Source: Candidatus Daviesbacteria bacterium GW2011_GWA1_41_61
GTDB lineage: Bacteria; Patescibacteriota; Microgenomatia; Daviesbacterales; UBA10151
Length of the DNA: 64,000 bases
Direction of reading: 5' to 3'
Assembly (NCBI GenBank): GCA_000997385.1
Contig: LCBT01000003.1
Coordinates: 192,892 to 256,891, forward strand
Shown here: piece after piece, positions 1 through 64,000 of the stretch
How positions within the stretch are numbered: position 1 is the stretch's first letter
Layout: the number at the start of each line of letters is the position of its first letter
Program-made: the position numbers and the translations under genes
The notes under the pieces: model-generated
What the model saw: the letters and a program-made list of their open reading frames with translations, nothing else
Database searches by the model: none
Told to the model about the DNA's origin: nothing

Positions 1-694
1 TTCCCTGCTTTTAAGAAGACCGTCCGGACGTGAAGCTTATCCCGGAGACGTTTTTTATCTCCACTCCCGTCTGCTTGAAAGGTCGGCACGGATGTCAGAA
101 GAATATGGCGGAGGGTCTCTCACGGCTTTGCCAATCATTGAAACCCAAGCCGGTGATGTTTCGGCCTATATTCCTACCAACGTTATCTCTATCACTGATG
201 GCCAAATTTATCTTGAATCTGATCTTTTTTACTCGGGAGTGAGACCGGCTTTAAACGTTGGACTTTCTGTTTCCCGAGTAGGCGGAGCAGCCCAAGTTAA
301 GGCCATGAAGTCAGTAGCTGGAAAGTTAAAGCTTGATTTAGCTCAATTTAGAGAATTAGCGGCTTTTGCCCAATTTTCCTCGGACCTGGATGCTTCTACC
401 AAAGCTCAAATAGAAAGAGGAAGAAGAATTACGGAAATTTTGAAGCAGCCTCCATATAATCCAGTACCTGTTGAGCAGCAAATAGCTATTCTTTGGGCAG
501 CGACTCAGGGATATCTTGACTCATTGGCAGTTGAGCAGGTTAAAGAGTTTGAGGAAAAGTTTTTATCAGATCTTAGATTAAACGGGAAAAAACTGTTAGA
601 GGAAATAGTGAGTAAGCGGGAGTTAAATGACGGTTTAACTTCTCTATTAGAAAAGACAGTGAAGAAAGTGTTGGGAGGTTTTATTAAACCCTAA
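1..694 (+). CDS. atpA: F0F1 ATP synthase subunit alpha, C-terminal part (5' end lies outside the window)
   Basis: Translation [33 protein letters not shown]...[30 protein letters not shown] is the conserved C-terminal domain of F1 alpha. The frame is open to the window edge. atpG and atpD follow. Confidence 0.9.
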
Positions 695-699
695 CCCCT

Positions 700-1581
700 A
701 TGGCTAGTACCAGAGATTTGCGCAGACGCATCAAGTCTATTAAAAACACCAGCCAAATTACTAAGGCCATGCAGATGGTTTCGGCCATCAAGATGAGAAA
801 GGCTCAAAATCAAGCCCTCTCATCCAGGCCATATACCGAGACTTTTCTTTCTGTCCTTGTCTCCTTATCCGGTAAGGTGAAATCGGAGAACCATCAGCTT
901 TTAAACAGTAATAGTTTGGATAAGGTGGGGGTGATGATTTTATCAACCGATAAGGGCCTTTGCGGGGCCTTAAACACTAACCTTTTCCGTTTCATTCAAA
1001 GCAATGAGCTGTTTTTTGACAAGGATGTAGTTTTTTACACCATAGGTAAAAAAGGACGGGATTTTATTGTCAGGACAGGGAAAAACCTCTATGCTGATTT
1101 TGAAAGTTTGGAACATATTGAGTTCCAAAAAGCTGCCAGTTTGAGAAAGTTATTAATCTCTACTTTTTTAAATGAGGAGGTGGGAGAAGTCTACCTGCTT
1201 TACCCCCATTTTCTTTCTACATTAAGGCAGGAGCCAAGACTGGTTAAGGTTTTACCAATTGATAAGGATTACTTAAATGAGGTACTAAAAGGCCAAGAGA
1301 CTGAAGAGAAAAAATCAATTAGTGGGGAAATTCTCTTTGAACCTACTCCCGATCAAGTTCTTGATTTTGCTTTAACCCATTTTATTGATACCCAAATTTA
1401 CCAGGCCTTGTTGGAGATGAGAGCTTCGGAACATTCAGCCAGAATGATGGCTATGCAAAATGCCACAGATAATGCTAAAGAGCTGGTGGTAGATTTACAG
1501 TTAACCTATAATCAGATGCGCCAGGATGCTATCACCAAAGAGCTGTTGGAGATAACATCGGCGGCAGCTGCGCTGGAGTGA
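700..1581 (+). CDS. atpG: F0F1 ATP synthase subunit gamma
   Basis: N-terminus MASTRDLRRRIKSIKNTSQITKAMQMVSAIKMRKAQ and C-terminus TYNQMRQDAITKELLEI are hallmark gamma-subunit termini. Positioned between atpA and atpD. Confidence 0.9.
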   Translation: MASTRDLRRRIKSIKNTSQITKAMQMVSAIKMRKAQNQALSSRPYTETFLSVLVSLSGKVKSENHQLLNSNSLDKVGVMILSTDKGLCGALNTNLFRFIQSNELFFDKDVVFYTIGKKGRDFIVRTGKNLYADFESLEHIEFQKAASLRKLLISTFLNEEVGEVYLLYPHFLSTLRQEPRLVKVLPIDKDYLNEVLKGQETEEKKSISGEILFEPTPDQVLDFALTHFIDTQIYQALLEMRASEHSARMMAMQNATDNAKELVVDLQLTYNQMRQDAITKELLEITSAAAALE

Positions 1582-1592
1582 AGAAAAGGTGA

Positions 1593-3032
<1,440 letters not shown>

Positions 3033-3052
3033 TAAGTCCCATTGATAAATAT

Positions 3053-3475
3053 ATGGAAAGAGATCTGCATTCGGGTAATATAGAGGTAGCAGCCCATAGA
3101 GAAGGCAATCTTTGTTGTGGAAATGGTTGTCCTTTGGATGCTGTTTATGATGAGGTGAAAAAAGTGGAAGCAGCTCGTAAGGTTATCTCCTGGGATGACC
3201 TTAAAGAAATTTGTAGAAGGTATGGTTTAAAAGAGGCTAATGACTTTTATGGAATGGAATTAAAAGAATGGATGCTTGAGATGGTTGATAAATCACTTTT
3301 TACAGCTGATTGCCAGCAGGGAGCACTTAAAAGTACCCCTTATACCCGTTGCGGTAGTTTGATGGCAAGGAAGATGGATTATCAATTAACAACGATTATA
3401 GAACATCGGGTTAGAGAGAGTATTCGCCACAACTGGAGAAAGATAAATTCTCCGGGAAACTTTACTAACCAGTAG
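3053..3475 (+). CDS. Hypothetical Cys-rich protein occupying the position normally held by atpC
   Basis: 140-aa ORF directly after atpD. Multiple Cys (CCGNGC, ICRRY, ADCQQ, TRCGS). No recognisable family. Weak RBS. Confidence 0.35.
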   Translation: MERDLHSGNIEVAAHREGNLCCGNGCPLDAVYDEVKKVEAARKVISWDDLKEICRRYGLKEANDFYGMELKEWMLEMVDKSLFTADCQQGALKSTPYTRCGSLMARKMDYQLTTIIEHRVRESIRHNWRKINSPGNFTNQ

Positions 3476-3502
3476 TGTTGGATATCAAAAATCCTATAGG
3501 AT

Positions 3503-3531
3503 TTGACTTTACATTTCCTTTATGATATACT
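3503..3531 (+). promoter_or_regulatory. Sigma70-like promoter (TTGACT-17 nt-TATACT) upstream of the DEAD-box helicase
   Basis: Near-consensus -35 TTGACT at 3503-3508 and -10 TATACT at 3526-3531, with a 17-nt spacer. About 180 nt of leader precedes the CDS. Confidence 0.45.
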
Positions 3532-3690
3532 AGATTTTAGTTGAATTAGAATTTGAGCTATACGACAATTCTTCCCTTCAAATTACTGCAAGTTTTACGC
3601 GGAATGCTAAAAAGTTAGCGGGATTATATTTTTGATAGTAGCTCCTAAGATTTTTTAGCACTTCTTTTTCACTAATTTTTATATATGTTT

Positions 3691-3722
3691 CTTCTTCATC
3701 CTCTTAAGTTAGGATGAAGAAG
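3691..3722 (+). promoter_or_regulatory. Perfect 11-bp inverted repeat (cttcttcatcc/ggatgaagaag) forming a hairpin that contains the first ATG of the helicase ORF
   Basis: Seen directly in sequence: arms 3691-3701 and 3712-3722, loop of 10 nt. The ATG at 3714 lies inside the 3' arm. A second ATG at 3732 has an RBS-like gaagaagga upstream. Confidence 0.4.
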
Positions 3723-5021
3723 GATCTAGTTATGTATCAAAAATCAAGAAATTTTCGAAACAGTTCTTTTAACAGGCCATCTAACGGTGGGCATTTTCAT
3801 GGTCCTCAAAAATTTTCCAGTAATCGCCGGAATTTTCGTTTTAATAATCCCGGAAGACACAATGAATCTAAATTGTTAGGGAAAGATGAAAGGATGTTTA
3901 TATCTAAACCTCAAGAACTCTCCCCAATGGAAGATTTTGTTCCCCAACATAAGTTTGCCGATTTTCCTATTGCTGAAGTTTTAAAGCAAAATATTGCCTA
4001 CCGTGGTTATACCCAACCTACTCCCATACAAGACCAAGCTATCGAACCTATTTTACAGGGACGGGATTTAATCGGTTTAGCCGACACCGGTACCGGTAAA
4101 ACAGCCGCCTTTTTAATTCCTTTAATTAATAAAATTTACCAAGACCGCTCAAAAAAAGCTTTAATTATAGTTCCTACCCGTGAGTTAGCCCTGCAAATTG
4201 ACGATGAATTTTATGCTTTTACAAAAGATATGAATGTTTATTCTACCTTGATTATTGGCGGTAAAAATATCAACCGCCAGATTAAGGATTTGAGGCGCAA
4301 CCCACATGTAGTGATAGGAACACCGGGAAGATTAAAAGATTTAGTTCAAAAAAGAGTCCTGTTTTTAGAGGATTCTACAACTATTGTTTTAGATGAAGTT
4401 GATTTAATGGTTGATATTGGTTTTATTAATGATGTTAAGTATTTTATTTCACTACTGCCAAGGGAACGCCAATCACTGTTTTTTTCAGCCACTATTTCAC
4501 CCAAAATTCAGGAAATATTAAGAAATTTTGTGACCAATCCGGTGACAGTTTCTATAAAACGTCAAGAATCAGCACACAATATTGACCAGGATGTGGTAAG
4601 GGTAAGAAGTAATGACAAAAAAATAGATCTACTTCATGATCTTTTGACTCGGGATGGTTTTGATAAGGTGTTAGTTTTTGGCAAGACCAAGCATGGTGTG
4701 GAAAAATTAAATAAAGAATTAGAGTTTAGAGGTTTTAGAGTGGGAGCTATTCATGGCAATAAAAAACAGGGACAAAGACAAAGAACTTTAGAAAGTTTTA
4801 AAAGAAATGAAATCCAAATACTTTTAGCTACAGATGTAGCTTCCAGAGGTTTAGATATTAATAATGTTACCCATGTTATTAATTATGATTTACCGGATAC
4901 TTATGAGGATTATATTCATCGGATTGGCAGAACCGGTAGAGCTGATAAAAAAGGTACTGCTTTAACTTTCATAGAACAATCAAGCTATCAACAGTATTCT
5001 AATAACGGGCGTTTAAGTTAA
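3714..5021 (+). CDS. DEAD-box ATP-dependent RNA helicase with an N-terminal R/N/F-rich extension (alternative start at 3732)
   Basis: Q-motif and motif I (GLADTGTGKTAAF), PTRELA, DEVD (DEAD variant), SAT, and HRIGRTGRA motif VI. Confidence 0.9.
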   Translation: MKKDLVMYQKSRNFRNSSFNRPSNGGHFHGPQKFSSNRRNFRFNNPGRHNESKLLGKDERMFISKPQELSPMEDFVPQHKFADFPIAEVLKQNIAYRGYTQPTPIQDQAIEPILQGRDLIGLADTGTGKTAAFLIPLINKIYQDRSKKALIIVPTRELALQIDDEFYAFTKDMNVYSTLIIGGKNINRQIKDLRRNPHVVIGTPGRLKDLVQKRVLFLEDSTTIVLDEVDLMVDIGFINDVKYFISLLPRERQSLFFSATISPKIQEILRNFVTNPVTVSIKRQESAHNIDQDVVRVRSNDKKIDLLHDLLTRDGFDKVLVFGKTKHGVEKLNKELEFRGFRVGAIHGNKKQGQRQRTLESFKRNEIQILLATDVASRGLDINNVTHVINYDLPDTYEDYIHRIGRTGRADKKGTALTFIEQSSYQQYSNNGRLS

Positions 5022-6789
5022 TTTTTCTGATCCTGATATTTTTGGGCGTTACTTCCACCAACTCACTGTCATCAATATATTCCAAGGCATTTTCTAAACT
5101 GACAACTTTGGGAGTGTTAAAGTGTTCAGAGACTCCTTCACCGGCAGACCGGTGGTTAGTTAATTGTTTTTCTTTACAGACATTGACTCTAATATCATCA
5201 GCCCGGGAATTTTGACCGATTACTTGCCCCGAGTAAACAGGAATTGCCGGACCAATAAATAACTCCCCCCTATCCTGAGCAGAAATTAGACCATAAAGTT
5301 TAGTTACACCGTTTTCATGGGCTATTAGTGACCCTCTGTCTCTAAGATATATATTACCAGGATCTTTTCTATATTCTAAAAACGAAGTGTTAATTATACC
5401 TAAGCCATGAGTATCAGAGACAAACTCACTTCTATAACCTAAAAGCTCTTTGGTAGCAATAATAAACTCCATAATTACAATTCCTTCTTCAGTGTTCATA
5501 TCTTGCAGCTGGCCATGGCGAAGCCCCATTTTTTGCATGACTACTCCTGAGTATTCTTCAGGTACTTCTAGATAAACCGTTTCATAAGGTGTAAAGATGT
5601 CTTCTTCTGTTTTCTTTTCAATAACTTGTGGTCTGGAAACTTGGAATTCGAATCCCTCCCGTCTCATTCTTTCAATTAATATAGCCAAGTGCAGCTCTCC
5701 CCGACCAGAGACTATCCAGCTTCCATTCAAATCTTCCACTCTTAAAGCAACATCAGTTTCTAACTCTTTATACAGCCTTTCCTGAATCTGTCTGGAGGTT
5801 TTAAATTCACCCTCACGCCCGGCAAAGGGAGAGGTATTAACGCTAAAAGTCATCCTAACGGTGGGTTCTTCAATATCCAAAAGCGGTAATCTTTGAGGGT
5901 TAGAAACATCAGCGATTGTTTCACCGATAGTAATTTCAGGGATTCCTGAAATGGCCACGATATCTCCTGCTTGGGCTTCTTTGCTATCCACTCTTTGAAG
6001 TCCCTGAAAAGTCATCAGGGAGGTTAAACGGTATTTTTTTATCTCCCCAGCTCTATTTATATGCATAATATCTTGTCCTGTTTTTAATTGGCCGTTTATG
6101 ATCCTGCCTGCAGCAATTCTACCTTTAAAATTATCCCCACTGATGGAAGTTACTAACATCTGTAAAGGTTGGTTGCAGTTTCCCAAAGGTGCTGGAATAA
6201 TTTCCAAGATAGCATCAAAAATAGGAGTTATATCTGTCATCTTTTGAAGGTCCGGTTCCAGTCCTGCTTTACCAAGTTTGCTGGAACAATAGATGACAGG
6301 AAAATAGGCTGACTGCTCATCTGCCCCAAGTTCTAAAAACAGGTCAAAGGTTTTATTGATAACATGTTGGATTCTAACATCTGGTTTGTCAATCTTGTTA
6401 ATAACCACAATGATCTTATGTCCTAACTGTAAAGCTCTTTTTAAAACAAATTTGGTTTGAGGCATTGGGCCTTCTTTGGCATCAACCAACAGTAAACAAC
6501 CATCTGCCATTTTTAAGACCCTTTCTACTTCTCCGCCAAAATCGGCATGGCCTGGAGTATCAATAATGTTGATTTTGGTGCCGTTCCAGTCAACAGAAGC
6601 ATTTTTGGAAAATATGGTAATTCCCCTTTCTTTTTCCAAGTCATTACTATCCATAATAAGGGTACTTTCTTCACTAAATTCTTTACCCAGTTTAGTCTTG
6701 GATTGGCGAAGCAAGGCATCCACCAAAGTGGTTTTACCATGATCAACGTGAGCAATAATCGCTACATTCCTAATATTATTTTCTGACAT
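4999..6789 (-). CDS. typA: Translational GTPase TypA/BipA (start taken at MSENNIRN, 8 codons inside the longest ORF)
   Basis: NIRNVAIIAHVDHGKTTLVDALL G1 motif, DTPGHADF. EF-G-like domain architecture over ~596 aa. Confidence 0.9.
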   Translation of the reverse strand: MSENNIRNVAIIAHVDHGKTTLVDALLRQSKTKLGKEFSEESTLIMDSNDLEKERGITIFSKNASVDWNGTKINIIDTPGHADFGGEVERVLKMADGCLLLVDAKEGPMPQTKFVLKRALQLGHKIIVVINKIDKPDVRIQHVINKTFDLFLELGADEQSAYFPVIYCSSKLGKAGLEPDLQKMTDITPIFDAILEIIPAPLGNCNQPLQMLVTSISGDNFKGRIAAGRIINGQLKTGQDIMHINRAGEIKKYRLTSLMTFQGLQRVDSKEAQAGDIVAISGIPEITIGETIADVSNPQRLPLLDIEEPTVRMTFSVNTSPFAGREGEFKTSRQIQERLYKELETDVALRVEDLNGSWIVSGRGELHLAILIERMRREGFEFQVSRPQVIEKKTEEDIFTPYETVYLEVPEEYSGVVMQKMGLRHGQLQDMNTEEGIVIMEFIIATKELLGYRSEFVSDTHGLGIINTSFLEYRKDPGNIYLRDRGSLIAHENGVTKLYGLISAQDRGELFIGPAIPVYSGQVIGQNSRADDIRVNVCKEKQLTNHRSAGEGVSEHFNTPKVVSLENALEYIDDSELVEVTPKNIRIRKINLNARY

Positions 6790-6810
6790 ATATTGTATTT
6801 CTCTAAAGCA

Positions 6811-6831
6811 CAAAAAAACCGCTTTTGCGGT
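6811..6831 (-). terminator. Hairpin (ACCGC-AAAA-GCGGT) followed by a U7 tract on the minus strand, between the CA-like gene and the typA start
   Basis: Seen in sequence. Could be an intrinsic terminator or an attenuator, as it sits only ~22 nt upstream of the typA start. Confidence 0.35.
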
Positions 6832-6888
6832 CTTAAAATGATACCATTTTCAGCTTAAAATAACAAATCTATATCGGAGATTAAACAG

Positions 6889-7253
6889 TTAAGAGGTTTT
6901 TTCAAAGGTTCCATCAAGGTGGAGGTAATAAGTTTCTACTTCTAGATCTGGGAATTGTTCTTTGATTTTTGAGGCAGCATTTTGAAGATCTTCTTGATGT
7001 CTTTCATGAGTTCCTTCCTCCCCATAGGCTCCACAATCTTCATGGTTGATAAAGAGAACCCTTCGAATATGGTGCAAACGGTGGGAAATCTCTATTTGCT
7101 TTAAAATACTTCCTGGTCTTTAATTCCCCCAGCCCAAGCTACCCTATCATAAGTTCTGGGTTGAAAGTTTTCATCTACCCACTTATTAATAAAGGGTTGA
7201 AACCTAAAATCAATACAGGTAATTATAGTTGCATCAGGGCTATGGTCCGACAT
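6889..7253 (-). pseudogene. Beta-class carbonic-anhydrase-like gene split by a +1/-1 frameshift near 7101-7120
   Basis: N-terminal piece MSDHSPDATIITCIDFRFQPF...AWAGGIKDQEVF* carries the C-x-D-x-R motif. C-terminal piece (TTG ORF 6889-7077) carries HEDCGAYG (H-x-x-C-G). The two pieces lie in adjacent frames, with an a-run at the junction. Confidence 0.5.
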
Positions 7254-7288
7254 AACTTATTGATATTACAATAAAAAGTATCTTTTTC

Positions 7289-8935
7289 TCAAGATCTTCT
7301 AGAAACTATTGGTCTATTTTCATACATTGGCACAATTTTACCTTCAAAAACCCTCGGTCCGATAACTTTATCGTAGTAATCATCAGCTGCTTTTAAGACT
7401 TGTTTGATTTCAAAATCATGTGGGTTCCACCTCTCAATAGCATCATGTCTTAACGATTTTCCCAGATCTTCCTGTCCTTTTCTTGGGTATTCACCTTTTA
7501 GGTAACCAAATCGAAGATATGCCTTCTTGCCAGTATCTTGATCTACAGAGATCATACCACGAGAAAGCATAATATAAGCTCCAACCACAGCTTCCAGTCC
7601 AAAAGGATTAAATCCTATATTGAAGTTTTCTTTGTTAAAATTATATTCTGATAAAGCAGTAGCTGGCATAAATTGTAACCCTAAGGCTCCGGCTCTGATG
7701 TCTCCTTCCCCTGCTATAGAACCCGGAACTCGGTGTTCATTATATTGGAGCATAATGTATTCCCCTGGTCCGGTTTGGATTTTTGTGTCTTTGGAAATTA
7801 TTCCTATAATTTCTGTTAGGCTGGCTTCTTGTTTAACTCTCTCAGCTGCTTGTTTTTCAGTTTCTTTTTCAACATTAGTTTTTAGCTGCGGTTTAGCAGC
7901 TACATGACCGATATGAGCAAAACCCTTGCGTTGATATTTTTTGATTATTTTTCCAGAATTATCTTTATCAGGAGGAATTTTAGGATCAGTTTCCTGACAA
8001 ACTAGCTCTGCCATTCCCCCTGGATTCATTAATATATCGTCGACGCTTAAGTTATCTAATTTAGCTTCCAATTCAGGAGTTAAATCACCTTTTTCTTTCA
8101 AAAGGTATAAATCTGGTCTCATAAATCTTAAAAATTTATCACCTTTCTCTGCCTTTAATTTAAACAGTAACTCCCTTGTTTGAAAGTAGGCATCAGTACA
8201 GATAGCTAAGACTTCTGGATGAATTCCTTCACTAAAATCCTCTTTTATTCTGCTTTTAGCCCAAGTAATTTCTTCTTCTGTTATCTTCCTAAGTCCACTA
8301 TTACCTTCTTGTCTAAGCTTAAATCGTTCTTTCAGAAGCTGGATTCTTAACTTGTAATCTCCTATTACCATAAATCCTCGGTCTATTCTTTCTAACTTCT
8401 TTTTAGGATCACTGTCAGGTGCTAAGCATCTATCTATATATTCTTTTTCCTTTGTTTGTCTTTTAGAGAGTTTAAATTCTTTGTCTGGTTTAGGTTCCGG
8501 ATAATCAATAGGTTGAGCTAATATCTCATTAAGTAATTTGTAATCTTCAATTAGATATTCCGCTATTTTAGGTGCTTCAGGAGCTTGAGGAACCTCTGGG
8601 TTATGTATTAGACCCTGGTCCAGATTATTCTCTGTTTTTTGAGAACTGTTGCCAGCTAATATATTGAACATATCTTCCCCCTTCCAAATCCTTAAGCCTA
8701 ACGCTGCCAAACCAACCCCACCTAGTGTTACTACCGCTCTCCGGGAAATTTTTCTTGTAGCAAGATTTGCCATATTTTTAGGTTTTCTCTCTGAGTTTGG
8801 GATTCCCTCTTGTTCCAGTATTCTTAACTTATCTTGATGTAGTCTTTCCAATAAAGTTTTTTTGGTTAGAGGAGCGGTGTAGGGGTTATCATCTGCTTTA
8901 GGTAGCGCGTTTTCCCCTTCAGTTATATCATCCAT
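7289..8935 (-). CDS. Membrane-anchored lytic murein transglycosylase (MltB/SLT-like). A possible Tat-type signal (SRRAVVTLGG) gives an alternative start at 8773
   Basis: C-terminal domain has GALGLQFMPATA, the lysozyme-like SLT motif. Hydrophobic anchor VTLGGVGLAALGL. Confidence 0.7.
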   Translation of the reverse strand: MDDITEGENALPKADDNPYTAPLTKKTLLERLHQDKLRILEQEGIPNSERKPKNMANLATRKISRRAVVTLGGVGLAALGLRIWKGEDMFNILAGNSSQKTENNLDQGLIHNPEVPQAPEAPKIAEYLIEDYKLLNEILAQPIDYPEPKPDKEFKLSKRQTKEKEYIDRCLAPDSDPKKKLERIDRGFMVIGDYKLRIQLLKERFKLRQEGNSGLRKITEEEITWAKSRIKEDFSEGIHPEVLAICTDAYFQTRELLFKLKAEKGDKFLRFMRPDLYLLKEKGDLTPELEAKLDNLSVDDILMNPGGMAELVCQETDPKIPPDKDNSGKIIKKYQRKGFAHIGHVAAKPQLKTNVEKETEKQAAERVKQEASLTEIIGIISKDTKIQTGPGEYIMLQYNEHRVPGSIAGEGDIRAGALGLQFMPATALSEYNFNKENFNIGFNPFGLEAVVGAYIMLSRGMISVDQDTGKKAYLRFGYLKGEYPRKGQEDLGKSLRHDAIERWNPHDFEIKQVLKAADDYYDKVIGPRVFEGKIVPMYENRPIVSRRS

Positions 8936-8982
8936 ATTTAGCCTTGAAAGTTATCTATAAAAAGCATAGAATTATTTGTCCG

Positions 8983-9393
8983 ATGAGTCAACTACATTTA
9001 AAAATTGTTACCCCGGAAAAAGAGATTTATGATGGTGATGTGGATATGGTAACTGTAACAACTCCAGATGGAGAGATAGGCCTGCTTCCTCACCATGTAA
9101 ATTTAATGACTCAAATTATTCCTGGGGAGCTAAGGATTAAAATTGGCGATAAGGTTAGTTATATGGTTACGGGTTCAGGACTGTTGCAGATGGTTAATAA
9201 TACCTTGATTATTGCTACCGATCTGGCAGAAAAACCAGAAGAGATTGATGAAAAAGCTGTGGAGGAAGCTAAAAAGAGGGCTGAGGCAGCCTTGGAACAA
9301 ACATTAACTGATGAAGAATATGCTGTCTCCCTGGCAACTGTAGAAAAGGCTTTAGCTCAACTGAAGGTCAAAAGAAGACACCACATTCACTAG
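8983..9393 (+). CDS. atpC: F0F1 ATP synthase subunit epsilon (longest ORF starts with TTG at 8944)
   Basis: [43 protein letters not shown] is the canonical epsilon beta-sandwich N-terminus. C-terminal helical hairpin present. Confidence 0.85.
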
Positions 9394-9740
9394 TCTGAAA
9401 AGAGAGCCCGGAATCTTTCTCTTACCTCTGGCCGTTGTCTTAATTTTCTGAGAGCCTCAGCTTCAATTTGTCTGGCTCTTTCCCTGGTAACGCCTAAGGC
9501 CTTTCCTGTATCTTTTAGAGTATGTACATATCCCTGATCAGAAAGTCCAAACCTTAATTCTATAACCTGTCTTTCCCGGGGTTCTAAGATATTCAGTAGA
9601 TCTTCGGTTTCGCTACCGGAAGCATTATCTATGGCCATCGCTTCCACATTTTCCTGGGGATCAGATAAGAACATTTCTATTGTATCTGGCTCGGGAGCAT
9701 TCAGCTTTTCCTTGACCTTGTTCTCATACGTATTCTCCAA
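9390..9740 (-). pseudogene. Sigma-70 family fragment containing only region 3.2/region 4
   Basis: [12 protein letters not shown]...[28 protein letters not shown] is the region-4 HTH. No regions 1-3 upstream, where an in-frame stop follows immediately. TTG start. Confidence 0.6.
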
Positions 9741-9856
9741 CCCGCATCCAAGCTGGAGTCATTAGAACTCCTTTCGGAACTCTTTGGCATCAGGCATCAA
9801 AGAGCTAACTTTTACCGGAATATTGCTGCTACCTGTTCCATGAAAAAGGAGATTGA

Positions 9857-10135
9857 GAAAAAGCCTTCAGGATTGCCAAGAGCGATCTAAAGATACGGCC
9901 AATTTACCATTTCAGAAAACAAACAATTGAAGCACATATCCTCATCTGTTTCATGGCACTTGCCGTGTGTGAGTACATGGAATTAAAAACTGGAAAATCA
10001 AGCAAAGCAATTATTAAATTGCTGAAGCAGATTACTGACGCAAGGATTCTCAATACCCTGACTAATGATGAGATCATTATCCGGTCTGACCTAACAGCAG
10101 AAATCCGGCAATTGTTGAAAACTTTATCACTGTAG
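9857..10135 (+). mobile_element. C-terminal remnant of an IS4/IS1634-like DDE transposase (no N-terminal catalytic part present)
   Basis: Open frame EKAFRIAKSDLKIRPIYHFRKQTIEAHILICFMALAV... matches the conserved F-x-LKS-L-RP-YH / E-HI-ICF-AL C-terminal signature of this transposase group. No DDE core upstream. Confidence 0.55.
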
Positions 10136-10327
10136 CACTAATCTGGACAAGTCAGGAGAAGAATTTCTGAAGAAACAAGGTGTTCAAATTAGGGAAAAAC
10201 ATGATTTTGCATCTTTCTTCAGAGATAATCCTGACGCAGAAGCATTCTATTCTGGCCCCAATGTTTTTAGAGATTCAACTATAGTTGTCCAAAGTGCTTC
10301 TGATGGTGCTAAGAGTATGAAATAATG

Positions 10328-11200
10328 TCAGTTGAAATGTAGTATGTTACTTTGTAAAAAATTTCTTTTTCTCCACAGCAGGAAAAGTATGAGTAGTCCA
10401 ACAGTAAAAGAAATTTGATAATTTAACCATAAATTTGCCGGGTCAGCGCTTTTATTAAATATTGATCCTAGAAAGTGAAATATTAAAAACAATATGGTCA
10501 CAAAATAGATATCTTTGGAATTAGCTGTTTTTTGCCTAAGTATGAACCAAAGGAAGATAATGATTACTCCCAAATAATTTTGCTGGCTGGAAATAGTAGC
10601 TAAGAGTGCAACAAAAATAACGGCAAGCTTTTCCTTTATGGAAAAACCTGCTCCTTTGCCTGATTTAGGTTGTTTTTTCCAGAAGAGTTTGATTATTACC
10701 AGCAGAATAATGGTTAATATAATACCCAGGAGCAGGGAAGCAATGTTTGTAAAGGGAAGAAACATGGCCATTCCGGCATAAAGAGCTGCTAGACAAAAAA
10801 TTATCAGGATATAGCCTTTTTTGCCTAAAAACGGCTGTTTCTCACCTGGAATAAGGTAATTAACTAATAAATATGGAAAAGTAACTGTGACAGCGCTGTG
10901 GCCTAAAGTTAAAAGAAGTGTCAAAAGAGGAGGATTTTTTATATAAAAGGTCTCCTCAAGGATGCCATAGATTAGACCAATCAGAAAAAGACCGAAAAGA
11001 GATGGTTTTTTCCGGGCAATAATATCTGCCACAATTGTCAGCTGGAGTAAATAATAAGGGATGGAAAAAACGATTGTGCCAATATCTATTTTATTTACAG
11101 GAGTAGAAACAGTCACAATTTCAGCTGAAAACCAGCCAAGCAGTCCGTACAGCCAGACCCATTTGGGAAAAATGAGAAGTTTTGATTTAAGAAAAAGCAT
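10328..11200 (-). CDS. Polytopic integral membrane protein, hypothetical
   Basis: 290-aa ORF with ~8 hydrophobic helices. No recognisable motif. Confidence 0.6.
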   Translation of the reverse strand: MLFLKSKLLIFPKWVWLYGLLGWFSAEIVTVSTPVNKIDIGTIVFSIPYYLLQLTIVADIIARKKPSLFGLFLIGLIYGILEETFYIKNPPLLTLLLTLGHSAVTVTFPYLLVNYLIPGEKQPFLGKKGYILIIFCLAALYAGMAMFLPFTNIASLLLGIILTIILLVIIKLFWKKQPKSGKGAGFSIKEKLAVIFVALLATISSQQNYLGVIIIFLWFILRQKTANSKDIYFVTILFLIFHFLGSIFNKSADPANLWLNYQISFTVGLLILFLLWRKRNFLQSNILHFN

Positions 11201-11278
11201 TTATTTACTTATATCAGTAATATTTCCTGGAGTCAAATTTTTGAACGAGCAGGGCACATCGGTAACACTTCTAAATCT

Positions 11279-11398
11279 ATGACAAAAGAAGAATTTATTG
11301 ATAAATTTATCGCACGATTAAACTTTGTTGGCAGTGCAACTGAGCAAGAAATGGCCAAAATAGCTTCAGAAGCTTACGAAAAGAGCCAGAAGTCCTAA
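11279..11398 (+). CDS. Small ORF (39 aa), hypothetical
   Basis: ATG ORF MTKEEFIDKFIARLNFVGSATEQEMAKIASEAYEKSQKS in an intergenic gap. No RBS support. Confidence 0.2.
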   Translation: MTKEEFIDKFIARLNFVGSATEQEMAKIASEAYEKSQKS

Positions 11399-11604
11399 TT
11401 GGGTCATATGAATAAGATGAACATGATAAAATCAAAAAATAGGGGTCGTTCTAAAAGAAAAGTGTTACCGATGTATCTCAGCCTACTCAGAATCGCCTGA
11501 TAAAAATAGAAATGATGAGTTATTGTGTCAACTATAGGACTTGTATCCTCTGGACTAGATGACATTAGAACATTTTTTTACAAATCAAATAGATTGCTAA
11601 CTAT

Positions 11605-12786
11605 CTAAAATTCAACGAATATACCAGGCGCTGTTAAGTATCTGTTGCTACCTTCCCCGAGTACGTGTAAAGTTGAAAAAACAACAGAAACTAAAGCAGT
11701 ATCCGTATATCCTTGAAAATATAGATGATTTAAATATGATCTTGTGATAGCAGCATAGCGTGCCTCATCATTATAAGTAACCCTCAAAAAAACAGCAGGT
11801 CCGGCCTCAGGGTCCAGGTTAAATTGTCCCAACTCATCAGTATACCCTGTAAGAGAAGGAATATTTGGAATTGTTCTTTTTGTAAGGTTTTGTTCATTAA
11901 AAGATGTAAAAGATGTCCTTTGGGGAAATGACTCAACTTTAACTCCGTTAAGTGGTGTATCCTCATCGTCTGTTATCCTGAGAATAGTTTGTTTTGGAGT
12001 AAATTGAATTTCCCAATGAGGTTCTCCAAAACCTATTGGCAATTGATCAACTCTTTCAATGTAATTTCTTGAAGTATCTGAGAAATGATGATGTTGGTAA
12101 TTATTGTGCATTACATCTCTTGCAAATGGAATAATTCCTACAGGTGCAACAAGGTTTAAATTAGCATTTACATCTTCCTCATAGTAATCAGGTATACCAA
12201 ATACATGCCCAACTTCATGAAGTAATTGATCTCCATGTACTCTTTGGCCAAAATAACCATCTTGCTCAACTGAAATCGTGAAGGGAAGCTCTGTCTGGAC
12301 TGAAGCACTCACAGGGTTTGCAGAAGTGCCTGTTAAAATACTTCCATATCTAAAATCCTTTTGATAAAGCCAAACCCTGATCTTTCCGTCATTAAATTCA
12401 CATCTATCATAAACTTGTATTGCTCCCGGCATACTGCAACCTGTTTTTTCATCATAATCTCGAATAATCTGATCAGTTCTAAATCTTTTACTCGTTCCTG
12501 ATTCAGCAAAGCGCCTATTTAAATAGTTATCAACAGCATCTTTTACCCAATCTTCAGCTTGTTGTTGGGGTAAACTGCGGTGGATTATGACATCAACAAG
12601 ATACTCATTTGATACTTCTTGACTGCTATTTTTTACTTCAGCCAAAGCACAGACAGGAAGTGCAAGTGTTTGAATCAATAAAAGGGCAGAAAATACTGGC
12701 CTTAAGTATCTTCCGGCCAGTCTTAATATGTCTTTCGCTCTATGAGTTGGATTAGTAAGTTGAGCTTCAATTGAATTTTCTATCAT
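11605..12786 (-). CDS. Secreted zinc-metalloprotease-like protein (HExxH zincin)
   Basis: Signal peptide LRPVFSALLLIQTLALPVCALAEV. Motif LHEVGHVFGIPDYYEE (HExxHxxGxxD). Start placed at MIENS because the longer ORF would overlap tRNA-Tyr. Confidence 0.6.
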   Translation of the reverse strand: MIENSIEAQLTNPTHRAKDILRLAGRYLRPVFSALLLIQTLALPVCALAEVKNSSQEVSNEYLVDVIIHRSLPQQQAEDWVKDAVDNYLNRRFAESGTSKRFRTDQIIRDYDEKTGCSMPGAIQVYDRCEFNDGKIRVWLYQKDFRYGSILTGTSANPVSASVQTELPFTISVEQDGYFGQRVHGDQLLHEVGHVFGIPDYYEEDVNANLNLVAPVGIIPFARDVMHNNYQHHHFSDTSRNYIERVDQLPIGFGEPHWEIQFTPKQTILRITDDEDTPLNGVKVESFPQRTSFTSFNEQNLTKRTIPNIPSLTGYTDELGQFNLDPEAGPAVFLRVTYNDEARYAAITRSYLNHLYFQGYTDTALVSVVFSTLHVLGEGSNRYLTAPGIFVEF

Positions 12787-12839
12787 GGGGCATATTATAG
12801 ACGATTTTGGAGCGGATGTCAAACTATAGGATAACTGTG

Positions 12840-12922
12840 TCCGGAGGGAAGGATTCGAACCTTCGAAGGGAAATCCCGTCAGATTTACAGTCTGATGCAA
12901 TTGGCCACTCTGCCACCTCCGG
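12840..12922 (-). tRNA. tRNA-Tyr (anticodon GTA), type II with a long variable arm
   Basis: Cloverleaf read by eye: acceptor CCGGAGG/CCTCCGG, anticodon stem UCAGA/UCUGA with loop CUGUAAA, T-arm GAAGGTTCGAATCCTTC. Confidence 0.85.
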
Positions 12923-12979
12923 GCAGCATATATTTTATCAAGTTGAGGGCTTGAAGTCTACCTGATATACTACCTGTGT

Positions 12980-15499
12980 ATGACTTTAAGAAGGCTTCAT
13001 GGGCATCTACTCTCAGTGGAAAGCAGGTTCTTTTCTTCTTTATCTACCCTTATTTTAACCATGGCTTTGGGGGGAATTCTCCTCACTATTTTAATTATTA
13101 TCTTTTTTGTAGTTCAAGTGCCCTCCCCCTCCGAACTTGCTAACCGGGATTTAGCTGCTGCCACTAAAATTTATGACCGAAATGGGGAGCTTTTATATGA
13201 CATTTTTAAAGATCAAAACCGCACTCCGGTTAACTTTGAAGATATTCCCGTCTATGTCCGACAAGCTACCATCGCTATTGAGGATAAAGATTTTTATAAA
13301 CACCAGGGCTTTTCCATGGTGGGTATCACCCGGGCTTTTTCTGACTCCATTTTAAGCAGGAAGATTGAAGGAGGAGGTTCTACCCTAACCCAGCAGCTGG
13401 TAAAAAATACCTTGCTTTCTAATGAACAAACTTTTACCAGAAAGATTAAGGAGTTTATCTTAGCAGTTCAAGTTGAACGGGCTTACAGCAAAGACCAAAT
13501 TTTGGAGATGTACTTAAATGAGATCCCTTATGGAGGGACAGCCTATGGTATTGAGGCCGCAGCTAATTTATATTTTGGAAAGCATGCCAAGGATTTAGAT
13601 CTGGCTGAGAGCTCGCTTTTAGCCGGACTTCCCCAAAGACCTTCTGTTTATTCCCCTTATGGCACCAGCCCGGAGAGGTCTAAAACCCGTCAGATAGAAG
13701 TTTTAAGAAGAATGCTGGAAGACGGCTATATTACCAAACAGCAAGTCGAGGAAGCTAAAAATGAAGAGCTAATTTATAGGACTTCCAAAAATGAGGTTGG
13801 TTTTAAGGCTCCCCATTTTGTGCTGTATATTAAAAAGATGCTAATTGAGCAATATGGGGAAAAGGTAGTAGAAGAAGGTGGACTTAGGGTTACCACCTCT
13901 TTAGATTATAAATTGCAGGAAAAGGTTCAAGAGATTGTTAAAGCTGAGGTCAAAAAAATTGAAAAATATAATGCTACCAACGGAGCAGCAGTGGTCTTAG
14001 ACCCCCAAACCGGCCATATTTTGGCTATGGTCGGTTCAAAGGATTATTTTGCTCAGGATTATGACGGTAATTACAACGCTGTTTTGGCTCTGCGTCAACC
14101 AGGGTCAGCCACCAAACCGATCACCTATGCTGCCTCCATGCAAAAAGGTTATACGGCGTCTTCGGTACTAATGGATGTTAAAACTGAGTTTCCCGGGGGG
14201 GAGGGTTTACCTACTTATATACCTATTAACTATGATGGGCAGTGGCATGGTCCGACCCAGGTCCGTTATGCTTTAGGTAACTCTTATAATATTCCGGCTG
14301 TGAAGGTGTTGGCTTTGGTAGGGGTGAAAAATGTGATGGATTTGGGTTACCGGATGGGTCTTTCTACCTGGGAGCCAACTGAGGAAAATGTTAACAATGT
14401 AGGGCTGTCTTTAACTTTGGGAGGACGGGAGGTGAGGCTTTTAGATCTTACTTCTGCTTTTGGAGTTTTAGCTGGCGGCGGTGTTAAACATGATCCAACC
14501 CCTATTTTAAAAGTTACTGATACCTCTGGCAAAACACTTTATGAGTATCAAAATTCTGAAGGGATTAAAATCTTAGAGGAAGGAATTGCTTTTATTATCT
14601 CCAATATTTTATCTGATAACGGAGCCCGCTCAGCTGCTTTTGGTTCTAATTCCATCCTTAATGTCCCGGGTAAAACTGTGGCTGTTAAAACCGGAACTAC
14701 TGATGAAAAAAGGGATAACTGGACAGTTGGTTTTACTCCTTCGGTAGTTGTTGGCGTGTGGGTGGGTAATAACGATAATTCCAAAATGAACCCCACTATT
14801 GCTTCCGGAGTGACTGGAGCTTCCCCTATCTGGCAAAAGATTATGATTGAAGCCCTAAAGGAGAAAGGGGATGAAAAGCCCAAAACACCTGATGAGGTGT
14901 CTTATGCGGATATTGATGGTTTGATGGGAGGGCAACCCAAAGACGGCTCCCCTACCAGAAAGGAATTTTTTATTAAAGGGACTGAGCCTACATCTGCCTC
15001 TTTAGCTTATCAAAGACAGAAGGTTTGTAAAAGTAATCCCCACCGGTTAGCCAATGACGGTGAAGATTTAGAAGAAAGAGATGTTATCTTACTTCAGGAA
15101 AATGATCCCACTGGAGCAGACAAATGGCAGGTAGGGATTGATACCTGGGTGTTAACGGCAGCAGACGGCAGGTTTGTAGGGGCAGGCAGAGGTTGTTCCG
15201 GTATTCCCGGATTTTCCGGAGGAGGCGGTGGAGGGGCAATCTCTATTGTTAATGTTAGTAATGGGGCTAATGTTCCCCGGATTTTTGATGTCTTAGCTCA
15301 AACCAACTCACCTAATGGAGTTAAAAAGGTTACTTGGATAGTGGACGGAGCGGTTAAGTCCACCCAGACTTCAGAACCATTTGCTGTTCATATAGAGTTT
15401 CCGGAAGGAGACAGAGGTTCCCATACCATTACCACTACTTTAGAAGATAACAACGGTCAACAATTCTCTACCGCTATCGGTGTCACAGTAGCTTTATAG
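12980..15499 (+). CDS. Class A penicillin-binding protein (GT51 transglycosylase + transpeptidase) with a Gly-rich C-terminal extra domain. Alternative start at 13061
   Basis: GT51 motifs RQATIAIEDKDFYKHQGF and GGSTLTQQLVKN. Transpeptidase SATKP, plus SYN and KTGTT motifs. C-terminus has GGGGGGAISIV. Confidence 0.9.
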   Translation: MTLRRLHGHLLSVESRFFSSLSTLILTMALGGILLTILIIIFFVVQVPSPSELANRDLAAATKIYDRNGELLYDIFKDQNRTPVNFEDIPVYVRQATIAIEDKDFYKHQGFSMVGITRAFSDSILSRKIEGGGSTLTQQLVKNTLLSNEQTFTRKIKEFILAVQVERAYSKDQILEMYLNEIPYGGTAYGIEAAANLYFGKHAKDLDLAESSLLAGLPQRPSVYSPYGTSPERSKTRQIEVLRRMLEDGYITKQQVEEAKNEELIYRTSKNEVGFKAPHFVLYIKKMLIEQYGEKVVEEGGLRVTTSLDYKLQEKVQEIVKAEVKKIEKYNATNGAAVVLDPQTGHILAMVGSKDYFAQDYDGNYNAVLALRQPGSATKPITYAASMQKGYTASSVLMDVKTEFPGGEGLPTYIPINYDGQWHGPTQVRYALGNSYNIPAVKVLALVGVKNVMDLGYRMGLSTWEPTEENVNNVGLSLTLGGREVRLLDLTSAFGVLAGGGVKHDPTPILKVTDTSGKTLYEYQNSEGIKILEEGIAFIISNILSDNGARSAAFGSNSILNVPGKTVAVKTGTTDEKRDNWTVGFTPSVVVGVWVGNNDNSKMNPTIASGVTGASPIWQKIMIEALKEKGDEKPKTPDEVSYADIDGLMGGQPKDGSPTRKEFFIKGTEPTSASLAYQRQKVCKSNPHRLANDGEDLEERDVILLQENDPTGADKWQVGIDTWVLTAADGRFVGAGRGCSGIPGFSGGGGGGAISIVNVSNGANVPRIFDVLAQTNSPNGVKKVTWIVDGAVKSTQTSEPFAVHIEFPEGDRGSHTITTTLEDNNGQQFSTAIGVTVAL

Positions 15500-17185
15500 T
15501 TGTTCTAAAGCTATTTCCAGCATAGCTACTCTTTTTTCTACTCCAAACCTGTTAATAATTCTGGGGTGAATTTCTCCAAGTCTTCCTACATCTTGGCCAT
15601 TGACCATAAGTTTGATAAACCTGGTGGGATGGAAAACAACCTTTTCCCGCGCGTCTTGTTCTCCTTCTTCTACAGTTACTTTGAGACCTAAATCAGCACT
15701 TACCTTTTGCCAGATGCTAAAAAGTTTCCGTAAAGGATTAGTGGTCTCATCAACTAAGGTAATAGATAAAACATACTTTTCCGAAGGACCGCTTTCCATA
15801 GGAAGATAAACCTTTCCTACCTCAAAGACCCCCACTTCCTTAAAGGCTTTTAAGTTCTCAGCAACCTTTTCTACTAAGTTTGGAGCAATCCTGACTCTTA
15901 AATATTCTGTTTCTGCTGACATGGGGTTTGCTACCTTGAGGAGTCTTTCCTTGGGAACCTCAAAGTTTTTTAATACTTGGGTAGAAAAGAAAGAATAGGT
16001 TTGGATCTCATCAAGTCCTGTATCTACTAAGGTTTGCTTAAGTTTAGAGATAAACTCAAAAAGGCCCTGGTCTATTTTTTGGGGAAGTTCACCTGTTAAC
16101 TTTTTGGGAGGAATGTTTTCGTAGCCATACATTCTGGCTGCCTCTTCTATGACATCAGCCTCAATTTCCACATCCTGTCTCCAATAAGGAGGGGTAACTT
16201 TCCAGCTTTCCCCAACTTTTTCAACCTGGAAGTGAAGTTTTTCTAAAGAAGACTGCACAAAATCTGGCTTGATATCAACTCCAATCAAGGAGTTTAATTT
16301 TTGGTGAGAAACTTCAATTTCCTTTGCTTGTTCCTGGGAGTGATCAATGATGGTGATAGCAGTTAGCTTCCCACCTAAATTCTTATACATTTTAATGGCT
16401 GCTTCTACTGCCTGAAGAAGCCTTACTTTAGTTAAACCATGTTGGAATCTTTTACTGGCCTCAGAGGGCAGATTAAACCTGCCGGCAGTCCTTCTGATGG
16501 TAGTGGGATTAAAAATAGCTGCCTCCAGTAAAATGGTGGTTGTGTTATCGGAAATTTCGGAATCTTTTCCTCCCATTACCCCAGCCAGCCCCACAGACTT
16601 TTGGGGGTCAGCAATAACCATATCGGTAGGCTCAAGAATCCGTTTTTTGTTGTCCAAAGTAATTAACTCTTCCCCGGTGTCAGCCATCCTGACAATTAAA
16701 GTTTGGTCTTTTACCCTCTCAGCGTCAAAGGCATGGGTGGGTTGACCATATTCCAGCATTACTAAATTAGTCACATCAGCCACATTGTTAACAGATCTCA
16801 TGCCGGAGTCTGCTAATTTTTTAACCCAATTTGGAGAGGAGTGTCCGACCTTTAGTCCTTCGATTTTGGCAATACAATAGAGAGGACAATTCTCTTCAGT
16901 TTCTACTTTAACCGGAGTTTCCGGCAGCTTCTGTTTGACCCAGGAAAATTCTGAATCTTGAGGTTCCTTAAAAGTTACCTCAGAATCGGTAATAGCTGCT
17001 ACCTCATAAGCCACACCCCGCAGTGACAGCAGATCTGCCCGGTTATAGCCCTTCATGTCCAGCTCAAAAAAGTTTTCTGTAACCTCTTTAACCCCGATGG
17101 TTTTAAGGTCCACTGAGCTGATCGTTTTTTCTATGGAGGTGTTAAGTTTAACCAATTCCCGAAGCCAACCAATAGAAACTTTCAT
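15494..17185 (-). CDS. pheT: Phenylalanine--tRNA ligase beta subunit, short form (563 aa)
   Basis: N-terminus MKVSIGWLRELVKL and the B5/core domains. Directly downstream of pheS with a 4-nt overlap. Confidence 0.85.
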   Translation of the reverse strand: MKVSIGWLRELVKLNTSIEKTISSVDLKTIGVKEVTENFFELDMKGYNRADLLSLRGVAYEVAAITDSEVTFKEPQDSEFSWVKQKLPETPVKVETEENCPLYCIAKIEGLKVGHSSPNWVKKLADSGMRSVNNVADVTNLVMLEYGQPTHAFDAERVKDQTLIVRMADTGEELITLDNKKRILEPTDMVIADPQKSVGLAGVMGGKDSEISDNTTTILLEAAIFNPTTIRRTAGRFNLPSEASKRFQHGLTKVRLLQAVEAAIKMYKNLGGKLTAITIIDHSQEQAKEIEVSHQKLNSLIGVDIKPDFVQSSLEKLHFQVEKVGESWKVTPPYWRQDVEIEADVIEEAARMYGYENIPPKKLTGELPQKIDQGLFEFISKLKQTLVDTGLDEIQTYSFFSTQVLKNFEVPKERLLKVANPMSAETEYLRVRIAPNLVEKVAENLKAFKEVGVFEVGKVYLPMESGPSEKYVLSITLVDETTNPLRKLFSIWQKVSADLGLKVTVEEGEQDAREKVVFHPTRFIKLMVNGQDVGRLGEIHPRIINRFGVEKRVAMLEIALEQL

Positions 17186-18237
17186 TTACTTTCGCCCTCA
17201 TATTTTAAAAGTTCCTTCAAGTTACCGCTTAAAAAGGTACGGATATCATTAATGCCGTATTTAAGCATCAACATCCTAAATGGTCCGAAGCCCCAGGCGA
17301 TACCGGAATAAATTTTGGGATCAATACCACCGTTTTTTAAAACCGTGGGGTGAATCATCCCTGCCCCGGCAAGCTCCAGCCAGCCTACTCCCCCACAAAC
17401 TTTACAACCCTTACCTTTACAGAAGATGCAAAGTCCGTCTACTCCTGCTCCCGGTTCTACAAAAGGATAATAGCCTGGGGTCATTCTAACCTTCATCTCT
17501 TCTCCGAAAATACCCTTCAAGAGATGTTCAGAGAGATATTGAAGGTTGGCCATGCTTAAACCTTTATCTACATAAACAATTTCAAACTGTTCAAAGGTGT
17601 GTTCGTGTCTGGCATCCAAGTTTTCATATCTAAAACATCTGCCTAAAACCATCATTCTAAAAGGAGGCTGATGTTCCCTCATAATTCTCACCTGGGAATT
17701 AGAGGTATGAGTTCGAAGCAGAAGCTTGCCCGGTTCAATGCCAAACCTTTCACTGTCTAAATAAAGGGTATCCCAAAGATCCCTGGCTGGGTGATCCTCA
17801 GGAATATTTAAAAGGCTGAAATTAAAGTCATCACTGTCAATTTGAGGAGCATCATATCTTTGAAAGCCCAATTTTTGGAACAAGCCAACGGTTTCTTCTT
17901 CAAAAGTGGTGATAACATGAAGGTGGCCTTTTTCCCTGGGTAACTCTACAGGGGTAAGATCCAACTTTTCCTCAGACAGCTTTTGATATCCTTCTTCTTT
18001 GATCTCTTCCCTTCTTTTGGTAACAGCTTCTTCCAGCTCTGCTTTAACCTTGGCTAGCAAAGGAGCAACAACTTTTAACTCTTCCTTGGATAATTTAGGA
18101 AATTCCTTAGTAGCTAAAGTTATTTCCCCATTTTTGCCAAAAAGAGCCAAAAAAATTTCATCCAGAGATTTTAAATCTTTAGTTTGCTGGATTTTATGAA
18201 GATAATCTTGATAAATTATTTTTAGCCTGTTTTCCAT
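17182..18237 (-). CDS. pheS: Phenylalanine--tRNA ligase alpha subunit
   Basis: Class II motifs FRMMVLGRCFRYENLDARHEHTFEQFE and GAGMIHPTVL. Confidence 0.9.
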   Translation of the reverse strand: MENRLKIIYQDYLHKIQQTKDLKSLDEIFLALFGKNGEITLATKEFPKLSKEELKVVAPLLAKVKAELEEAVTKRREEIKEEGYQKLSEEKLDLTPVELPREKGHLHVITTFEEETVGLFQKLGFQRYDAPQIDSDDFNFSLLNIPEDHPARDLWDTLYLDSERFGIEPGKLLLRTHTSNSQVRIMREHQPPFRMMVLGRCFRYENLDARHEHTFEQFEIVYVDKGLSMANLQYLSEHLLKGIFGEEMKVRMTPGYYPFVEPGAGVDGLCIFCKGKGCKVCGGVGWLELAGAGMIHPTVLKNGGIDPKIYSGIAWGFGPFRMLMLKYGINDIRTFLSGNLKELLKYEGESK

Positions 18238-18278
18238 CTTGCCTAGATTTTAGCATATCTGAAGGGTTGGGAGTATAT

Positions 18279-18659
18279 TTAGTATCCTGCGTCATCAAAG
18301 ATGTAATTGATCAGTATCGAGGCATAAGGGTCAAAATATAGACTGTCTTCTACTCTTATTGTTCTCTCACTATCATATAATATTTCATTTCCCAGATTTT
18401 TGGCGATTCTCGCCAAAAATTCTTGAAAGGATCTGTTTTGCGGGCTATCAGGCAATTGTAAAATCTCTTCTTGTCGAGCAATGATATGTCTTAATGTGTC
18501 CCCCAGGTAAACCTTCCAGGGTTCAATATTGAGTAGGAGTTTGATGTTGGGTTCTTTTTTACCACCTTCCCTATTAGGGACACTCTTTATATCTTCATTA
18601 TCAACAGGACGGTAAGTAGTATTAAGATTATTTACTTCAAATTGCTGATATTCGCACAT
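18279..18659 (-). CDS. Hypothetical protein
   Basis: 126-aa ORF in a co-directional gene string. No motif recognised. Confidence 0.5.
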   Translation of the reverse strand: MCEYQQFEVNNLNTTYRPVDNEDIKSVPNREGGKKEPNIKLLLNIEPWKVYLGDTLRHIIARQEEILQLPDSPQNRSFQEFLARIAKNLGNEILYDSERTIRVEDSLYFDPYASILINYIFDDAGY

Positions 18660-18707
18660 GATGATATTATAGGGTATTGGAGAAGGAAAGTAAAATTTTA
18701 AGTTGAG

Positions 18708-19187
18708 CTAATTTTTGCCTGGGGTAAACTTCTTTATGAGCTTAGCAACATAAACGATCTCTCTGACTTCCCCATCCTCCCCTTCTATCTCATTTACCCC
18801 GGACATCCTTTGATATTCCTTCAGATAATCAGATAAGGCATCCTCCATTTCGTTTATCTCTACCTTCATGCTTTTTACTTTTTCTGCCAGTTCTGCTACC
18901 TGAGGTTGTTTCATAATCTGGGCACGGGTTGCAGCTTTGATCTTGGAAGCCTCCTTGGCCCTCTCAGTATGCTCCTTGTAAGTTTGATCATTGGCTAAGA
19001 TATCATCCAACATCCCTTTGTGTTTGGTAACTTCTTCTTTTAACCTGTCTACTCCTGAAATATGGGATTTAATTAGTTGTTCCAGATTAATTAAAACAGA
19101 AGCCTGACTTTGGTCTTTACCATCACCGGCAGTTTTATTGTCTTTGACTTCTTCTGTTGTTAAGTCATCTGTTTGTGGGTTATCCAT
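18708..19187 (-). CDS. Hypothetical coiled-coil protein
   Basis: 159 aa with a charged, heptad-like central region. Confidence 0.5.
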   Translation of the reverse strand: MDNPQTDDLTTEEVKDNKTAGDGKDQSQASVLINLEQLIKSHISGVDRLKEEVTKHKGMLDDILANDQTYKEHTERAKEASKIKAATRAQIMKQPQVAELAEKVKSMKVEINEMEDALSDYLKEYQRMSGVNEIEGEDGEVREIVYVAKLIKKFTPGKN

Positions 19188-19292
19188 GACTATTTACTAT
19201 ATAAAAAATTGTTTATAAAAAGCAAGAGGTTTTTTTCTTTTCTTGACATCTTCTTTGAGAAAAGGCAAACTAAATATTAAGGGGGTGAGAAA

Positions 19293-19490
19293 ATGGACAA
19301 GAAAGTTAACAATTATTTAAAAAATCATGCTGTTTATAATTCAACCATTCATTTGATTACTGGAGCAGGTTTGGGGGTACTGGCTACTTATCCTTTGTTT
19401 GATGGGCACACCTTAAGATGGGGTTTGGGACTTTTGGCTTTAGGCTTTCTGGGGTATCTTTATCCTTTATCTTTAAAGGGGAAAAAGTAG
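19293..19490 (+). CDS. Small membrane protein (65 aa)
   Basis: Strong SD aagggggtgagaaaATG. Two hydrophobic helices. Confidence 0.4.
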   Translation: MDKKVNNYLKNHAVYNSTIHLITGAGLGVLATYPLFDGHTLRWGLGLLALGFLGYLYPLSLKGKK

Positions 19491-19494
19491 GCTT

Positions 19495-19941
19495 TTACTT
19501 GATTATCTTCATTTGGTTAATGTCGTCTACTACCAACCAGGCTGACATAGCTCCAAATCCCTGCTTAGAAATCTTAAAAGGAAGAATAGTTTGAACGTCT
19601 TTTAAAAAGATTAATAAGCAGTAGTTTTTATTTTTAAATTTTTTGTAGTAAAAATTAAAGTCTTGTTGGATATCTAACCCGTCGTCTTTTCCAAACTTAA
19701 GAAGAATTTCTTTAACTTTTTGTGGGGTTAAGTGATCAAAACGCAGTATTTTGCCTGCCTTAGCTTTAACTGTAACCGGTTGACCGCTATCTTTAAAATA
19801 GATGATGTCTCCACTGTCAATCTTTTTCCAAGGTTGGTATTGGTTTTGATACCATCTGGATTCAATAGTCTTTTCTCCGCTGACTATTTTTGGCAGTAAA
19901 CCCCAGGAACTTCTCATGATTGCCAAGTGAGTTTTACTCAT
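19495..19941 (-). CDS. ASCH-domain protein
   Basis: LAIMRSSWGLLPKIVSGEKTIESRWYQ resembles the ASCH beta-barrel N-terminus. Confidence 0.6.
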   Translation of the reverse strand: MSKTHLAIMRSSWGLLPKIVSGEKTIESRWYQNQYQPWKKIDSGDIIYFKDSGQPVTVKAKAGKILRFDHLTPQKVKEILLKFGKDDGLDIQQDFNFYYKKFKNKNYCLLIFLKDVQTILPFKISKQGFGAMSAWLVVDDINQMKIIK

Positions 19942-20536
19942 GACCGACTTTCCTTAGTAATACCTTAGCTTTTTGATAAAAATCCTCAATACTTCCTTCT
20001 CTCCACCAACCTTTAACTGTGGTAGGAGGGATTAGATCCGGTCTGGTAGTAGGAATTCTCCCCGGGCTAAACCTCCAACCCAGAGGCCACTCCTCTTTAT
20101 TCGTACCGGTTTTTCCTTCACGAACCTGTAAAGGAATTGCTTCTTTAAAAGGTAAGCCTAGAACATACTCCAAAGCTTCATTTAAAGCCACATGATGGAA
20201 CTGGTTAGCTACTCCTGGCTTACCGTAAAGGGCCTGAAGGTCGAAAGCTTCCTTTCTCCCTATTAAATCCTTATCATAAGTATAGGCAAAGTTTTGGCTG
20301 ATCCATCTTGCCCAAGTAGGCTGTTTTTGAAAAAAATGAGTATAGCCTGGAACATAAATTCTCCAAAAAACCCGGGGATAATCCCAGATCTCACCTGAAG
20401 CTGTCATCCAAAGAAGCTGCCACCTATTTGCCCCAAAACGTTTATTCCAGTGTTCTTCCTGAGCGTCTTTGTGTTTTCCCAGATATCCGGGATAACCTGC
20501 TACATCCCATTTTTGCCCATCAATAATAATTTCCAT
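19934..20536 (-). CDS. Hypothetical protein (200 aa, Trp-rich)
   Basis: ORF overlapping the ASCH gene by 8 nt, which suggests an operon. No family recognised. Confidence 0.55.
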   Translation of the reverse strand: MEIIIDGQKWDVAGYPGYLGKHKDAQEEHWNKRFGANRWQLLWMTASGEIWDYPRVFWRIYVPGYTHFFQKQPTWARWISQNFAYTYDKDLIGRKEAFDLQALYGKPGVANQFHHVALNEALEYVLGLPFKEAIPLQVREGKTGTNKEEWPLGWRFSPGRIPTTRPDLIPPTTVKGWWREGSIEDFYQKAKVLLRKVGHE

Positions 20537-20663
20537 ATAATGGTTTTACCAAATTAAACTAGATATTGATATAACAGAATAGAGACAGAGGATTACTTTT
20601 AGCCTCTTGACTGGAGGTGATAAGCTGAGGTATTACTGTAATAAATAATGTCAACATATAGAT

Positions 20664-21125
20664 ATGGAATGTCCGTTTTGCTGTAAACCATCAACACAAA
20701 TTGTTAATACTCGCCCCACTTATGCCAATAGCGCTGTTTGGCGACGCAGGAGATGCTTAAACTGCGGTACCATCTTTACCACCCACGAGGTAGCTGATTT
20801 ATCGCATCTGGTAGTGATTAAAAAATCCGGCAAAAGCGAGATGTTTAGCCATATCAAGCTTTATTCGGGAATTTACCGGGCAGCGGTTGGTTTTAAAGGC
20901 GGCAGCAAAGAAAAATTAGTAGATAAGATCACCCGCGAGATTGAAAAAGAGATTGTCTCTTTAAAAACTAAAAAGATTACCTCAGAGCAGATCGGAGAGA
21001 TAGTTTTAAATAAGCTTCGGGTTGCTCAAAGCGGGACATTTTTACGTTTTCTGGCCTATTATAAGGATATTACCAATGAAGCTCAGTTGAAACGGGAGCT
21101 GACTAAATATTTACCGTTTACTTGA
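20664..21125 (+). CDS. nrdR: Transcriptional repressor NrdR
   Basis: MECPFCC...VNTRP...RRRRCLNCGTIFTT zinc ribbon followed by an ATP-cone. Confidence 0.85.
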   Translation: MECPFCCKPSTQIVNTRPTYANSAVWRRRRCLNCGTIFTTHEVADLSHLVVIKKSGKSEMFSHIKLYSGIYRAAVGFKGGSKEKLVDKITREIEKEIVSLKTKKITSEQIGEIVLNKLRVAQSGTFLRFLAYYKDITNEAQLKRELTKYLPFT

Positions 21126-21462
21126 CTTCAGAAACGATCTTTTTGAAAGTAGGAAGATCCTTGACTGCTATTTCAGCCAGGATTTTTCTATCTAAAGTAA
21201 TATTTTTAGTATTTAAATCAGAGATAAATTTAGAATAGGAAACTCCTTCTTGTTTTAAAGCTATCCCCATCTGGGTGATCCACAGCTTTCTCATATCTCT
21301 TCTTCTTTGTTTTCTGCCGGCAAAAGCATATTGCCCGGCATGAAGGGATGACTCTTTAGCCTGTCTGATTAACTTACTCCGATGACCCTGGTAACCTTTG
21401 GTCAGGTTTAAAAGTTTTTTATGTTTTTTATGCGAGGTAACTCCCCGTTTTACTCGTGCCAT
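21118..21462 (-). CDS. rplT: 50S ribosomal protein L20
   Basis: MARVKRGVTSHKKHKKLLNLTKGYQG... canonical L20. Confidence 0.95.
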   Translation of the reverse strand: MARVKRGVTSHKKHKKLLNLTKGYQGHRSKLIRQAKESSLHAGQYAFAGRKQRRRDMRKLWITQMGIALKQEGVSYSKFISDLNTKNITLDRKILAEIAVKDLPTFKKIVSEVK

Positions 21463-21468
21463 GATTTT

Positions 21469-21672
21469 TTACAGACCCAACATTCTTTTAATGCTTTTGG
21501 TAATACTTTTATTGATTATTATGGGAACAGCATGACGCCTTAAGGCGCTTTTACTTTTTTTGCGCCTTAAATGTCCTGATCTTAGCTGGTGGGATCTTAA
21601 GATCTTACCGCTGCCGCTGATCTTGACCTTCTTAGACAGTATTTTTTTAGTTTTCATCTTTGTTTTGCTCAT
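21469..21672 (-). CDS. rpmI: 50S ribosomal protein L35 (start at MSKTKMKTKK)
   Basis: Lys/Arg-rich 67-aa protein KISGSGKILRSHQLRSGHLRRKKS, located between infC and rplT. Confidence 0.85.
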   Translation of the reverse strand: MSKTKMKTKKILSKKVKISGSGKILRSHQLRSGHLRRKKSKSALRRHAVPIIINKSITKSIKRMLGL

Positions 21673-21679
21673 AAAACAC

Positions 21680-22192
21680 TCACTTTTTGTTAGGTCCAAC
21701 TATCGTTGTTAGATTCCTGCCTTCAAATTTAGTTTCTCTTTCCACCAAAATTTTTTCACCCAGCAAATCCAAAGCCTGATTGACCACATTATAACCTGCC
21801 TCAGGATGACCCATCTCCCTGCCCCTGAACTTAACAGTTAACTTTACCCTGTCTCCTCTGTCAATGAACTCTTCAGCTTTTTTCAATCTCACTTTCAAGT
21901 CATGCTGAGCAATTCTTGGTGACAGCCAGATCTCTTTCAGTTCTACATCCCTGGCATGCTTTCTGGCTGCTTGTTCCTTCTTCTCCTCCTGATACCTGAA
22001 TTTTTCAAAATCAGTAATTTTAGCTACAGGGGGTTGAATGTTAGGCGCTACTTCTACCAGATCCAGGTTCTGCTGCTTAGCCTTCTCCAGAGCTTGTTCG
22101 CGACTGATAATACCAATTTGAGTTCCGTCAGCATCAATAACCCGAAGCTCTAAAGCTTGAATTCTGTCGTTAATGCGAAAATATCTGCCTAT
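21680..22192 (-). CDS. infC: Translation initiation factor IF-3. N-terminal part lacks an ATG/GTG/TTG start and probably uses ATA/ATT
   Basis: The C-domain ORF (VKFRGREMGHPE) extends upstream without stops through INDRIQALELRVIDADGTQIGIISREQALEKAKQQNLDLVEVAP, the IF-3 N-domain. The first sense codon after the upstream stop is followed by ATA at 22190-22192. Confidence 0.8.
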   Translation of the reverse strand: MGRYFRINDRIQALELRVIDADGTQIGIISREQALEKAKQQNLDLVEVAPNIQPPVAKITDFEKFRYQEEKKEQAARKHARDVELKEIWLSPRIAQHDLKVRLKKAEEFIDRGDRVKLTVKFRGREMGHPEAGYNVVNQALDLLGEKILVERETKFEGRNLTTIVGPNKK

Positions 22193-22229
22193 ACTTTTCT
22201 ACCTCCGTAGCTAGCCAATCTTAACATAG

Positions 22230-23984
22230 TTATGATTTAGATTCAATCTCCCCTTTAATTTTATTGATAAACTCCTCTGCTTTAATAGCTCCCAGATCTT
22301 GACCTTCTCTGGTTCTAACTGCCACAGTGCCTGACTGCTCTTCCCTGCCGCCAATGATCAACATATAAGGGATTTTTTGCAGCTGGGCATCTCTGATTTT
22401 AGCCTGCATCGTTTCTGTTCTTTTATCAAGCTCTATCCTGATGTTTGAGTCCTTAAGTTGTTCGAGTATTTTTTGTCCATACCCTAAGTTTTTATCAGAA
22501 ATGGGTATAATTTGTACCTGAACAGGAGCCAGCCACACCGGAAAAGCTCCGCCATATTTTTCTATTAAGAAAGCCATAATTCGTTCAAAAGCCCCAATTG
22601 ACGAGCGGTGAATAACTATAACCTCTTTTTCTCTACCTTCCTGGTCAATATATTTAAGACCAAAACGCTTCGGCATTACGAAATCGTATTGAATAGTAAA
22701 GGCAGTCTCCTCTTTACCATTTGCCCATTTAGCTTGGACATCTATCTTTGGTCCGTAAAAGGCAGCTTCTCCTTTGGCTTCAAGAAATGGTTCTTTATTT
22801 TCTGTTAAAATTTCTCTTAAGACATGCTCTGCTTTGTCCCAGGCAGAATCGTCCTTATAATATTTTTTTTCATCTTCCCTATCCCCCAAAGATAGACGGT
22901 AACGGTAATCAACTCCTTTGGTTAAACCCAGAGCTTTATTAACATCATAAATAATATCCAAGACATCGTTAATTACCTGTTTAGTTTGTTCTGGAGTACA
23001 AAAAATATGAGCATCTGATAAAGTAAACATCCGCACTCTTGTTAGACCAGTTAGCTCACCGCTTTTTTCGTACCTGTATTGGGGAGAAAGTTCGGCAAAC
23101 TTTAAGGGCAGCTCTTTATAACTATGGGGGCGAGATTTATATAGCATAAAATGATGAGGACAAGTCATAGGACGAAGGATCAGTTCCTCTTCATCAATTT
23201 TCATAGGAGGATACATGGTGTCTTTATAGTAAGGATAGTGTCCGGAGACTCGGTATAAATCTACTTTAGCCAGAGGAGGGGTTACTACATGAAGGTATCC
23301 TCTTTTAAGTTCTTCGTCGACAATAAAGCGCTCTAATTCACGACGGATGGTTGTGCCCTTGGGAGTAAGAAGCGGAAGTCCTTTGCCAACAAGGTCGGAG
23401 AAAACAAATAGGTCCAAATCTCTACCTATTTTCCGATGGTCTCTTTTTTTGGCTTCTTCCAACATCTTGAGATATTCATCAAGCTCTTCTTGGGTGGGAA
23501 AAGCTGTTCCATAGATTCTAGTGAGCATCTTGTTTTTCTCATCCCCTCTCCAGTAAGCTCCGGCTACTGAAAGCAATTTAAAAGCTTTGATCTCCTCTTT
23601 AGGATTTTGAGCATGACCGCCGCGGCATAAATCCTCAAATTGACCAGCAGTGTAGATGCTGATTGGTTGGTTTTCCTTTTCTAAATCTTCAATCAGCTCA
23701 ATCTTGTAAGGATTATCTTTAAATAGGTTTTTAGCCTCTTGAGCAGAAACCTCTCTGCCTGCTACCTTATTCCAACCCTTTAAGATTTCCTCCATTTTTT
23801 TTTCAATCTTAGGTAGATCTTCTTCAGAGATAGGTTGAGGCAGGTCAAAATCATAATAAAAGCCATTTTCAATAACTGGACCAATAGTGGGTTTGGCTTG
23901 AGGATACAGATCTACTACAGTAGCTGCCAAAAGATGAGCTGCAGTATGCTTTAGATTTTCCAGATATTTTTGATCTTGCGCCAT
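22230..23984 (-). CDS. thrS: Threonine--tRNA ligase lacking the N-terminal TGS domain
   Basis: HLLAATVVDLYPQAKPTIGPVIENGFYYDFD (N2 domain), class II core and anticodon-binding domain. Precedes infC-rpmI-rplT. Confidence 0.9.
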   Translation of the reverse strand: MAQDQKYLENLKHTAAHLLAATVVDLYPQAKPTIGPVIENGFYYDFDLPQPISEEDLPKIEKKMEEILKGWNKVAGREVSAQEAKNLFKDNPYKIELIEDLEKENQPISIYTAGQFEDLCRGGHAQNPKEEIKAFKLLSVAGAYWRGDEKNKMLTRIYGTAFPTQEELDEYLKMLEEAKKRDHRKIGRDLDLFVFSDLVGKGLPLLTPKGTTIRRELERFIVDEELKRGYLHVVTPPLAKVDLYRVSGHYPYYKDTMYPPMKIDEEELILRPMTCPHHFMLYKSRPHSYKELPLKFAELSPQYRYEKSGELTGLTRVRMFTLSDAHIFCTPEQTKQVINDVLDIIYDVNKALGLTKGVDYRYRLSLGDREDEKKYYKDDSAWDKAEHVLREILTENKEPFLEAKGEAAFYGPKIDVQAKWANGKEETAFTIQYDFVMPKRFGLKYIDQEGREKEVIVIHRSSIGAFERIMAFLIEKYGGAFPVWLAPVQVQIIPISDKNLGYGQKILEQLKDSNIRIELDKRTETMQAKIRDAQLQKIPYMLIIGGREEQSGTVAVRTREGQDLGAIKAEEFINKIKGEIESKS

Positions 23985-24015
23985 GGGTTAAATTTAGGCA
24001 TTTGGGCAGTATTTG

Positions 24016-24243
24016 TCAAATAGCAAATGGGCCAAGGAATTGACTGAAAAAATTACCAATTGCAGAGAAGATTCCTAAGGCATTGAGAATGTATCCAATA
24101 ACGGTAACTACTACACCGGCTCCAACTACTGATCCAAAACCCCAAAATAGTCCTCCTAAGAAATTATTAACAATTATTTCTTTTTTACTAAGTGTCATAT
24201 TGGCTTTTAAGTGTTGCTTTATTTGAGGAGTAACTTGATCCAT
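24016..24243 (-). CDS. Small membrane protein (75 aa)
   Basis: Two TM helices with a Gly-rich GFGSVVGAGVVV segment. Confidence 0.45.
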   Translation of the reverse strand: MDQVTPQIKQHLKANMTLSKKEIIVNNFLGGLFWGFGSVVGAGVVVTVIGYILNALGIFSAIGNFFSQFLGPFAI

Positions 24244-24306
24244 CTGTTTATACCATACCCAGTCTTGAGGTGGGAGTCAATAGATGGTATCATTTACATA
24301 TAATTT

Positions 24307-24379
24307 GGGCACTTAGCTCAGTGGTAGAGCGCTTACTTGACGTGTAAGATGTCGGGGGTTCAAGTCCCTCAGTGCCCAC
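24307..24379 (+). tRNA. tRNA-Val (anticodon GAC)
   Basis: Acceptor GGGCACT/AGTGCCC, anticodon stem CTTAC/GTAAG, loop TTGACGT. Confidence 0.85.
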
Positions 24380-24383
24380 TACT

Positions 24384-25250
24384 TTACCCTACTCCTGCTC
24401 CACCGGTGTTAGAAAGTCTTCCCCCCTCAGCAGCCTTGTCTAACCTAATATCAGAACCCTTACCAGCAGCTCTTTTACCAGCAATATAAACTGGTTTTTG
24501 GTTTTTTTGAGCTTTAACATTATCCCAAGCTTTTTTGACAGCAATAAAGGATCTGGTATAAACATTTTTGACCTTTTCATATCCCGACTGGAGTCCTGCA
24601 GCTTTGGCCAGCTGTTCAGTACTGCCTATAATGCCCGATCTGGCCTCTTCCTTAGCTTCAATAATTTGAGACTCTCTGGCTTGGGCTGCCTGAAGTTCCT
24701 GGTTCCAAGATTGAGCTCTTAAATTAAATTGTTCCGGCTTTAATTTTTCTGAACCTTTCTTATTTTCACCAGGCTTTTCTTTGCCTTTACCTTGGCCTTT
24801 TTCCCTGCCGGTAACCATATTAAACAGATCAGCAAAAGCTCCACCGCTTTCTAAAACCATACCTTCGGTAAAGGCTAGAACATTTTCAGTAGCCTTGATG
24901 GTATATTCAGAGGTAGAATTCAGTATCTGGTTTAGGGATTCTTGACTGCTTTGAGGTATCCCTGCCTTGGTTTTCTCTACAGATTCTATCTGGATTTCAC
25001 TTTTGGGAAAGATCATCTCCCCGGTGGCAGAAAATTTGGATTCTACAAAAACAGGAGGGATTTCAGTTTGTGGTTCTTCTTTTTTATCTTCCTCCAGGAC
25101 CCTTTGTAGCCGGACAAAAAAATCATCAGGGTTTCTTTGGATGTAATCTTGGACACTCCCCCTTTCCCCTTCTTCCATCCCCCAAAGCTGGGAGTAGTTA
25201 AGCGGTGTCTTAGGTTTATTGTTTGATTGATTAAAGGTCAGGCTAGCCAT
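24384..25250 (-). CDS. Hypothetical protein (288 aa), Lys/Gly-rich C-terminal half
   Basis: ORF only. Confidence 0.5.
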   Translation of the reverse strand: MASLTFNQSNNKPKTPLNYSQLWGMEEGERGSVQDYIQRNPDDFFVRLQRVLEEDKKEEPQTEIPPVFVESKFSATGEMIFPKSEIQIESVEKTKAGIPQSSQESLNQILNSTSEYTIKATENVLAFTEGMVLESGGAFADLFNMVTGREKGQGKGKEKPGENKKGSEKLKPEQFNLRAQSWNQELQAAQARESQIIEAKEEARSGIIGSTEQLAKAAGLQSGYEKVKNVYTRSFIAVKKAWDNVKAQKNQKPVYIAGKRAAGKGSDIRLDKAAEGGRLSNTGGAGVG

Positions 25251-25328
25251 ATTTCAGCCTCTAGTATATCACTTTTAGGGTTGTTTTTCAGTTAGAATTG
25301 TGTAAGAAGAAAAGGCCTAGAGGATTTA

Positions 25329-25352
25329 GTGCCGAGGACAGGAGTTGAACCT
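25329..25352 (-). repeat. 24-nt copy (23/24 identical) of the 3' end of tRNA-Leu(TAG), a candidate att-site remnant
   Basis: gtgccgaggacaggagttgaacc here versus gtgccggggacaggagttgaacc at 28622-28645. Same orientation. Similarity ends exactly at the tRNA boundary. Confidence 0.5.
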
Positions 25353-25409
25353 TTTACTCTCGACAAGCTAAATTATACAACTTTCTTCTATGCTCTTGAA
25401 GAAACAGAA

Positions 25410-25616
25410 CTATTGGCTTTCCAGCTTAAACAACTTAATGATTATCTTAAGATGAAACAGCTTTGGATTATCTAAGATATCCTTTGCCCTTAAATATGCA
25501 GCATAATTTAGCGCAGAATTTTCCTTTAATGGCTGTAAATTTACTTTTTTGCGGTCTATATTAGTTCGATCAATAATATCTATTACAAAATCCCTGTTTA
25601 CTTCATTGGGGGACAT
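25410..25616 (-). CDS. Hypothetical small protein (68 aa)
   Basis: ORF only. Confidence 0.3.
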   Translation of the reverse strand: MSPNEVNRDFVIDIIDRTNIDRKKVNLQPLKENSALNYAAYLRAKDILDNPKLFHLKIIIKLFKLESQ

Positions 25617-25779
25617 TAAATACTAGAGGAGTAGCTATTGCTTTTAGGACTAAAACTGGGTTTGTTTTGTAAATTAAACCAATGGATACAATGTCCTGGC
25701 GCAGAACCGATATACAGTATTTACAAATTGAAGTTAAATCGAGAGTTCTAATTTGCTATAGTCAGCTAATAGAGATATA

Positions 25780-27192
25780 ATGTCAAAAATTATGGGTCTA
25801 TGTGATCTAGAGATGGATCGAAGGAAATTTTTATATACCTTAGGCGTATTAGGCCTAAGCACTGTAATTGGATCTTGCACATCACAGCCTGATAAACTTC
25901 CAGAAGGTACCGCTCCTACACTTCAGCCAAGATTAACCCCTACACCTGGTACAGCATTAATCTCTACACCTGAAACAATACCAATCGTTGAACGAGAGAA
26001 AGGTCCGGCTGGTAAACTTCTAGTATTCACCAATCCGGAGACACACTACGGGCATGAATACTTAGAACAGAATTTGGAAAAGGTTGAAGAAGCCGCAGTA
26101 GTACTGACTAATTCGGATGGTAGTGAACCAAGACGTATTACTAACTCAAACCTAATTTCTCTACCAGCCTGGTCTCCATCAGGTGACAAGTTTGCCCTTC
26201 AGCGGTATGTCAGAGGACCTCAATTCGACTCGAGTGATTTATGGATTCTTGATAAGTTAGGTAATCGTTTGCAACGAACAGGTTTAGTTCCAAGTCCGGC
26301 AAAGTTGTCTTGGTCACCAGATGGAAAGCTTATTATCTTTAGTTCCCGTTTCTATAATTCCCGTTTACAACGGGTTTTCGGTTGGCCACCAGAGCAAAGA
26401 ACATCTTGGGTGGATGGTATTTACTTATACGATCTCCAAAAAGATTTAACAACCCGGATTATTCCGAGCGACGCCGGATTCGACCATGACCCAGCCATCT
26501 CCCCAGACGGATCGAAGATTGTTTTTATCAACCATAAATACGGCGGGCAATTCAGTATTCTCTTGGCTCCGCTCCAACCGCTTACTCTAGACGAGAAATA
26601 TCCGCTTTCTTCTAAGGGCAAGACTCACGAACTAGCTAACGGGCTTGATTCCCTTCTTAATGCAAGCATTAGATTTCAGTGGACCCCTGATGGTAAAAAA
26701 ATTGTTTATATGTTGGAACAAGGTTCTCTAAAGGGTTCTAAAAACAAAGTTTATGTTGCCAATGTAACGAAATTGCCATCTCCTAAACCGCTAGAAATAA
26801 CAATAGATTGTCCTTCATATGTTAAAAACGACCCTTTCCCTGCCTCGGGTAAGCCTGGATCAACTCCAATTACAGAAAACTTTCATATTCTTGACAGTAT
26901 GGATCTATCAACAGATGGTAAAAAAATCGTGGTTAGTTGCCCTGGTTCATTGTTTTTTACTGATATTGACGGTAAAGAGAGAAAAACAATAAAATTGCCA
27001 AAGGCTTTATCAGGACCCCTGGACAATATCAGATGGTTGTCGGGAAATAACAGACTTGCCTTTGTTCATGAAGATCAATATTATTATATTAATGCGGACG
27101 GTTCAGGATTAATGCAAGTAGCATTTGATTTCATGAAACGCACCACCGAGAAACCGATTCCTTTGGGAGTTCTGATTTCTACTGGAAGATAA
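25780..27192 (+). CDS. TolB-like PD40 beta-propeller lipoprotein with a Tat-like signal (alternative start at 25813, MDRRKFLYTLG...VIGSC)
   Basis: Repeated WSPSGDK, SWSPDGKLIIFSS, AISPDGSKIVFIN, QWTPDGKKIVYM, STDGKKIVVS PD40 blades. Lipobox-like IGSC. Confidence 0.7.
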   Translation: MSKIMGLCDLEMDRRKFLYTLGVLGLSTVIGSCTSQPDKLPEGTAPTLQPRLTPTPGTALISTPETIPIVEREKGPAGKLLVFTNPETHYGHEYLEQNLEKVEEAAVVLTNSDGSEPRRITNSNLISLPAWSPSGDKFALQRYVRGPQFDSSDLWILDKLGNRLQRTGLVPSPAKLSWSPDGKLIIFSSRFYNSRLQRVFGWPPEQRTSWVDGIYLYDLQKDLTTRIIPSDAGFDHDPAISPDGSKIVFINHKYGGQFSILLAPLQPLTLDEKYPLSSKGKTHELANGLDSLLNASIRFQWTPDGKKIVYMLEQGSLKGSKNKVYVANVTKLPSPKPLEITIDCPSYVKNDPFPASGKPGSTPITENFHILDSMDLSTDGKKIVVSCPGSLFFTDIDGKERKTIKLPKALSGPLDNIRWLSGNNRLAFVHEDQYYYINADGSGLMQVAFDFMKRTTEKPIPLGVLISTGR

Positions 27193-27324
27193 CATAGATC
27201 ATTAAGGCAAGTAGCTCTACATAATTATAATTTTTTCAGCGACAAAGAGGATCCACTAGCGAACGATATTCGGATTTATGCAAATATTACTATAACCAAC
27301 AGTACAAACCCTTGTGGGATAAAA

Positions 27325-28065
27325 CTATTTGTCTCGTGCTGGCCAAAGAAAGTAATACTCTTCTACCTTTTTACCAACTAAGTTTGCTTCACCAACCTTT
27401 ACCATATTTGCATTGAATTGACTGGTACAACGGAAGATTGGGCTACCATCAGTTCCATAGTGAACTTCTTCAATTTTAATACCTGAAAATTTTTTATTTC
27501 CATCCACTAAACCCTCGATAACATTCGCTTCAGCAAAAATCTTTTCTGCTCCTGGCTTTAAAGTCCTAGCTTCTTGAGGAAAATCCCCGTAACCACCAAT
27601 AAGAAAGACGTTCATAAAACCCAATGTTCTATATTCTTGAGCTAAAGGCCAAAGAAGATGCGGGTTCTGATATTCCCTATAAAAAGTTAGGACTTCACCA
27701 TAGGCAGATCCAAAAACTTCAGGCGGAGTGTTATAAAAAGGTTTCTTGTTGGGGTCTTTTAAATAAATAGACCTCCCCGCCTCAAGATTACTTTTACCAA
27801 CATAGTTTTTACTCTCCAATTGCTTGTAGATTTGACCAAAAGCTTGCTCTCTAAAACCACGCTCACTCCAAAGTGGTTTTATTTTTAAAGGATCACCTCC
27901 TTCGGGTTTTTTATCTACAGTTGGAATTATTGGAGAACTTAGCTTTGTTGCTTTTACACTTCCCTCGGATTTATCTGCAGCACTACATGTGGGAGCAACT
28001 AAAATAGCAATTCCTCCAATAGCCAACTGGAGTAAATTCCTTCTAGTTATAAGTCTTTCAGACAT
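27325..28065 (-). CDS. Tat-signal secreted hypothetical protein
   Basis: N-terminus MSERLITRRNLLQLAIGGIAILVAP is a twin-arginine signal. Confidence 0.55.
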   Translation of the reverse strand: MSERLITRRNLLQLAIGGIAILVAPTCSAADKSEGSVKATKLSSPIIPTVDKKPEGGDPLKIKPLWSERGFREQAFGQIYKQLESKNYVGKSNLEAGRSIYLKDPNKKPFYNTPPEVFGSAYGEVLTFYREYQNPHLLWPLAQEYRTLGFMNVFLIGGYGDFPQEARTLKPGAEKIFAEANVIEGLVDGNKKFSGIKIEEVHYGTDGSPIFRCTSQFNANMVKVGEANLVGKKVEEYYFLWPARDK

Positions 28066-28396
28066 AATAAGTTAGCAGTGTCCCTATATTAGCATAATAG
28101 TAAGCAAGACGCGTTAATAGAGATTTACCAACCAGAGGTTGATATGCCTATTGGTAAATAGAGTTTGGGTCGGAGACGGCAGTCGCTACCGCATATCGGC
28201 TACGGGATCAAAAGTCGCTCGCTTTTACCGTCGCCTACAGCGACCGTAAAACAATTCTTATAAATAAGGATTGTTCGTTCGCCAAAAGACTGTCTCGCAG
28301 AACTCGACAGACTTTTGTTTTGACCCCTCCGCTTAACAACCCATTCTTAGTCAAACCCCTTAATCAATTACCAGATGAATAAAGGGGGTGAAATAT

Positions 28397-28540
28397 ATGC
28401 AACTGCTTACAAAAGAAATAACAACAAAATTACCATTTTTGTATACACAAGAAGACGAAGCAGATCTTACTAGATCAAAAATTACAGTTTCAGCTTCATT
28501 TCCTGTTTTTGCGATACAAAAAGGGTATAAAAACCACTAA
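28397..28540 (+). CDS. Small ORF (47 aa) with a strong Shine-Dalgarno
   Basis: aaagggggtgaaatatATG. MQLLTKEITTKLPFLYTQEDEADLTRSKITVSASFPVFAIQKGYKNH. No homology recognisable. Confidence 0.3.
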   Translation: MQLLTKEITTKLPFLYTQEDEADLTRSKITVSASFPVFAIQKGYKNH

Positions 28541-28619
28541 TGATGAAATGAGTTCGCTCGAACCTGAAAGTAGCTTGATAGAACAAGCTAATCTAAAAAA
28601 TAATCTAAAAAGTTCTCTA

Positions 28620-28704
28620 TGGTGCCGGGGACAGGAGTTGAACCTGCAAGCCTTGCGGCAATAGGTCCTAAACCTATCGCGTCTGCCAGTTTCGCCACCC
28701 CGGC
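28620..28704 (-). tRNA. tRNA-Leu (anticodon TAG), CCA encoded
   Basis: Acceptor GCCGGGG/CCCCGGC, anticodon stem ATAGG/CCTAT with loop TTTAGGA, long variable arm. Confidence 0.85.
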
Positions 28705-28733
28705 GTAAGTGTATTTTATCAGATATCAGAGGA

Positions 28734-29452
28734 TTAACCAAACCTGGAAATGGCTGTCTGGTAAGCTTTAATTTCCAGATCATCATCTAGAGGGCTTAGT
28801 TTAATCTTCTTACCATATTTGATATCTAAAACTTTTTGGATAAACCAGTCAGTAAATTGAGGATTCTTTGGCAGTAATGAACCATGCATGTAGCAGCCAA
28901 CAGCATTTTTGTAGATACAGCCTTCTGTATGGTCTTCCCCATTATTACCAAAACCCTTAATAACCTTACCAAGAGGTTGCCCACCCTCTTTTAAGTAAGT
29001 TTTACCCGAATGGTTCTCAAAACCCACGATTAGTTGATCAGTTAACTTGACTATAATGTTGCCTATCATCCGATCATAACTGGCTACAGTATAAACAGGA
29101 AAAAGGTTAACCCCTGGTAACTTTGGTCCATCATGGGGTTTGTAATATTCTCCTAAAAGCTGATAACCTCCACAAATAGATAACAGCGGTACTCCCCTCT
29201 CTATTTCCTCTTTGATTATTTTCCCCTTTCCGCTTTCCTCTAAATCTTTAGCTACTAACGCTTGGGCTTGATCTTGTCCTCCACCAAAAAAGAATAGATC
29301 AACCTCTCCAGCTTTAAGTTTATCCTTTAAGGAGATATTTTTAACTTCAACTCCAATCCCCCTCCACTGAGCCCTTTTTTGTAAGGCAATAATATTGCCC
29401 CTATCTCCATAGATATTCATACAGTCTCCATAGAGATAGCCAATAGTCAGTT
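28734..29452 (-). CDS. gatD: Lipid II isoglutaminyl synthase glutaminase subunit GatD (CobB/CobQ-like GATase)
   Basis: MKLTIGYLYGDCMNIYGDRGNIIAL..., the catalytic SICGGYQLLGEYY Cys, and the HGS motif. The longer ORF start would overlap the tRNA. Confidence 0.75.
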
Positions 29453-29475
29453 TCATAGGGAAATTGTAGCACTTT

Positions 29476-29946
29476 TCACTTCCAAGCATGGATATACGTG
29501 GCAACAATAGCCGGTAAAGTAGAAAGTGGGTGCATTGAGAGGTGGAAGAGTAAGCTGTTCCCTCCTTCGCCCCGGGGGTCTTCTTTAACCAACCATTCAA
29601 CCTCCTTTTTAGACAATAATCCGGGTATTCCTTCATATAACTTGCTCCAAAAAGTTATACCGTCTTCTAATGGTCGGGTAGCGCAATTACGATTTTGACC
29701 AACTTTATCAAGCCACATATTATCTTTCCACCATTCTTCTGGCATTTTTACCTGAGCAATATGTTCAACATAAAGCCTGGTACAAGTTTCCTGTTCCTCT
29801 TTTTCCATAAGAAAAGATGCTTTGATAAATTTTTCATATAAAGATTGGGTTTGAGGATCTTCAAAGATGGGTGGTTGGCTAACATTATTTATTAGTTTTT
29901 GAAGATATTCTTGTTCAATTTTTCCTAATTCTGATTCCAATTTCAT
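29476..29946 (-). CDS. Hypothetical protein (156 aa) between murT and gatD
   Basis: ORF only. Trp-rich. Confidence 0.45.
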   Translation of the reverse strand: MKLESELGKIEQEYLQKLINNVSQPPIFEDPQTQSLYEKFIKASFLMEKEEQETCTRLYVEHIAQVKMPEEWWKDNMWLDKVGQNRNCATRPLEDGITFWSKLYEGIPGLLSKKEVEWLVKEDPRGEGGNSLLFHLSMHPLSTLPAIVATYIHAWK

Positions 29947-30203
29947 AAATCATCTGGAGTTTTATCTGGTTCTAGTTGGCATTCTTCAGGGGTCAGAAAG
30001 TAAAGCTTAATAGCGTGCCATCCCCGCACTGTTCCATACCGAGTTGACCAGGCAGGGACTTCGGTCACTTGACGGGAAGCATAGATCATTTTAAACGGAA
30101 CTCCTCTCCTTTCCAAGGCTCTTCTTAATGCCCGAGACTCAGGAGAATTATCCAGGGTTAAAGTTATTTTCGGTTCTCTCCTAGACTCACCTTCTGCAGT
30201 CAT
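29943..30203 (-). CDS. Hypothetical protein (86 aa)
   Basis: ORF overlapping the downstream ORF by 4 nt. Confidence 0.4.
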   Translation of the reverse strand: MTAEGESRREPKITLTLDNSPESRALRRALERRGVPFKMIYASRQVTEVPAWSTRYGTVRGWHAIKLYFLTPEECQLEPDKTPDDL

Positions 30204-30427
30204 GGATCTTAGATTAATTTAAATAGCAGTCTTTTGCAAGCAGCATATGGCAGCTCTGGTAAAACTACACAAAAGAGTGGTTTTAGCTTTTAACCGTTTT
30301 GACAGATTACAGAGAGAATTTAATCAAAACTTCTAGTGGATCTGGCTCCCGAAGAAGAATCCTGCTTGTGTCAGTAGTGGCTATATCATAGAAAGCTCTA
30401 AAAAATTGGTTATACTCTGCTCAAGGT

Positions 30428-31762
30428 TTAATCTTCTTTCCAGTAGTGTTTCTTTAGACCTTGTTGAACTAAGATCTTTTGTATCCCCAGCATGGCTGTA
30501 TAAGTAGGTAAGATAAACAACCGTCCTTTTAAGCCTTCTGTAGCCTGTTGTAGAGCCTTTTTAAGGTTGTTTTCCACCAGGATGGCTTCAGGCTTAAACC
30601 CGGCGTATTTAAGCCTCAAAGCTAGATCAGAAGCCCTGGTACCTGAGGCAAAAATTAGGAAGTCCCTCGACCCTGCTCGGGGTGAATTTTGAAGTAATTC
30701 AAAATCCGCATCCCAGATCCAGGAAACATCTGTCCCATCAGCTAAGTTATCATTTAAAGCTATCAGTAACCTATCCTCTGGTTTGAGCTCTCCTTTTAAA
30801 GTTTCAAAAACCTGAGTAGCTCCGGTAGGATTTTTGATTAATAAAATATATCCTCCCTCGTTTTTGTGCCTCCACCCCGGTGGTGGCAGGGTAAACTTCT
30901 CTACCCTGCCAAAAGCCGGGGAGAAGCTTTTTAAAGCTTGGATAATAACTTTTTTCTCTATTCCCAGTTTGGAAGCTGCCACATAGGCTGCCAGGAAATC
31001 ATAGATATGATAGATCCCCGGTAAAGGAAGCAGAAAATCCCACAAACCATCACTTTCTTTGAGCTCAAATTTAACTCCGTCCAGGCCGAGTAATGTGACA
31101 TTTAAAGCTTCTAAATCAAGCTTTTCCTGTCCTACTTTTTTAAAATGCTCTTCCCCTCTGATTTTGTAATTTTCCACCCCAAAGGTAAAAACTGGTCCTT
31201 TAAAACATTTTTTTAAAGATAAGAGTTTGTGATCATCCCCGTTTAAAAAAAGGGTGGTATTGGGTGGCATATTTTTTAGGGTTTGGCACCATTTTTTAAC
31301 AATACTGTCAACCTCACCGTATCTATCCAGCTGATCCCTAAAGATATTAAGGCAGATGATAATTTGAGGTTTTAATTTAGGCACTATCTGATTAAAAGCA
31401 GCTTCATCAAGTTCCCAGATAGCCAAATCAAAGTTTTTTAGTCCGCCGGTTGGCAGATGGGAGCAGGAAATTAGAGCTGAAGCAATACCTCTTTCCAAAT
31501 TTGATCCTGTAGAATTTCTGATCACTTTTAATCCAGAGCTGGTGGCAAAATGAGCTAACATTCTGGCAGTAGTAGTTTTGCCGTTGGTGCCAGTAATAAC
31601 AATGGTTTGAGGAATTTGGGAAGCAAGGTCAGAAACCAAATCAGGATAAATTTTTAAAGCATACAGTCCTGGAGCTGCTGAACCTCCGCCGATCTTTAAT
31701 ATAGTGGTTATCTTGAAAATCAGTTTCCCCACAGTTAAAGCCAGGATTTTCCTTGCCTGCAT
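30428..31762 (-). CDS. murT: Mur-ligase-family lipid II isoglutaminyl synthase MurT
   Basis: ITGTNGKTTTARMLAHF P-loop, Mur ligase central domain, and C-terminal DUF1727-like region. Partner gatD is downstream. Confidence 0.8.
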   Translation of the reverse strand: MQARKILALTVGKLIFKITTILKIGGGSAAPGLYALKIYPDLVSDLASQIPQTIVITGTNGKTTTARMLAHFATSSGLKVIRNSTGSNLERGIASALISCSHLPTGGLKNFDLAIWELDEAAFNQIVPKLKPQIIICLNIFRDQLDRYGEVDSIVKKWCQTLKNMPPNTTLFLNGDDHKLLSLKKCFKGPVFTFGVENYKIRGEEHFKKVGQEKLDLEALNVTLLGLDGVKFELKESDGLWDFLLPLPGIYHIYDFLAAYVAASKLGIEKKVIIQALKSFSPAFGRVEKFTLPPPGWRHKNEGGYILLIKNPTGATQVFETLKGELKPEDRLLIALNDNLADGTDVSWIWDADFELLQNSPRAGSRDFLIFASGTRASDLALRLKYAGFKPEAILVENNLKKALQQATEGLKGRLFILPTYTAMLGIQKILVQQGLKKHYWKED

Positions 31763-31806
31763 GAAGAAATTTTAAACTTTAGACTTTAAGAAAACAAGGC
31801 AAAGAG

Positions 31807-32460
31807 CTAATTTAAGGCTAAAGCAGCAGAGTTGCCAGCTGTTTTAAAGATTAAAGTCGGGGCTTTATCCTTATCTGAGGATTTGGTGTATTGCTTTTCA
31901 AATTTTTCCATATCAGCTAAGAAATGGGAAACTTTAGCTCCCCAAGTGGGTGAGGCAGCATAAACCCTATTAATAGCATAAGGATTAGTTAACCCTTTAT
32001 TTAGGTAATTGGTTCTTAATCCTTCAGACACTGTATAAATACCTTCTTTCCAGGATTTAAAGTAAATAGCCTGAGTTCCATAAACTCCCCATCCCCAGCC
32101 ATTATAGGAGCTATAAGGGGTTCCTGATCCCCCGGGAACATGTTTACCAAAAGTGGATTCAACTCCTGAGATAGCAGCTACAAGTTTCCAGTCCAGGTTG
32201 TATTTATCAGCTGCATCCACAAAATTCTGAGCTTGATATTGTAAGGGAGAGTTATATTTTGTCAAATAAGCTTGGAGGATTTGGGCTCTTTTATCAATAG
32301 TACTCGAGACAATTTCTTCCTTTTGGGAGCCGGTATTTGGGCCAATAGTATCCGTAGCCCCCAGAGGCCCGTTTACTAAAAAGATAGATAATAGTAGCAA
32401 GGTAACAATTTTTTTGTTAAACATACATTTCTCCAGGGAAGAAAGGATTTTCTTCCCCAA
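31807..32460 (-). CDS. Secreted peptidoglycan hydrolase-like protein (glucosaminidase/GH73-like, lysozyme fold)
   Basis: Signal peptide, then LVAAISGVESTFGKH and YAINRVYAASPTWGAKV resembling glucosaminidase motifs. Confidence 0.5.
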   Translation of the reverse strand: MGKKILSSLEKCMFNKKIVTLLLLSIFLVNGPLGATDTIGPNTGSQKEEIVSSTIDKRAQILQAYLTKYNSPLQYQAQNFVDAADKYNLDWKLVAAISGVESTFGKHVPGGSGTPYSSYNGWGWGVYGTQAIYFKSWKEGIYTVSEGLRTNYLNKGLTNPYAINRVYAASPTWGAKVSHFLADMEKFEKQYTKSSDKDKAPTLIFKTAGNSAALALN

Positions 32461-32591
32461 AGAAAAAAATCCTGGAGTCTGAGGGGTAATACTCCAGGAT
32501 TTGTTGTCAATTATACCCTATAGGCATAAAAAAGTCAAATTAAGAGGGCAGGAAATCCGGAGAGAATTCTGGTAAAATATCTAGGTATTAT

Positions 32592-32678
32592 GGGCGGGTG
32601 GCGAAACTGGCAGACGCGCTACGTTCAGGTCGTAGTTCCAGCAATGGAATGCAGGTTCAACTCCTGTCCCGCCCACCA
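32592..32678 (+). tRNA. tRNA-Leu (anticodon CAG), CCA encoded
   Basis: Acceptor GGGCGGG/CCCGCCC, anticodon loop TTCAGGT, long variable arm. Confidence 0.85.
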
Positions 32679-32679
32679 A

Positions 32680-32766
32680 GCCGGGGTGGCGAAACTGGTA
32701 CACGCGATAGATTGAGGTTCTATTGCCGCAAGGCTTGCAGGTTCAACTCCTGTCCCCGGCACCATG
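32680..32766 (+). tRNA. tRNA-Leu (anticodon GAG), CCA encoded
   Basis: Acceptor GCCGGGG/CCCCGGC, anticodon loop TTGAGGT. The 3' half is identical to tRNA-Leu(TAG). Confidence 0.85.
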
Positions 32767-32774
32767 GTATAATG

Positions 32775-32850
32775 GACTCGTAGCTCAGTTGGTTAGAGCG
32801 TCTCATTTACACTGAGAAGGTCGAGGGTTCAAGTCCTTCCGAGTCCACCA
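32775..32850 (+). tRNA. tRNA-Val (anticodon TAC), CCA encoded
   Basis: Acceptor GGACTCG/CGAGTCC, anticodon stem TCTCA/TGAGA, loop TTTACAC. Confidence 0.85.
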
Positions 32851-32853
32851 TCT

Positions 32854-32926
32854 GCCTCAGTTGCCAACGTGGTCAAGGCGGCGGTCTGAAGAACCGTTTA
32901 TGTGGGTCCGATTCCTACCTGAGGCA
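32854..32926 (+). tRNA. tRNA-like gene, predicted anticodon GAA (Phe), with a non-canonical D-arm and T-loop
   Basis: Acceptor GCCTCAG/CTGAGGC (7 bp), anticodon stem GCGGT/ACCGT with loop CTGAAGA. Only a 3-bp D-stem. T-loop TCCGATT lacks the TTC. Confidence 0.45.
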
Positions 32927-32936
32927 CAAAGTAGGT

Positions 32937-33638
32937 TTACAAAATTCTTAAAGTAGGTACAATAATAGCCCCATAAGTACCTTTTATTGTTTCTGAATAA
33001 ACTGTGGTTTGTTGTTCTAAAAGTAATCTAATTGAACCATTTACTTTGTAGAAGCGTGAGCTTGGTGGTAAATCCTGAAGTGAGTGTGCTCTCCAGTATA
33101 AGCGGGAAAAACCTCGATTAAAATTACCTTCTCCTAAATCATTAAGTAGGCTAGAAACAGTGTCCAAAATATCCGCATCGTGGCGATATCCGCTAGGGTG
33201 AAAAACAAAAACCACACCACTAATATCTGCTGGCTGATCATCTTTTATGTCGCCAGTGACTAGTATCCGTTCTCGAGCTTCCTCATCTGTAAGCCCAACT
33301 TTTCTAGCCAGGGGTTTAACAAGTTTACCTCGGCAAGCATTGATTTGTTCGCCGTCAAAGATCCCTTCAAAATATTTAGCTATTCCAGTTAAGGTTAAAA
33401 CCTCTTGGGCATAAGCGGTACTGCCTTGAGTTGTAATAAAGTTACGGCAGTTATGATTGCATAGTTTCTCCAGGAATCCGGTAACTCCTTTCCTTAAACA
33501 TTTAAGCGATAATTCTTCATCATAAGAGGCATTTGGCCCGCGTCTGTTTGTAGCAATTGGATAGAAATTACCCAAGGTGTGCTCTAGATCCCAGCCAAAT
33601 ATTTTACCTTCAACCATAGAGCGTATTTTACAACTCAA
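32937..33638 (-). CDS. Hypothetical protein (233 aa)
   Basis: ORF only. Weak HAD-like resemblance, not supported. Confidence 0.45.
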   Translation of the reverse strand: MSCKIRSMVEGKIFGWDLEHTLGNFYPIATNRRGPNASYDEELSLKCLRKGVTGFLEKLCNHNCRNFITTQGSTAYAQEVLTLTGIAKYFEGIFDGEQINACRGKLVKPLARKVGLTDEEARERILVTGDIKDDQPADISGVVFVFHPSGYRHDADILDTVSSLLNDLGEGNFNRGFSRLYWRAHSLQDLPPSSRFYKVNGSIRLLLEQQTTVYSETIKGTYGAIIVPTLRIL

Positions 33639-33695
33639 ACAGTTCTAAGTACAGTATTAAGTTAGTGAAAGTTGGGTAGACAAACAAGAACAGTA

Positions 33696-34478
33696 TCAAT
33701 GAATAAAAAGTTTATAAAGCGCAGTTTGTACGCGGTCTGGATCACCATCTCTTATAATATTATAGGCAGAATCGGTCGGTTTCCAGTCTCCGTTAAAGGC
33801 AACAATACCGTTTCTTCCGTTGTAGTCGATGAACTTAATCTCCCCGTTTGGGCCTATTCTTAAGTTTTCCAGATCGGGCTTAAAAACTATCTGACCATTA
33901 TTTTCCATACTACCAATAACAAAGTCCCCATGAGCTTGTCCTGTTCGGGCGATAACTTTTCTATAACGATAAATAAATTGATCAATACTTACTTTTGTTA
34001 CTTTTGCGCCTTCTAGCGTCGTACCTCTCTTTAGATATTCGGTAACAGCCATCCCATAGAAAGGTTGTTCGGTTCCTAAAACTTCTCCCGCTTCATTTTC
34101 TATAATTTTTGTTGGTAGAACTACTGTTTCCCGAAGATCAGGATCTTGACTGAATTCTTCATAGAATCGTACTTGATTTCTGGCCTGCTGCGTACCTACC
34201 TGGTTAGTGGTCTGTACTATGGCAAAAACTTTTTTATTTTCGCTATCTGAGAACACTTCTTTAGAAGTGCCTCCCCCAATTCTTTTAATAATAGTACTTT
34301 CTGCTAATTGACCTAGATAGGTTCTTCCCTCATCTGTTAACCTTCCGTGTGAGTCTAAAAAATTCACAGGAGATAGAACCCTTTCCAGCCTGTGTGTCTT
34401 TAATGGCGTTTCTACTTTGCTGGTACTTATATCAGTCTTATGAACAAGGGGTAATTCTGTAGCTACTGCATCACTCAT
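33696..34478 (-). CDS. Atypical protein-kinase-like / phosphotransferase-fold protein
   Basis: Gly-rich loop IGGGTSKEVF, Lys in KVFAIVQ, and HGDFVIGSMENNG (HGD catalytic loop). IDYNG corresponds to DFG. Confidence 0.45.
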   Translation of the reverse strand: MSDAVATELPLVHKTDISTSKVETPLKTHRLERVLSPVNFLDSHGRLTDEGRTYLGQLAESTIIKRIGGGTSKEVFSDSENKKVFAIVQTTNQVGTQQARNQVRFYEEFSQDPDLRETVVLPTKIIENEAGEVLGTEQPFYGMAVTEYLKRGTTLEGAKVTKVSIDQFIYRYRKVIARTGQAHGDFVIGSMENNGQIVFKPDLENLRIGPNGEIKFIDYNGRNGIVAFNGDWKPTDSAYNIIRDGDPDRVQTALYKLFIH

Positions 34479-34539
34479 GCTATTTTAATATATCACATAA
34501 CTTGCAGGCATAGGTATATAAAAGTATAATTTGTCTGTT

Positions 34540-34611
34540 GCGGCGGTAGTTCAGTGGTAGAATGTCTCGTTGCCAACGAGAAGGTCGCCGGTTCAAATCC
34601 GGTCCGCCGCT
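34540..34611 (+). tRNA. tRNA-Gly (anticodon GCC)
   Basis: Acceptor GCGGCGG/CCGCCGC, anticodon stem TCTCG/CGAGA, loop TTGCCAA. Confidence 0.85.
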
Positions 34612-34612
34612 C

Positions 34613-34840
34613 CTAAGTTAGTCTTTGCAGGTTTTGTTTAGCCTCTTCCAGATGTTGATAAATGTCAGGTGTAATAACAAATCCACTGATGGATGCTAAA
34701 TCTGATGGTGAGGCTTCTCTGCTTCCGGGTTTTTCTATAATTTTATTTACTCTAATAATTCCAGATTCAACCTCTTTTTCTCCAGCGAAACCGTACTTTT
34801 TAAATCCATCTTCAGTAGTATTTTTTTTACTCATGGTCAT
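34613..34840 (-). pseudogene. C-terminal fragment of a GalU-type sugar-1-phosphate nucleotidyltransferase
   Basis: ...IIEKPGSREASPSDLASISGFVITPDIYQHLEE matches the C-terminal EKP...PSNLA..GRYVLTPDIF block of UTP-glucose-1-P uridylyltransferases. The N-terminal 200 aa are absent. Confidence 0.5.
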
Positions 34841-34907
34841 TATTTAGCATAAAAACACTGCTTTTTACAAGCAGTGTTTTCAAATAATTACCGTTCTACT
34901 AAAATAA

Positions 34908-35108
34908 CTATTTACTTTTCGCAGAACCAAACATTACATAAGCCATATAAACGGCTGCAGCTCCCACTAACAAATAGACCATCTTTTCTAAAGATGATCC
35001 TGTACCCAATATTGCACTAACCAAGTTAAGATTCAGAAGGCCTATTAGACCCCAATTTAAAGCACCAATTAAAACTAAAACTCCAGCAATCGGTTTTAAG
35101 TCTTTCAT
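34908..35108 (-). CDS. DUF378-family small membrane protein (start at MKDLKPIAG)
   Basis: VLIGALNWGLIGLLNLNLVSAILG signature. RBS ggggtgag precedes the ATG. Confidence 0.6.
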   Translation of the reverse strand: MKDLKPIAGVLVLIGALNWGLIGLLNLNLVSAILGTGSSLEKMVYLLVGAAAVYMAYVMFGSAKSK

Positions 35109-35215
35109 TTTCTCACCCCCTCTATCTATTCTAGTATGCTCAGATTTCAAAACCCTTGTCAACAGATTGATCATCAATCCCCAATTAGGTATAATTCTCG
35201 TTGTCTTGATGTAAA

Positions 35216-35290
35216 TTGCCGGGTCGTCTAATGGTAGGACATCTGTCTTTGGAACAGAGAATTCTAGGTTCGAATCCTAGCCCGGCAGCC
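35216..35290 (+). tRNA. tRNA-Gln (anticodon TTG), U1:A72, CCA encoded
   Basis: Acceptor TGCCGGG/CCCGGCA, anticodon stem TCTGT/ACAGA, loop CTTTGGA. Confidence 0.85.
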
Positions 35291-35530
35291 AGTAAGAATT
35301 GGAAAGAGGTCGGGAGGTAGCGCTTTCCGCGCCTTTACCCTGAGGAACGTAGGGCGCCTCCGCGGAAAGCGCGTCAAATCCGCCTTTTTTGAAACTTGCG
35401 GACAGCCGCCGATCCAATAAAAAGAAGTTCGAGCCGACAGTTTTTGCCGTGATAGATAAATCATGGCAACTATTTTTTGCGCGCGCGATTTTGCGATTGC
35501 TTCGCAATCGCTTATTTTTTTACTCCGGGA
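35291..35530. repeat. GC-rich palindrome-dense non-coding block immediately 3' of tRNA-Gln
   Basis: Perfect 12-bp inverted repeat agcgctttccgcg...cgcggaaagcgc. Palindrome gcgattgcttcgcaatcgc. 16-nt ttcgagccgacagttt repeated again at 37597. Local GC far above the window average. The ORFs here are spurious. Confidence 0.45.
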
Positions 35531-35531
35531 G

Positions 35532-37364
35532 TTAGGCCCCTCCAAATATTTTTGCTGATACTTCACTGGATAATGGGTCATTATAAACTCTTTGAGGCAA
35601 ATCCCAGTAGTTTTCTGTCCCATAGGCTCGGGAGGCGGCACGGAATGAGTAATACAATTCTCCTGTCCTATTATATCTAAAGGCTTTTTTGTCCTTGCCT
35701 TCCAATTGACTGTTTACATACTCAAAAGCCTTTCTAATACCTCTTCCATCATCTGTTTGATAATTCCATAAGTCTACACCGTGCTTTTTAGCAATAGCAG
35801 CCATTTCACTCAAAGCAAAAAGATTAAATACCTGATAATCTAGGGACATATCTCCCCGTTTGGTTTCCTCAGTCATTTCTCCATCCGGCATTATTTGTGT
35901 TTTCATTCTTTCTTTTGTTGATTGAATGGCTTCTTTGACAACCTCTTCCCTTCCTAAAAAGTCGGCAACATACGCAACCTGAGCATCATAAAAAGTTCCG
36001 TGATTATTTAGCATCGCTCTCTCTCCTCCTCGTTCCTTTTCATTTCCAGCGTCCTTTTTCCCAATACCTTTTTCACTTGTTAGCAACCAATTCAAGTATT
36101 GGTCAAACCACTTTCTAACTCCATCAAGAGTTTCTTCATCAATCAAACCAGCATCTCTTAAGTTACTAATACCTTCAACGACCTGCATTAATCCCGCACC
36201 ATCAATAATTCCATAAAAATTACCGCTTTCCTCACCTTGTTTTATTTGAGCATATTCTAAGGAAGGGGTCATCCGTGTTTCATCGTTTACAAACCAGGTT
36301 CTTATCGCAGATACAGCATAATTTCCAAATCTTTCTTTTTGCGTGCCGTCCTCAGTGGCGTTTGCCGCTAAGGAACAAATATAAATTGCGTTTTTAATTG
36401 TTTGGAGCTTTTTAGGGTCTTGATAACTTTCTACCTCGGGATTGATAACTGTGTCCACCTGCTTTGGTTTACCGCTTTCATCTAAGTGCCAATATGGAGA
36501 TAGTGATACAAAGTCCCTTTTGTCTCCTGATGGAGAATTGTTTTTATCTGTAATTAAAGGTATTGGGGTAAGAATTATTTTCTCAGCAATTTTTAACACT
36601 TCGTTTCCGTTTTCTTGCTTTTCTATTTCTGTAGTCTGCACATCAATCATTGCCCCCTTTGCTATTTCAAAAAAATTAGTGTCTATACTCCTACCACTAT
36701 CAATATATTCTTTTACCGTTGGCCTTAATTTTTCACCTAAGGTTTTCCTTTGTTTAACCGACCTTTCATCAGCCTTTTTGGCGGCAGGAGCTATACTTCC
36801 TATTGGTTCAACATCTGGTGCGTAGATACCTTGAATAGCGTATGCGATACCCTCGTCCAATAAGGTTGAGGCTCTTCCTTGTTCATTAGGAAAGCCAGTA
36901 ACAGCCTCAAAATCGGACGAAAACTTAGAACCTGGCCTACTGTCTAATAATCCGTGGACGCCTTCGTGTAATGCTGTTGAGGCGGTAAGGGCAATTGCTA
37001 ACCCACCGACTACCTTATCTTTGTCCTCCTCTTTTACATCTTTGAGTAAAGGTTCAATAAATCCTCTTGTTTCAGAAATAGCCTGTTCTCTGCCTGGTAG
37101 CTGAAGTTCAATAACTGTTCCTTTTATTGTTCCTTCGCCAATTTTCCCGTCAACCAGCTGAACACTAAGGTCTTGATGATGGCATCCGCCATATTCACCT
37201 AGAAACTTGTGAGCCTGACTTAGAGCTATATCCACATTATCTGCTTTTAGTCTTTCAGATAATGCGAACTGTTGAGACGCATCTTTGTTTTGTCTGGCAT
37301 CATCTACCCTCATATTAAACCTCATTTCTTGCTTTGGAGCTGTTTCCGCACCTTCGCCATCCAT
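35532..37364 (-). CDS. Two-domain protein: N-terminal HExxH metallopeptidase-like region fused to a C-terminal alginate-lyase/heparinase-type (alpha/alpha toroid) polysaccharide-lyase-like domain
   Basis: TASTALHEGVHGLLD (HExxH) at ~aa 120. C-terminal half has RAMLNNHGTFYDAQVAYVADFLG resembling the NNH(S)YW motif of PL5 alginate lyases. No N-terminal signal peptide detected. Confidence 0.55.
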   Translation of the reverse strand: MDGEGAETAPKQEMRFNMRVDDARQNKDASQQFALSERLKADNVDIALSQAHKFLGEYGGCHHQDLSVQLVDGKIGEGTIKGTVIELQLPGREQAISETRGFIEPLLKDVKEEDKDKVVGGLAIALTASTALHEGVHGLLDSRPGSKFSSDFEAVTGFPNEQGRASTLLDEGIAYAIQGIYAPDVEPIGSIAPAAKKADERSVKQRKTLGEKLRPTVKEYIDSGRSIDTNFFEIAKGAMIDVQTTEIEKQENGNEVLKIAEKIILTPIPLITDKNNSPSGDKRDFVSLSPYWHLDESGKPKQVDTVINPEVESYQDPKKLQTIKNAIYICSLAANATEDGTQKERFGNYAVSAIRTWFVNDETRMTPSLEYAQIKQGEESGNFYGIIDGAGLMQVVEGISNLRDAGLIDEETLDGVRKWFDQYLNWLLTSEKGIGKKDAGNEKERGGERAMLNNHGTFYDAQVAYVADFLGREEVVKEAIQSTKERMKTQIMPDGEMTEETKRGDMSLDYQVFNLFALSEMAAIAKKHGVDLWNYQTDDGRGIRKAFEYVNSQLEGKDKKAFRYNRTGELYYSFRAASRAYGTENYWDLPQRVYNDPLSSEVSAKIFGGA

Positions 37365-37700
37365 ACATTAATATTACTACAAAGAGATATTAATCTTCAT
37401 TAATGACTTGTTTTAACCGTAGATTTTATGTATATTGATATCGGACTCAATAATTTAAGAAGTCGCTTTTTTGAATGGCGCAATCGGACAACAGAAAGCG
37501 ATTTCTTGTTGAGTCCACCGGTTGCGCCATTTGAGTTTAATAAAAAGTTCTTTAAAATTTTTGCGTTTTTTTCTTTCGTTTGAAAAACGAATTCGAGCCG
37601 ACAGTTTCGGAGGCGCGGCGGGTGGGGGCGCCGCGCTGGAGCAAGCGAGGCCGAAGGCCGAGCTAACCAAATGAAGTTCAACATTTTTTGTAAACGGCCA
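37365..37700. repeat. Second GC-rich hairpin-dense non-coding block, upstream of the fusion gene, with direct repeats of block 35291-35530
   Basis: Contains ttcgagccgacagttt (37597-37612) and aataaaaag shared with block A. GC hairpins include ggccttcggcc (a UUCG tetraloop on the minus strand) and gcggcg...cgccgc. Confidence 0.45.
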
Positions 37701-37739
37701 GCCAGTATATGTGCCCTAGGGACTCAAAATTCTGGAAAA

Positions 37740-37993
37740 CCTTAATTAACGCTTAAGAACTTGAAGTGATTGGTGATTATTTTTCGCTTCCAATTTACAA
37801 CTTCCCCCAACAGGAAACGTAATTTTAGGATCCGAATGTCCAAAGTCAACATTCGCAATCACCGGAATATTACTTGCCTAATTGATAACCTCAATTTCTT
37901 GGCCGCTTCACCGTTAGTAATTTTTCTGTCTAAGACATCAGCAATAATTTTAAGCTTTTGGATCTCTTCTTTCTTAAGTGGGGTATCAGACAT
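37740..37993 (-). pseudogene. Juxtaposed gene remnants: a 44-aa HTH fragment followed by an LD-carboxypeptidase C-terminal fragment
   Basis: MSDTPLKKEEIQKLKIIADVLDRKITNGEAAKKLRLSIRQVIFR* (37862-37993) resembles transposase-type N-terminal HTH domains. The downstream frame PVIANVDFGHSDPKITFPVGGSCKLEA resembles the LdcA C-terminal DFGH motif. Neither is full length. Confidence 0.35.
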
Positions 37994-38176
37994 ATCAGCA
38001 TAGACCTGTGCATAATAGCTGATCCTGACAGCTTTGCTAAGATGACATTTTAATTTTGGCGGGGTATGACATTTCTAAATTGGTATAAGAAAGTAGTTTG
38101 AGTACTTGACAGATATAAGATAATTTTTTATTGTAAAGTTAAGCATAATTAAACTAGAGTAATATGAAAAAGTAAT

Positions 38177-39241
38177 ATGAAAATTTTGATACTGCTTATT
38201 GTAATCGTCGTTTTGGGAATAGTTGGATGGTTTGCATATGGATCTGTCTCAACTAAACCGACTACACAGATTACCGCAAAACCAAAAGTAATCGGCACAA
38301 TATATTTCCGCCCGCAACATACTGATGCTCTTGAAGGTTTCAAAGAGGGAATGAGAAAATTGGGATATACTAATAAAGATATTACATATGACGATGTAGT
38401 TATCTTAGCAGGACCAAAGATGGAAGAAGATGTAAATAAAGCTGTACAAAAATTAATAGCAGATAAAGTAGATATTCTTTTCGTTAGCTTCGAAAGTAGT
38501 GCTAAAGTTGCGCTTGACGTTACTAAAAAATCCGGTAGTGATTTACCAATCGTATTTACCACTAGATTCCATGATCCGCTTAACTACGGATTAATCGAAT
38601 CTTATAAATCTTCGGGCAATAACGCTACAGGGGTAGCTACAAATTTAACACAGTCAATCCAAAAAACTTTGTTATTCTTCAAAGAAATAAATCCTAAAGC
38701 TAAAAGAATAGCTGCCTTCACTGATGGATTTATGATTCCTGGAATTAGTGATGCAATTCTCAAAGAACTTAAAGATCAAGCACCAAGATTTGGGCTTTCT
38801 ATTGTAGAGTACAAAACCCAGAAACCACCAAGTCTAGCAAAAGAAAACTGGGTCGAAGTGGCTGATAAAATTAAACTTGGCGATATTGACGGTCTTATTC
38901 ATCTTCCAGGTCATTTTTATGATTCAGATGACCACGGCGAAGGCAAATCGCAGGAAGCTGACGAAACACTACTTGCAAACCGTTTACACATACCCTTCGT
39001 AGTGCCATCAGAGGATTTGTCTTCCGGTGGAAGCTTTGCTTTCTCTGATGACTTTCATGCATCTGCAGGTCAGGCGGCAGTCATGGTACAAAAGATCTTA
39101 AATGGAATTAAACCAAAGGATATTCCTATCGAATACGGTTCAAAAAGTCTCCTCATTCTCAATTTGAACAGAGCTAGAGAGGCAGGGATTCAATTTCCAG
39201 AATCTATGCTATCTATAGCAAATATAAAAATTGATAAATAA
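38177..39241 (+). CDS. ABC-type periplasmic substrate-binding-like protein (PF04392-like), membrane anchored, adjacent to a sensor kinase
   Basis: N-terminal TM helix. PBP type I fold with stretches typical of the ABC_sub_bind family (IGTIYFRP, DILFVSFESSAKVA, RIAAFTDG). No permease or ATPase genes nearby. Confidence 0.65.
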   Translation: MKILILLIVIVVLGIVGWFAYGSVSTKPTTQITAKPKVIGTIYFRPQHTDALEGFKEGMRKLGYTNKDITYDDVVILAGPKMEEDVNKAVQKLIADKVDILFVSFESSAKVALDVTKKSGSDLPIVFTTRFHDPLNYGLIESYKSSGNNATGVATNLTQSIQKTLLFFKEINPKAKRIAAFTDGFMIPGISDAILKELKDQAPRFGLSIVEYKTQKPPSLAKENWVEVADKIKLGDIDGLIHLPGHFYDSDDHGEGKSQEADETLLANRLHIPFVVPSEDLSSGGSFAFSDDFHASAGQAAVMVQKILNGIKPKDIPIEYGSKSLLILNLNRAREAGIQFPESMLSIANIKIDK

Positions 39242-39419
39242 ATTAATTTATCATAGAGATTCTTAAATTCATCAAAGGAACATTAGGCTTTTTAGTAACG
39301 CTCTCCTATTTAGAGTTGTAATCAGGAATAATATAAAAAAGTTTACTAGAAAGAATCCCTAACAGATCCGTAATTTTTTACTTGTAAAGAAATTATCGAT
39401 AAACTAAGATTAATATATT

Positions 39420-41627
39420 ATGCCCAGATTAAGGTTGCGCTTCAAATTCATCCTTTTACTCCTTAGTCTTGCAGTTATACCTCTATTGTTAGTTTCAATT
39501 CTTAACATATACAACCTTCAAAAAGCGGAAAAGAATAACAGTTTAAACTTAGAAAATAAAGTTGCCCAGCTTGTTACCGAACAAGTCAAATCATTTATCT
39601 CTATGCAACTTTCTGTACTGAAAGGAATCGATACTACTTTTTCGCACTTGCTTACTAAACAATTAAAAGATGAGTTCATGGATATATTTTTGTTTAAAAA
39701 TCCCAACTTTGTCGATATTGCAATACTTGATAAAACCGGTAATGAAATTATCCACAAAAACGCTATTAAGATCTTTGACGAAAAAGATTTAACAAATCGG
39801 AAAAATTCACCCGAGTTTGCCCAGATTGAAAAATCCCGTTATTTTATCGGATCTCTTTATTTTGAAAACGGAATACCTTATATGCAAATCGGACGACAAC
39901 TCCTTGATCACGATGGGCAGTTTAGCGGAGCAATTATTGGAGTAATCGACGTTCGTATATTTCAAGACGTAGTCAAAGAAATTGCTTCTTCTAATAATAG
40001 TCAAGTATATATCGTTGACCAAAATGGCGTTGTAGTTGCTCATTCCGATATCTCGGTAGTTTTAGCTCAAAAGAATTATTCAAAAATTCCTGCTATTGAT
40101 AAGATTATTAATCATAATGAAGAAATAAATAGTTTGGATTTATATACCAATGACCAAAACCAGCAGGTTATTGGTTTAGCTTTTCCGATTAAATTAAATA
40201 TAGATTTGGTGTCTAATGAGATTTTAGATACCCGTCTAATAGCAGTCAGCGAACAATTAGGCTCAGTTGCTTTATATCCAGTGGAACAAATAACCAGATT
40301 TAGTTCCGTAGCCTTAATTTTAGTCATATTAAGTTCAATATTTATGACTTTGATCTACAGCAATATTATTATTTCACCGATTGAAAAAGTTCATATGGCT
40401 GCCAAAAAACTAGGGCTAGGTGATTTTGAAGCCCGAGTTAGTATTAATACCAAAGATGAAATTGAAGATCTGGCTAACAGTTTCAACCAAATGGCTGGAA
40501 GTCTAAAAAAATCTATTTTTAACCTGGAACAAGACCGCCAATTAATCGCCGCTGAACGGAATAAACTGCAAGTAGTTTTATCAGGTATCAGCGATGCTGT
40601 TATTGCAGTGGATTTACAATGGCAAATTATTTTGGTAAATAAAGCAGCACTTACTTTAACCGGTTTGGCTGCAAAACAATTATTAGGCAATAAACTCACA
40701 ACAGTAGTTAAAGTCGAAGATAGCGAGAACCAAATTATTCCGATTACCAGCTATTGTCCAATTAGAACCGATAATTTTGAAGGGGTAACCTTTAACCAAG
40801 ATAAATTGAAGGTTATAACTGCCAAAAGAGAGTTCGTTGCTAATTTAATTGCTTCGCAAATTAAAGAAGGTCCCAAGGTAAATATGGGAGGAATTTTAAC
40901 TTTCCATGATGTTAGCGAACAGTCGCAATTAGAAGAGATGAAACTTGATTTCGTTTCTATGGCAGCCCATGAACTCCGGACACCGCTAACCTCCATCAAA
41001 GGTTATTTGCACATCTTCCTCCGAGACTATGCAAAATCTATGGATCCAGAGCAAACTTCTATTTTATCCAGAATTGGTATCTCTACCCAAAAACTGGTTT
41101 CTTTGGTCGAAAACTTATTGAATGTTTCAAGAATAGAAAAAGGGGATCTTACTTTAAGTCTGCTCCCGCTTGATTGGGTTAAAAATATTTATGAGGTAGT
41201 TGCAGAAATAATTAATCAGGCAAACGATAAAAAAATCACACTTGAGTTTATTAAACCTCAACAATCCTCTATAAATGTAATAGCAGACAAATTCCGTATT
41301 AATGAAGTATTAACAAATCTTTTAGCAAACGCCATCACTTATACCTCGCCCGGGGGCAAAATTACTGTATGGCTGGAAAGAAAAGGCAATGAAGTCATCA
41401 CCCATATCCAAGATACAGGAGAAGGTATTCCCAAAGATGCACTTCCTCACCTATTTACTAAGTTTTTCAGGGTTTCAGGAACCTTGGAACAAGGTTCAAA
41501 AGGAACAGGATTGGGTTTGTATATTGCAAAATCTGTTGTGCAGTTACATAAAGGCAAAATTTGGGTAAACTCGGAACTTGGAAAAGGCTCTACTTTTAGT
41601 TTCAGCCTTCATTGTACAAATTCTTAA
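39420..41627 (+). CDS. Sensor histidine kinase (TM - Cache-like periplasmic domain - TM - HAMP - PAS - HisKA - HATPase_c)
   Basis: HAMP around LGLGDFEARVSINTKDEIEDLANSFNQMA. H-box MAAHELRTPLTSIKGY. G-boxes QDTGEGIP and GTGLGLYIAKS. Confidence 0.85.
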   Translation: MPRLRLRFKFILLLLSLAVIPLLLVSILNIYNLQKAEKNNSLNLENKVAQLVTEQVKSFISMQLSVLKGIDTTFSHLLTKQLKDEFMDIFLFKNPNFVDIAILDKTGNEIIHKNAIKIFDEKDLTNRKNSPEFAQIEKSRYFIGSLYFENGIPYMQIGRQLLDHDGQFSGAIIGVIDVRIFQDVVKEIASSNNSQVYIVDQNGVVVAHSDISVVLAQKNYSKIPAIDKIINHNEEINSLDLYTNDQNQQVIGLAFPIKLNIDLVSNEILDTRLIAVSEQLGSVALYPVEQITRFSSVALILVILSSIFMTLIYSNIIISPIEKVHMAAKKLGLGDFEARVSINTKDEIEDLANSFNQMAGSLKKSIFNLEQDRQLIAAERNKLQVVLSGISDAVIAVDLQWQIILVNKAALTLTGLAAKQLLGNKLTTVVKVEDSENQIIPITSYCPIRTDNFEGVTFNQDKLKVITAKREFVANLIASQIKEGPKVNMGGILTFHDVSEQSQLEEMKLDFVSMAAHELRTPLTSIKGYLHIFLRDYAKSMDPEQTSILSRIGISTQKLVSLVENLLNVSRIEKGDLTLSLLPLDWVKNIYEVVAEIINQANDKKITLEFIKPQQSSINVIADKFRINEVLTNLLANAITYTSPGGKITVWLERKGNEVITHIQDTGEGIPKDALPHLFTKFFRVSGTLEQGSKGTGLGLYIAKSVVQLHKGKIWVNSELGKGSTFSFSLHCTNS

Positions 41628-41631
41628 ACTA

Positions 41632-42036
41632 ATGAAAAAAATTCTTTTAATTGAGGATGAATTTTATATACTCGACCTATACAGGATAATCCTGGAAAAA
41701 GCGGGTTTTGAGGTCCTTTTGGCAGAAGACGGAGAAAAAGGTTACAACTTAGCACAAAACTTACCTAATTTGATTCTTTTGGATATAATGCTTCCAAAAA
41801 TGAATGGAATAATACTTTTAAAAAAGCTTAAAGAAGAAGATCTAACAAAAAATATTCCTGTAGTGCTTCTCAGTAACTTAGGACAGGAAGAGGTTATCAA
41901 GACCGCTTTTGACAGCGGGGCATCAGGGTACTTCTTAAAAGTAAGACTTAGCCCAGACGAGCTTGTTAAAAAAGTTAACATCTTTATAGAAAATCCAAAT
42001 TTTAAAATGGACCATAAGACTCTGGTATTTGACTGA
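41632..42036 (+). CDS. Single-domain response regulator (CheY-like receiver), start MKKILLIEDE
   Basis: LLIEDE...LLDIMLPKMNG...SGASGYFLK receiver signature. No output domain. Confidence 0.8.
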   Translation: MKKILLIEDEFYILDLYRIILEKAGFEVLLAEDGEKGYNLAQNLPNLILLDIMLPKMNGIILLKKLKEEDLTKNIPVVLLSNLGQEEVIKTAFDSGASGYFLKVRLSPDELVKKVNIFIENPNFKMDHKTLVFD

Positions 42037-42062
42037 TTAAATATCTATAATAGTTTATAGAC

Positions 42063-42455
42063 ATGGAAAAGAAAATTTTACTAATAGAAGATGACTTATT
42101 CATTCGGGAGATGTATGAGTCTGAACTCAAAAGAGCAGGCTACAAGATTACGGCATGTTCTTTGGGTGAAGATGGAATCAAAGCATTACAAAAGGATCGT
42201 TTTGATTTGGTTCTTTTAGACATTATGCTCCCTGGTGTAAATGGTTTAGATATTTTAAAACAAATTAAACAAAATCCTCAAACTAAAGATATAAAAGTTG
42301 TACTTTTAACAAATTTAGGACAAGAAACAGTTATGAAAACAGGGTTTGACCTTGGGGCAGCCGGATATCTAATTAAATCTTCTTACAGCCCTGATCAGGT
42401 CATTTCGGAAATTGCTAACTTTTTAAAAGATCCCACCTCTTATTTAGAAAGTTAA
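42063..42455 (+). CDS. Single-domain response regulator (CheY-like receiver)
   Basis: MEKKILLIEDD...DLVLLDIMLPGVNGLD...GAAGYLIK. Confidence 0.85.
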   Translation: MEKKILLIEDDLFIREMYESELKRAGYKITACSLGEDGIKALQKDRFDLVLLDIMLPGVNGLDILKQIKQNPQTKDIKVVLLTNLGQETVMKTGFDLGAAGYLIKSSYSPDQVISEIANFLKDPTSYLES

Positions 42456-42487
42456 CTCCAAGTATACATATCTAGGAAAAATCTATC

Positions 42488-43246
42488 TTAATCCTTCTCC
42501 TTATCATCATCTGAATCACTACTGCTTGAGCCACTCCCACTATTACTACCAGAGTTCAAGCCAGAGCTACTACTGCCTGAATTGCTATTTGAAAAACTAT
42601 CATCATTATCTTCATCTTTCTCATCATCTTTTTCCTCTTCCTCTTCTTCATTCTCATCATCAGAGTTATTAAGCTGCCCGTCATCTTCCAAATCATCGAG
42701 GTCGTCACTGACTAACTCTGCTGATTCAGTTACTTCTTTTTCAAAGAGTTTGATTTTTGCTTTTATTTGACCATCTTCAATTTTTATTTCAACTTTGCGG
42801 ATTAATCCTTGATGAGTAGCAAGAAGAGTTTGTAACTCAGTAAGAAGTGCCTGAAGGTCAGTAGATTGCAGTTTAATTTTATTTTCCTTGAATTTTACTT
42901 CAACATTTCTTACAGCAACAGTTGCGTTACTAAGTGCTTGTTGCACTTCGGGCACAGCAGGATCGACTGGGTTATTGGTACTTGCAAGTGTTTGGAGTTC
43001 GTCAAGTCGTTCGCCAGCAATCTCTAAACGAATTTTTGCTTTTGCTTCATCTCCAGGTGTAAAAGTAACTCGCATTTCTTCAACTGTCTTATCAAGCCCA
43101 AATAGCGTATCACCCGGATTACTATTATTAGAAGCGGCGACAGCCCCAACGCCTGTAATTCCTACAGCAGCCATAATGAGAAGAAGAATAGCAGGTACAA
43201 AACCTCGTTGGTTGGACAGTAAATTTTTCATATCAATAAATCTCAA
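42488..43246 (-). CDS. Membrane-anchored hypothetical protein with an extreme acidic/Ser-rich C-terminal tail
   Basis: N-terminal TM helix. C-terminus DENEEEEEEKDDEKDEDNDDSFSNSNSGSSSSGLNSGSNSGSGSSSSDSDDDKEKD. Confidence 0.55.
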   Translation of the reverse strand: MRFIDMKNLLSNQRGFVPAILLLIMAAVGITGVGAVAASNNSNPGDTLFGLDKTVEEMRVTFTPGDEAKAKIRLEIAGERLDELQTLASTNNPVDPAVPEVQQALSNATVAVRNVEVKFKENKIKLQSTDLQALLTELQTLLATHQGLIRKVEIKIEDGQIKAKIKLFEKEVTESAELVSDDLDDLEDDGQLNNSDDENEEEEEEKDDEKDEDNDDSFSNSNSGSSSSGLNSGSNSGSGSSSSDSDDDKEKD

Positions 43247-43301
43247 TATACCATACCAGAATTTGTTATTATATTCAACATTTCTGCTATACTATTAAAT
43301 T

Positions 43302-43814
43302 ATGGACAATAACATCACCCAGCAAAACTCATTAACTGCTGATTATCATAGTGATGGTAAAATATATAAATTCAGGTATTATGAGCTGGCCAATTATGAC
43401 CACCTAGACCGTGCCAGAATAAGACAAGTTTATGGTGTATGTTTTTATCAAGACAAAATGGTAATTGTATTAAATGGCAAGAAACAAACTTGGGGATTAG
43501 CGGGCGGTACGCTTAGAATAGGTGAGAGTATTGAAGAAACTCTAAAAAGAGAGGTTGAGGAAGAATCTAATATGCAGGTTTTAAAATGGCGACCCATTGG
43601 GGTACAAGAGGTGACGGACCCTAACGGTAATCTCTACTACCAACTTAGAGTAGTTTGTAAAGTTAAACCTGTTGGGGAGTTCCTATCAGATCCAGCAGGC
43701 ACTATTACTGAAATAAAACTCATTAACCCTATAGATTACATCACCTACTTTAATTGGGGAGAAATTGGAGAAAAGATAATCCAAAGAGCAGTTCAACTTA
43801 GACCCAAATTGTAA
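43302..43814 (+). CDS. NUDIX hydrolase
   Basis: Nudix box GGTLRIGESIEETLKREVEEESNM (GX5EX7REUXEEXGU). Confidence 0.75.
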   Translation: MDNNITQQNSLTADYHSDGKIYKFRYYELANYDHLDRARIRQVYGVCFYQDKMVIVLNGKKQTWGLAGGTLRIGESIEETLKREVEEESNMQVLKWRPIGVQEVTDPNGNLYYQLRVVCKVKPVGEFLSDPAGTITEIKLINPIDYITYFNWGEIGEKIIQRAVQLRPKL

Positions 43815-44084
43815 TTAAACGTTCTGAAGTTATCCGTAATTCCTACCACCAAAAATCTCTCCCAGAGCCCAGATTACTCCAGGTGGTACAGTGTCTAAGG
43901 CAATATCAAAAAAAGGTTTTCCATTGAAAAAGTCACTTGTAGCTTGCTCTCTAACCACACAGCTAAAAGGAGTGCTGTCAGCATCAATTCTAAATTGTAT
44001 AGAGGATATTTGTATTGTCAAGAATTAAAACCAAAGCCAATTTTCCGGGTTAACTGACAGGGGGAAAAGTGATAAAATTAGCCT

Positions 44085-44633
44085 ATGCCCCTACTGCTCG
44101 GCAATCTATCCTGGATGTCTTTAAATATATTTTTAGCCCTGATGGGGCTTTTCTTTAGCTTTTTTTTAAACACTAAAAATTCCTTATTTAAAGCTATTCT
44201 TTTTATTTTATGGTTCCTTTTTATCCCCAATACCATCTATCTCTTAACTGACATCCAGTATTTCCCGGAACAATTTTTTAGGTTGGAGTTTATCAGTCAA
44301 ATAATGCTGATTATTCAGTATGCCCTTCTTCTCTCGGTGGGAATTATTACTTATTATCTGGGTTTTTATAATTTTGAAAAGTTTATTAAAAAATCCGGCC
44401 TCAAATTTTTGGCCTTCTTTACTTTAATTATTTTTAATTATTTAATAGCCTTTGGAGTAGTTTTGGGGAAACTGGAAAGGATCCATTCCTGGTTTGTTTT
44501 TACCAGCCCTCAAAAAGTCATAGCCAGCAGCCTAAGTTTATTAAATTTTGAAACACTCTTTCTAGTTTTATTTTTTGGCTCAGCCTTTAATGTCCTTTAT
44601 TTTCTGCTGAAGAGAAGATTTAATGTTAGGTAA
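44085..44633 (+). CDS. Integral membrane protein, hypothetical (DUF1361-like)
   Basis: 182 aa, 5-6 TM helices, Phe/Leu-rich. Confidence 0.55.
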   Translation: MPLLLGNLSWMSLNIFLALMGLFFSFFLNTKNSLFKAILFILWFLFIPNTIYLLTDIQYFPEQFFRLEFISQIMLIIQYALLLSVGIITYYLGFYNFEKFIKKSGLKFLAFFTLIIFNYLIAFGVVLGKLERIHSWFVFTSPQKVIASSLSLLNFETLFLVLFFGSAFNVLYFLLKRRFNVR

Positions 44634-44634
44634 G

Positions 44635-44910
44635 TTATCTTAATGAATCAATGATTTCTTCCAGGGGTTTGAAATCATCACTTTGGATTTGGGGGTTTAT
44701 TAACTCTAACTCCTTTTTTAAATCTGTAGAGCTGTCAAAATTAAACTGTAAAGGGGTGGGAGTAGGAGTTGGGGTAACTTTAGCCTGAGTTGGGGTATTA
44801 CTTTTGGGGTTGACTGATTTTTGGGGACTATCTTTTAAAATAGTGACAGAACTTAGATAACCAATCGTTGCCAGTCCTATTAAGATAAAAAGGAGTAATT
44901 TAATTTTCAT
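44635..44910 (-). CDS. Small secreted protein (91 aa), PT-rich linker
   Basis: Signal peptide MKIKLLLFILIGLATIGYLSS, then TPTPTPTP. Confidence 0.4.
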   Translation of the reverse strand: MKIKLLLFILIGLATIGYLSSVTILKDSPQKSVNPKSNTPTQAKVTPTPTPTPLQFNFDSSTDLKKELELINPQIQSDDFKPLEEIIDSLR

Positions 44911-45433
44911 AGTAATCTACAGCCTTTTTAACTTCCAGTTTAGCCCTTAAAATTTTTCCTTTAACAGTTTTTAAATTGCCATTCAAATTATTTAAACTTA
45001 ATTTTAAAGCCCTGTCTAAACTGCCCTGTCCTATTTGAGGAGTATAATCCTGTATTTTTTGATAAGCTATAGCTTCAGCAGCATAGTTGAGATAATAAGC
45101 AGCAGAGTCCAAGGTGGTGTTACCCTGCCCGTAAGCTACAATAGTATCTGTTCTCCCCTGCCTTTCTTTTTCTTCCTCTAAGATAGCAGATAATCTATTG
45201 ATATCTTTATCAAACCTTAAAGACACCTGCTGGTTGATTTCATTTAACAACTGATCAGCTTTGATAACCTGCTCCCTTTTAAAAGGATCAGGGATTTTAG
45301 ATAAGTTACTTTCAAAAGCAGCTCTCTTGGCCTGGTAAAGATCATTAGGTGTTACCCTGGCTAAAATTTGGGTTGGAACTAAAAAAGTTAAAAAGATTAA
45401 TAAAAAAAATAACTTAAGGTTTTTTCTTATCAT
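44900..45433 (-). CDS. Secreted hypothetical protein (177 aa)
   Basis: Signal peptide. Overlaps the downstream ORF by 11 nt. Confidence 0.5.
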   Translation of the reverse strand: MIRKNLKLFFLLIFLTFLVPTQILARVTPNDLYQAKRAAFESNLSKIPDPFKREQVIKADQLLNEINQQVSLRFDKDINRLSAILEEEKERQGRTDTIVAYGQGNTTLDSAAYYLNYAAEAIAYQKIQDYTPQIGQGSLDRALKLSLNNLNGNLKTVKGKILRAKLEVKKAVDYYEN

Positions 45434-45503
45434 AAAGTTTCCGCTTTTAACTCAGTAGAACAAATCATTAAACTGTTGTCAAGAATGTAGTATTATATAG
45501 TAG

Positions 45504-46142
45504 ATGATTAGAGGTTTTAGCCAGTTAGTGTTGATACTTTTAGGTGTTTTGTCTTTGGGTTTAATATTTGGGGGCTATTTAATATTTACCTCTCCAAAGT
45601 TAGCCCCCTTTGTAAGCCAGGCCTTTCCTCAACCTGGATTTCCTACTTTACCCCCTTCTCAAGTTTCTGTTGTCTCTCAAGCTGTGACTCCTACTCCTAC
45701 TTCTCAAGTAACAGTGGGAACTCCTTTCACACCAGGAGTTTTTAAAGGAGATCTAAGGTCCTTACCTACTTCTGTCCCACCGAGTATCACTCCTTATACA
45801 GGACAAGCTAATCAAATACAGATACAATTGACTAAAAGCGCCTATAGCCTGGGTGAGAAAATTGAGGTAACGGTAACCAATAACACAGGTAAACAGATCC
45901 CCTATCTTAATGGTCCTGGATGCGGGTTGACTTTTGAGCGTAAAACCAGCACTGGTTATCAGAGTCAGCAGATCAGTTCATCGGAGGGTTCAGCTGCTCC
46001 CTGTGTTACCATTAACCTGGCCGTAGGGGAGAAGAAAATGTTTACTGTCAAAATTGATGCCAATCCCCCAGCTGGCAGTTATAGAGCCAGTTTCCAATAT
46101 ATCTCTGGGACTATTTATTCCTCTGAGTTTACTATCAGTTAG
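45504..46142 (+). CDS. Membrane-anchored hypothetical protein with a Pro/Thr linker and a C-terminal beta-sandwich-like domain
   Basis: ORF plus hydrophobic N-terminus. Confidence 0.5.
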   Translation: MIRGFSQLVLILLGVLSLGLIFGGYLIFTSPKLAPFVSQAFPQPGFPTLPPSQVSVVSQAVTPTPTSQVTVGTPFTPGVFKGDLRSLPTSVPPSITPYTGQANQIQIQLTKSAYSLGEKIEVTVTNNTGKQIPYLNGPGCGLTFERKTSTGYQSQQISSSEGSAAPCVTINLAVGEKKMFTVKIDANPPAGSYRASFQYISGTIYSSEFTIS

Positions 46143-46210
46143 TTTTTACTGGGGTTGTTTGTAAGATAAATGATTGCAGGGGTTAAGGGATTTTGTTAAA
46201 CTAAGTTAAG

Positions 46211-46954
46211 ATGAGAGATTCATTAATCCGCTGGGCTTCAATTTTTGGTCTGTTTTTTGTCTTTCTTTTTCTCTATACCAGGTTAGCCGGGCCGGTTCCT
46301 TTTAATATCACCAGCGTTACCACTACTAAATCTGACACCTTTAATGTTACAGGAGAAGGAACTGCTGTCATTAAACCTGATATTGCGGTAGTTAGTGTGG
46401 GTATCCGGTCTAACGGCTCTACAGTTAAAGAGGCCCAGGATCAAATTAATAGTGTTATAAATAGGGTTTCGGAAGCTATTAAAAAATTGGGAGTTGATCC
46501 CAAAGATATTAAAACTACCAATTATAATATCAGTCCTGAGTATGATTTTAGAGGTGGTACTCAAAGGATTAGCGGTTATAGTGCCAGTACTAATTTACAG
46601 ATTAAGGTTAGGGATATTGATAAGGTTAACTCGGTTATTGATGAGGCCACTGTTAGTGGGGCAAATCAGGTGGGAGGGGTTACTTTTGATGTTGATGATA
46701 AAACCAAGGCAGAAGGTGAGGCTAGGGAACAAGCTGTAGCCGAGGCTAAAAGATCGGCGGAGCAAGCAGCTAAAATTGCCGGGTTTTCTTTAGGCAGATT
46801 AGTTAACTATACTGAAAATTTTGAGGGAGGCCCTATTCCCGTACCGCTTCGGATGGATGTTGCGATAGGGGCTCCGGCAGAGAAAGCTACCCAAATTGAA
46901 CCGGGCTCCTCAGAGATTAAAGTGATAGTTACCTTAAGCTACGAAATCAGGTAG
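46211..46954 (+). CDS. SIMPL/DUF541-domain protein
   Basis: Architecture and motifs (FNVTGEGTAVIKPDIAVVSVGI...GANQVGGVTFDVDD...SEIKVIVTLSYEI) match the SIMPL family. Confidence 0.7.
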   Translation: MRDSLIRWASIFGLFFVFLFLYTRLAGPVPFNITSVTTTKSDTFNVTGEGTAVIKPDIAVVSVGIRSNGSTVKEAQDQINSVINRVSEAIKKLGVDPKDIKTTNYNISPEYDFRGGTQRISGYSASTNLQIKVRDIDKVNSVIDEATVSGANQVGGVTFDVDDKTKAEGEAREQAVAEAKRSAEQAAKIAGFSLGRLVNYTENFEGGPIPVPLRMDVAIGAPAEKATQIEPGSSEIKVIVTLSYEIR

Positions 46955-47495
46955 GTTGGGCAAAAACTAGTAGTCTTTTTAAAGCTGTGCCTAGGGGGGT
47001 GCAGGTTTGAAGGATTAGCTGATCACCTTGATCTTCTTTTAAATATTGAACTTCATCTGGCCAAACCTCTTTTTTATCCACCACCTGATATTTATACTCC
47101 CGGCCCTCTTTATAGAGAAAGATATTATCACCAAGTTGGAGTTCTCCCAGCCTTAAAAAGGCGGTGTTGTATCTGGTCATCCTCCAGGGGACATCAGAAG
47201 AGTGGGCAAACAAAAAGATAGTTCTTCCTTCTCCCGGTAAAGCACTCCCACGAGCTTGAGCTACTCCCTGCTCCAAGGCCTTTCGATAGACAGCTTGACT
47301 GAAAGGATCAACATCTAAAATTATTGGGGCTTGAGCATTGATTTTGGGGATGTTGATGTAAAAGGAATTACTTACAGCCAAACTAACTGCTGGTGAGGAA
47401 GAATGAGGCAGATAGAGCCTTAAAAAGGGATAATAAGTGAAACCTAGAAGCAGTAGTGACAAGATAATCAATAAATTTCCTAAATTTTTCCTCAT
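46947..47495 (-). CDS. Sortase-family transpeptidase
   Basis: N-terminal TM anchor. FAHS His and LILQTCTP (TLxTC catalytic Cys motif). Arg in ALKRLLVF. Confidence 0.75.
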   Translation of the reverse strand: MRKNLGNLLIILSLLLLGFTYYPFLRLYLPHSSSPAVSLAVSNSFYINIPKINAQAPIILDVDPFSQAVYRKALEQGVAQARGSALPGEGRTIFLFAHSSDVPWRMTRYNTAFLRLGELQLGDNIFLYKEGREYKYQVVDKKEVWPDEVQYLKEDQGDQLILQTCTPLGTALKRLLVFAQPT

Positions 47496-47543
47496 AGAAA
47501 TATTTTAATCATCAAAAATCCCCTATTAAGGGGGTTTTAGTTA

Positions 47544-48698
47544 CTAAGGTTTAATTTTTCGAATCGATGGATCGCGTCCTGGATGAAAACGCAAGTACAG
47601 TCCTAGTAAGAACATTAAAGCACTGATGATGGTCAAGCCTAAGATGGTATAATCTCCGCTGATAGGTAAGACCTCCCCTTCCTCAGCGGCAGCTGCCAGG
47701 ACTTCACCGGCCGGTTGTTGTGGAGCGCTGACTGCAGCTTGTTGAGCAGCTGGTTGAGATGGCGGTTGAGCAGGAGGTTGGGCAGGCTGCTCTTTTTCCT
47801 CCTTTTCCTCATGAGGAGTAATAATGGCCTCTTCTTCCGGACCAATTCTGACTAACTTAATGTTCATCGGACCATTTTCTATGATTGCCTCAAAATCAAT
47901 ATCCCCTGTCTTAATTGATACATCTCCCGAGTTTCCTTCAGCCTCATTATTTCCGGTGTCAGCATCGATATCGACTTCGTCTTCAACATCGGCTCTGTTA
48001 TCTAAAACTACACTAATGTCATTATCTTCATTAACTTTGATGGAGTTGTCAGAGTCTGAGCCATTATCAGCAACCTTTATTGAGATTTCCTTACAGCAAG
48101 ACTCGATATCAACTGAATCAATATTGATATTTTTACTTCTAATCTCTACCCGGCCTTCAATATCCCCGCTGTCAATGGAAACATCTCCGCTGTTTCTATT
48201 GGCGCTGTTACCGCCGGTATTGGCATTAACATCTATGTCATTATTAATTTCTGCCCGTTGATCTATCGAAACATTGGTTTGATTAGAACTGTTTATTTCA
48301 ATATTGTTGTCCGAATCTGAACCGTTGCCGGAAATAGTAGCTTCAGTGGGATTACTGCTGCAACAGGCAATATCAACTGTGGAAACGTTAGCTTGGTTAC
48401 TAACTTCAGTAGTAGTGTTGATATCTCCCGTTTGTATTGAGGCGTCACCCGAGTTGTCAGAGGCACTGTTATTACCACTGTCAGCTGCTTGCTGGACGTT
48501 ACTTCTGATATCAGCATTATTGGATTGTTCAACTGTGGTGTTGGTATCCGAACTTATGGAGATCTGATTGTCAGAGTCTGAGCCGTTACCGGTGATTATT
48601 AGCTCTTCTGCCTGAACATAGGGAGAAAATCCTACCATGATGATTAAAGTTAAAGTAATAGTTAATATCAGTCGGCTGTAACATTTTCCGGTTATCAT
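47544..48698 (-). CDS. Secreted tandem-repeat surface protein (3 x ~88-aa repeats) with a C-terminal LPISG, hydrophobic, basic sorting-signal-like tail
   Basis: Signal peptide. Repeats ITGNGSDSDNxI...ADTGNN...GDVSIxTGDI, each with a CC pair. PAQPPAQPP linker. Tail VLPISGDYTILGLTIISALMFLLGLYLRFHPGRDPSIRKIKP. Confidence 0.65.
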   Translation of the reverse strand: MITGKCYSRLILTITLTLIIMVGFSPYVQAEELIITGNGSDSDNQISISSDTNTTVEQSNNADIRSNVQQAADSGNNSASDNSGDASIQTGDINTTTEVSNQANVSTVDIACCSSNPTEATISGNGSDSDNNIEINSSNQTNVSIDQRAEINNDIDVNANTGGNSANRNSGDVSIDSGDIEGRVEIRSKNINIDSVDIESCCKEISIKVADNGSDSDNSIKVNEDNDISVVLDNRADVEDEVDIDADTGNNEAEGNSGDVSIKTGDIDFEAIIENGPMNIKLVRIGPEEEAIITPHEEKEEKEQPAQPPAQPPSQPAAQQAAVSAPQQPAGEVLAAAAEEGEVLPISGDYTILGLTIISALMFLLGLYLRFHPGRDPSIRKIKP

Positions 48699-48776
48699 TT
48701 CTTCTTTTACCTATATATTTTATGAAGCTCAGGTATTAAAAAGATTAAGGTAATGTAAGAAAAGTGTCACAATTGT

Positions 48777-51041
48777 TTATCTTACTCTGCCATAATCTCT
48801 AAGCTTTTTAGTTGCCAGTGTCAGTATTAACAGAAGTGGAGCCAAAGGTAGAAGCCAAGCTAAATTAAAGGTAATTGTTTTGGCTTCGTTTTGTGTCCCT
48901 TTAGTCAGTGTTACCGCTTGTCCACCGGAAGTTTCTTCAAAGCTTTCCCCGGCTACTTCGGCAGCATCTTCTGAATCATTATTTGAATATATCAATCCTC
49001 CGGTGTGAAGGATTTTTTTAATTGGTTCAGCTACGGCTGAGGCAACTGAGGTATTGGTATTATTAGCTGGAGCTGATTGATTATTTTGGCTGTTGGAATT
49101 ACTGAGAGCAGTTTGGTTAGATTGCTGATTTCCTTGCTCAACTGGATTATTGCCAGCCTGAGTTGTGTTTTCAGTTTGGACCTCTTTTTGATATCCGGGT
49201 CCGACGAAATCCCCAATCCATTTGCCGAAGACATTGATAGTGACGACTGTCAGCCTGCCACCCCCCACAATATTGTTATTGACGAAGTTAACTAAATTGG
49301 CCACGATATTGGCATCACCGGTGGTAATAGATGAATTTCCGCCGGTATTTTTAGAAGCGCTGTTACCGCCGGTATTGGCAAAAAGATTAATGTTATTTAA
49401 AATTTTGGCTACATTATTTTGGACGGTGGTATTACTTGCAGTTTGATCTATGGAGGCTGTATTTTGGGAATCTGAACCGTTCCCTTGATTGGTAGCGGTA
49501 ATATCACCGCTACTGTTTATAGTAAACTGGGTTCCTTTTGACCCGGCATAATTGGTGCCATAAGAGGAGCCAATGATTTTACCGACCCATTCCCCCGCCT
49601 CATTGACCAAAACTAACCACCAGTCTCCACCGGTTATATTGGAGTTGGCGATATTTAAAGTTTGGCTGTCAACATTGGCATCACCGGTTTGGATTTGAGA
49701 GCTGCCTCCGGTATTTTTATTGGTCTCGTTGTCTCCGGTGGCGGCTTGGAGGTTTAAGTTGTTTTCAATTTGAGCAATATTAGTTTGGAAAGTTTGATTA
49801 GTTGAGTCCTGATCTAAAGTTGCCGTGTTTTGGGAGCCAGATCCGTTATCTGTATTAGAAACTGTGGTAGTGGAGGTAGTTCCTAATACAGGTAAGATAA
49901 TATCTCCTATTAAATCTCCGAAGATATTGACAATACCCAAGACCACTTGGCCGGCGATATTGTTATTAATAAAGTTTAAAACATTGGCGGCAGCATTAGC
50001 ATCGCCGGTAGTAATGGTTGAATCTCCGCCGGTATTTTTATCGGCATCATTATCGCCGCTGTTAGAGGATAAAGTCAGGTTATTTTCTAAAGTAGCATCG
50101 TTATTTTGAAAAGTTTGACTGTCGCTAGTTTGTTCCACCTGAGCGGAGTTAGTTGAATCTGTGCCGTTATCAGTATTGGCGACCAAGGTGTCTGAAAAAG
50201 CAGAACACCCTAAAACACAGCCGGCAGCTAAATTTAATATCAGATCACCATTTTGATCATCTACTACGTTAAATTCAGAGACAGCCACCCCGGCTAAATT
50301 GGTATTTAGGGCGGTAATAAGGTTAACTGTAGTATTGGCATCACCGGTGTCGATACTTGAGCTGCCGACATTTTCCGAAGTGGAATTTTTACCGGTGTTG
50401 GTATCAAGGTCTAAGCTATTTTGTGCATCAGCGAGGTTATTTGAAACGGTGGTAATACCGGAATCACTATTTAAGGAAGCAGAGTTATCAGATCTTGAGC
50501 CGTTATCAGTATTTTCTACAGTTACACTGCTGTCACCCGGTAAGGTTGCCGCAGAATAGTTTTCATTAGCAGATGTAGTTACTGTAGCTGTGTTTAAGGC
50601 ATTTCCGGTGGTAATTTGAGGGTCCCCTACCTCCCCGTCTTTGGACTCCCCTCCGGTAGTTTGAGAGACTTCATTGTCTATCGGTGGTGTTGTATTTGAT
50701 GAGTTGGAAGTATCTTCAGTTAAGCTTTCAGTTGGGGTATCAGAGGGGGTGGAAGGCGGGACAAGTGTTTCTTCTGGCAGTGATTCTGTAGAAGTGGGGG
50801 ATATTTCTTTTAAAGTAGAGTTTTCAGTTGGAGCAGGCGATGGTTCAAGCAGGGATTCTAAAGTAGGCGCTTCTGGCGGTGTTGGTTCAGCCGGAGGAGG
50901 TGGTGGTGCGGACTGCTCTGCCCTGGGTGTTGGTTCAGCCGGAGATGTAGGCGCTTCCAAGGCTGTGACTGTAGCTACTTGACTAAAAAGTAAAGTAATA
51001 ACTGTTATTACTGATAAAGTTTTTTTAAGTTTTTTGATCAT
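48777..51041 (-). CDS. Large secreted tandem-repeat protein (754 aa) of the same repeat family, Pro/Thr-rich N-terminal stalk, C-terminal TM anchor
   Basis: Signal peptide. PT-rich region. At least 5 repeats NTDNGSxSxN...NTGGxS.I.TGDAN...N.NN.IxG. C-terminus LAWLLPLAPLLLILTLATKKLRDYGRVR. Confidence 0.65.
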   Translation of the reverse strand: MIKKLKKTLSVITVITLLFSQVATVTALEAPTSPAEPTPRAEQSAPPPPPAEPTPPEAPTLESLLEPSPAPTENSTLKEISPTSTESLPEETLVPPSTPSDTPTESLTEDTSNSSNTTPPIDNEVSQTTGGESKDGEVGDPQITTGNALNTATVTTSANENYSAATLPGDSSVTVENTDNGSRSDNSASLNSDSGITTVSNNLADAQNSLDLDTNTGKNSTSENVGSSSIDTGDANTTVNLITALNTNLAGVAVSEFNVVDDQNGDLILNLAAGCVLGCSAFSDTLVANTDNGTDSTNSAQVEQTSDSQTFQNNDATLENNLTLSSNSGDNDADKNTGGDSTITTGDANAAANVLNFINNNIAGQVVLGIVNIFGDLIGDIILPVLGTTSTTTVSNTDNGSGSQNTATLDQDSTNQTFQTNIAQIENNLNLQAATGDNETNKNTGGSSQIQTGDANVDSQTLNIANSNITGGDWWLVLVNEAGEWVGKIIGSSYGTNYAGSKGTQFTINSSGDITATNQGNGSDSQNTASIDQTASNTTVQNNVAKILNNINLFANTGGNSASKNTGGNSSITTGDANIVANLVNFVNNNIVGGGRLTVVTINVFGKWIGDFVGPGYQKEVQTENTTQAGNNPVEQGNQQSNQTALSNSNSQNNQSAPANNTNTSVASAVAEPIKKILHTGGLIYSNNDSEDAAEVAGESFEETSGGQAVTLTKGTQNEAKTITFNLAWLLPLAPLLLILTLATKKLRDYGRVR

Positions 51042-51122
51042 TTTTTATTCCTTTCTGTTTTGATTTGGTTTCAGGGTGCCTTACTGAAGTGCAGGTAAGG
51101 CTACCCTTTATACCAAATTTAC

Positions 51123-52403
51123 TTAAGCAGAAAGATGCAGTCCTTCAAGGAGTTGGCTAAGTAAGTCCTCGAGTTCGTCAAGGTCAAAATCAAAGTCAAA
51201 ATCTACATCCTCGCCAAAGAGATTAACGTTAGCACTGTTGCTAGCTTCAACCTTAGTCTCGGCATCACCGGTACTGGTTTCAACATCACCATCGGTGTTA
51301 TCGTTGGCTTTGTTATCACCAGTAAAAGCGTCTGCCCAAACCTCATTTTCCACCTCACAACCTCTGTGGTCTCCATGTTGGTTCCCATCTAAGAACAAGT
51401 CATGGTTTTCAGGTTTGTTGTCCTTTCCGCAGTTGCTTTGAAAGACCTCTAATTCGTTTTCTAACTCAGCTTCAATCTCATTGTCAGAACCCGAACCGTT
51501 ACCAGAAATTTCAGCTTCTACGTCGAATAAACAACAATCCACATCAGCGGCGTTAAAGTTAACGGCGTTGTCAACTTCAACCCGGGTTTGGGCGTCGCCG
51601 GTGTCAATGGAAACATCACCATCGGTATTATCGTTGGCGTCATTGTTACCGGTGTTTGAATCTGCCCAGATACCGTTTTTGATATCTGCTTTATTTTCCT
51701 GAACCACCAAGACCGATCGGTCAAGATCAAGGTCAATAGTGTTATCGGAGTCTGAACCGTTTCCCGAGATCTCCAGATCTACCCCGTTTTCATCACCGTT
51801 GCCGCCGATATTGGCAATATTGGCGTTAGCGCGGTTTTGAACATCCACGGTGGTCGAAGCATCTCCAGTATCAATGGAAACATCACCATCGGTATTATCG
51901 TTGGCGTCATTGTTACCGGTGTTTGAATCTGCGCTAACCCAGTTTCTGATATCAGCGTTGTTTGATTGAAAAACTTTAGTTTCGTTTTCGGACTCAAGCT
52001 CCACATTGTTATCGGAGTCTGAACCGTTACCTGAGATCTCCACATTAGTGTCACCATTACAGGTTCCACAATTTTCCAAGTCAGCTACGTTTAAGTTAGC
52101 TTGATTTTGGACTTCTACTCTAGTGGTGGCATCTCCGGTATCTACTTGCACATCCCCGCCGGTGTTATCATTGGCATCGTTATTGCCGGTATCTGCACTT
52201 GCGTTAATTCGGTTAGTGATTTCAGCATTATTTTCCTGAACAACAGTTGTGTTGTTATTTGTAGTAACATCAACAGTACTATCAGAATCCGAGCCGTTAC
52301 CGGTAATCTCTAGGGTTGTAGTAGCCAAAGCTGGTGTGGCCAGAGCGTAAAGGAGAAGTGATGCGGTAGCAATCGCTGTAGCTATCTTTTGTCTTATCAT
52401 TTT
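51123..52403 (-). CDS. Secreted tandem-repeat protein (start MIRQK with a strong RBS), same GNGSDSDN/ADTGNN/TGDA repeat family, acidic C-terminus
   Basis: Signal peptide ATASLLLYALATPALA. Four or more repeats ISGNGSDSDNxVE...ADSNTGNNDANDNTDGDVSIDTGDA. Cys pairs. C-terminus DFDFDFDLDELEDLL without a TM. Confidence 0.65.
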   Translation of the reverse strand, partial: KMIRQKIATAIATASLLLYALATPALATTTLEITGNGSDSDSTVDVTTNNNTTVVQENNAEITNRINASADTGNNDANDNTGGDVQVDTGDATTRVEVQNQANLNVADLENCGTCNGDTNVEISGNGSDSDNNVELESENETKVFQSNNADIRNWVSADSNTGNNDANDNTDGDVSIDTGDASTTVDVQNRANANIANIGGNGDENGVDLEISGNGSDSDNTIDLDLDRSVLVVQENKADIKNGIWADSNTGNNDANDNTDGDVSIDTGDAQTRVEVDNAVNFNAADVDCCLFDVEAEISGNGSGSDNEIEAELENELEVFQSNCGKDNKPENHDLFLDGNQHGDHRGCEVENEVWADAFTGDNKANDNTDGDVETSTGDAETKVEASNSANVNLFGEDVDFDFDFDLDELEDLLSQLLEGLHLSA

Positions 52404-52692
52404 CTCACCCCCTTTCTTTCCTGAAAAAATCCGCTTATGGCGGAGCACTTCATTGACCATATCTTAAAAATTTCCTTTTAAAAAAGAATTAAGATCTGGT
52501 AAGAGTTTAGTAATAAGGTAACCTATAGAGGCTAATGGAAAGTTTAACTGTTTAAAGGAATAGACTAAGAACTAAGGAATAATAAGTAATATTATGGGGA
52601 ATGTGGTTTACGTTATAGCAAAACAATGAGGCCTATATATGTAACGCTTGATTTAATAGTTGTTTGGATTAGCGGTGGGGATTTAGACTCTA

Positions 52693-53289
52693 TCAGAACT
52701 GAAGATCAAAAGTTGTTTTTTCTCCGTTGATCTCCCCCACTTGGACCTGAAAATTTTTTTGCCCCTCATTTACCGGAAAACCAAGTCTGGTATATTTAGT
52801 AGAGATAGGCTGAGCTTCTACCGGATCGTTATGAATATCCGGGGCCAGCCACTCCTGTCCCCCATTGGCTGAGATTCGCAGGAAATCCCGGGTGTTGACC
52901 TGAATTTTTTGTTGGCCTTCGTTTATCAACCTCAAGTTAAATATCAAAAAGATCCGTCCTGCTACAGCCGTGGCTTTCTGTCCTTTAACCACTATTTCCT
53001 TCCTCACTTCAGCTCCTTCAATATTATATTTTAGAGTTCCTACTTGTTTACCCTGGCTGTCATTTATCGGAAAGCTGAATTCTTTATTTAAAGATGTTTT
53101 GGCGGTTGGTTCAGCTATTTGCAGGGATTTATTAGGGATGGGAGCAGTTAAAGAAAAATTATCCTGAGAATTTTTTAATAGGCCGGGTCGAGTACCCAGA
53201 AAGATCAAACTTCCTGCTGCTAAAATGCCTAACCCGATAAAAAGGTATTTTTTAGATAACCTGATAGAGGGAATTCTAGCTGTTAACAT
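52693..53289 (-). CDS. Membrane-anchored hypothetical protein (DUF4352-like beta-sandwich)
   Basis: N-terminal TM helix, then a ~150-aa beta-rich domain. Confidence 0.5.
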   Translation of the reverse strand: MLTARIPSIRLSKKYLFIGLGILAAGSLIFLGTRPGLLKNSQDNFSLTAPIPNKSLQIAEPTAKTSLNKEFSFPINDSQGKQVGTLKYNIEGAEVRKEIVVKGQKATAVAGRIFLIFNLRLINEGQQKIQVNTRDFLRISANGGQEWLAPDIHNDPVEAQPISTKYTRLGFPVNEGQKNFQVQVGEINGEKTTFDLQF

Positions 53290-53707
53290 TTAATTTAATT
53301 TTTACCTCCTGCTCACGGTTATTTTTAATAATTTCTACCTCTACTTTTTGTTGACCGCGGGAGCCAACCAGTTTATTTAAAACATCACCATTAGTTTTGG
53401 TTTGGACAAAAGAGGTAGTATTCATCCCCAAAGCTTTAATTTTTTCTTTATACCAATCAGTAATAACTTGGGGATCATCAAAGCTTATAAAAGCTTGTTG
53501 GTTTTGGTCATTAATAATATTTCGGGAATTAGGATACTTCAGACCAGAGATATTACTATCTGAACCCCCTTGATTGTTAGGAGTAACTGTCGGTGAGACA
53601 GGGCTTGGGCTAAGTTCTTTTCTGAAACCGGCAGTTTGGTTTAAATAGGCTGCGGAGATCACGATCAAGGTAAATAAAATTAAGACAATTAAGATTTGCG
53701 GGCTCAT
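53276..53707 (-). CDS. Membrane-anchored hypothetical protein (143 aa)
   Basis: N-terminal TM helix. Overlaps the downstream ORF by 14 nt. Confidence 0.45.
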   Translation of the reverse strand: MSPQILIVLILFTLIVISAAYLNQTAGFRKELSPSPVSPTVTPNNQGGSDSNISGLKYPNSRNIINDQNQQAFISFDDPQVITDWYKEKIKALGMNTTSFVQTKTNGDVLNKLVGSRGQQKVEVEIIKNNREQEVKIKLNVNS

Positions 53708-53781
53708 GACAAGATAATCATATTTTTTAACAGTAAGAAATCAACCATAGCTTGGTAATAGTTGGGAAAGAAGGCTGTTTC

Positions 53782-55083
53782 CTAACTGCAGCTTTGAGTC
53801 GGGTTGTATTTAGAGCCGTAAGTACCTACAGAGTTGCCGCCATCATTTGTAGACATATTATTATCACAAACTTTACCCTGAGGTGTTCTTTGGAATTTTA
53901 TACCCCCTGATTTATTATTCTTGATAATATTTTGGTAAATATTATTGTTAATACCTTGAGTCTCTTTATCTCCACCTAGTCTAATTCCTGCGCCGCTATT
54001 TCCGTAAATTTCATTATTTTTAAAAGTATTTCCCTCTCCCCGGGAATCCATCCCCCCGGAATTACTGTCTTTTTGACCGGTACACTTATTGTTCTCCATC
54101 ATGTTTGCTGAGGCAGCTTCTTTAATGTCAACACACTCATTTCCTTGAGTGTCAATAGTATTGTCATGGATAAAGTTGCCGTTTGATTGATCCGGATCAG
54201 AAGTAGGGTTTTTTCCGTCACCCAGCTGTTCCGGAGCAGTGCCAATATAGATCCCTTCCCCATTTTTACCACCGCCATTGAATTTAAAATCATAAACTCC
54301 ACAATTTGTGATAGTATTGCCGGCAATTTCATTATTTTGAGCAAAATATCTTAGTCTGATACACTCTCCCCCAGCATTTTTAAGAGTCATTCCCAAAACC
54401 TTCAGCCCTGTAACTCCGGATTTAGTTTCTTTGCCTTGTACATAAAGTAACTTGTCACGGTATCCGGAAGATGAAGATGAGGATCCAAAAAGACCATCAA
54501 TAGTAAAACCCCTAAGTGTTATAGAATCATGGTTTATTTCAAAAATCCGGCCTTTCCCCCCGCCTTTGATAACTGCTTCTTTAGGCCCGGAAATAATAAT
54601 TGGTTTATCAGAAGTTCCATTTCTTTTGGTGATTATATCCTGAGAATATGTCCCCGGGGCTAGGGCAATTGTCTCTCCTCCCTGGGCTAAGTCGACTGCC
54701 TTCTGAATTGTCTTAAAGGGTTTATCTGCGGATAGTCCATTATTTTCATCGCTTCCGGAAGGATTAATATAATAACTTTTTAAAGCGGTTGGTGCAGAAA
54801 CGGGCTGAGCAGCCGCTGAAAGCGTTGTGGTGGGTGTTGCTTGGACTATATTACTGCTGTTGATAATGACTGTGCTGGCGTTTACCACAACGGTCCCGGT
54901 AGTGGTAATATTTTGAGTAGCAGCCTCTTGGGCATCAGCTCCAGTTCTAAAGATAATTTGCTGTAGTAAGAGAGTAGAGATTACAGTAGATATTAGTATA
55001 AGACTATACTTAGCAGAACTAGCTGAAATCTTTTTAAGTCTACCAAGGAAAAAATATTTCATCCGGTGGGCAAGTTTTAACAT
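53782..55083 (-). CDS. Secreted right-handed parallel beta-helix (pectate-lyase-fold) protein
   Basis: N-terminal anchor or signal. SYYINPSGSDENNGLSADKPFKTIQKAVDLAQGGETIALAPGTY is the typical beta-helix enzyme N-cap. Many N/G-rich turns follow. Confidence 0.65.
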   Translation of the reverse strand: MLKLAHRMKYFFLGRLKKISASSAKYSLILISTVISTLLLQQIIFRTGADAQEAATQNITTTGTVVVNASTVIINSSNIVQATPTTTLSAAAQPVSAPTALKSYYINPSGSDENNGLSADKPFKTIQKAVDLAQGGETIALAPGTYSQDIITKRNGTSDKPIIISGPKEAVIKGGGKGRIFEINHDSITLRGFTIDGLFGSSSSSSGYRDKLLYVQGKETKSGVTGLKVLGMTLKNAGGECIRLRYFAQNNEIAGNTITNCGVYDFKFNGGGKNGEGIYIGTAPEQLGDGKNPTSDPDQSNGNFIHDNTIDTQGNECVDIKEAASANMMENNKCTGQKDSNSGGMDSRGEGNTFKNNEIYGNSGAGIRLGGDKETQGINNNIYQNIIKNNKSGGIKFQRTPQGKVCDNNMSTNDGGNSVGTYGSKYNPTQSCS

Positions 55084-55178
55084 TGGTTAGTGGAATTTGA
55101 CGCTTAATTTAATAAGCGGCTGAGATTGTAAGTTCAATTTAATAATTTGTCAAGTTTTTTGTAAGGACAAGATAGGGG

Positions 55179-58130
55179 TTAGTTGGGGTGGATGTCTTTA
55201 CCGTTTTGGGCAATAGTATTGGGACCTAAGTAGTTAATATTACCAGCTGAAGTTTTGGAATAGATTCCATAGGTGCTATTGTTGATAATTTGATTCATGG
55301 TAAATCTATTTTCTGAAGCGTTCTCTACCAAATATAGACCTATTTGGTTGTTGGTAATTAAATTACCGGTGACAAGATTTTCTTTAGTTTTGATATAGAC
55401 AGCTTGGTGATTGTTGCTAATTTTATTATTTAAAACAGTATTGTTATTAGAACCATCATAAATGTAAAAGCCATATTGTTTATTGTCTTCAATCTGATTC
55501 CCCTCAAATAAATTATCCATTGATGCCTTATTTATCCTAACCCCTCTTTGGTTTTTAGAAATAGTGTTGTTGCGGATAGTGTTATTGCTGGATTGATAGA
55601 CAACTATACCGTCAAGATTTCCACTAACGGTATTGTTTTCCACTAAATTATTATTAGAATTTTCATGAAGCATGATTCCATGGAGTTTATTATTATAGGA
55701 GAGGTTATTTCTAATGATGTTATTAAAACATCTTTTGGAAAAAATTAACCCATGGTTTCCGTTGTTATAAAATTTATTATTCTCCACGATAAAGTTATTG
55801 GAGTCATCGTGAGGGTCTAAACCATATTGAATGTTATCGAAAAATTCATTCCCCCTCCAAAGCATCGAAGTGGTTCCAAAAGTATAAGCTCCGAAATAAT
55901 TGTGGTGAAATTTACTGCTTAAAACTTCACCGGAGAGTAAATGTGTCCCCAATTTACCGTTACTCATCCGCCAGGCAACACCATAAACAGAGTCTTCAGT
56001 CGGTGCCGTTCTCCTATAGCCCAGATAAGCCAATTCCGAATCATAGATATCCATCCGGGAAAAATCCTTAACCAGGATATAGCTTCTGCCGTTTTTATAA
56101 TCCTTATCGAAATCATTATTATCCTCATCCCATGAGGTAATTTTGACACCCTTAATTAAAACCAGACCGTTATTAGATTTTAAATTTACAAAACCATTCT
56201 TATTACTGGCCAGTTTAAGCCAAGTCACTTCATCTTTATTTAAAGTTAACATTACTCCGTTTCTAACCCACAGGTTAGACCGCAAGATCCAATTTTGGGG
56301 GGATGTTTCTTCTAACTTTGTTTTTCCTACACTGGATTGGATATTCTTTAAAGTGACTTGTTTTCCTCTCCCCTGGACGATGATGGTGTTAGATGGTTGA
56401 TCAAAACTTATTTGCAAAATATCGGGGTTCTTTTTGGTATAGGAATAATTTGGCTGGAAATCAATAGAAAAATTCGACCTGGGGATATTTAAAATATAAC
56501 CGGGACTGATCTGATTCCAATTAGGCAAAATATTAATATTAGCCTTAAGAAGACTATCTGCGGTAATTCCATTAGCTTTGGCTATACGGGCCAAGGAATC
56601 CCCGGGCTTAACCGCATACCGGGTTACCAGCATCCGGTTAATGTTATCTAAAGATGAAGCTCCCGCTACCAATAATGTTTCATCAGTCTCAATATTAGTC
56701 AGGGTTACTAAGTTATTTGGTTGATTTGGTTGGATTGAAGATAAGACAGGTTGAAACTGTTGCCGGTACCAAAAAATTCCCCAAGCTAGGACTGCAAAAA
56801 CTAAAACAGTTGCTCCCCAGGCGGGAATTTTAGTTAAAAATTTAAATTGAGGAAGCCGGGAAGTATCCCATCTGGTTATCCAGCCCTGGGTATTTAAAGT
56901 AAACAGGGCATAAATTTTCATCCCGGCTGAGACAAAGCTAAGGAGAATGAAAGCAGGCAAGACAGTAATATCCTGAGGCCTTCTTTTAAGATGAGGATAT
57001 AATTTAATAGTTCTGCTTATAAACCACCAGACAAAAATAGCCAGTGCTAATGTCCAATGCTGTAGGGTTAAAGCAATCATAAAAAAGAGTGGGCTAAGCA
57101 GTATAGTAAATCCTTGAATAACCTTATCAACTTGAAAATAAGCCAAAGAGGGGTGGTGAAAAACCCAGCCATGATAGATTGCCCGAAGGTCTGCTCTTAA
57201 GGCATTCCTGGTCCAGCGGAGCCGTTGTTTTAAATAAGATTTTAAATCTTCAACACCCGGGGTAAAGACATGGGAAGTCATCTGATAGGCAACTTTCCAT
57301 CCAGAGGCCAGTACTAAATAAGTAAGTCTTTTATCATCTCCGCTGACTACTTTTTGCCCCCAAAAAGTTTCATTTACCAAATCTGGGATCATTGGAGTTA
57401 TCACATCCTTCCTATAAAAGGCAGTTCTCCCGGATAAACAGATTAGTGCATCACCGGCTGCTCCCAAAAATGGGAACTCATCAAAATAGCGGAGATCAAG
57501 TTGAATATCAAAGATTTTTTGGGCCAGTGTTTTAGGCTGCAAGACATTTTGTCTGGTAGCAACCCCGGCAATTTGGGGATTCTCAAAGGGAATCAAGCCA
57601 TTTTTTAAAGTATCCTCCGACCAGATAGTATCACTATCAACTAAAGCTACTACCTCTCCTATGGATGCTTTTATTCCATCAGCTAAGGCTTCCCTTTTCC
57701 CATATTTTTGAGTGATAATTAATCTAGCTTTGGAAAAAACTTTTTGAAAATCCTCAAAGATTTTAAGACATTTTATATCTGTATAATCAATAACTGCAAT
57801 AATTTCTTGGGGAGAATTTTTAGCCCAGGAAACTAGGGCATCAATAAAAACTTTGGGATTTTCATTATAGACCGGAGTAATTACAGAGACTGACGTTTTA
57901 AAATAACCTTTTTTAGGGTGATAAAATTGGGCCACTGTTTTTTTAAACAGCCATGTTCCCCATCTCCAAAGACCAATAATTCCCAGGGGTAAATAAAAAG
58001 TAACCCACTGCCAATAAGTGGTAAATACCCTGGTCAAAGATTCCGCTATCGGGCTGACAACTGGACTTATTGAGGGCAGTTCAAAGACAAATTTAATGTT
58101 GGATGGATCGGTCGGCCAGATAACGTCCAT
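55179..58130 (-). CDS. Fusion protein: processive family-2 glycosyltransferase (polysaccharide synthase, multi-TM) + LysM + C-terminal parallel beta-helix with AlgG/AlgE-type YG-x-DPHD motif (C5-epimerase/lyase-like)
   Basis: GT2: ISVITPVYNE, ALVDSDTIW (DxD), LKQRLRWTRN (QxxRW), 6-8 TM helices. LysM: YAVKPGDSLARIAKANGITADSLLKANINILP. Beta-helix: NIQYGLDPHDDSNN, then ~12 PbH1 repeats (NNxISNN...). Confidence 0.8.
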   Translation of the reverse strand: MDVIWPTDPSNIKFVFELPSISPVVSPIAESLTRVFTTYWQWVTFYLPLGIIGLWRWGTWLFKKTVAQFYHPKKGYFKTSVSVITPVYNENPKVFIDALVSWAKNSPQEIIAVIDYTDIKCLKIFEDFQKVFSKARLIITQKYGKREALADGIKASIGEVVALVDSDTIWSEDTLKNGLIPFENPQIAGVATRQNVLQPKTLAQKIFDIQLDLRYFDEFPFLGAAGDALICLSGRTAFYRKDVITPMIPDLVNETFWGQKVVSGDDKRLTYLVLASGWKVAYQMTSHVFTPGVEDLKSYLKQRLRWTRNALRADLRAIYHGWVFHHPSLAYFQVDKVIQGFTILLSPLFFMIALTLQHWTLALAIFVWWFISRTIKLYPHLKRRPQDITVLPAFILLSFVSAGMKIYALFTLNTQGWITRWDTSRLPQFKFLTKIPAWGATVLVFAVLAWGIFWYRQQFQPVLSSIQPNQPNNLVTLTNIETDETLLVAGASSLDNINRMLVTRYAVKPGDSLARIAKANGITADSLLKANINILPNWNQISPGYILNIPRSNFSIDFQPNYSYTKKNPDILQISFDQPSNTIIVQGRGKQVTLKNIQSSVGKTKLEETSPQNWILRSNLWVRNGVMLTLNKDEVTWLKLASNKNGFVNLKSNNGLVLIKGVKITSWDEDNNDFDKDYKNGRSYILVKDFSRMDIYDSELAYLGYRRTAPTEDSVYGVAWRMSNGKLGTHLLSGEVLSSKFHHNYFGAYTFGTTSMLWRGNEFFDNIQYGLDPHDDSNNFIVENNKFYNNGNHGLIFSKRCFNNIIRNNLSYNNKLHGIMLHENSNNNLVENNTVSGNLDGIVVYQSSNNTIRNNTISKNQRGVRINKASMDNLFEGNQIEDNKQYGFYIYDGSNNNTVLNNKISNNHQAVYIKTKENLVTGNLITNNQIGLYLVENASENRFTMNQIINNSTYGIYSKTSAGNINYLGPNTIAQNGKDIHPN

Positions 58131-59061
58131 AGGTTTTATCCCTTTTTGGCTGTGGCGTGTTTTTTTGTTTCTCCGGGTGTTTTTGGGCTATCTGTTCATT
58201 AACTTTAATGGTTTGCTTTAGCAAATCAGCTGAGAGACCGTTGTCTTCAACCCAACTTAAAAATGCCCGGGTATCTTTGGGAAGACAATTACCGCTAAAA
58301 GGGCCTTGGTCTTTTAATCCATAAAATGGGTTCCAATTTCCTTCCGCACTTTCTGCTACCAGGGGAAAGATTAGCTCTGGATCTAACCCGGCGTTTTGAG
58401 TAATCTGTCTCATTTCATTAAAGAAAGTAATTTTGACAGCATTAAAAAGGTTGTGGATATATTTTTGAATTTCTGCTTCTTGAAGTGAAACTCTATACTT
58501 GGGGCAATCAAAATCCTCGTAAATCTCCTCCAGTAAATTACCCGATCTGTGGTCATATTCTCCGATCACGATTACCCAAGATTTGAGGAAATCTTCATCA
58601 GCAAATCTCTCCCGTAGGTATTCTGGGTTCATACAGATTCCAAAATTTTTCCCCACACTTTTACCGGAGTATTTTTCGATAAGTTTAACAACCAGATTTT
58701 CAGTGGTTCCGGGTAAAACTGTGCTTTTGACTACCACCAAGTGGTATTTATTTAAAGCATATAACCTTTTGCCTAAATATTTAGAGGCTTCCTCCATCAT
58801 GTTTAAGTTAATCCGTTCATTTTCAGTGGGGGTGGGGACAGATAAAAAGGAGACATCGAAATCAAAAGTACCGTTTTTGAGCTCATCAGGGTGGTAAGCT
58901 TTAAAACCCTCCTCTCTTAATTTTTGGACCTTCAAGGGATTAATATCTAAAAAAGTCACGTTAAACCCTAAAGAAGAAAAACCTTTGCCGGTGGCTTGCC
59001 CCACAAATCCAGAACCAATGATGCAAATTTTTGGTTTTAATTTCTTCACCATTCTGTTCAT
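58093..59061 (-). CDS. Nucleotide-sugar 6-dehydrogenase (UDP-glucose/GDP-mannose dehydrogenase family), apparently lacking the C-terminal nucleotide-sugar-binding domain
   Basis: ICIIGSGFVGQATG Rossmann motif. NPEYLRE. Catalytic Cys in SGNCLPKD. Ends after the central domain (322 aa). 3' end overlaps the GT2 fusion gene by 38 nt. Confidence 0.75.
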   Translation of the reverse strand: MNRMVKKLKPKICIIGSGFVGQATGKGFSSLGFNVTFLDINPLKVQKLREEGFKAYHPDELKNGTFDFDVSFLSVPTPTENERINLNMMEEASKYLGKRLYALNKYHLVVVKSTVLPGTTENLVVKLIEKYSGKSVGKNFGICMNPEYLRERFADEDFLKSWVIVIGEYDHRSGNLLEEIYEDFDCPKYRVSLQEAEIQKYIHNLFNAVKITFFNEMRQITQNAGLDPELIFPLVAESAEGNWNPFYGLKDQGPFSGNCLPKDTRAFLSWVEDNGLSADLLKQTIKVNEQIAQKHPEKQKNTPQPKRDKTYGRYLADRSIQH

Positions 59062-59190
59062 AGAAGTTTCTTAAGTCTTGCTCTCCTTAAGAAGCAATTT
59101 GGACTTTTATTGAAACTGTGAGCATCTTAATTTACCAGGGTAAGAAGTAAAATTATTCACGGTAATAGCTTTGTAAGAGTTTAATCTCCG

Positions 59191-60510
59191 CTATTTCTTA
59201 ATGATCGTAGTTAGACGAATTTGATAATCGCCATCTTCTAATAGATATGTAAGAAAGGTTTGCTGGGTAGTTTGATTATTTACTACGCTGGGGTACATGG
59301 CATTATCAGCTATTTTATTTTGAAAGATCTTCTCATTTAAGCGGTTTAATACCCTGATCAAAATTTGACCCTCAGAGGGATTTTCATTGGGAAAATCAGC
59401 CCTTTTGTTGCTTTCCATCCAAGTGATATAAACATTGTCTGACAAGTCACTCCCTACACTGGGAAAGAATTGATATGAACCAGAAGGAGAAACGAGCTTT
59501 GGCTTAGACCATTTATCCCCTTGGGAAAGGGAAATAAAAATTTGGCTTTTTCCTTTGTCTTGGTCAGGTGAACGCCAGACAGCAATGATCTGATTTTGAT
59601 TGGTAACTGCTGCACTGACATGCCGGGAGTCAAAGTTATTTTGGGAAATGTTCTCCCATTGACTCCACTTTATTCCGTCATCAGAAAAGGAATGCCAAAT
59701 TTGCTGATAAGGCTGATTAAAAGCAGAGTACATGAAAACATGCAGCCTTCCCTTATGATCTTCCAGGATGGTAGGCCGCGATTGTGAGTCATTGGAAGAT
59801 GGCTGGATGTTGATCCATTTTGACCAAGTATTACCCCCATCTTCTGAGCTGGAGAGTTTAATTTGCTGATTTTGATGTTCCATATCTTTTCCTTCCCAAA
59901 CAACATATATCTTGCCGTTTTTAGTGACTGCTATATCCGGATGTTCCTGCCATAAAGACTGATCTTTGAATCCTTCGACATAAGAAATATTAATTGCTTT
60001 ACTCCAAATTTGGCCACCATTTTGGGAACGGCTGTATTTAATTTGCCGGTCCCCTTCCCTTTCTTTGGAGTCAGCCCCATACCAGACAAGGTGAATATTA
60101 TTATCCGTATCAACAACTAAAGAAGGAACCCGTTGATTAGTCTTATTAGTTATTGATGAAATTGGTTGATCAGTATGAGTAACCTGCCATGTTCCAGTCC
60201 TTTCTTTGATCACCTTTGCCACATAGACCTGATAAATTTGATTAAACTTTTTCCGGTATCCGATATACAGATTTCCTTGTAAATCTTGAGCCATCTTTTT
60301 TTGTCCGCTATAGCCTAAAGCCCTTTCATCTTCAGTAGTATCTATGACGATAGTGGAAGAAACAACTACAGGTGGGTGCAACTTTTTTTCTTTTTGTCCC
60401 GCCGGCCATCCTTCATATAGAAAATAACTACTTATTATTAAGGCCAGCACAATTAATCCGTATTTGAATTTTGATGATTTCCATAAATTACTTAGGACGG
60501 GTGGAACCAT
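59191..60510 (-). CDS. Membrane-anchored BNR/Asp-box repeat (sialidase-like beta-propeller) protein
   Basis: Four S-x-D-x-G-x-T-W Asp-boxes (SRSQNGGQIWS, SSSEDGGNTWS, SFSDDGIKWS, SLSQGDKWS). N-terminal TM helix. Confidence 0.7.
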   Translation of the reverse strand: MVPPVLSNLWKSSKFKYGLIVLALIISSYFLYEGWPAGQKEKKLHPPVVVSSTIVIDTTEDERALGYSGQKKMAQDLQGNLYIGYRKKFNQIYQVYVAKVIKERTGTWQVTHTDQPISSITNKTNQRVPSLVVDTDNNIHLVWYGADSKEREGDRQIKYSRSQNGGQIWSKAINISYVEGFKDQSLWQEHPDIAVTKNGKIYVVWEGKDMEHQNQQIKLSSSEDGGNTWSKWINIQPSSNDSQSRPTILEDHKGRLHVFMYSAFNQPYQQIWHSFSDDGIKWSQWENISQNNFDSRHVSAAVTNQNQIIAVWRSPDQDKGKSQIFISLSQGDKWSKPKLVSPSGSYQFFPSVGSDLSDNVYITWMESNKRADFPNENPSEGQILIRVLNRLNEKIFQNKIADNAMYPSVVNNQTTQQTFLTYLLEDGDYQIRLTTIIKK

Positions 60511-60682
60511 ATTGTGGTCTAATGATCTAATACAACTGTGTAAATTACTTAATTTTTAGGTAAATTTTAAGTAAGCCCTAAAAAACGATGGCTGTTAACA
60601 AAACCCTTACATTATTTTATTTGAGATCTTAACAGTTGGTCTTAAGATTGTTCCAGTTTCATAAATTATAAGGGGGTGAAAG

Positions 60683-60934
60683 ATGAATATAATTGCTTGG
60701 ATATTATTCGGATTAATAGTTGGAGTAATCGCTAATATGGTTGATCCAGCCCCTCAAAGAGGAGGGATAGCGGGAGCGATAGTTCTAGGAGTTGTTGGGG
60801 CATTGCTGGGAGGATTTTTAGGCAGTCTGCTTTTGGGTATTGGAGTGACAGGCTTTGACCTTTCATCAATGATTCTAGCCATATTAGGCGCCTTACTGGT
60901 GCTTTTTATCGGCCGTGCCTGGAGGAGAATCTAA
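60683..60934 (+). CDS. GlsB/YeaQ/YmgE-family small membrane protein
   Basis: MNIIAWILFGLIVGVIANMV...GIAGAIVLGVVGALLGGFLG signature. RBS gggggtgaaag. Confidence 0.75.
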   Translation: MNIIAWILFGLIVGVIANMVDPAPQRGGIAGAIVLGVVGALLGGFLGSLLLGIGVTGFDLSSMILAILGALLVLFIGRAWRRI

Positions 60935-60961
60935 CCGCCCCTTTTGCCGGGGCGGTTGATG
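60935..60961 (+). terminator. GC hairpin CCGCCCC-ttttgcc-GGGGCGG after the glsB-like stop (weak U-tract)
   Basis: Seen in sequence immediately 3' of the stop codon. Confidence 0.35.
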
Positions 60962-61068
60962 TAATTACTTCCGTAATTAGGTGTAATTTCTACCGAAATT
61001 ATTACCTGTTCTTTATAGGATTATTACCCCCAAAAATTACCATTATTAATATTAAGCAACTCAAATAT

Positions 61069-61740
61069 ATGCTGTCAGATAACTCTTTAAAAAAATTGGA
61101 GACTTTCTTCAGTAGTTACAAACCGTTGCGTTTTAAAAGAAGGGAAATTGTTTTATATGCTGATGAACAAGTAACTAATATTTTCTATATCCGTAGCGGT
61201 TACGTCCGGGTTTACCGCATCTCTGAATTAGGTGAGGAGTTAACAATTACTATTTTAAAACCTTTAGACCTCTTCCCTATCTCTTGGGGGATAGACCATA
61301 CCCCTAACCCCTATTATTTGGAAGCAATTACTTCTTTAGAGGTTTACCGGGTATCTCAGGCACAATTTTTAAGATATATCAGGTCACAACCGGATACTTT
61401 TTATGAGTTGGCTAGTAAAATGTTGGCCAGGTTTGACAGGTTGTTAACCAGGATGGAGTATTTAGTTACCGGTAGAGCTTACACTAAAGTTGCTTCAATA
61501 ATTCTAGTTTGCGCTGCCAGCTTTGGGCAAAAACAAGGGGCCAATGTTGTTCTTAGTATCCCTTTAACACACCGCGATATTGCAGCTTTAGTAGGCATTA
61601 CCCGGGAGACAACCTGTTTGGAGATGAAAAAATTAGAGAAAAAGGGATTAATCAGTCACTTGGGAAGGCAGTTAATTGTTAAGGATCTTAAAAAATTAGA
61701 AGAGGAATCAGCCTTTTTAGGTGAGGGAACAGCCTTTTAA
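61069..61740 (+). CDS. Crp/Fnr-family transcriptional regulator
   Basis: cNMP-binding beta-roll (RREIVLYADEQVTNIFYIRSGYVRVY) and C-terminal HTH LTHRDIAALVGITRETTCLEMKKLEKKGLI. Confidence 0.8.
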   Translation: MLSDNSLKKLETFFSSYKPLRFKRREIVLYADEQVTNIFYIRSGYVRVYRISELGEELTITILKPLDLFPISWGIDHTPNPYYLEAITSLEVYRVSQAQFLRYIRSQPDTFYELASKMLARFDRLLTRMEYLVTGRAYTKVASIILVCAASFGQKQGANVVLSIPLTHRDIAALVGITRETTCLEMKKLEKKGLISHLGRQLIVKDLKKLEEESAFLGEGTAF

Positions 61741-62318
61741 AGTTGTCCTCTTAGGGGAGGCATATTATTTTCTAAAACTTCTATTCGTAAAGCTCCGTGG
61801 GACAAAAGAATTTCATACCAATTTTCCTCTTCATATTCAGGAATAATCATTACTACTCCCCCTGAGTTTACCAATTGAGTGAAGAAGTGGCAGTTTTCGG
61901 ATGAGATACCAATACATCTTAAGAAGTCAGAAAGCATGGCTTGGTCTTTTTTGACATGAGAATCACAAACCGCTTGGATATCAGAACAGCTTAACTCCTC
62001 AATACCATTATAAGGCAAATCTTGATTGGTACCAGAGGGAGCCGCCAGATAGGTTAATTTTAAAATTACGGCGATGGGACCGCTAATTATAAAACTTCCT
62101 AAAGCCGGAAGCAGCGGAGACATGGAAAGGATCTTTTCCAGTTCCAACCCAACCGCTTCCGGTTGTATAAAAGTCACAATCTCTCCCCGGTCACTTTTGC
62201 CAACCTCTTCTTTCTCCAGTTTTATAATAACTGAAACATCTTCTAGATTATACCCTTTGACCTCCAATTCATGGATCATTCTTTCTACCCCACGTTGATC
62301 AAATCCGGCTATTAACAT
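61737..62318 (-). CDS. Hypothetical protein (193 aa)
   Basis: ORF convergent with crp, 4-nt overlap. Confidence 0.5.
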   Translation of the reverse strand: MLIAGFDQRGVERMIHELEVKGYNLEDVSVIIKLEKEEVGKSDRGEIVTFIQPEAVGLELEKILSMSPLLPALGSFIISGPIAVILKLTYLAAPSGTNQDLPYNGIEELSCSDIQAVCDSHVKKDQAMLSDFLRCIGISSENCHFFTQLVNSGGVVMIIPEYEEENWYEILLSHGALRIEVLENNMPPLRGQL

Positions 62319-62440
62319 AAGGTATATAAAGGATATACTTAAAGCTATTTTTATGCTGTAACTAAAGTTACATAATTTGCTAGGTTGACTAAAAAAGCAA
62401 TCTTCTTTATGATCAAAAGACTAGAAGGGAGGTGAAGTTT

Positions 62441-62695
62441 ATGGATACAAATCAAGATCCACAAGGTCAAACTCCGGTAGCAGACCCAACCCAGACTGCA
62501 GACCCTGGAGCAGTAGCAGATTCTACTACTCCTGTTGTGCCCGCAAATGATTCTGCTGTTAATACTCCAACTTCTGGAGATGAATCAGGAGAGGCTCTAC
62601 CTACAGCAGCTGTGGGAGGTGATACAGCTGGAGATACAGCTCCAAATGAGGAACAAGCTCCTGCTCAGATGCCGTCTGACGCGCCAGAAGCCTAA
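62441..62695 (+). CDS. Small acidic low-complexity protein (P/T/A/D-rich)
   Basis: RBS gaagggaggtgaag upstream. MDTNQDPQGQTPVADPTQTADPGAV... Confidence 0.35.
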   Translation: MDTNQDPQGQTPVADPTQTADPGAVADSTTPVVPANDSAVNTPTSGDESGEALPTAAVGGDTAGDTAPNEEQAPAQMPSDAPEA

Positions 62696-62836
62696 ATTTA
62701 AGGTTTCCTCTATAGAGCACAGAAGCTGCTCAGTTAACTATTTAAAAACTGGGCAGCTTTTTTGTGACAAAGCACCACTTTACTTTCAAGATTAAAGTCG
62801 ATAATATAAAGTTAGAAAGGTGGTGAATGTTTAAAG

Positions 62837-63106
62837 TTGAAAAAATTATACGTTGGTAACCTTCCGTGGTCAGTTGATGATAACAAGTTAGCAGAGTTAT
62901 TCAGCAAATACTCTTCTGTAACTTCAGCGACTGTTTTAAAAGATCGGGAGACTAACCGCAGTCGTGGTTTTGGTTTTGTGGAGCTTTCTGATGACGAAGA
63001 GGCCAAAAAAGCTATTGAAGAGATAAGCGGTTTAGATATTGATGGTCGGAAATTAATTGTTAACGAAGCCAGACCCCGAGAAGATAAAAAACCAGGTCAG
63101 TTTTAA
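62837..63106 (+). CDS. RRM-type RNA-binding protein (TTG start)
   Basis: RNP-2 KLYVGNL and RNP-1 RGFGFVEL. RBS aggtggtga 12 nt upstream. Confidence 0.8.
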   Translation: MKKLYVGNLPWSVDDNKLAELFSKYSSVTSATVLKDRETNRSRGFGFVELSDDEEAKKAIEEISGLDIDGRKLIVNEARPREDKKPGQF

Positions 63107-63115
63107 CAGATTAGG

Positions 63116-64000
63116 TTAGAGAAGTTCAATATAAGTTTTTAAATCAATTAAGCCATTTATTCTGAGGCGTGGCATATTATAGATCGTGCCTTCAGATTGA
63201 AAGTGGTTGGGCCAGGTGCCTAAAGCGCCGACAAAACCTGCTTTTTGAACCTGGGAGACTATTAAGTTATTTAAACTTCCGCCCGGATAAGCAAAAAAGT
63301 TGATGGGAATCCCCAGACGGTTTTGAAGTTCTCTTTTACTCTGGGAAATTTCCTGCCAGGACTCATCACCGGAGATCGAGGTTAGGCTATAGTGATTTAC
63401 TGTATGGGCTCCGAAAGTAATGAGTCCCTGCCGGGACATCAGTTGTATTTGAGGCCACGTCAAATAGGCCCTTTTTTCCATTAAACCAGTGGGAATAAAG
63501 ACTGTGGCTTTAAAGTTAAACTCCTGTAAGATAGGATAAGCATTGGTATAAAAATCTTCATAGCCGTCATCAAAGGTGAGGATGATTGGTTTAGAAGGCA
63601 AAGTGGTCTGTTTTTTTAAAGCAGCATAAAGGGTATCCAAGGAGATGGTTTGATAACTCTGATCAGACAAGTATTTCATCTGTTGTTTAAAATTATCAGG
63701 GTTAGTAGCCAGGATATACCTGGCCTTATCAGCAGGATCAGGGTTATAGCCGATATAATGGTACATTAATATTGGCACTTTTAGCTGGTAGCCGGAATGG
63801 ATAGTGTAGGATTTTGTAGGTTTAGGGGTAATTTTTTGGGGTAAAGCACTTGGTTGAAGTGTAGTGGTGGTTAATTTAAAAGGATTATCAGCATCCTTTT
63901 TTAAGTTGCTGGCAGAAGGCAGCAAGATAAACTGAGCTAATAAAAAACCAGCCAGGATTAAAGAAGCTATTCCCCAGAGAGGAAATCTCCATTTTTTAAG
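63116..64000 (-). CDS. Polysaccharide deacetylase (NodB-homology domain), membrane anchored. 5' end beyond the window
   Basis: ILTFDDGYEDFYTNAYPILQEFNFKATVFIPTG, then HTVNH. The reading frame stays open to position 64000 through a TM-like WRFPLWGIASLILAGFLLAQFILL. Confidence 0.75.
   Translation of the reverse strand, partial: LKKWRFPLWGIASLILAGFLLAQFILLPSASNLKKDADNPFKLTTTTLQPSALPQKITPKPTKSYTIHSGYQLKVPILMYHYIGYNPDPADKARYILATNPDNFKQQMKYLSDQSYQTISLDTLYAALKKQTTLPSKPIILTFDDGYEDFYTNAYPILQEFNFKATVFIPTGLMEKRAYLTWPQIQLMSRQGLITFGAHTVNHYSLTSISGDESWQEISQSKRELQNRLGIPINFFAYPGGSLNNLIVSQVQKAGFVGALGTWPNHFQSEGTIYNMPRLRINGLIDLKTYIELL

Follow-up and report, generated by a model that had tools for sequence, protein, structure and literature searches.

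A probable remnant of a large serine recombinase element at the 3' end of a tRNA-Leu(TAG) gene in a Daviesbacteria genome

A 3.27-kb islet beside the tRNA-Leu(TAG) gene of a Candidatus Daviesbacteria bacterium is very probably the decayed, immobilised remnant of an integrative element of the large serine recombinase (LSR) type that entered the 3' part of this tRNA gene. All coordinates refer to the window, that is, the whole 64,000-nucleotide stretch of DNA analysed. The preliminary description had proposed site-specific integration at this tRNA 3' end, a proposal that the comparative data and a recombinase remnant now support. Direct observation covers the repeat, the remnants of the LSR and DUF2958 genes, the conserved distal end, the empty sites, and the intact LSR elements found in relatives at the same tRNA and at others. 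The islet possibly derives from two stacked elements instead of one. It is ordinary in itself; its interest lies in the connection of LSRs with tRNA genes.

At one end of the islet stands the intact tRNA-Leu(TAG) gene (28620-28704, minus strand; ARAGORN, Rfam tRNA model 52.9 bits), which encodes its CCA (ARAGORN, Rfam) and whose positions 28622-28645 form the core on the attL-type side. At the other end, a displaced copy of the tRNA 3' end forms the attR-type core (25329-25352, minus strand). In a mismatch search, GTGCCGAGGACAGGAGTTGAACCT at 25329-25352 and GTGCCGGGGACAGGAGTTGAACCT at 28622-28645 agree at 23 of 24 positions in direct orientation, as described earlier, and shuffled sequence (n=100) gave zero matches to the 24-mer. 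Numbered along the 85-nt tRNA, the repeat takes up positions 60-83: it starts at the third base of the 5' T-stem strand, includes the acceptor 3' strand and the discriminator, and stops at the first C of CCA. The sole mismatch, C68 to T, keeps the pairing with G5 as a G-U wobble, as read from the sequence. Similarity is lost abruptly on both sides, as had been reported: in Smith-Waterman alignments the 80 nt beyond each repeat edge score no better than shuffled sequence, and the repeat is therefore sharply bounded. Neither ARAGORN nor Rfam calls a tRNA or pseudo-tRNA in 25329-25420. An identical 24-mer does exist elsewhere in the window, a copy that the preliminary description missed; it lies in inverted orientation inside tRNA-Leu(GAG) (32739-32762), a gene 93% identical to tRNA-Leu(TAG) over 86 nt. 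The orientation and side of the attL/attR pair give the expected arrangement only for tRNA-Leu(TAG). As in islands recognised by the Islander procedure, an intact tRNA thus marks one end of the islet, and the fragment is the cognate 3' end, directly oriented and on the downstream (3') side of the tRNA. Duplicates of tRNA ends are common in the Daviesbacteria lineage, and most of them lie just 25-270 nt away from the tRNA, a spacing that speaks against the reading proposed here in that the decay of elements is a poor explanation for it.

The context of the islet was compared in 160 related loci fetched with the GatD-like glutamine amidotransferase gene as anchor (28734-29456, minus strand; Pfam GATase_3 E=7.9e-41), which flanks the element on the outside. 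The opposite flank, also outside the element, is a gene for a 288-aa divergent member of a ~200-aa family (24384-25250, minus strand; E=2.2e-10 to a profile built from 27 orthologues in the related loci), and the displaced fragment lies 78 nt upstream of its start codon. A common arrangement, GatD, tRNA-Leu(TAG), variable DNA, the ~200-aa gene, tRNA-Val(GAC) and ThrRS, is found in some 90 non-redundant Daviesbacteria loci. The tRNA-Leu(TAG) gene follows GatD in nearly all relatives, and most Daviesbacteria have the ~200-aa family gene between tRNA-Leu(TAG) and tRNA-Val(GAC). In at least 10 relatives (L008, L010, L015, L022, L035, L042, L108, L135/136, L137, L140) just 31-58 nt separate the tRNA 3' end from the ~200-aa gene. 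The empty attB that Islander looks for is accordingly present in at least 10 related species as a tRNA directly beside the conserved neighbour gene, and in the window the displaced fragment occupies the spot that the tRNA end holds in these relatives. None of the islet genes was found in that slot among the ~90 Daviesbacteria loci. The nearest relatives share just ~75% GatD identity, and a close relative with an empty site was not found; the evidence therefore applies to the family and not to strains. The islet is present in one and the same context in each of 23 contigs read from different metagenomes, with no empty site among them. The empty site anticipated by the preliminary description thus exists across related species, and none was found within the species.

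It is hardly credible, given the absence of these genes from ~90 relatives, that the region is ancestral and was lost everywhere else, the 24-mer being a partial tRNA duplication or a dead tRNA-Leu gene. The 24-mer does match tRNA-Leu(GAG) equally well, and the tRNA-end duplicates so common in the lineage are mostly too close (25-270 nt) to bound an element. However, the similarity ends sharply where a dead gene would decay evenly, and remnants of two mobile-element genes, for an LSR and a DUF2958 protein, sit exactly at the tRNA-proximal end.

The first of these remnants is the 5' part of a DUF2958 gene, with its Shine-Dalgarno sequence and ~25 codons (28388-28463, plus strand), whose mechanical open reading frame continues to 28540 through decayed sequence. 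A full-length homologue of 102 aa (L123:4790-5095; Pfam DUF2958 E=2.2e-13) matches it with 56% identity over 43 aa (tblastn, E=4e-6), and at the DNA level the match is 88% over 76 nt (blastn, E=6e-19). The second is the 3' part of an LSR gene, ~64 codons and a stop (28464-28664, plus strand), to which the first ~25 DUF2958 codons are fused. It converges on tRNA-Leu(TAG), runs antisense to it and overlaps it by 45 nt. The remnant is 62.5% identical to residues 492-555 of the LSR of locus L105 (tblastn, E=2e-15), a protein with Resolvase, Recombinase and Zn_ribbon_recom domains. The tRNA-free part alone (28464-28619) shares 31/52 residues with this LSR (BLASTP, E=1e-16) and 27/52 with that of L114 (BLASTP, E=4e-12), and the remnant region is 73.9% identical to L105 DNA over 249 nt (blastn). 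The LSR gene of the window is not intact, since just residues ~492 to the end are kept. The earlier statement that no integrase is present therefore holds for an intact gene and fails for this remnant. Likewise, the small ORF with a very strong Shine-Dalgarno sequence, previously read as a gene of its own, is the DUF2958 5' end fused by a deletion to the LSR remnant. A search of 1.84 billion proteins with the LSR remnant returned one LSR of 569 aa and many fragments; several of their C-termini resemble tRNA antisense after '..SSLWC' (GREDLNLH, PGEELNLH).

The opposite, distal end of the element is conserved as well. A ~40-aa peptide, ..LNYTTFFYALEETELLAFQLKQLNDYLKMKQLWII followed by a stop (25353-25475, plus strand), has the same frame as the tRNA fragment read antisense. 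Its DNA matches L017 (11552-11641; 76.7% over 90 nt) and L029 (1404-1506; 74.3% over 105 nt) in blastn, with peptide identities of 59% (39 aa) and 63% (30 aa), respectively. The L017 copy also lies directly after a tRNA-Leu 3'-end fragment. The frame of the LSR remnant through the core differs from that of the distal tail ORF, and as a result the two ends may come from different elements, or an indel may separate them.

The relatives indicate what the broken LSR gene may once have done. The fetched loci contain eight LSR genes, and every one of them converges on a tRNA 3' end, overlaps it by 12-84 nt and has a reading frame that enters the tRNA; the tRNAs concerned are Leu-TAG, Leu-CAG, Leu-GAG, Gly-GCC and Gln-TTG. 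Intact genes with Resolvase, Recombinase and Zn ribbon domains occur in L105, L114, L111, L017, L147, L136 and L082. The relatives' LSRs are 508-562 aa long and ~23% identical to phage LSRs. At the GatD/tRNA-Leu(TAG) site itself, L114 carries an intact LSR that belongs to the window's subfamily; its element measures at least 7.6 kb and encodes a HerA/FtsK/TraG-like ATPase, an HTH regulator and a protein with a weak match to Replic_Relax. L111 holds a complete 4.68-kb element bounded by an 11-nt repeat, whose displaced fragment takes the exact position at which, in empty relatives, the tRNA end meets the GatD stop codon; the sole recombinase-like gene among those tested there is the LSR. In the window's own species, L081 and L082 are identical to the window through tRNA-Gly(GCC) and diverge at its 3' end, where an LSR lies, so that this site varies between strains. 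This strain-variable LSR is ~30% identical to the window's LSR subfamily. It is by association, with eight out of eight LSR genes overlapping a tRNA 3' end, that an LSR becomes the putative catalyst of integration at tRNA-Leu(TAG).

A tyrosine integrase could also have inserted DNA at the T-arm site of the tRNA and then been lost without trace, the LSR remnant being unrelated or incidental. In the Islander statistics, tyrosine integrases most often use tRNA sites of the class seen here, with a 24-nt core that spans the T-stem and the 3' end, serine integrases were stated in 2014 as not known to target tRNA genes, and the frame mismatch between the islet ends permits two elements. We nevertheless consider this history very unlikely. 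The Islander definition requires an integrase gene inside the island and takes only tyrosine recombinases as integrases; no tyrosine integrase was found by Pfam and PHROG in the islet ORFs or six-frame segments. Apart from the LSR remnant, the islet yielded no recombinase, tyrosine recombinases included; nor did the 42 further ORFs of at least 140 aa in the window or 49 same-slot ORFs from relatives. In addition, all eight LSR genes overlap a tRNA 3' end, and L111, with the LSR as its sole recombinase-like gene tested, gives a clean comparison of occupied and empty sites. The 24-nt repeat is long for a serine recombinase, for which published common cores are 2-8 bp (PMC8092301, PMC5704250); that of L111 has 11 nt. 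The extra length may come from nothing more than the rebuilding of the tRNA end.

Taken as the remnant of an LSR element, the islet could have formed as follows; it is the LSR as integrator, the location of the crossover, and the order of the decay steps that we infer here from sequence. The element would have belonged to a local family in which the LSR gene lies at the extreme end of the element, faces the tRNA and overlaps its 3' end. A circular element with a copy of the last ~24 tRNA nucleotides at the 3' end of its LSR gene would recombine this site, by means of the LSR, with the chromosomal tRNA gene. The tRNA at 28620-28704 would be completed by the element-borne copy, and the original 3' end would be displaced by 3.27 kb to 25329-25352, upstream of the conserved neighbour gene. 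Later deletions would remove at least 1.7 kb of backbone, one of them joining DUF2958 codon ~25 to LSR codon ~492. What is left would be two genes with predicted Tat export, non-coding DNA and both element ends, a remnant unable to move alone and fixed in the species.

The preliminary description had left the choice between a degraded and a satellite element. Degradation is supported, and a satellite is less likely than plain decay because the element has its own broken recombinase gene, which suggests decay and not satellite design. A non-autonomous, CIME-like element with two usable att sites, moved in trans by an LSR from elsewhere, would explain why both core copies are nearly intact (23/24), and some strains of the same species do hold an active-looking LSR element. 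However, that LSR shares just ~30% identity with the window's subfamily and is located at tRNA-Gly, and the 23 metagenome contigs with the islet show one context and no empty site. In view of this, movement in trans appears very improbable. The search for a cognate LSR covered the 64-kb window and found none.

Between its two ends the islet is made up of cargo and non-coding DNA. The largest gene encodes a 470-aa PD40/TolB-like beta-propeller (25780-27192, plus strand; Pfam PD40 E=3.7e-14) with a twin-arginine motif, DRRKFL, and a lipobox-like VIGSC, both read from the sequence, in agreement with the Tat-lipoprotein proposed earlier. Its homologues, 49-79% identical, lie in unrelated housekeeping neighbourhoods without a nearby tRNA. 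A 246-aa hypothetical protein (27325-28065, minus strand) carries a twin-arginine signal, TRRNLL, and gave no Pfam match. One of its seven homologues has a Pfam TAT_signal domain and one is named a twin-arginine signal protein; the neighbourhoods of these homologues are unrelated and lack a tRNA, and no PD40 gene adjoins them. The spacer between this divergent gene and the DUF2958 remnant (28066-28387) is structured, as had been described, with folding z-scores over 28100-28390 of -2.7 (plus strand) and -3.0 (minus strand); it matched no Rfam family and no sequence in the other loci (blastn). Both small ORFs of the preliminary description are present. The strong-SD ORF, 28388-28540, is not an independent gene, and the other, of 68 aa (25410-25616, minus strand), resembles the N-terminal stump of a CAP/SCP-domain gene, with weak matches to Pfam CAP (E=0.015, profile positions 2-37 of 117) and to a PHROG 'sporulation protein' family (E=0.0024). 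It has no homologue in any fetched related locus and is possibly a CAP/SCP-domain gene truncated near the element end. The composition of 25353-28619, named earlier as a check, gives no foreign signal: GC is 38.4% against 39.1% for the window, and the tetranucleotide distance is at the 55th percentile among same-sized segments.

This native-like composition would also fit the arrival of an already decayed islet from another Daviesbacteria by homologous recombination in the conserved flanks (tRNA/GatD on one side, the ~200-aa gene/ThrRS on the other), with no site-specific event in this genome. In almost every species the same slot holds unrelated cargo without a recombinase (an RCC1 propeller, a glycoside hydrolase, PEP carboxylase, APH(6), SOD, AbiEii), which speaks for such exchange, as does the 79%-identical homologue of the PD40 gene elsewhere. 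We regard it as unlikely. The att-like repeat and the LSR remnant would stay unexplained, their origin being merely shifted to another genome, and no donor with the same islet was found among the fetched loci.

With tRNA islands of the Islander/TIGER type (tyrosine-integrase islands, lambda-like prophages, ICEs), the islet shares a regenerated tRNA at one end, a same-orientation 3' fragment of the T-stem-to-3'-end core class at the far end, cargo in between, and a site that is empty in other genomes. Unlike them, it has no tyrosine integrase and only an LSR trace, measures just 3.27 kb and is visibly decayed. The LSRs of the relatives have the Resolvase, Recombinase and Zn-ribbon domains known from phiC31, Bxb1 prophages, Tn4451/Tn5397, SCCmec and the streptococcal rumA IMEs, and in both groups the recombinase gene lies at the element edge. 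The serine-integrase elements described so far insert into protein-coding genes, which as a rule are disrupted (PMC8092301, PMC5704250), and in a survey of thousands of LSRs the only target genes analysed were protein-coding (PMC10083194). In contrast to the known LSR elements, those of Daviesbacteria appear to have as target a tRNA gene that is rebuilt after insertion, their repeats are 11-24 nt long, and the LSR frame itself enters the tRNA. CIMEs and the remnants of Prochlorococcus tycheposons resemble the islet as variable slots beside a tRNA in a streamlined genome, with partial tRNAs, broken recombinase genes and cargo that outlives the element (bioRxiv 10.1101/2020.12.28.424599). Tycheposons use tyrosine recombinases, whereas the islet has an LSR and a CPR host, and no recombinase of the tycheposon type was detected in it. 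The recombinase genes Mx8 intP and SSV1 int span their own attP. In these systems and in mycobacteriophage integration-dependent immunity, the att core lies in the 3' end of a gene and integration alters the C-terminus, as appears to be the case for the Daviesbacteria LSRs; those systems involve tyrosine integrases or a repressor gene instead of an LSR.

A wider reading, to which we give somewhat less than an even chance, is that Daviesbacteria, and perhaps other CPR bacteria, host a possibly undescribed lineage of LSRs that target and rebuild tRNA 3' ends (Leu-TAG, Leu-CAG, Leu-GAG, Gly-GCC and Gln-TTG). The final codons of the LSR gene may contain the attP. In that case integration may exchange the C-terminal tail of the LSR for residues encoded antisense to the tRNA, or for a stop codon within the T-loop; the former tail, of which the 25353-25475 peptide would be an example, may stay behind at the far end of the element. 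Such a tail swap may act as a built-in switch between the integrated and the excised state. These elements may also be the source of the recombinase-free variable slots beside tRNAs in these tiny genomes. LSRs are not generally credited with targeting tRNA genes.

As a rule of thumb, tRNA genes are targets of tyrosine integrases and protein-coding genes are targets of serine integrases. This rule would fail if LSRs truly integrate at tRNA genes. Serine integrases are favoured for genome engineering because of their short sites and their independence of host factors, and LSRs that naturally target and repair a conserved tRNA sequence would be attractive candidates for this use. CPR bacteria have genomes of ~1 Mb and few known mobile elements. 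If the reading is true, integration by LSRs would provide a mechanism by which they gain accessory genes at tRNA-flanked slots.

The tRNA-Leu(TAG) gene that bounds the islet (28620–28704, minus strand; CCA encoded) is recognized by both ARAGORN and the Rfam tRNA model. The displaced fragment at 25329–25352 matches 28622–28645 of this gene in the same orientation with one mismatch, and corresponds to positions 60–83 of the 85-nt tRNA, which include part of the T-stem as well as the T-loop, the 3' strand of the acceptor, the discriminator, and the initial C of CCA. In 100 dinucleotide-preserving shuffles there was no match at three or fewer mismatches, which confirms the 24-nt direct repeat of the preliminary description. 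The abrupt end of similarity claimed there is also borne out: in local alignments of 80 nt on each side, the sequence past either edge of the 24-mer scored no better than shuffled sequence. A decayed full tRNA at the fragment was rejected because homology ends at the 24-mer; ARAGORN and Rfam detected no tRNA or pseudo-tRNA at this position, and an Rfam scan of 20–36 kb (E ≤ 1) returned only tRNAs. A mismatch search of the window located an exact 24-mer also in tRNA-Leu(GAG) at 32739–32762, inverted relative to the fragment, and thus added a second copy to the one proposed earlier. Only tRNA-Leu(TAG) is placed and oriented as an integration partner of the fragment should be.

The two tRNA-Leu genes (28619–28704 and 32680–32765) form inverted repeats that are 93% identical, lie 4 kb apart, and have the exact 24-nt core in common. 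The segment between them, with gatD, murT, two extra ORFs, and a 217-aa gene, could be subject to inversion.

Related loci were collected with GatD (28734–29456) as a query, 80 in genomes that represent species and 80 in metagenomes. Some 90 of these loci that are non-redundant have the order MurT, GatD, tRNA-Leu(TAG), variable DNA, a protein of ~200 aa, tRNA-Val(GAC), and ThrRS, the last at times preceded by DUF5665. The flank ORF at 24384–25250 (minus strand, 288 aa) is a divergent member of the ~200-aa family (profile E=2.2e-10). In at least 10 species, tRNA-Leu(TAG) is followed by the ~200-aa gene after just 31–58 nt. In the window, it is the fragment, 78 nt upstream of the flank gene, that occupies the place of the tRNA 3' end, and the intact tRNA lies 3.27 kb beyond. 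The empty site anticipated at tRNA-Leu is therefore present in related species; a close relative with an empty site was not found, as the GatD-anchored genome and metagenome scans reached a maximum of 75–76% identity, these best matches being labelled Candidatus Daviesbacteria or Microgenomates. The 288-aa flank protein, used as a query for closer relatives, matched only one 99%-identical protein and one at 64%; the contig of the second match is 1.7 kb long, and its alignment upstream is ambiguous. By exact-protein matches, the window belongs to Daviesbacteria genomes of groundwater origin (GCA_000994095.1, GCA_000994545.1), and all of the same-species contigs among the matches listed carry the islet in identical context.

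The flank protein evolves fast: a word-indexed search recovered only two homologues, and in GCA_000994545.1 its gene has a 117-nt in-frame deletion (window 24415–24531) that leaves a 249-aa product. On the other side of the tRNA, two hypothetical genes (156 and 86 aa; 29476–30203) separate MurT from GatD in this species only. MurT and GatD abut or overlap in about 90 relatives, and the stretch looks like a second small species-specific insertion, within the murT-gatD pair.

The variable stretch downstream of tRNA-Leu(TAG) holds different and unrelated cargo in almost every species, without recombinases, and no homologue of an islet ORF occurs in this slot in any fetched relative. Moreover, the orientations of tRNA-Leu(TAG) and of tRNA-Val(GAC) each vary from species to species, with no change in the position of GatD, the ~200-aa gene, or ThrRS (comparative loci L001–L050 and L099–L150, in the slot that corresponds to 24307–28704 of the window). 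Together, the variable cargo and the flips suggest repeated site-specific activity at both tRNA genes. An inverted tRNA-Leu has its 3' end against, or overlapping, the stop codon of GatD.

The islet was described as lacking an integrase, which has to be corrected: it contains a broken integrase gene at its tRNA-proximal end. Low-stringency tblastn divides the small ORF at 28388–28540 into two halves with different relatives. This 50-aa ORF resembles DUF2958, but gave no match in a direct Pfam scan even at E ≤ 10. Its first ~25 codons, together with the strong Shine-Dalgarno sequence, match a full-length 102-aa DUF2958 gene in the relative L123 (Pfam E=2.2e-13), with 88% DNA identity to the window over 76 nt, and by this sequence homology the DUF2958 identity of the 5' half is confirmed. 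From 28464, another frame matches the C-terminus of a 562-aa protein of the relative L105 whose Resolvase, Recombinase, and zinc-ribbon domains are those of a large serine recombinase (LSR). The part of the remnant outside the tRNA (28464–28619, plus strand) has 31/52 identities to the L105 protein (E=1e-16) and 27/52 to its L114 homologue (E=4e-12), and the frame runs a further 45 nt antisense into the tRNA (..KSSLWCRGQELNLQALRQ*). The junction of a DUF2958 5' remnant with an LSR 3' end therefore reflects a deletion of no less than 1.7 kb, which brought codon ~25 of DUF2958 next to codon ~492 of the LSR. Six-frame Pfam and PHROG scans found no integrase remnant in the non-coding ends; profiles miss the LSR remnant, a short and divergent sequence, which was seen only by comparison with L105. 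No other recombinase was found in the islet, the window, or the slot ORFs of relatives.

Related arrangements occur elsewhere. L123 carries a 1.5-kb insert (3629–5177) with intact DUF2958 and DUF3800 genes just 3' of tRNA-Leu(CAG); the insert interrupts the usual Leu-Leu-Val-Phe tRNA cluster, and no tRNA-end repeat was detected there. L036, which is related to L123, has an LSR C-terminal remnant between DUF2958 and tRNA-Leu(GAG).

LSR genes of relatives are arranged in the same way. With two LSR queries, tblastn identified eight LSR genes in the fetched Daviesbacteria loci, each of which is convergent with a tRNA gene and extends over 12–84 nt of its 3' end. The tRNAs are Leu-TAG (L114, L111), Leu-GAG (L105), Leu-CAG (L017, L147, L136), Gly-GCC (L082), and Gln-TTG (L015, partial LSR). 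At the same GatD/tRNA-Leu(TAG) site, L114 carries an intact LSR that belongs to the window's subfamily and is 83% identical to that of L105. The LSR is backed by genes for an HTH regulator and a HerA/FtsK/TraG-like ATPase and by a weak Replic_Relax match, a gene set that therefore represents a genuine mobile-element backbone. In L111, where tRNA-Leu(TAG) is inverted, a complete 4.68-kb element separates this tRNA from the GatD stop codon. The stop codon is immediately followed by GTGCCGAGGAG, an 11-nt copy of the tRNA end, and seven empty-site relatives have an intact tRNA end at exactly this position.

The window's own species provides a further case. The contigs L081 and L082 (1–3530) are 99.98% identical to the window, match it through tRNA-Gly(GCC) (34540–34613), and diverge at its 3' end. 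Past this tRNA they encode a 534-aa LSR with a 22-nt tRNA overlap, ORFs of 92 and 487 aa, and Prim-Pol/PriCT_1, the far element end being off the contig; the LSR ends in ..GAADRI*, its stop codon being a TGA in the T-loop antisense. The window instead has, past tRNA-Gly(GCC) (34540–34618), a small ORF, DUF378, tRNA-Gln, and alginate lyase. The species is polymorphic at the strain level for the presence of an LSR element at a tRNA end. Furthermore, a search of 1.84 billion representative proteins with the remnant returned 23 relatives, one 569-aa LSR and many short fragments, several of which have C-termini that read like tRNA antisense after '..SSLWC' (GREDLNLH, PGEELNLH, PGEESNLH). This search adds independent support for the LSR/tRNA overlap.

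The distal end of the element, next to the fragment, is also conserved. The tail (25353–25475, plus strand), made up of the ~100 nt immediately interior to the fragment, is kept in L017 (76.7% over 90 nt) and L029 (74.3% over 105 nt) and encodes a ~40-aa peptide ending in a stop codon; its substitution pattern looks coding-like. The L017 tail, too, comes immediately after a fragment of a tRNA-Leu 3' end, at a distance of 1.2 kb downstream from tRNA-Leu(TAG). In both cases the peptide is in frame with the antisense reading of the fragment, as would be expected if a gene once read across attP. The frames themselves differ, with the window tail in frame B (VPRTGVEP-FTLD..), the window LSR remnant in frame A, and the L017 tail in frame C (GAGDRI-QIES..). 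Therefore, either the ends of two successive elements have been combined, or the frames were shifted by accumulated indels, or the tail and the LSR are not related. The L017 fragment (11504–11519; ..CCTGTCCCCGGCACCA) matches the tRNA-Leu of the window and not the end of L017's own tRNA-Leu(TAG) (12798–12881; ..CCTCTCCTCGGCAC), with whose 5' strand it would not pair; thus, it is not simply the displaced original end.

Between its two ends, the islet carries a PD40/TolB-like beta-propeller gene (25780–27192; Pfam E=3.7e-14), whose product has, as read from the sequence, a DRRKFL twin-arginine motif and a lipobox-like VIGSC, and a gene for a 246-aa protein (27325–28065) with a TRRNLL motif. The latter has few homologues, one with a Pfam TAT_signal domain and one named Tat-signal protein. 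Homologues of both genes (46–79% identity) in other CPR contigs lie apart, amid housekeeping genes, with no tRNA nearby. The two islet genes thus resemble cargo, ordinary accessory genes that the element carried; for the same reason, a linked mobile pair was rejected. The compositional check proposed earlier gave a native-like islet, with a GC content of 38.4% versus 39.1%, a tetranucleotide distance at the 55th percentile, and no signal in the skews either. Matches of the islet to phages by blastn were all to tRNA-Leu genes, and the only plasmid match, a Mycoplasmopsis record, extends little beyond the query's tRNA end. Viral-contig scans with the 24-mer, DUF2958, the L105 LSR, and an LSR pair alignment gave no matches.

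The strongest tetranucleotide outlier of the window is at ~47000–50500 (GC 42–43% versus a mean of 39%). The 320-nt spacer at 28066–28387, between the divergent 246-aa gene and the DUF2958 remnant, folds into several hairpins somewhat better than shuffles (28100–28390 folded; z about -3 on both strands), and has no Rfam family and no relatives in the other fetched loci.

Fragments of tRNA ends are widespread: 31 occur among 297 tRNAs in 90 Daviesbacteria loci plus the window. Their placement is far from random, since 14 of 20 3' fragments are downstream and 9 of 10 5' fragments upstream of their own tRNA, in the same orientation. Most are just 25–270 nt from the tRNA, too short a distance to hold an element, and this spacing is not easily explained by element decay. 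In L001 (10920–10990), L013 (11015–11085), and L025 (3000–3072), tRNA-Leu(TAG) is followed, after a gap of ~15–20 nt ending in a conserved AAAATTGCAAG, by a 3'-half copy that starts in the anticodon loop.

The architecture of the islet is that of a tRNA-integrated genomic island. As of 2014, serine integrases were stated not to be known to target tRNA genes, and later papers are in agreement: serine-integrase prophages and IMEs are described as inserting within open reading frames with 2–8 bp cores (PMC8092301, PMC5704250), and a survey of thousands of LSRs covered protein-coding targets only and never mentions tRNA (PMC10083194). The 2025 TIGER/Islander announcement has no table of integrase type versus target, and LSR islands in tRNA genes may already be catalogued. 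The closest ecological parallel is provided by tycheposon remnants beside tRNAs in Prochlorococcus islands, although tycheposons use tyrosine recombinases, unlike the LSR of the islet (bioRxiv 10.1101/2020.12.28.424599). The Daviesbacteria LSRs are just ~23% identical to phage LSRs.

An LSR probably recombined an attP, located in or just past the 3' end of its gene, with the tRNA in its T-arm/acceptor region, and the element would have provided a replacement tRNA 3' end. The core identity (24 nt here, 11 nt in L111) would then reflect the need to rebuild the tRNA rather than a need of the enzyme. Later deletions probably destroyed the backbone and fixed the two cargo genes. The proposal of a degraded integrative element at the tRNA is thus supported by the empty slot in relatives and by the LSR and DUF2958 remnants. 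The islet is a fixed, dead element and itself not remarkable; it is the regular overlap of LSR genes with tRNA 3' ends, revealed by it, that merits follow-up.

What the first reader, a model, noticed from the sequence alone, without database searches (positions are those of the whole stretch)
35216..37700. tRNA-Gln-adjacent cassette: HExxH-peptidase / alginate-lyase-like fusion gene flanked by GC-rich palindromic blocks and 16-nt direct repeats
Immediately 3' of tRNA-Gln, a 240-nt GC-rich block packed with perfect inverted repeats (12-bp agcgctttccgcg/cgcggaaagcgc, gcgattgcttcgcaatcgc) precedes a 610-aa gene. A second GC-rich hairpin block follows it. Both blocks contain ttcgagccgacagttt and aataaaaag in direct orientation, bracketing ~2.15 kb. 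The gene fuses a zincin-like HExxH region to a PL5/heparinase-type lyase-like domain (LNNHGTFYDAQ) and has no obvious signal peptide. The arrangement looks like a cassette or mobile unit (MITE-like or attC-like ends) delivering a polysaccharide-degrading enzyme. It may relate functionally to the alginate-like synthesis locus at 53.8-60.5 kb, since alginate producers need a lyase.
Basis: partly seen in the sequence, partly recalled or inferred. Interest (0 to 1): 0.65.

Follow-up and report, generated by a model that had tools for sequence, protein, structure and literature searches.

The report
Recombinase-less lyase cassette at tRNA-Gln
The two GC-rich blocks around this polysaccharide-lyase gene are the conserved end modules of a very abundant, apparently undescribed family of serine-recombinase elements that sit just after tRNA genes in CPR bacteria. 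Here the recombinase has been replaced by the lyase gene, and the resulting island also occurs, base for base, in a second genomic context.

Summary
In detail: tRNA-Gln, two GC-rich hairpin blocks, an exact 16-nt direct repeat 2,164 nt apart, and a 610-aa minus-strand gene with a PL38-like alginate-lyase domain and an invariant HExxH…E N-domain.

The blocks are not lyase-specific. The 16-mer recurs in more than 100 CPR genomes, usually 113-117 nt after a tRNA. There it lies inside the 3' end of a large serine recombinase (LSR) gene, encoding K-T-V-G-S-N. Block A is the last ~70 codons of such an LSR. Block B is the family's second module, carrying the same core, hairpins, promoter-like sites and a tRNA-3'-end mimic.

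Evidence that the core is a recombination site:
- The two cores co-vary between LSR subfamilies.
- Five genomes carry the exact core-to-core deletion.
- 4-7 LSR-less loci carry other cargo between direct cores.
- One Daviesbacteria allele breaks exactly at the core; another carries an intact LSR at this tRNA-Gln.
- A 2,394-nt identical copy of the island sits behind a different tRNA-Gln 5' half.

Best reading: an LSR-less, SCC-like cassette mobilisable in trans, not a MITE or integron. Unresolved: the cores are inverted in LSR-bearing loci, no circle or same-species empty site was seen, and an RNA-level role remains possible.

The parts
35167..35195 (+). Promoter-like site (TTGATC-17-TATAAT) upstream of tRNA-Gln.
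   Evidence: Consensus scan. 10 of 12 positions match. This is a consensus match only.
35217..35291 (+). tRNA-Gln(ttg). Its 3' 33 nt (35259-35291) travel with the island in allele L154.
35292..35427 (+). Module R1'. This is the tRNA trailer with the GC-rich hairpin H1 (35320-35372, carrying a 21-nt insert). On the minus strand it encodes the C-terminal tail of a large serine recombinase (FFL.DRRL..GF..).
35428..35443 (+). Core copy 1 (TTCGAGCCGACAGTTT). On the minus strand it reads K-T-V-G-S-N. It is the putative crossover core (attR-type site hp1|core|R1).
35444..35492 (+). Hairpin hp1' plus a U-run, which looks like an intrinsic terminator for the tRNA transcript (35444-35479). It is followed by the conserved 'cgcgcgcgatttt' (L1d').
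   Evidence: Across loci, hp1 has 30 distinct stems among 41 unique copies, with 364 Watson-Crick, 8 G.U and 5 A.C pairs.
35283..35492 (-). Remnant of a large-serine-recombinase gene, covering aa 439-501 only. The body of the gene is absent.
   Evidence: tblastn with the L063 LSR gives 85.7% identity, E 4.5e-30, and is the only hit in the 64 kb. The remnant lies within ORF 35277-35507.
35493..35521 (+). Hairpin gcgattgc-ttc-gcaatcgc plus a T-run. It lies between the recombinase remnant and the lyase stop codon. The same hairpin is present in the LSR-less loci L086 and L088.
35532..37364 (-). 610-aa cargo gene. It has an N-terminal HExxH..E domain (aa 1-~245) and a PL38-like (alpha/alpha)-barrel polyuronate lyase domain (aa 276-556, nt 35697-36539).
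37423..37450 (-). Promoter-like site (TTGAGT-16-TAAAAT), 58 nt upstream of the lyase ATG. It lies inside the conserved R2 module, and the same motif is seen next to unrelated genes in other loci.
   Evidence: window 37431-37707 matches L049.
37474..37531 (+). Distal R2 hairpin with a 14-bp stem. It is conserved in structure, through compensatory changes, across loci.
   Evidence: I4; z -4.7 on +, -3.6 on -.
37531..37591 (+). Second promoter-like site (TTGAGT-16-TAAAAT, 37531-37558). It is followed by the family-wide motif gttctttaaaatttttgcg (R2d', 37547-37565) and hairpin hp2' (37564-37589).
37592..37607 (+). Core copy 2, identical to copy 1 and in direct orientation (attL-type site L2|core|hp2). 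Allele L007 diverges exactly after 37607.
37608..37673 (+). Module L2hp', the GC-rich hairpins (37612-37637 and ggcc-gaa-ggcc). It is absent from allele L007 and present as a solo copy in L148.
37674..37707 (+). Degenerate core (gaagttcaaca), a U-run and 'gtaaacggccagcca', which mimics a tRNA 3' end. CAGCCAGTA (37699-37707) repeats 35286-35294. This is the outer right boundary of the conserved unit.

Best explanation
The region 35259-37707 is a tRNA-Gln-linked recombination island. It is built from the two end modules of a widespread family of ~2-kb large-serine-recombinase (LSR) elements that lie directly 3' of tRNA genes in CPR/Patescibacteria.

**What the parts are**
- Block A is the tRNA trailer. 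On the opposite strand it encodes the last ~70 codons of the LSR, and the 16-mer encodes KTVGSN.
- Block B is the family's second module. It carries two promoter-like sites, covarying hairpins, a second copy of the same core and a tRNA-3'-end mimic.
- In this Candidatus Daviesbacteria allele the recombinase body is missing. A gene for a PL38-like lyase with a zincin-like N-domain lies between the modules. It is probably transcribed from the module's promoter-like site at 37450-37423.
- The two cores are in direct orientation.

**Shown**
- The homology of both blocks to the LSR family.
- The remnant status of the recombinase here.
- Co-variation of the two cores between subfamilies.
- Natural recombinants whose breakpoints fall at the core.
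- The same island in a second genomic context.
- An LSR-bearing allele in the same species.

**Inferred**
- The 16-bp cores are the crossover cores of LSR att sites: attL = L2|core|hp2 and attR = hp1|core|R1.
- The lyase unit is therefore an integrated, recombinase-less cassette, like a pseudo-SCC element.
- An LSR supplied in trans could excise it to a circle (attP = hp1|core|hp2), leaving the hybrid attB (L2|core|R1) seen in other genomes. The same LSR could re-insert it.
For: **1. Family membership of the blocks**
About 100 of them are CPR and carry the same flanking modules.
- In 66 loci a same-strand tRNA ends 93-149 nt upstream of the core, and in 58 of these the distance is 113-117 nt. 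These tRNAs cover 18 anticodon types.
- 51-52 loci have an ORF of at least 440 aa running through the core. It carries Resolvase + Recombinase + Zn_ribbon_recom domains.
- The protein family has at least 7,913 members at E <= 1e-30.

**2. Recombinase remnant**
- The window holds only aa 439-501 of the LSR, at 85.7% identity and E 4.5e-30.

**3. Core co-variation within elements**
- L134 has AAACTGTCAGCTCGAA and AAACTGTCAGTTCGAA.
- L136 has AAAAAGTCGGCTCGAAC at both sites.
- The Gln type has AAACTGTCGGCTCGAA at both sites.

**4. Exact core-to-core deletion elsewhere**
- In L120, L130, L018, L066 and L047, the alignments to window ...-35443 and to window 37579/37592-... overlap on a single core.

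**5. Other cargo between direct cores**
- Four LSR-less loci (L025, L058, L086, L088) and probably L123, L114 and L119 hold different genes between direct cores. They share block A up to 35492-35525 and block B from ~37526.

**6. Same-species polymorphism**
- L007 is 100% identical over 12 kb and diverges exactly after 37607.
- L143 and L146 are 99.9% identical up to 35411 and then continue into an intact LSR gene.

**7. Second genomic context**
- L154 equals window 35259-37652 with 0 mismatches in 2,394 nt.
- It has six substitutions in tRNA positions 6-42, an A6.C67 acceptor-stem mismatch and an unrelated upstream flank.

**8. No conserved synteny**
- Lyase orthologues at 81-88% identity lie in unrelated contexts without the blocks. 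Similarity stops at the CDS.
Against: - In ~35 LSR-bearing loci the two cores are inverted, not direct. The LSR is additionally flanked by ~85-100-nt inverted copies of R1. A simple attL-element-attR model does not explain this.
- No attP-type junction, circle or flipped state was found.
- No empty site from the same species was found. The one metagenome scan did not even contain the window's own contigs.
- Two of the same-species breakpoints are not at a core. One is at 35411 and one lies inside the tRNA. Homologous recombination in conserved sequence could produce L154.
- All hairpins keep their pairing through compensatory changes, with a G.U excess on the tRNA-sense strand. Both cores sit between a promoter or tRNA and a terminator-like hairpin. 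Core co-variation could therefore reflect RNA-RNA pairing rather than DNA exchange.
- The mosaic LSR in L148 has non-matching cores.
- No att site of this LSR family has been tested experimentally.
Confidence: 0.6

Rival explanations
1. Relic plus RNA modules. The blocks are remains of a decayed LSR element, and the surviving parts are two small transcription units. One is the tRNA-Gln trailer RNA, antisense to the former LSR 3' end. The other is a promoter-driven RNA carrying the same 16-nt core, which in intact elements forms the LSR leader. The 16-mer is kept identical because the RNAs pair with the LSR mRNA for antisense or autoregulatory control. The lyase gene arrived by illegitimate or homologous recombination and is not mobilised through the cores.
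For: - Promoter-like and terminator-like sites bracket both cores in the same polarity.
- Every hairpin covaries, with a G.U excess on the tRNA-sense strand.
- The distal hairpin has z -4.7.
- In LSR loci the block-B promoter-like site points into the LSR through a ~450-nt leader that contains R1' and core'. Both are complementary to the LSR 3' end.
- The cores are inverted in LSR loci.
- No circle was seen.
Against: - The exact core-to-core deletion occurs in five independent genomes.
- Four to seven loci carry different cargo between the same direct ends.
- The L007 breakpoint falls exactly at the core edge.
- No Rfam family matches.
- The thermodynamic z-scores of the blocks are only -1 to -2.
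- Recombination and RNA roles are not mutually exclusive.
Confidence: 0.22
2. Classical tRNA-targeting genomic island. The whole ~2.4 kb was inserted into the 3' part of tRNA-Gln by an integrase, with the tRNA 3' end as the att core. The internal 16-mers are only leftovers from nested or successive insertions.
For: - The crossover in L154 lies inside the tRNA T-arm region, 35259-35283.
- CAGCCAGTA is repeated at 35286-35294 and 37699-37707.
- A conserved 'gtaaacSgccagcca' mimic of a tRNA 3' end closes block B in many loci.
- The T-loop GGTTCGAATCC resembles the cores.
- A separate element is integrated at tRNA-Gly in other alleles.
Against: - No tyrosine integrase or other integrase lies next to the island.
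- The distal repeat is only 9 nt plus a degenerate stretch.
- In other genomes the boundary between variable host sequence and conserved element sequence is at the end of the tRNA, not inside it.
- The crossover in L154 could be homologous recombination.
Confidence: 0.12
3. One reading: an integron-type (attC) cassette or a MITE-like non-autonomous transposon.
For: - The ends are hairpin-rich and a single gene lies between repeats.
- The cargo varies between loci.
Against: - The terminal repeats are direct, not inverted.
- The junctions read GTTTCGG and GTTTTTG, which do not fit GTTRRRY.
- The associated recombinase is a serine recombinase, not IntI.
- The unit carries a promoter-like site of its own.
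- No target-site duplication other than the core itself is present.
Confidence: 0.03

Closest known systems
SCCmec and pseudo-SCC elements (CcrA/B and CcrC large serine recombinases) at the 3' end of rlmH in staphylococci. This comparison is from my own knowledge, not from a tool.
   Same: - A large serine recombinase family is involved.
- Insertion is next to a conserved housekeeping gene.
- The elements are bounded by ~15-18-bp direct repeats.
- Recombinase-less derivatives carry cargo.
- Tandem or composite arrays of units are separated by repeat copies.
- Mobilisation in trans is plausible.
   Different: - The target here is the 3' flank of tRNA genes of many specificities, not rlmH.
- The elements are tiny, ~2 kb with the LSR as the only gene.
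- One att-like core lies inside the LSR reading frame, and the LSR 3' end overlaps the tRNA trailer in antisense.
- In LSR-bearing copies the two cores are inverted.
- The hosts are CPR bacteria.
Integron gene cassettes (IntI tyrosine recombinase, attC sites).
   Same: - Single-gene cassettes with structured, hairpin-forming ends.
- Variable cargo between conserved recombination sites.
- A platform-borne promoter.
   Different: - The recombinase is a serine recombinase, not a tyrosine recombinase.
- There is no attI or attC architecture and no GTTRRRY.
- At most 1-3 units are present rather than long arrays.
- The cassette carries its own outward promoter-like module.
tRNA-gene-targeting integrative elements whose att site overlaps the integrase gene, such as the SSV1-type archaeal integrases. 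This comparison is from my own knowledge.
   Same: - The element is linked to a tRNA.
- The att-like core lies inside the recombinase ORF.
- Recombinase fragments are left next to tRNA genes.
   Different: - SSV-type integrases are tyrosine recombinases, and integration splits their gene.
- Here the LSR ORF is normally intact next to the tRNA, and only its last ~70 codons remain in the window.
Hin/Gin-type invertible segments (small serine invertases).
   Same: In LSR-bearing loci the recombinase gene lies between inverted copies of a short, identical site.
   Different: - The enzyme is a large serine recombinase of ~500-530 aa.
- No flipped state was observed.
- In the window the sites are direct.
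PL38 and PF05426 alginate/glucuronan lyases (8BDQ, 3NFV).
   Same: - Pfam PF05426 matches at E 4.5e-62.
- Sequence matches to solved structures are 3nfv at E 1.2e-32 and 8bdq at E 3.4e-27.
- The NNHG..YD.Q motif aligns.
   Different: - The gene carries an extra 245-aa HExxH..E N-domain that the solved enzymes lack.
- It has no evident signal peptide.
- Its substrate is unknown.

Membership tests
Large-serine-recombinase integrative element or cassette | A recombinase with Resolvase, Recombinase and zinc-ribbon domains belongs to the unit. | tested here: inconclusive
   - The window holds only the C-terminal remnant, aa 439-501.
- Intact LSRs occur in 51-52 related loci and in a same-species allele.
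- The window unit is therefore a recombinase-less derivative.
Large-serine-recombinase integrative element or cassette | The unit is bounded by two att sites that share a short identical core in direct orientation. | tested here: met
   There are 16-nt exact direct repeats at 35428 and 37592, with different arms on each side.
Large-serine-recombinase integrative element or cassette | An unoccupied site (attB) exists with one core flanked by the outer arms. | tested here: met
   L120, L130, L018, L066 and L047 have this structure. These are other genomes only; none was found in the same species.
Large-serine-recombinase integrative element or cassette | An excised circular form or attP junction exists, and the recombinase acts on these sites. 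| not testable with these tools
   - No hp1|core|hp2 junction was found among the loci.
- Two viral-contig scans gave 0 hits.
- This needs read-level data or biochemistry.
Integron cassette (attC) | The cassette boundary lies in a GTTRRRY core of an attC hairpin, linked to IntI. | tested here: not met
   - The junctions read GTTTCGG and GTTTTTG.
- The associated recombinase is a serine recombinase.
MITE | A short non-coding element with terminal inverted repeats and a target-site duplication. | tested here: not met
   The unit is 2.2-2.4 kb, encodes a gene and has direct terminal repeats.
tRNA-integrating genomic island | A direct repeat of the tRNA 3' part lies at the distal end, with an adjacent integrase. 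| tested here: inconclusive
   - There is a 9-nt repeat, CAGCCAGTA, plus a degenerate mimic.
- No integrase is adjacent.
- The L154 crossover lies inside the tRNA.
Alginate_lyase PF05426 / PL38-like | A profile match above the curated cutoff, with the conserved NNHG..Y motif. | tested here: met
   - The score is 210.5 bits against a cutoff of 22.2.
- The alignment to 3nfv shows NNHGTFYDAQ against NNHGLAYDVQ.
- 8BDQ is listed as PL38 in PMC12088678.
- Catalytic activity was not tested.
Zincin (gluzincin) metallopeptidase | HExxH plus a downstream Glu ligand on a zincin fold. | tested here: inconclusive
   - H133, E134, H137 and E171 are invariant.
- The model has mean pLDDT 88.4.
- Foldseek against PDB gave nothing at E <= 0.001. 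The top weak hits are the M4 ProA peptidase (E 0.05) and collagenase H.
- There is no Pfam or PDB sequence hit.
Known RNA families (Rfam 15) | A covariance-model match at the gathering score. | tested here: not met
   Only tRNAs reach gathering score. In E-value mode over both blocks there were only chance-level hits.

The most novel reading that the evidence does not exclude
The family is a new kind of minimal serine-recombinase element with three unusual properties.

- It homes to the 3' end of essentially any tRNA gene.
- Its two covarying, promoter-driven structured RNAs, both carrying the 16-nt core, take part in site choice or in control of recombination. One RNA is the tRNA trailer, antisense to the recombinase 3' end. 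The other is the recombinase leader.
- In short, it would be an RNA-assisted or RNA-gated large serine recombinase, with recombinase-less gene cassettes such as this lyase moved in trans.
Probability: 0.12. Interest if true: 0.88.

Novelty: new variant of a known kind. Interest (0 to 1): 0.62.

Why it matters
- **A possible route of gene flow in CPR bacteria.** Little is known about how genes move in these organisms. Here a very abundant ~2-kb serine-recombinase element family, with thousands of homologues, marks the 3' flank of tRNA genes. It appears to provide landing sites where single genes for surface or polysaccharide-active proteins are swapped.
- **A set of candidate recombinase-site pairs.** Large serine recombinases with defined short att cores are sought as genome-engineering tools. 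This family offers many natural recombinase/site pairs in which the cores co-vary.
- **An unusual gene overlap.** The recombinase reading frame overlaps a tRNA trailer, and hairpins are maintained inside coding sequence. This dual constraint is worth testing.
- **For the organism itself.** Possession of the lyase is strain-variable and recently transferred.

Tried and rejected
- **Rfam.** The scan at gathering score and the E-value scans over both blocks found only tRNAs and chance hits. A known ncRNA family (tmRNA, RNase P, SRP, 6S) is rejected.
- **tRNA-like reading of the core.** A T-arm fold was checked by eye and the flanking bases do not pair.
- **Coding reading of block B.** The ORFs at 37400-37684 and 37455-37670 are not conserved. 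Relatives have an in-frame stop in L2.
- **Convergent conserved gene as the source of conservation.** This first looked negative. It was then resolved: the LSR ORF runs through the core.
- **Phage origin.** Two IMG/VR scans gave 0 hits.
- **Same-species empty site or circle.** The degenerate-pattern metagenome scan returned only 3 foreign loci. The collection lacks the window's own contigs.
- **Inversion switch.** No flipped state was found among more than 100 loci.
- **Literature.** Three searches found no description of this family.
- **P0045 contig.** Its DNA was not retrievable.
- **Locus classifier.** My automatic classification of loci was faulty. Only its tRNA-distance and anticodon counts are used.
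Full report
**1. The observation**

- tRNA-Gln(ttg) lies at 35217-35291.
- It is followed by a stretch of 54-58% GC (68% in 60-nt windows) in a 39% GC window.
- A second peak of 61% GC (78% in 60-nt windows) lies at 37571-37686.
- There is a perfect 12-bp inverted repeat at 35320/35361, a hairpin at 35493-35511 and a 14-bp hairpin at 37474/37518.
- TTCGAGCCGACAGTTT occurs exactly twice in 64 kb, at 35428 and 37592. Both copies are on the + strand, 2,164 nt apart.
- The 610-aa ORF (35532-37364) is on the minus strand. Block A is therefore downstream of the gene and block B upstream of it.

**2. The gene**

*Lyase domain.*
- Pfam Alginate_lyase matches aa 276-556 at E 4.5e-62.
- The closest solved relatives are 3nfv (E 1.2e-32) and 8bdq (E 3.4e-27). 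PL5 A1-III is distant at E 1.6e-5.
- 8BDQ is listed as PL38, an (alpha/alpha)7 barrel, in PMC12088678.

*N-terminal domain.*
- The first ~245 aa have no Pfam or PDB sequence match.
- This region is a portable module. It is also fused to GH8 and to other C-termini, and in one protein it sits at the C-terminus.
- H133, E134, H137 and E171 are invariant in nine homologues.
- An AlphaFold model is confident (mean pLDDT 88.4). Foldseek against PDB gives no significant hit. The best weak hits are zinc peptidases: ProA at E 0.05, and collagenase H.
- 'Zincin-like' therefore rests on motifs only.

**3. The blocks belong to a family**

*Distribution of the core.*
- I scanned one genome per species for AAACTGTCGGCTCGAAYT, the repeat read on the gene strand.
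- About 100 of these are CPR genomes. They include Levy-, Davies-, Roizman-, Gottesman- and Woesebacteria, WWE3 and Saccharibacteria.
- Their flanks fall into a few modules.
  - Block A equals the commonest combination, here called R1'-core'-L1'.
  - Block B equals a second combination, R2'-core'-L2'.

*Link to tRNA genes.*
- In 66 loci a tRNA on the same strand ends 93-149 nt before the core. In 58 of them the distance is 113-117 nt.
- The tRNA can be any of 18 anticodon types. Gln accounts for 30 loci.
- The window has 136 nt because of a 21-nt insert in hairpin H1.

*The recombinase.*
- On the opposite strand an ORF of ~505-535 aa runs through L1, the core and R1. It stops inside the antisense of the tRNA (51-52 loci).
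- It is a large serine recombinase with Resolvase, Recombinase and Zn_ribbon_recom domains.
- The core encodes K-T-V-G-S-N.
- The family is huge: 7,913 of the 8,000 candidates scored had E <= 1e-30.
- In the window only aa 439-501 survive (35492-35283; 85.7% identity, E 4.5e-30). No other LSR sequence exists in the 64 kb.
- Block A is therefore a recombinase-gene remnant fused to the tRNA trailer.

**4. Architecture of the intact elements**

- In ~35 LSR loci a second copy of the core lies 1.62-1.72 kb away in inverted orientation. L2 faces the LSR and R2 faces outward.
- On the LSR coding strand, the upstream region reads in this order:
  1. R2': a covarying distal hairpin, a promoter-like TTGAGT/TTAAGT-16/17-TAAAAT, the family-wide gttctttaaaatttttgcg, and hairpin hp2.
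  2. core'.
  3. The GC-rich L2 hairpins.
  4. A degenerate core plus a U-run.
  5. 'gtaaacSgccagcca', which mimics a tRNA 3' end.
  6. A ~100-nt inverted copy of R1.
  7. An R2d-like stretch.
  8. The LSR start codon.
- R2 also carries a promoter-like site that points outward into whatever gene follows.
- In the window that site is 37450-37423, 58 nt before the lyase ATG.

**5. Evidence that the core is a recombination site**

(a) *The two cores co-vary between subfamilies*.

| Subfamily | Site in the LSR 3' end | Upstream site |
|---|---|---|
| Gln type | AAACTGTCGGCTCGAA | AAACTGTCGGCTCGAA |
| L134 | AAACTGTCAGCTCGAA | AAACTGTCAGTTCGAA |
| L136 | AAAAAGTCGGCTCGAAC | AAAAAGTCGGCTCGAAC |
| L133 | AAAAAAGTCGGCTCC | AAAAGTTCGGCTCGAA |

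(b) *Exact core-to-core deletion in five genomes.* L120, L130, L018, L066 and L047 have tRNA-Gln-R1'-core'-L2'. This equals the window with 35444-37591 removed. The two alignments overlap on a single core. No LSR lies within kilobases.

(c) *Other cargo between direct cores.* Four LSR-less loci (L025, L058, L086, L088), and probably L123, L114 and L119, have direct cores 1.1-2.7 kb apart.
- They hold unrelated genes, mostly secreted or membrane proteins.
- They share block A up to 35492-35525, including the same post-remnant hairpin in L086 and L088.
- They share block B from ~37526.

(d) *A same-species breakpoint at the core.* Contig L007 is 100% identical to window 25532-37607 and diverges exactly after the core. 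It continues into 'ttataaacggcca' and then an msrA/msrB/dsbD region, in place of L2 and the ABC-binding-protein gene.

**6. Mobility and a recombinase source in the same species**

- The organism is Candidatus Daviesbacteria from Rifle groundwater.
- Contigs L143 and L146 match window 34607-35411 at 99.9%. They then continue with the R2d-like stretch, a ~95-aa membrane ORF and an intact LSR co-directional with tRNA-Gln. The population therefore holds a cognate recombinase at this very tRNA.
- Contig L154 equals window 35259-37652 without a single mismatch in 2,394 nt. It differs in three ways:
  - It has six substitutions in tRNA positions 6-42. The anticodon-stem changes are compensatory.
  - It has an A6.C67 mismatch in the acceptor stem.
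  - Its upstream flank is unrelated.
- The island, lyase included, therefore sits in two genomic contexts, with one crossover in the tRNA T-arm region. This could be site-specific recombination or homologous recombination within the conserved tRNA.
- Lyase orthologues of 81-88% identity in other organisms lie in unrelated contexts without the blocks. Similarity stops at the CDS.

**7. Best model**

With arms named by their hairpins, the sites are assigned as follows.

| Site | Arms | Where seen |
|---|---|---|
| attL-type | L2\|core\|hp2 | Window block B |
| attR-type | hp1\|core\|R1 | Window block A |
| attB | L2\|core\|R1 | Hybrid in other genomes |
| attP | hp1\|core\|hp2 | Predicted only, not seen |

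- The window then shows an integrated, recombinase-less cassette.
- It is analogous to pseudo-SCC elements, and it is driven by a module-borne promoter-like site.
- It would be mobilisable by an LSR in trans.

**8. What does not fit**

- In LSR-bearing loci the attL-type and attR-type sites are inverted. This could be the locked product of an intramolecular attP x attB inversion, but the precursor state was never seen.
- LSR genes are flanked by long inverted R1 copies. The junctions R1'|R2d-like and L1d|L2 lack the core and its adjacent hairpin.
- LSR elements are also found nested inside other LSR genes, between 'FMLNI' and 'AFGQSKYY'.
- All hairpins keep their pairing through many compensatory changes, although hp1 and H1 lie in the LSR reading frame.
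  - hp1 has 30 distinct stems among 41 unique copies, with 364 Watson-Crick, 8 G.U and 5 A.C pairs.
  - There is a G.U excess on the tRNA-sense strand.
- Both cores lie between a promoter or tRNA and a terminator-like hairpin.
- An RNA-level function, such as antisense or leader pairing with the LSR mRNA, is therefore a serious rival or an additional layer.

**9. Comparison and novelty**

- The unit is not an integron cassette and not a MITE. The tested defining features were not met.
- It works most like SCC and pseudo-SCC elements, and like tRNA-linked islands.
- It differs from these in target, size, the att-like core lying inside the recombinase ORF, the antisense overlap with a tRNA trailer, and the inverted-core architecture.
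- Three full-text searches found no description of this family. That is weak evidence of novelty.
- I rate it a new variant of a known kind.

**10. Link to the 53.8-60.5 kb locus**

- That locus encodes a beta-helix protein, a GT2-LysM-beta-helix protein of 983 aa, a UDP-glucose/GDP-mannose dehydrogenase and a BNR protein.
- A uronate-containing polymer is plausible, and a polyuronate lyase could act on it. Nothing tested here links the two.

Noticed in passing
window 34540-34613 (breakpoint at 34593); L006 12773-21833, L008, L142: Other alleles of the same species diverge inside tRNA-Gly. They continue into a block of more than 9 kb with HTH, DUF5659 and Prim-Pol/PriCT_1 genes. This is an integrative element at tRNA-Gly that the window allele lacks.
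   Followed up: partly
window 37608 onward; L007 1-4523 (also L139, L151): A same-species allele joins the block-B core directly to 'ttataaacggcca' and then to a thioredoxin/DsbD/MsrB/MsrA region. The window has the L2 hairpins and the ABC_sub_bind gene there instead. This is a chromosomal rearrangement with its breakpoint at the core.
   Followed up: partly
L133 2546-6631 (LBVD01000017.1); proteins P0066, P0074, P0078, P0080, P0086, P0093: One LSR element, together with a cargo ORF flanked by ~97-nt inverted L2 copies, is inserted inside another LSR gene between '..FVLNI' and 'AFGQSKYY'. Gene callers report the result as 718-877-aa fusion ORFs.
   Followed up: partly
L148 6001-7557 and 2240-2470: This locus has a mosaic LSR. 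Its body is of the Gln subfamily, but its 3' module (hairpin, core AAACATCGGTTCGAA, tail) comes from another subfamily. A solo remnant, L1d|L2 hairpins-mimic|R1x'-CGACAG-R2d-like, lies 3 kb away in front of an unrelated gene.
   Followed up: partly
window 53782-60510: A polysaccharide locus on the minus strand. It encodes a beta-helix protein (433 aa), a GT2 + LysM + NosD/beta-helix protein (983 aa), a UDP-glucose/GDP-mannose dehydrogenase (322 aa) and a BNR-repeat protein (439 aa).
   Followed up: partly
window 36630-37364 (aa 1-245 of the lyase); P0026, P0031, P0033-P0036: The HExxH..E N-domain is a shuffled module. It is fused to GH8 and to several unannotated C-terminal domains, and in P0034 it is placed C-terminally. 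No family in Pfam or PDB matches it by sequence.
   Followed up: partly
L143 (window + orientation, about 290-580 nt after the tRNA-Gln end): A ~95-aa hydrophobic ORF with a GTG start lies between the R2d-like stretch and the LSR start codon in the same-species LSR allele. It was not called as a gene in the source.
   Followed up: no
window 32592-32927, 34540-34613, 35217-35291: The tRNA order Leu-Leu-Val-Phe ... Gly ... Gln matches the Leu/Val/Phe/Gly/Gln cluster that precedes the LSR element in L012, L022, L041 and L078. In the window, protein genes (a 233-aa HAD-like protein, a 260-aa protein, a 75-aa protein and DUF378) are interspersed among the tRNAs.
   Followed up: no
L001 5128-5148: 'gagttcgagccaacacaatt', which resembles the 'GGTTCGAGCCA' (WLEP) stretch of LSR genes, lies upstream of a NUDIX gene near an 82%-identical lyase orthologue. 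It may be an LSR remnant or chance.
   Followed up: no

What the first reader, a model, noticed from the sequence alone, without database searches (positions are those of the whole stretch)
46947..52460. Sortase with a cluster of three large secreted proteins built from one novel tandem-repeat family, one ending in an LPISG sorting-signal-like tail
A sortase (TLxTC motif LILQTCTP) lies immediately upstream of three signal-peptide proteins of 384, 754 and 427 aa. Each consists of 3-5 copies of a ~60-90-aa repeat with the invariant blocks (T/S)GNGSDSDN / NTDNGSxSxN ... (A/N)DTGNN or NTGGNS ... GD-x-S-I-x-TGDA(N), often with paired Cys. The first protein ends in ...VLPISGD, then 20 hydrophobic residues, then RFHPGRDPSIRKIKP. 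That is the architecture of a cell-wall sorting signal with an LPxSG variant pentapeptide. The second has a PT-rich stalk and a C-terminal TM anchor. The third has a poly-acidic DFDFDFD tail. I do not recognise this repeat as a described family. Candidate roles are a sortase-dependent adhesin, fibril or S-layer system.
Basis: partly seen in the sequence, partly recalled or inferred. Interest (0 to 1): 0.7.

Follow-up and report, generated by a model that had tools for sequence, protein, structure and literature searches.

The report
Sortase-anchored beta-solenoid surface protein operon
An uncultivated groundwater bacterium (Candidatus Daviesbacteria, Microgenomates/CPR) carries a conserved gene cluster for three related, very acidic repeat proteins that are exported and held at the cell surface in three different ways, one by the sortase encoded beside it. 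The repeat is in no domain database, so this is probably an undescribed surface structure of the whole bacterial group.

The parts
51123..52400 (-). Gene C. Secreted, anchorless paralogue of 425 aa from the ATG at 52400 (the longest ORF runs to 52460). Signal peptide MIRQKIATAIATASLLLYALATPALA, then four ~89-aa repeats (52316-52047, 52046-51780, 51779-51519, 51518-51189). The conserved tail FDFDFDLDELEDLLSQLLEGL (51218-51126) is predicted to be a strand followed by an amphipathic helix.
   Evidence: 35 invariant N/Q/G/F/C columns in 121 orthologues; AF2 pLDDT 83.4, pTM 0.73, all-beta; Shine-Dalgarno
48777..51041 (-). Gene B. Membrane-tethered paralogue of 754 aa. In order: signal peptide (51041-50961), Pro/Thr-rich disordered N-terminal region (50960-50652), half repeat (50711-50553), four long repeats of 107-122 aa each followed by a conserved hydrophobic insert (50528-49155), a disordered linker of about 90 aa (49154-48876), the nearly invariant NLAW motif (48866-48855), a C-terminal TM helix and a basic tail (48863-48780).
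   Evidence: AF2: repeat cores above 90 pLDDT, 22-130 and 630-722 disordered, helix 727-751; 100% identical to UU73_C0003G0274
47544..48698 (-). Gene A. Predicted sortase substrate of 384 aa. In order: signal peptide (48698-48609), three 87-aa repeats (48605-47823), and a P/Q/A/E-rich wall-spanning linker (47822-47670).
47547..47669 (-). Cell-wall sorting signal of A: LPISG (47669-47655), 20 hydrophobic residues, then RFHPGRDPSIRKIKP.
   Evidence: LPxTG at the same position in most orthologues; LPISG in 6 clusters; co-variation with sortase subtype; the only such tail in the window
46947..47495 (-). Sortase of 182 aa. N-terminal membrane anchor (47474-47412). Catalytic His in FAHSS (47210-47196), Cys in QTCTP (47009-46995) and Arg in KRLLV (46979-46965). 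It belongs to the subtype with the PWxxTRYNT insertion.
47520..47534 (-). Short G+C hairpin followed by a T-run between A and the sortase. Possibly an attenuator that keeps the enzyme below the level of its substrates.
   Evidence: pattern match only
52401..52692 (-). A+T-rich non-coding leader and probable promoter region of the C-B-A-sortase unit, including the strong Shine-Dalgarno of C.
   Evidence: No convincing sigma-70 match: promoter-like sites were no more frequent than in shuffles.
52693..53289 (-). Conserved upstream neighbour of 198 aa: an N-terminal TM helix plus a weakly DUF4352-like beta-sandwich, with invariant R138, H153, D155, P156, K165 and E186. It may be an assembly or anchoring factor; its role is unknown.
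   Evidence: (present on the same strand, directly upstream of C, in 79 of 82 related loci)
53276..53707 (-). Second conserved upstream neighbour of 143 aa: an N-terminal TM helix plus a small domain with the conserved ITDWY...NGxVLNKL motif. Role unknown.
   Evidence: (47 loci)

Best explanation
This is a lineage-specific cell-surface assembly module of Microgenomates (CPR) bacteria. Three paralogous, very acidic (pI about 4), Asn/Asp-rich proteins are built from one undescribed ~88-aa repeat. They are exported by Sec and fold outside the cell into stacked all-beta (beta-solenoid-like) bodies. They are retained in three different ways. The adjacent membrane-anchored sortase cleaves A within LPIS|G (a derived form of the family's LPATG) and links it covalently to peptidoglycan through a ~50-aa Pro/Gln-rich spacer. 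B stays in the membrane through a C-terminal helix behind a ~90-aa flexible linker and carries a Pro/Thr-rich distal end. C has no anchor, is the most conserved, and has the strongest ribosome-binding site. It is the bulk component and attaches non-covalently to the homologous beta bodies of A and B. The product is an acidic, probably Ca2+-stabilised, fibrous coat or adhesive appendage. Shown here: the genes, the repeats, the sortase, the sorting signal, the synteny and the co-variation. Inferred: cleavage, wall linkage, the C-on-A/B assembly, metal binding and the biological role.
Against: No experiment exists, because the organism is uncultivated. LPISG has Ser where sortases normally require Thr. 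The generic LPXTG-anchor NCBIfam model does not score the tail at all; the only related NCBIfam match is a sub-threshold one to the EF0750_LPXTG subfamily model (21.2 bits against a cutoff of 47). The sortase falls below the cutoff of every NCBIfam sortase class. About a fifth of loci show C-B without an adjacent A or sortase, so C and B do not strictly need A in cis. Nothing demonstrates contact between C and A or B. The C-terminal helix of C could be a cap that prevents stacking. Ca2+ binding is suggested only by Asp/Asn-rich coupled loops and by weak fold resemblance to RTX and MpAFP. I could not inspect model coordinates, so rung geometry is inferred from DSSP strings and covariation. In-register inter-repeat couplings are confounded by paralogue-type signal.
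Confidence: 0.6

Rival explanations
1. A monoderm functional-amyloid fibre system, working like curli, Fap or chaplins. C is a polymerising subunit whose repeats are cross-beta rungs, and subunits stack end to end into fibrils. The sortase-anchored A acts as the cell-bound nucleator, like CsgB or FapB, or like the sortase-anchored long chaplins. B is a second, membrane-bound nucleation or attachment site.
Against: No sequence relation to Curlin_rpt, Fap or chaplin models was found. C is extremely acidic, with 23% Asp+Glu on the outer face, which disfavours unlimited stacking without counter-ions. The conserved C-terminal helix and the disulfide-bounded insert in repeat 4 look like a cap. AlphaFold tends to stack any repeat. 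The fold matches are weak.
Confidence: 0.22
2. A paracrystalline surface layer. C is the lattice protein, held to the envelope by A (wall) and B (membrane), with Ca2+-dependent lattice contacts as in RsaA.
Against: There is no SLH, CWB2 or other S-layer anchoring domain. At 425 aa, C is small for a lattice protein. No lattice evidence exists, and the RsaA match is a generic beta-roll match.
Confidence: 0.12
3. Three independent monomeric beta-solenoid adhesins or binding proteins for a host cell, polysaccharide or mineral surface. They share an operon and a fold but do not assemble with each other. C is a released, soluble factor.
Against: The strict conservation of order and of all paralogue types across phylum-level lineages, together with the extreme conservation of C (35 invariant columns), fits interacting parts better than free-standing binders, which usually diversify.
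Confidence: 0.15
4. A sortase-polymerised pilus of the Gram-positive kind, in which the sortase joins subunits covalently.
For: The best sortase-class score is to class C, though it is far below threshold (66.5 bits against a cutoff of 160).
Against: Only A has a sorting signal. B and C cannot be donors. There are no Ig/CnaB-like pilin folds. The sortase lacks the C-terminal TM segment of class C enzymes and fails the class C cutoff.
Confidence: 0.03

Closest known systems
Streptomyces chaplins (long ChpA-C with sortase signals plus short secreted ChpD-H)
   Same: Paralogues of one beta-forming unit. Some are covalently wall-anchored by a sortase and others are secreted without an anchor and assemble on them at a monoderm surface. 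This is the closest match in how the system would work.
   Different: No sequence relation: no Pfam chaplin hit. Chaplin domains are about 40 aa and hydrophobic, whereas here the unit is about 88 aa and highly acidic. Chaplin genes are scattered, whereas these form one operon with the sortase. Amyloid formation is not shown here.
Curli (CsgA/CsgB) and Pseudomonas Fap (FapC/FapB) functional amyloids
   Different: No profile match. The repeats are 2-4 times longer. The organism is a monoderm with no CsgG- or FapF-type outer-membrane channel. Anchoring is by a sortase. The protein is much more acidic.
LPXTG-anchored beta-solenoid adhesins (for example L. reuteri SRRP binding region 5nxk, S. pneumoniae PfbA)
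   Different: These are pectate-lyase-like right-handed helices with rungs of about 20 aa. They are single proteins without anchorless or membrane-tethered paralogues. No sequence similarity.
RTX / MpAFP-type Ca2+-bound beta-rolls of giant adhesins and RsaA S-layer
   Different: No GGxGxD nonapeptide and no HemolysinCabind hit. A different repeat length. These are type I secreted in diderms, whereas here export is by Sec plus a sortase in a monoderm-like CPR cell.
Pam pili of CPR bacteria (Troman et al., bioRxiv 10.64898/2026.03.03.709456)
   Same: A CPR-specific surface appendage also reported in Microgenomatia.
   Different: Pam pilins have Ig-like folds assembled by donor-strand exchange with chaperone-usher-like factors. 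Here the proteins are beta-solenoid repeat proteins with a sortase. It is a different system.

Membership tests
Sortase (Pfam PF04203, cysteine transpeptidase) | Sortase domain above the curated threshold | tested here: met
   77.9 bits against 26.6, E=7e-22. TIGR01076 sortase_fam scores 64 bits against 39.35.
Sortase (Pfam PF04203, cysteine transpeptidase) | Catalytic His, the TLxTC Cys and the Arg | tested here: met
   H98 (FAHSS), C165 (LILQTCTP) and R174 (KRLLV) are each 100% conserved in 44 cluster-linked sortases.
Sortase classes A-F (NCBIfam class models) | Score above a class-specific cutoff | tested here: not met
   Class C scores 66.5 against 160, class D 52.6 against 165, and class E 26.2 against 160. 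It is a sortase of no curated class.
LPXTG-type cell-wall sorting signal substrates | LPXTG pentapeptide near the C-terminus | tested here: inconclusive
   The window has LPISG, with Ser in place of Thr. The aligned position is LPxTG in 73 of 92 and 27 of 48 orthologues. The generic LPXTG-anchor NCBIfam model gives no hit at E at or below 1. The only related match is EF0750_LPXTG, sub-threshold at 21.2 bits against 47.
LPXTG-type cell-wall sorting signal substrates | Hydrophobic stretch followed by a positively charged tail, plus an N-terminal signal peptide | tested here: met
   YTILGLTIISALMFLLGLYL followed by RFHPGRDPSIRKIKP. Signal peptide MITGKCYSRLILTITLTLIIMVGFSPYVQA.
LPXTG-type cell-wall sorting signal substrates | A cognate sortase, genetically linked and co-evolving | tested here: met
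   The sortase is the adjacent gene in 40 of 60 loci. Two sortase subtypes match two motif classes with no counter-example.
LPXTG-type cell-wall sorting signal substrates | Cleavage and transfer to peptidoglycan | not testable with these tools
   Requires biochemistry or proteomics.
Curli / Curlin_rpt (PF07012); Fap; chaplin (PF03777) | Sequence membership in the repeat family | tested here: not met
   No Pfam hit at E at or below 1-10 for the whole proteins or single repeats. A profile of 121 orthologues finds no PDB chain, including CsgA and FapC entries, at E at or below 10.
Curli / Fap-type cross-beta solenoid | Strand-turn-strand rungs stacked in register | tested here: inconclusive
Curli / Fap-type functional amyloid | Self-polymerisation into amyloid fibrils | not testable with these tools
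   Requires purified protein, or cryo-ET.
Sortase-assembled (class C) pili | All pilins carry sorting signals, have Ig/CnaB folds and a pilin-motif Lys | tested here: not met
   Only A has a sorting signal. The models are beta-solenoid-like.
RTX Ca2+-binding beta-roll (PF00353) | GGxGxD nonapeptide repeats or a HemolysinCabind hit | tested here: not met
S-layer proteins of monoderms | An SLH, CWB2 or other S-layer anchoring module | tested here: not met
   No such Pfam or NCBIfam domain in A, B or C.
Right-handed parallel beta-helix (Pfam Beta_helix / pectate-lyase-like) | A Beta_helix or NosD profile match with rungs of about 20 aa | tested here: not met
   No hit for A, B or C, although the same search detects Beta_helix in the neighbouring 433-aa and 983-aa proteins. 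No 22-aa sub-repeat by hhalign. DCA shows an antiparallel i+j ladder rather than an i-j of about 20.

The most novel reading that the evidence does not exclude
Microgenomates build a Gram-positive-style functional amyloid that evolved independently of curli, Fap and chaplins. Each ~88-residue repeat forms one very wide cross-beta rung. The anchorless protein C polymerises end to end on a sortase-anchored nucleator (A) and a membrane-tethered one (B). The resulting fibres or sheath are the main contact surface of these ultra-small, presumably host-dependent cells.
Probability: 0.2. Interest if true: 0.8.

Novelty: new variant of a known kind. Interest (0 to 1): 0.58.

Why it matters
Sortase was already known to be nearly universal in Microgenomates (PMC6744442). 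However, none of the papers my full-text searches returned names a substrate or a purpose for it. This cluster supplies a cognate, co-evolving substrate and two paralogous partners. It also defines a large repeat family (about 3,300 clusters at 50% identity) that is absent from domain databases, and a second, non-canonical sorting motif class (GLSxTSG) paired with its own sortase subtype. For a lineage that has never been cultivated, this gives concrete candidates for its principal surface structure and for its means of attaching to hosts or particles. The candidates can be tested by peptide cleavage assays, by expressing C, and by looking them up in metaproteomes and tomograms. If the amyloid reading holds, it would be an independent origin of functional amyloid with an unusual rung geometry.

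Tried and rejected
(1) Known-domain explanation: rejected. Pfam-A and NCBIfam scans of the whole proteins, of single repeats and of ten atypical family members gave nothing. Single-sequence and profile searches of PDB sequences also gave nothing. The antibody VH hits to B (E of 0.03 or above) are noise.

(2) A canonical parallel beta-helix with about 22 aa per rung, four rungs per repeat: rejected. hhalign of quarter and half repeats found no sub-periodicity. DCA shows an antiparallel-type i+j ladder instead.

(3) An antiparallel meander sheet between neighbouring repeats: not supported. The paired-repeat DCA shows no inter-repeat i+j ladder.

(4) The first DCA run was dominated by gap and indel artefacts, so I redid it on gap-free cores. 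The strongest remaining couplings, among the near-invariant N7, S11, Q27, T52, G53 and N76, probably reflect paralogue type or degenerate repeats rather than contacts.

(5) Pam pili of CPR: a different fold and assembly mechanism.

(6) A class C pilus sortase: fails the cutoff, and only one substrate has a signal.

(7) The afdb50 fold library was unavailable.

(8) Literature searches on sortase, LPXTG, S-layer, amyloid, surface protein and repeat combined with CPR, Patescibacteria, Microgenomates or Microgenomatia found nothing that describes this family.

(9) Window neighbours as part of the system: only the 198-aa and 143-aa upstream ORFs are conserved. The GT2-LysM protein, the beta-helix protein, SIMPL and the others are not.

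(10) A small 2-repeat 'D' paralogue is seen next to the sortase in 20 of 60 other loci, but it is absent from this window.


Full report
**What is there.** The region 46947-52460 holds four co-directional ORFs on the minus strand. In order of transcription they are C (52460/52400-51123), B (51041-48777), A (48698-47544) and a 182-aa sortase (47495-46947). The gaps between them are 81, 78 and 48 bp. B is 100% identical to UU73_C0003G0274 of Candidatus Daviesbacteria bacterium GW2011_GWA1_41_61. A is 100% identical to a protein of the same genome. That genome belongs to the Patescibacteria group, Microgenomates group. The true start of C is most likely the ATG at 52400. It is preceded by AAGGGGGTGA, and the orthologues begin there. 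This gives 425 aa.

The last gene is a sortase: Pfam 77.9 bits against 26.6. Its His98, Cys165 (LILQTCTP) and Arg174 are invariant in 44 cluster-linked orthologues. It is below the cutoff of every NCBIfam sortase class. The three larger proteins have Sec-type signal peptides and share one repeat of about 88 aa. A has 3 copies, B has 4 plus an N-terminal half copy, and C has 4. The core reads GNGSDSDN, then about 13 residues, then Q-x-N-x-A-x-I-x-N, then A-x-TG-x-N-x-A-x-NTGGD-x-x-I-x-TGDA, then N-x-N. Cys pairs lie at the repeat junctions.

A ends in LPISGD, 20 hydrophobic residues and RFHPGRDPSIRKIKP. This is the only such tail among window ORFs. B ends in a nearly invariant NLAW motif, a TM helix and a basic tail. 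C ends in FDFDFDLDELEDLLSQLLEGL, which is conserved as F-x-F-x-F-D-L-x-x-L-L. The mature proteins have a pI at or below 4.05, and C is 16% Asn and 15% Asp.

**Not a described family.** Pfam-A and NCBIfam give no hit for A, B, C, single repeats or ten atypical relatives. PDB sequences give none either, even with a 121-sequence profile at E up to 10. NCBI's name for A, 'Dentin sialophosphoprotein', is a composition artefact, and the deposited start removes the signal peptide.

**How widespread it is.** C, B and A each retrieve hundreds of proteins that are either hypothetical or carry no source name. The only exceptions are the 'Dentin sialophosphoprotein' name for A and one JGI 'LPXTG-motif' name. 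A profile of the 11 window repeats finds 3,301 proteins at E up to 1e-3, and 865 at E up to 1e-30, among 1.84 billion representatives. Some relatives have up to 10 repeats. In species-representative genomes, 194 loci were confirmed. All the informatively named ones are Microgenomates lineages: Davies-, Gottesman-, Levy-, Woese-, Chisholm-, Roizman-, Shapiro-, Ames- and Curtissbacteria.

**Synteny.** In L001 and L002 the called genes are 436/728/415/176 (sortase) aa and 432/723/399/176 aa. Sixty related loci have at least 5.5 kb downstream of C. Of these, 58 have B, 47 have an A-type protein, 40 have a sortase and 36 have all three in this order. Twenty also have a 2-repeat 'D' paralogue of about 200 aa on the opposite strand, which this window lacks.

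The conserved block also extends upstream of the finding. The 198-aa ORF at 52693-53289 has an N-terminal TM helix and a weakly DUF4352-like domain. It lies directly upstream of C on the same strand in 79 of 82 loci. The 143-aa ORF at 53276-53707 is conserved in 47 loci. The other window neighbours are not conserved with the cluster.

**The sorting signal is genuine.** At the position aligned with LPISG, orthologues carry LPATG, LPVTG, LPITG and similar motifs in 73 of 92 cases and 27 of 48 cases. LPISG occurs in 6 clusters, and LPIAG and LAAAG are rarer. A second class reads GL[SA]xT[SA][GS]. All are followed by a hydrophobic stretch and a basic tail, often YLRLRSGRSP. One orthologue is named 'LPXTG-motif cell wall-anchored protein' by JGI.

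The adjacent sortases fall into two subtypes. The one with FAHSS..PWxxTRYNT..LILQTCTPxGT, which is the window's type, is always next to LPxTG-like tails. The one with FAHAR..LTLYTCSGFxDS is always next to GLSxTSG-like tails. There is no counter-example among 44 pairs. This co-variation is the strongest evidence that the enzyme acts on A. Méheust et al. found this sortase family 'near ubiquitous in Microgenomates' (PMC6744442). None of the papers my searches returned names a substrate for it.

I could not see coordinates, so I ran mean-field DCA on 2,086 repeat instances (Meff of about 1,870). It gives a clean series with i+j of about 104: 48-56, 41-63, 39-65, 37-67, 35-71, 33-73, 31-74, 29-78, 27-76 and 25-78. 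The series involves only the small-hydrophobic and Asn/Gln face. The analysis also couples the GNGSDSDN loop (positions 4-12) to the NDANDNTGG tip (positions 46-56). Each repeat is therefore one long strand-turn-strand unit with two Asp/Asn-rich loops brought together. It is not four rungs of about 22 aa, and hhalign likewise finds no sub-repeat. Couplings between adjacent repeats are in register only. That agrees with parallel stacking but is confounded by paralogue-specific residues.

**Mechanism proposed.** After Sec export, the three paralogues fold into stacked beta bodies. Extracytoplasmic disulfide formation may be involved: MdbA/VKOR-like families are enriched in CPR according to PMC6744442. 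The sortase cleaves A at LPIS|G and attaches it to the wall. B remains membrane-tethered. The anchorless C has the strongest Shine-Dalgarno, with strength falling C > B > A > sortase, and a hairpin with a T-run lies before the sortase gene. C associates with the homologous bodies of A and B. The clustered acidic loops suggest Ca2+ stabilisation. I rate the sortase-substrate relation at about 0.9, the stacked beta-solenoid architecture at about 0.75, and the full assembly model at about 0.6.

The main rivals are listed with their tests. They are a curli/Fap/chaplin-like polymerising amyloid with A as anchored nucleator (0.22), an S-layer (0.12), three independent adhesins (0.15) and a sortase-polymerised pilus (0.03).

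**Comparison and novelty.** In mechanism the closest system is the Streptomyces chaplin arrangement of sortase-anchored long forms plus secreted short forms. In fold class it is closest to curli and Fap. Protein A taken alone resembles LPXTG beta-solenoid adhesins such as SRRP. Sequence membership was tested against each of these families through their Pfam or PDB representatives, and none gave a match. [quoted passage not shown] The finding is therefore a new variant of a known kind: a sortase-dependent surface system. It is built from an undescribed repeat family, has an unusual three-anchoring-mode paralogue design, and is conserved across a major uncultivated lineage.

Noticed in passing
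window 52693-53289 (-) and 53276-53707 (-): Two small N-terminally membrane-anchored proteins lie just upstream of C and are conserved with the cluster: the 198-aa one in 79 of 82 loci and the 143-aa one in 47 loci. The 198-aa family is weakly DUF4352-like and has an invariant H-x-D-P plus R, K and E residues. These may be assembly factors. They lie outside the finding's coordinates.
   Followed up: partly
window 48855-48866 (B residues 726-729) and the same position in related loci: The C-terminus of B has a nearly invariant [IV]-N-L-A-W motif directly before the TM helix and basic tail. This three-part layout resembles a sorting signal of unknown type. It is conserved regardless of sortase subtype or sortase presence.
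   Followed up: partly
related loci, e.g. L013 11666-12274 (-), L027 13098-13697 (-), L064 5285-5944 (-): A fourth paralogue ('D') of about 200 aa has 2 repeats, the second of which is Lys-rich. It is secreted and sits convergently after the sortase in 20 of 60 loci. It is absent from this window.
   Followed up: partly
related loci L014, L016, L021, L025-L028, L036, L040, L044, L047, L065, L067, L070, L071: A second, non-canonical sorting motif class, G-L-[SA]-x-T-[SA]-[GS], is always paired with a distinct sortase subtype (FAHAR..LYTCSGF, lacking the PWxxTRYNT insertion). This looks like a natural specificity switch worth testing.
   Followed up: partly
window 49155-50528 (B repeats): Each B repeat is followed by a conserved hydrophobic insert absent from A and C, with nearly invariant Trp, Phe and Gly (examples: VNIFGDLIGDIILP, WWLVLVNEAGEWVGKIIG, VVTINVFGKWIGDFVGPG). 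It is modelled as extra short strands.
   Followed up: no
window 47544-48698 (public annotation P0260): The deposited record names A 'Dentin sialophosphoprotein' and starts it 20 codons too late, which removes the signal peptide. This is a composition-driven misannotation.
   Followed up: yes
window 53782-58130 (-): Next to the cluster are a 433-aa right-handed beta-helix protein (Beta_helix/DUF1565) and a 983-aa GT2 glycosyltransferase fused to LysM and NosD-like beta-helix repeats. Further along are a UDP-glucose dehydrogenase and a BNR protein. Together these form an envelope-polysaccharide neighbourhood that is not conserved with the cluster elsewhere.
   Followed up: partly
window 46947-46954: The sortase gene and the convergent SIMPL/DUF541 gene (46211-46954, +) overlap by 8 bp at their 3' ends. 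The same SIMPL neighbour is found only in the closest relative, L003.
   Followed up: no
window 32592-32927 (+): A tight cluster of four tRNA genes (Leu-CAG, Leu-GAG, Val-TAC, Phe-GAA). The window holds nine tRNAs in total.
   Followed up: no
loci L004, L006, L008, L009, L051 and others (record titles): Many MAG records that carry this Microgenomates-type cluster are titled 'uncultured Gammaproteobacteria bacterium', and one 'Candidatus Nanoarchaeia archaeon'. These are probably placeholder or wrong taxonomic labels.
   Followed up: no
repeat model positions 7, 11, 27, 52, 53, 76: The strongest DCA couplings link near-invariant residues (N7-G53, S11-T52, Q27-G53, Q27-N76). These would be far apart in a simple extended arch. 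They could be real loop contacts, or an artefact of degenerate repeats and paralogue types. This is unresolved.
   Followed up: partly
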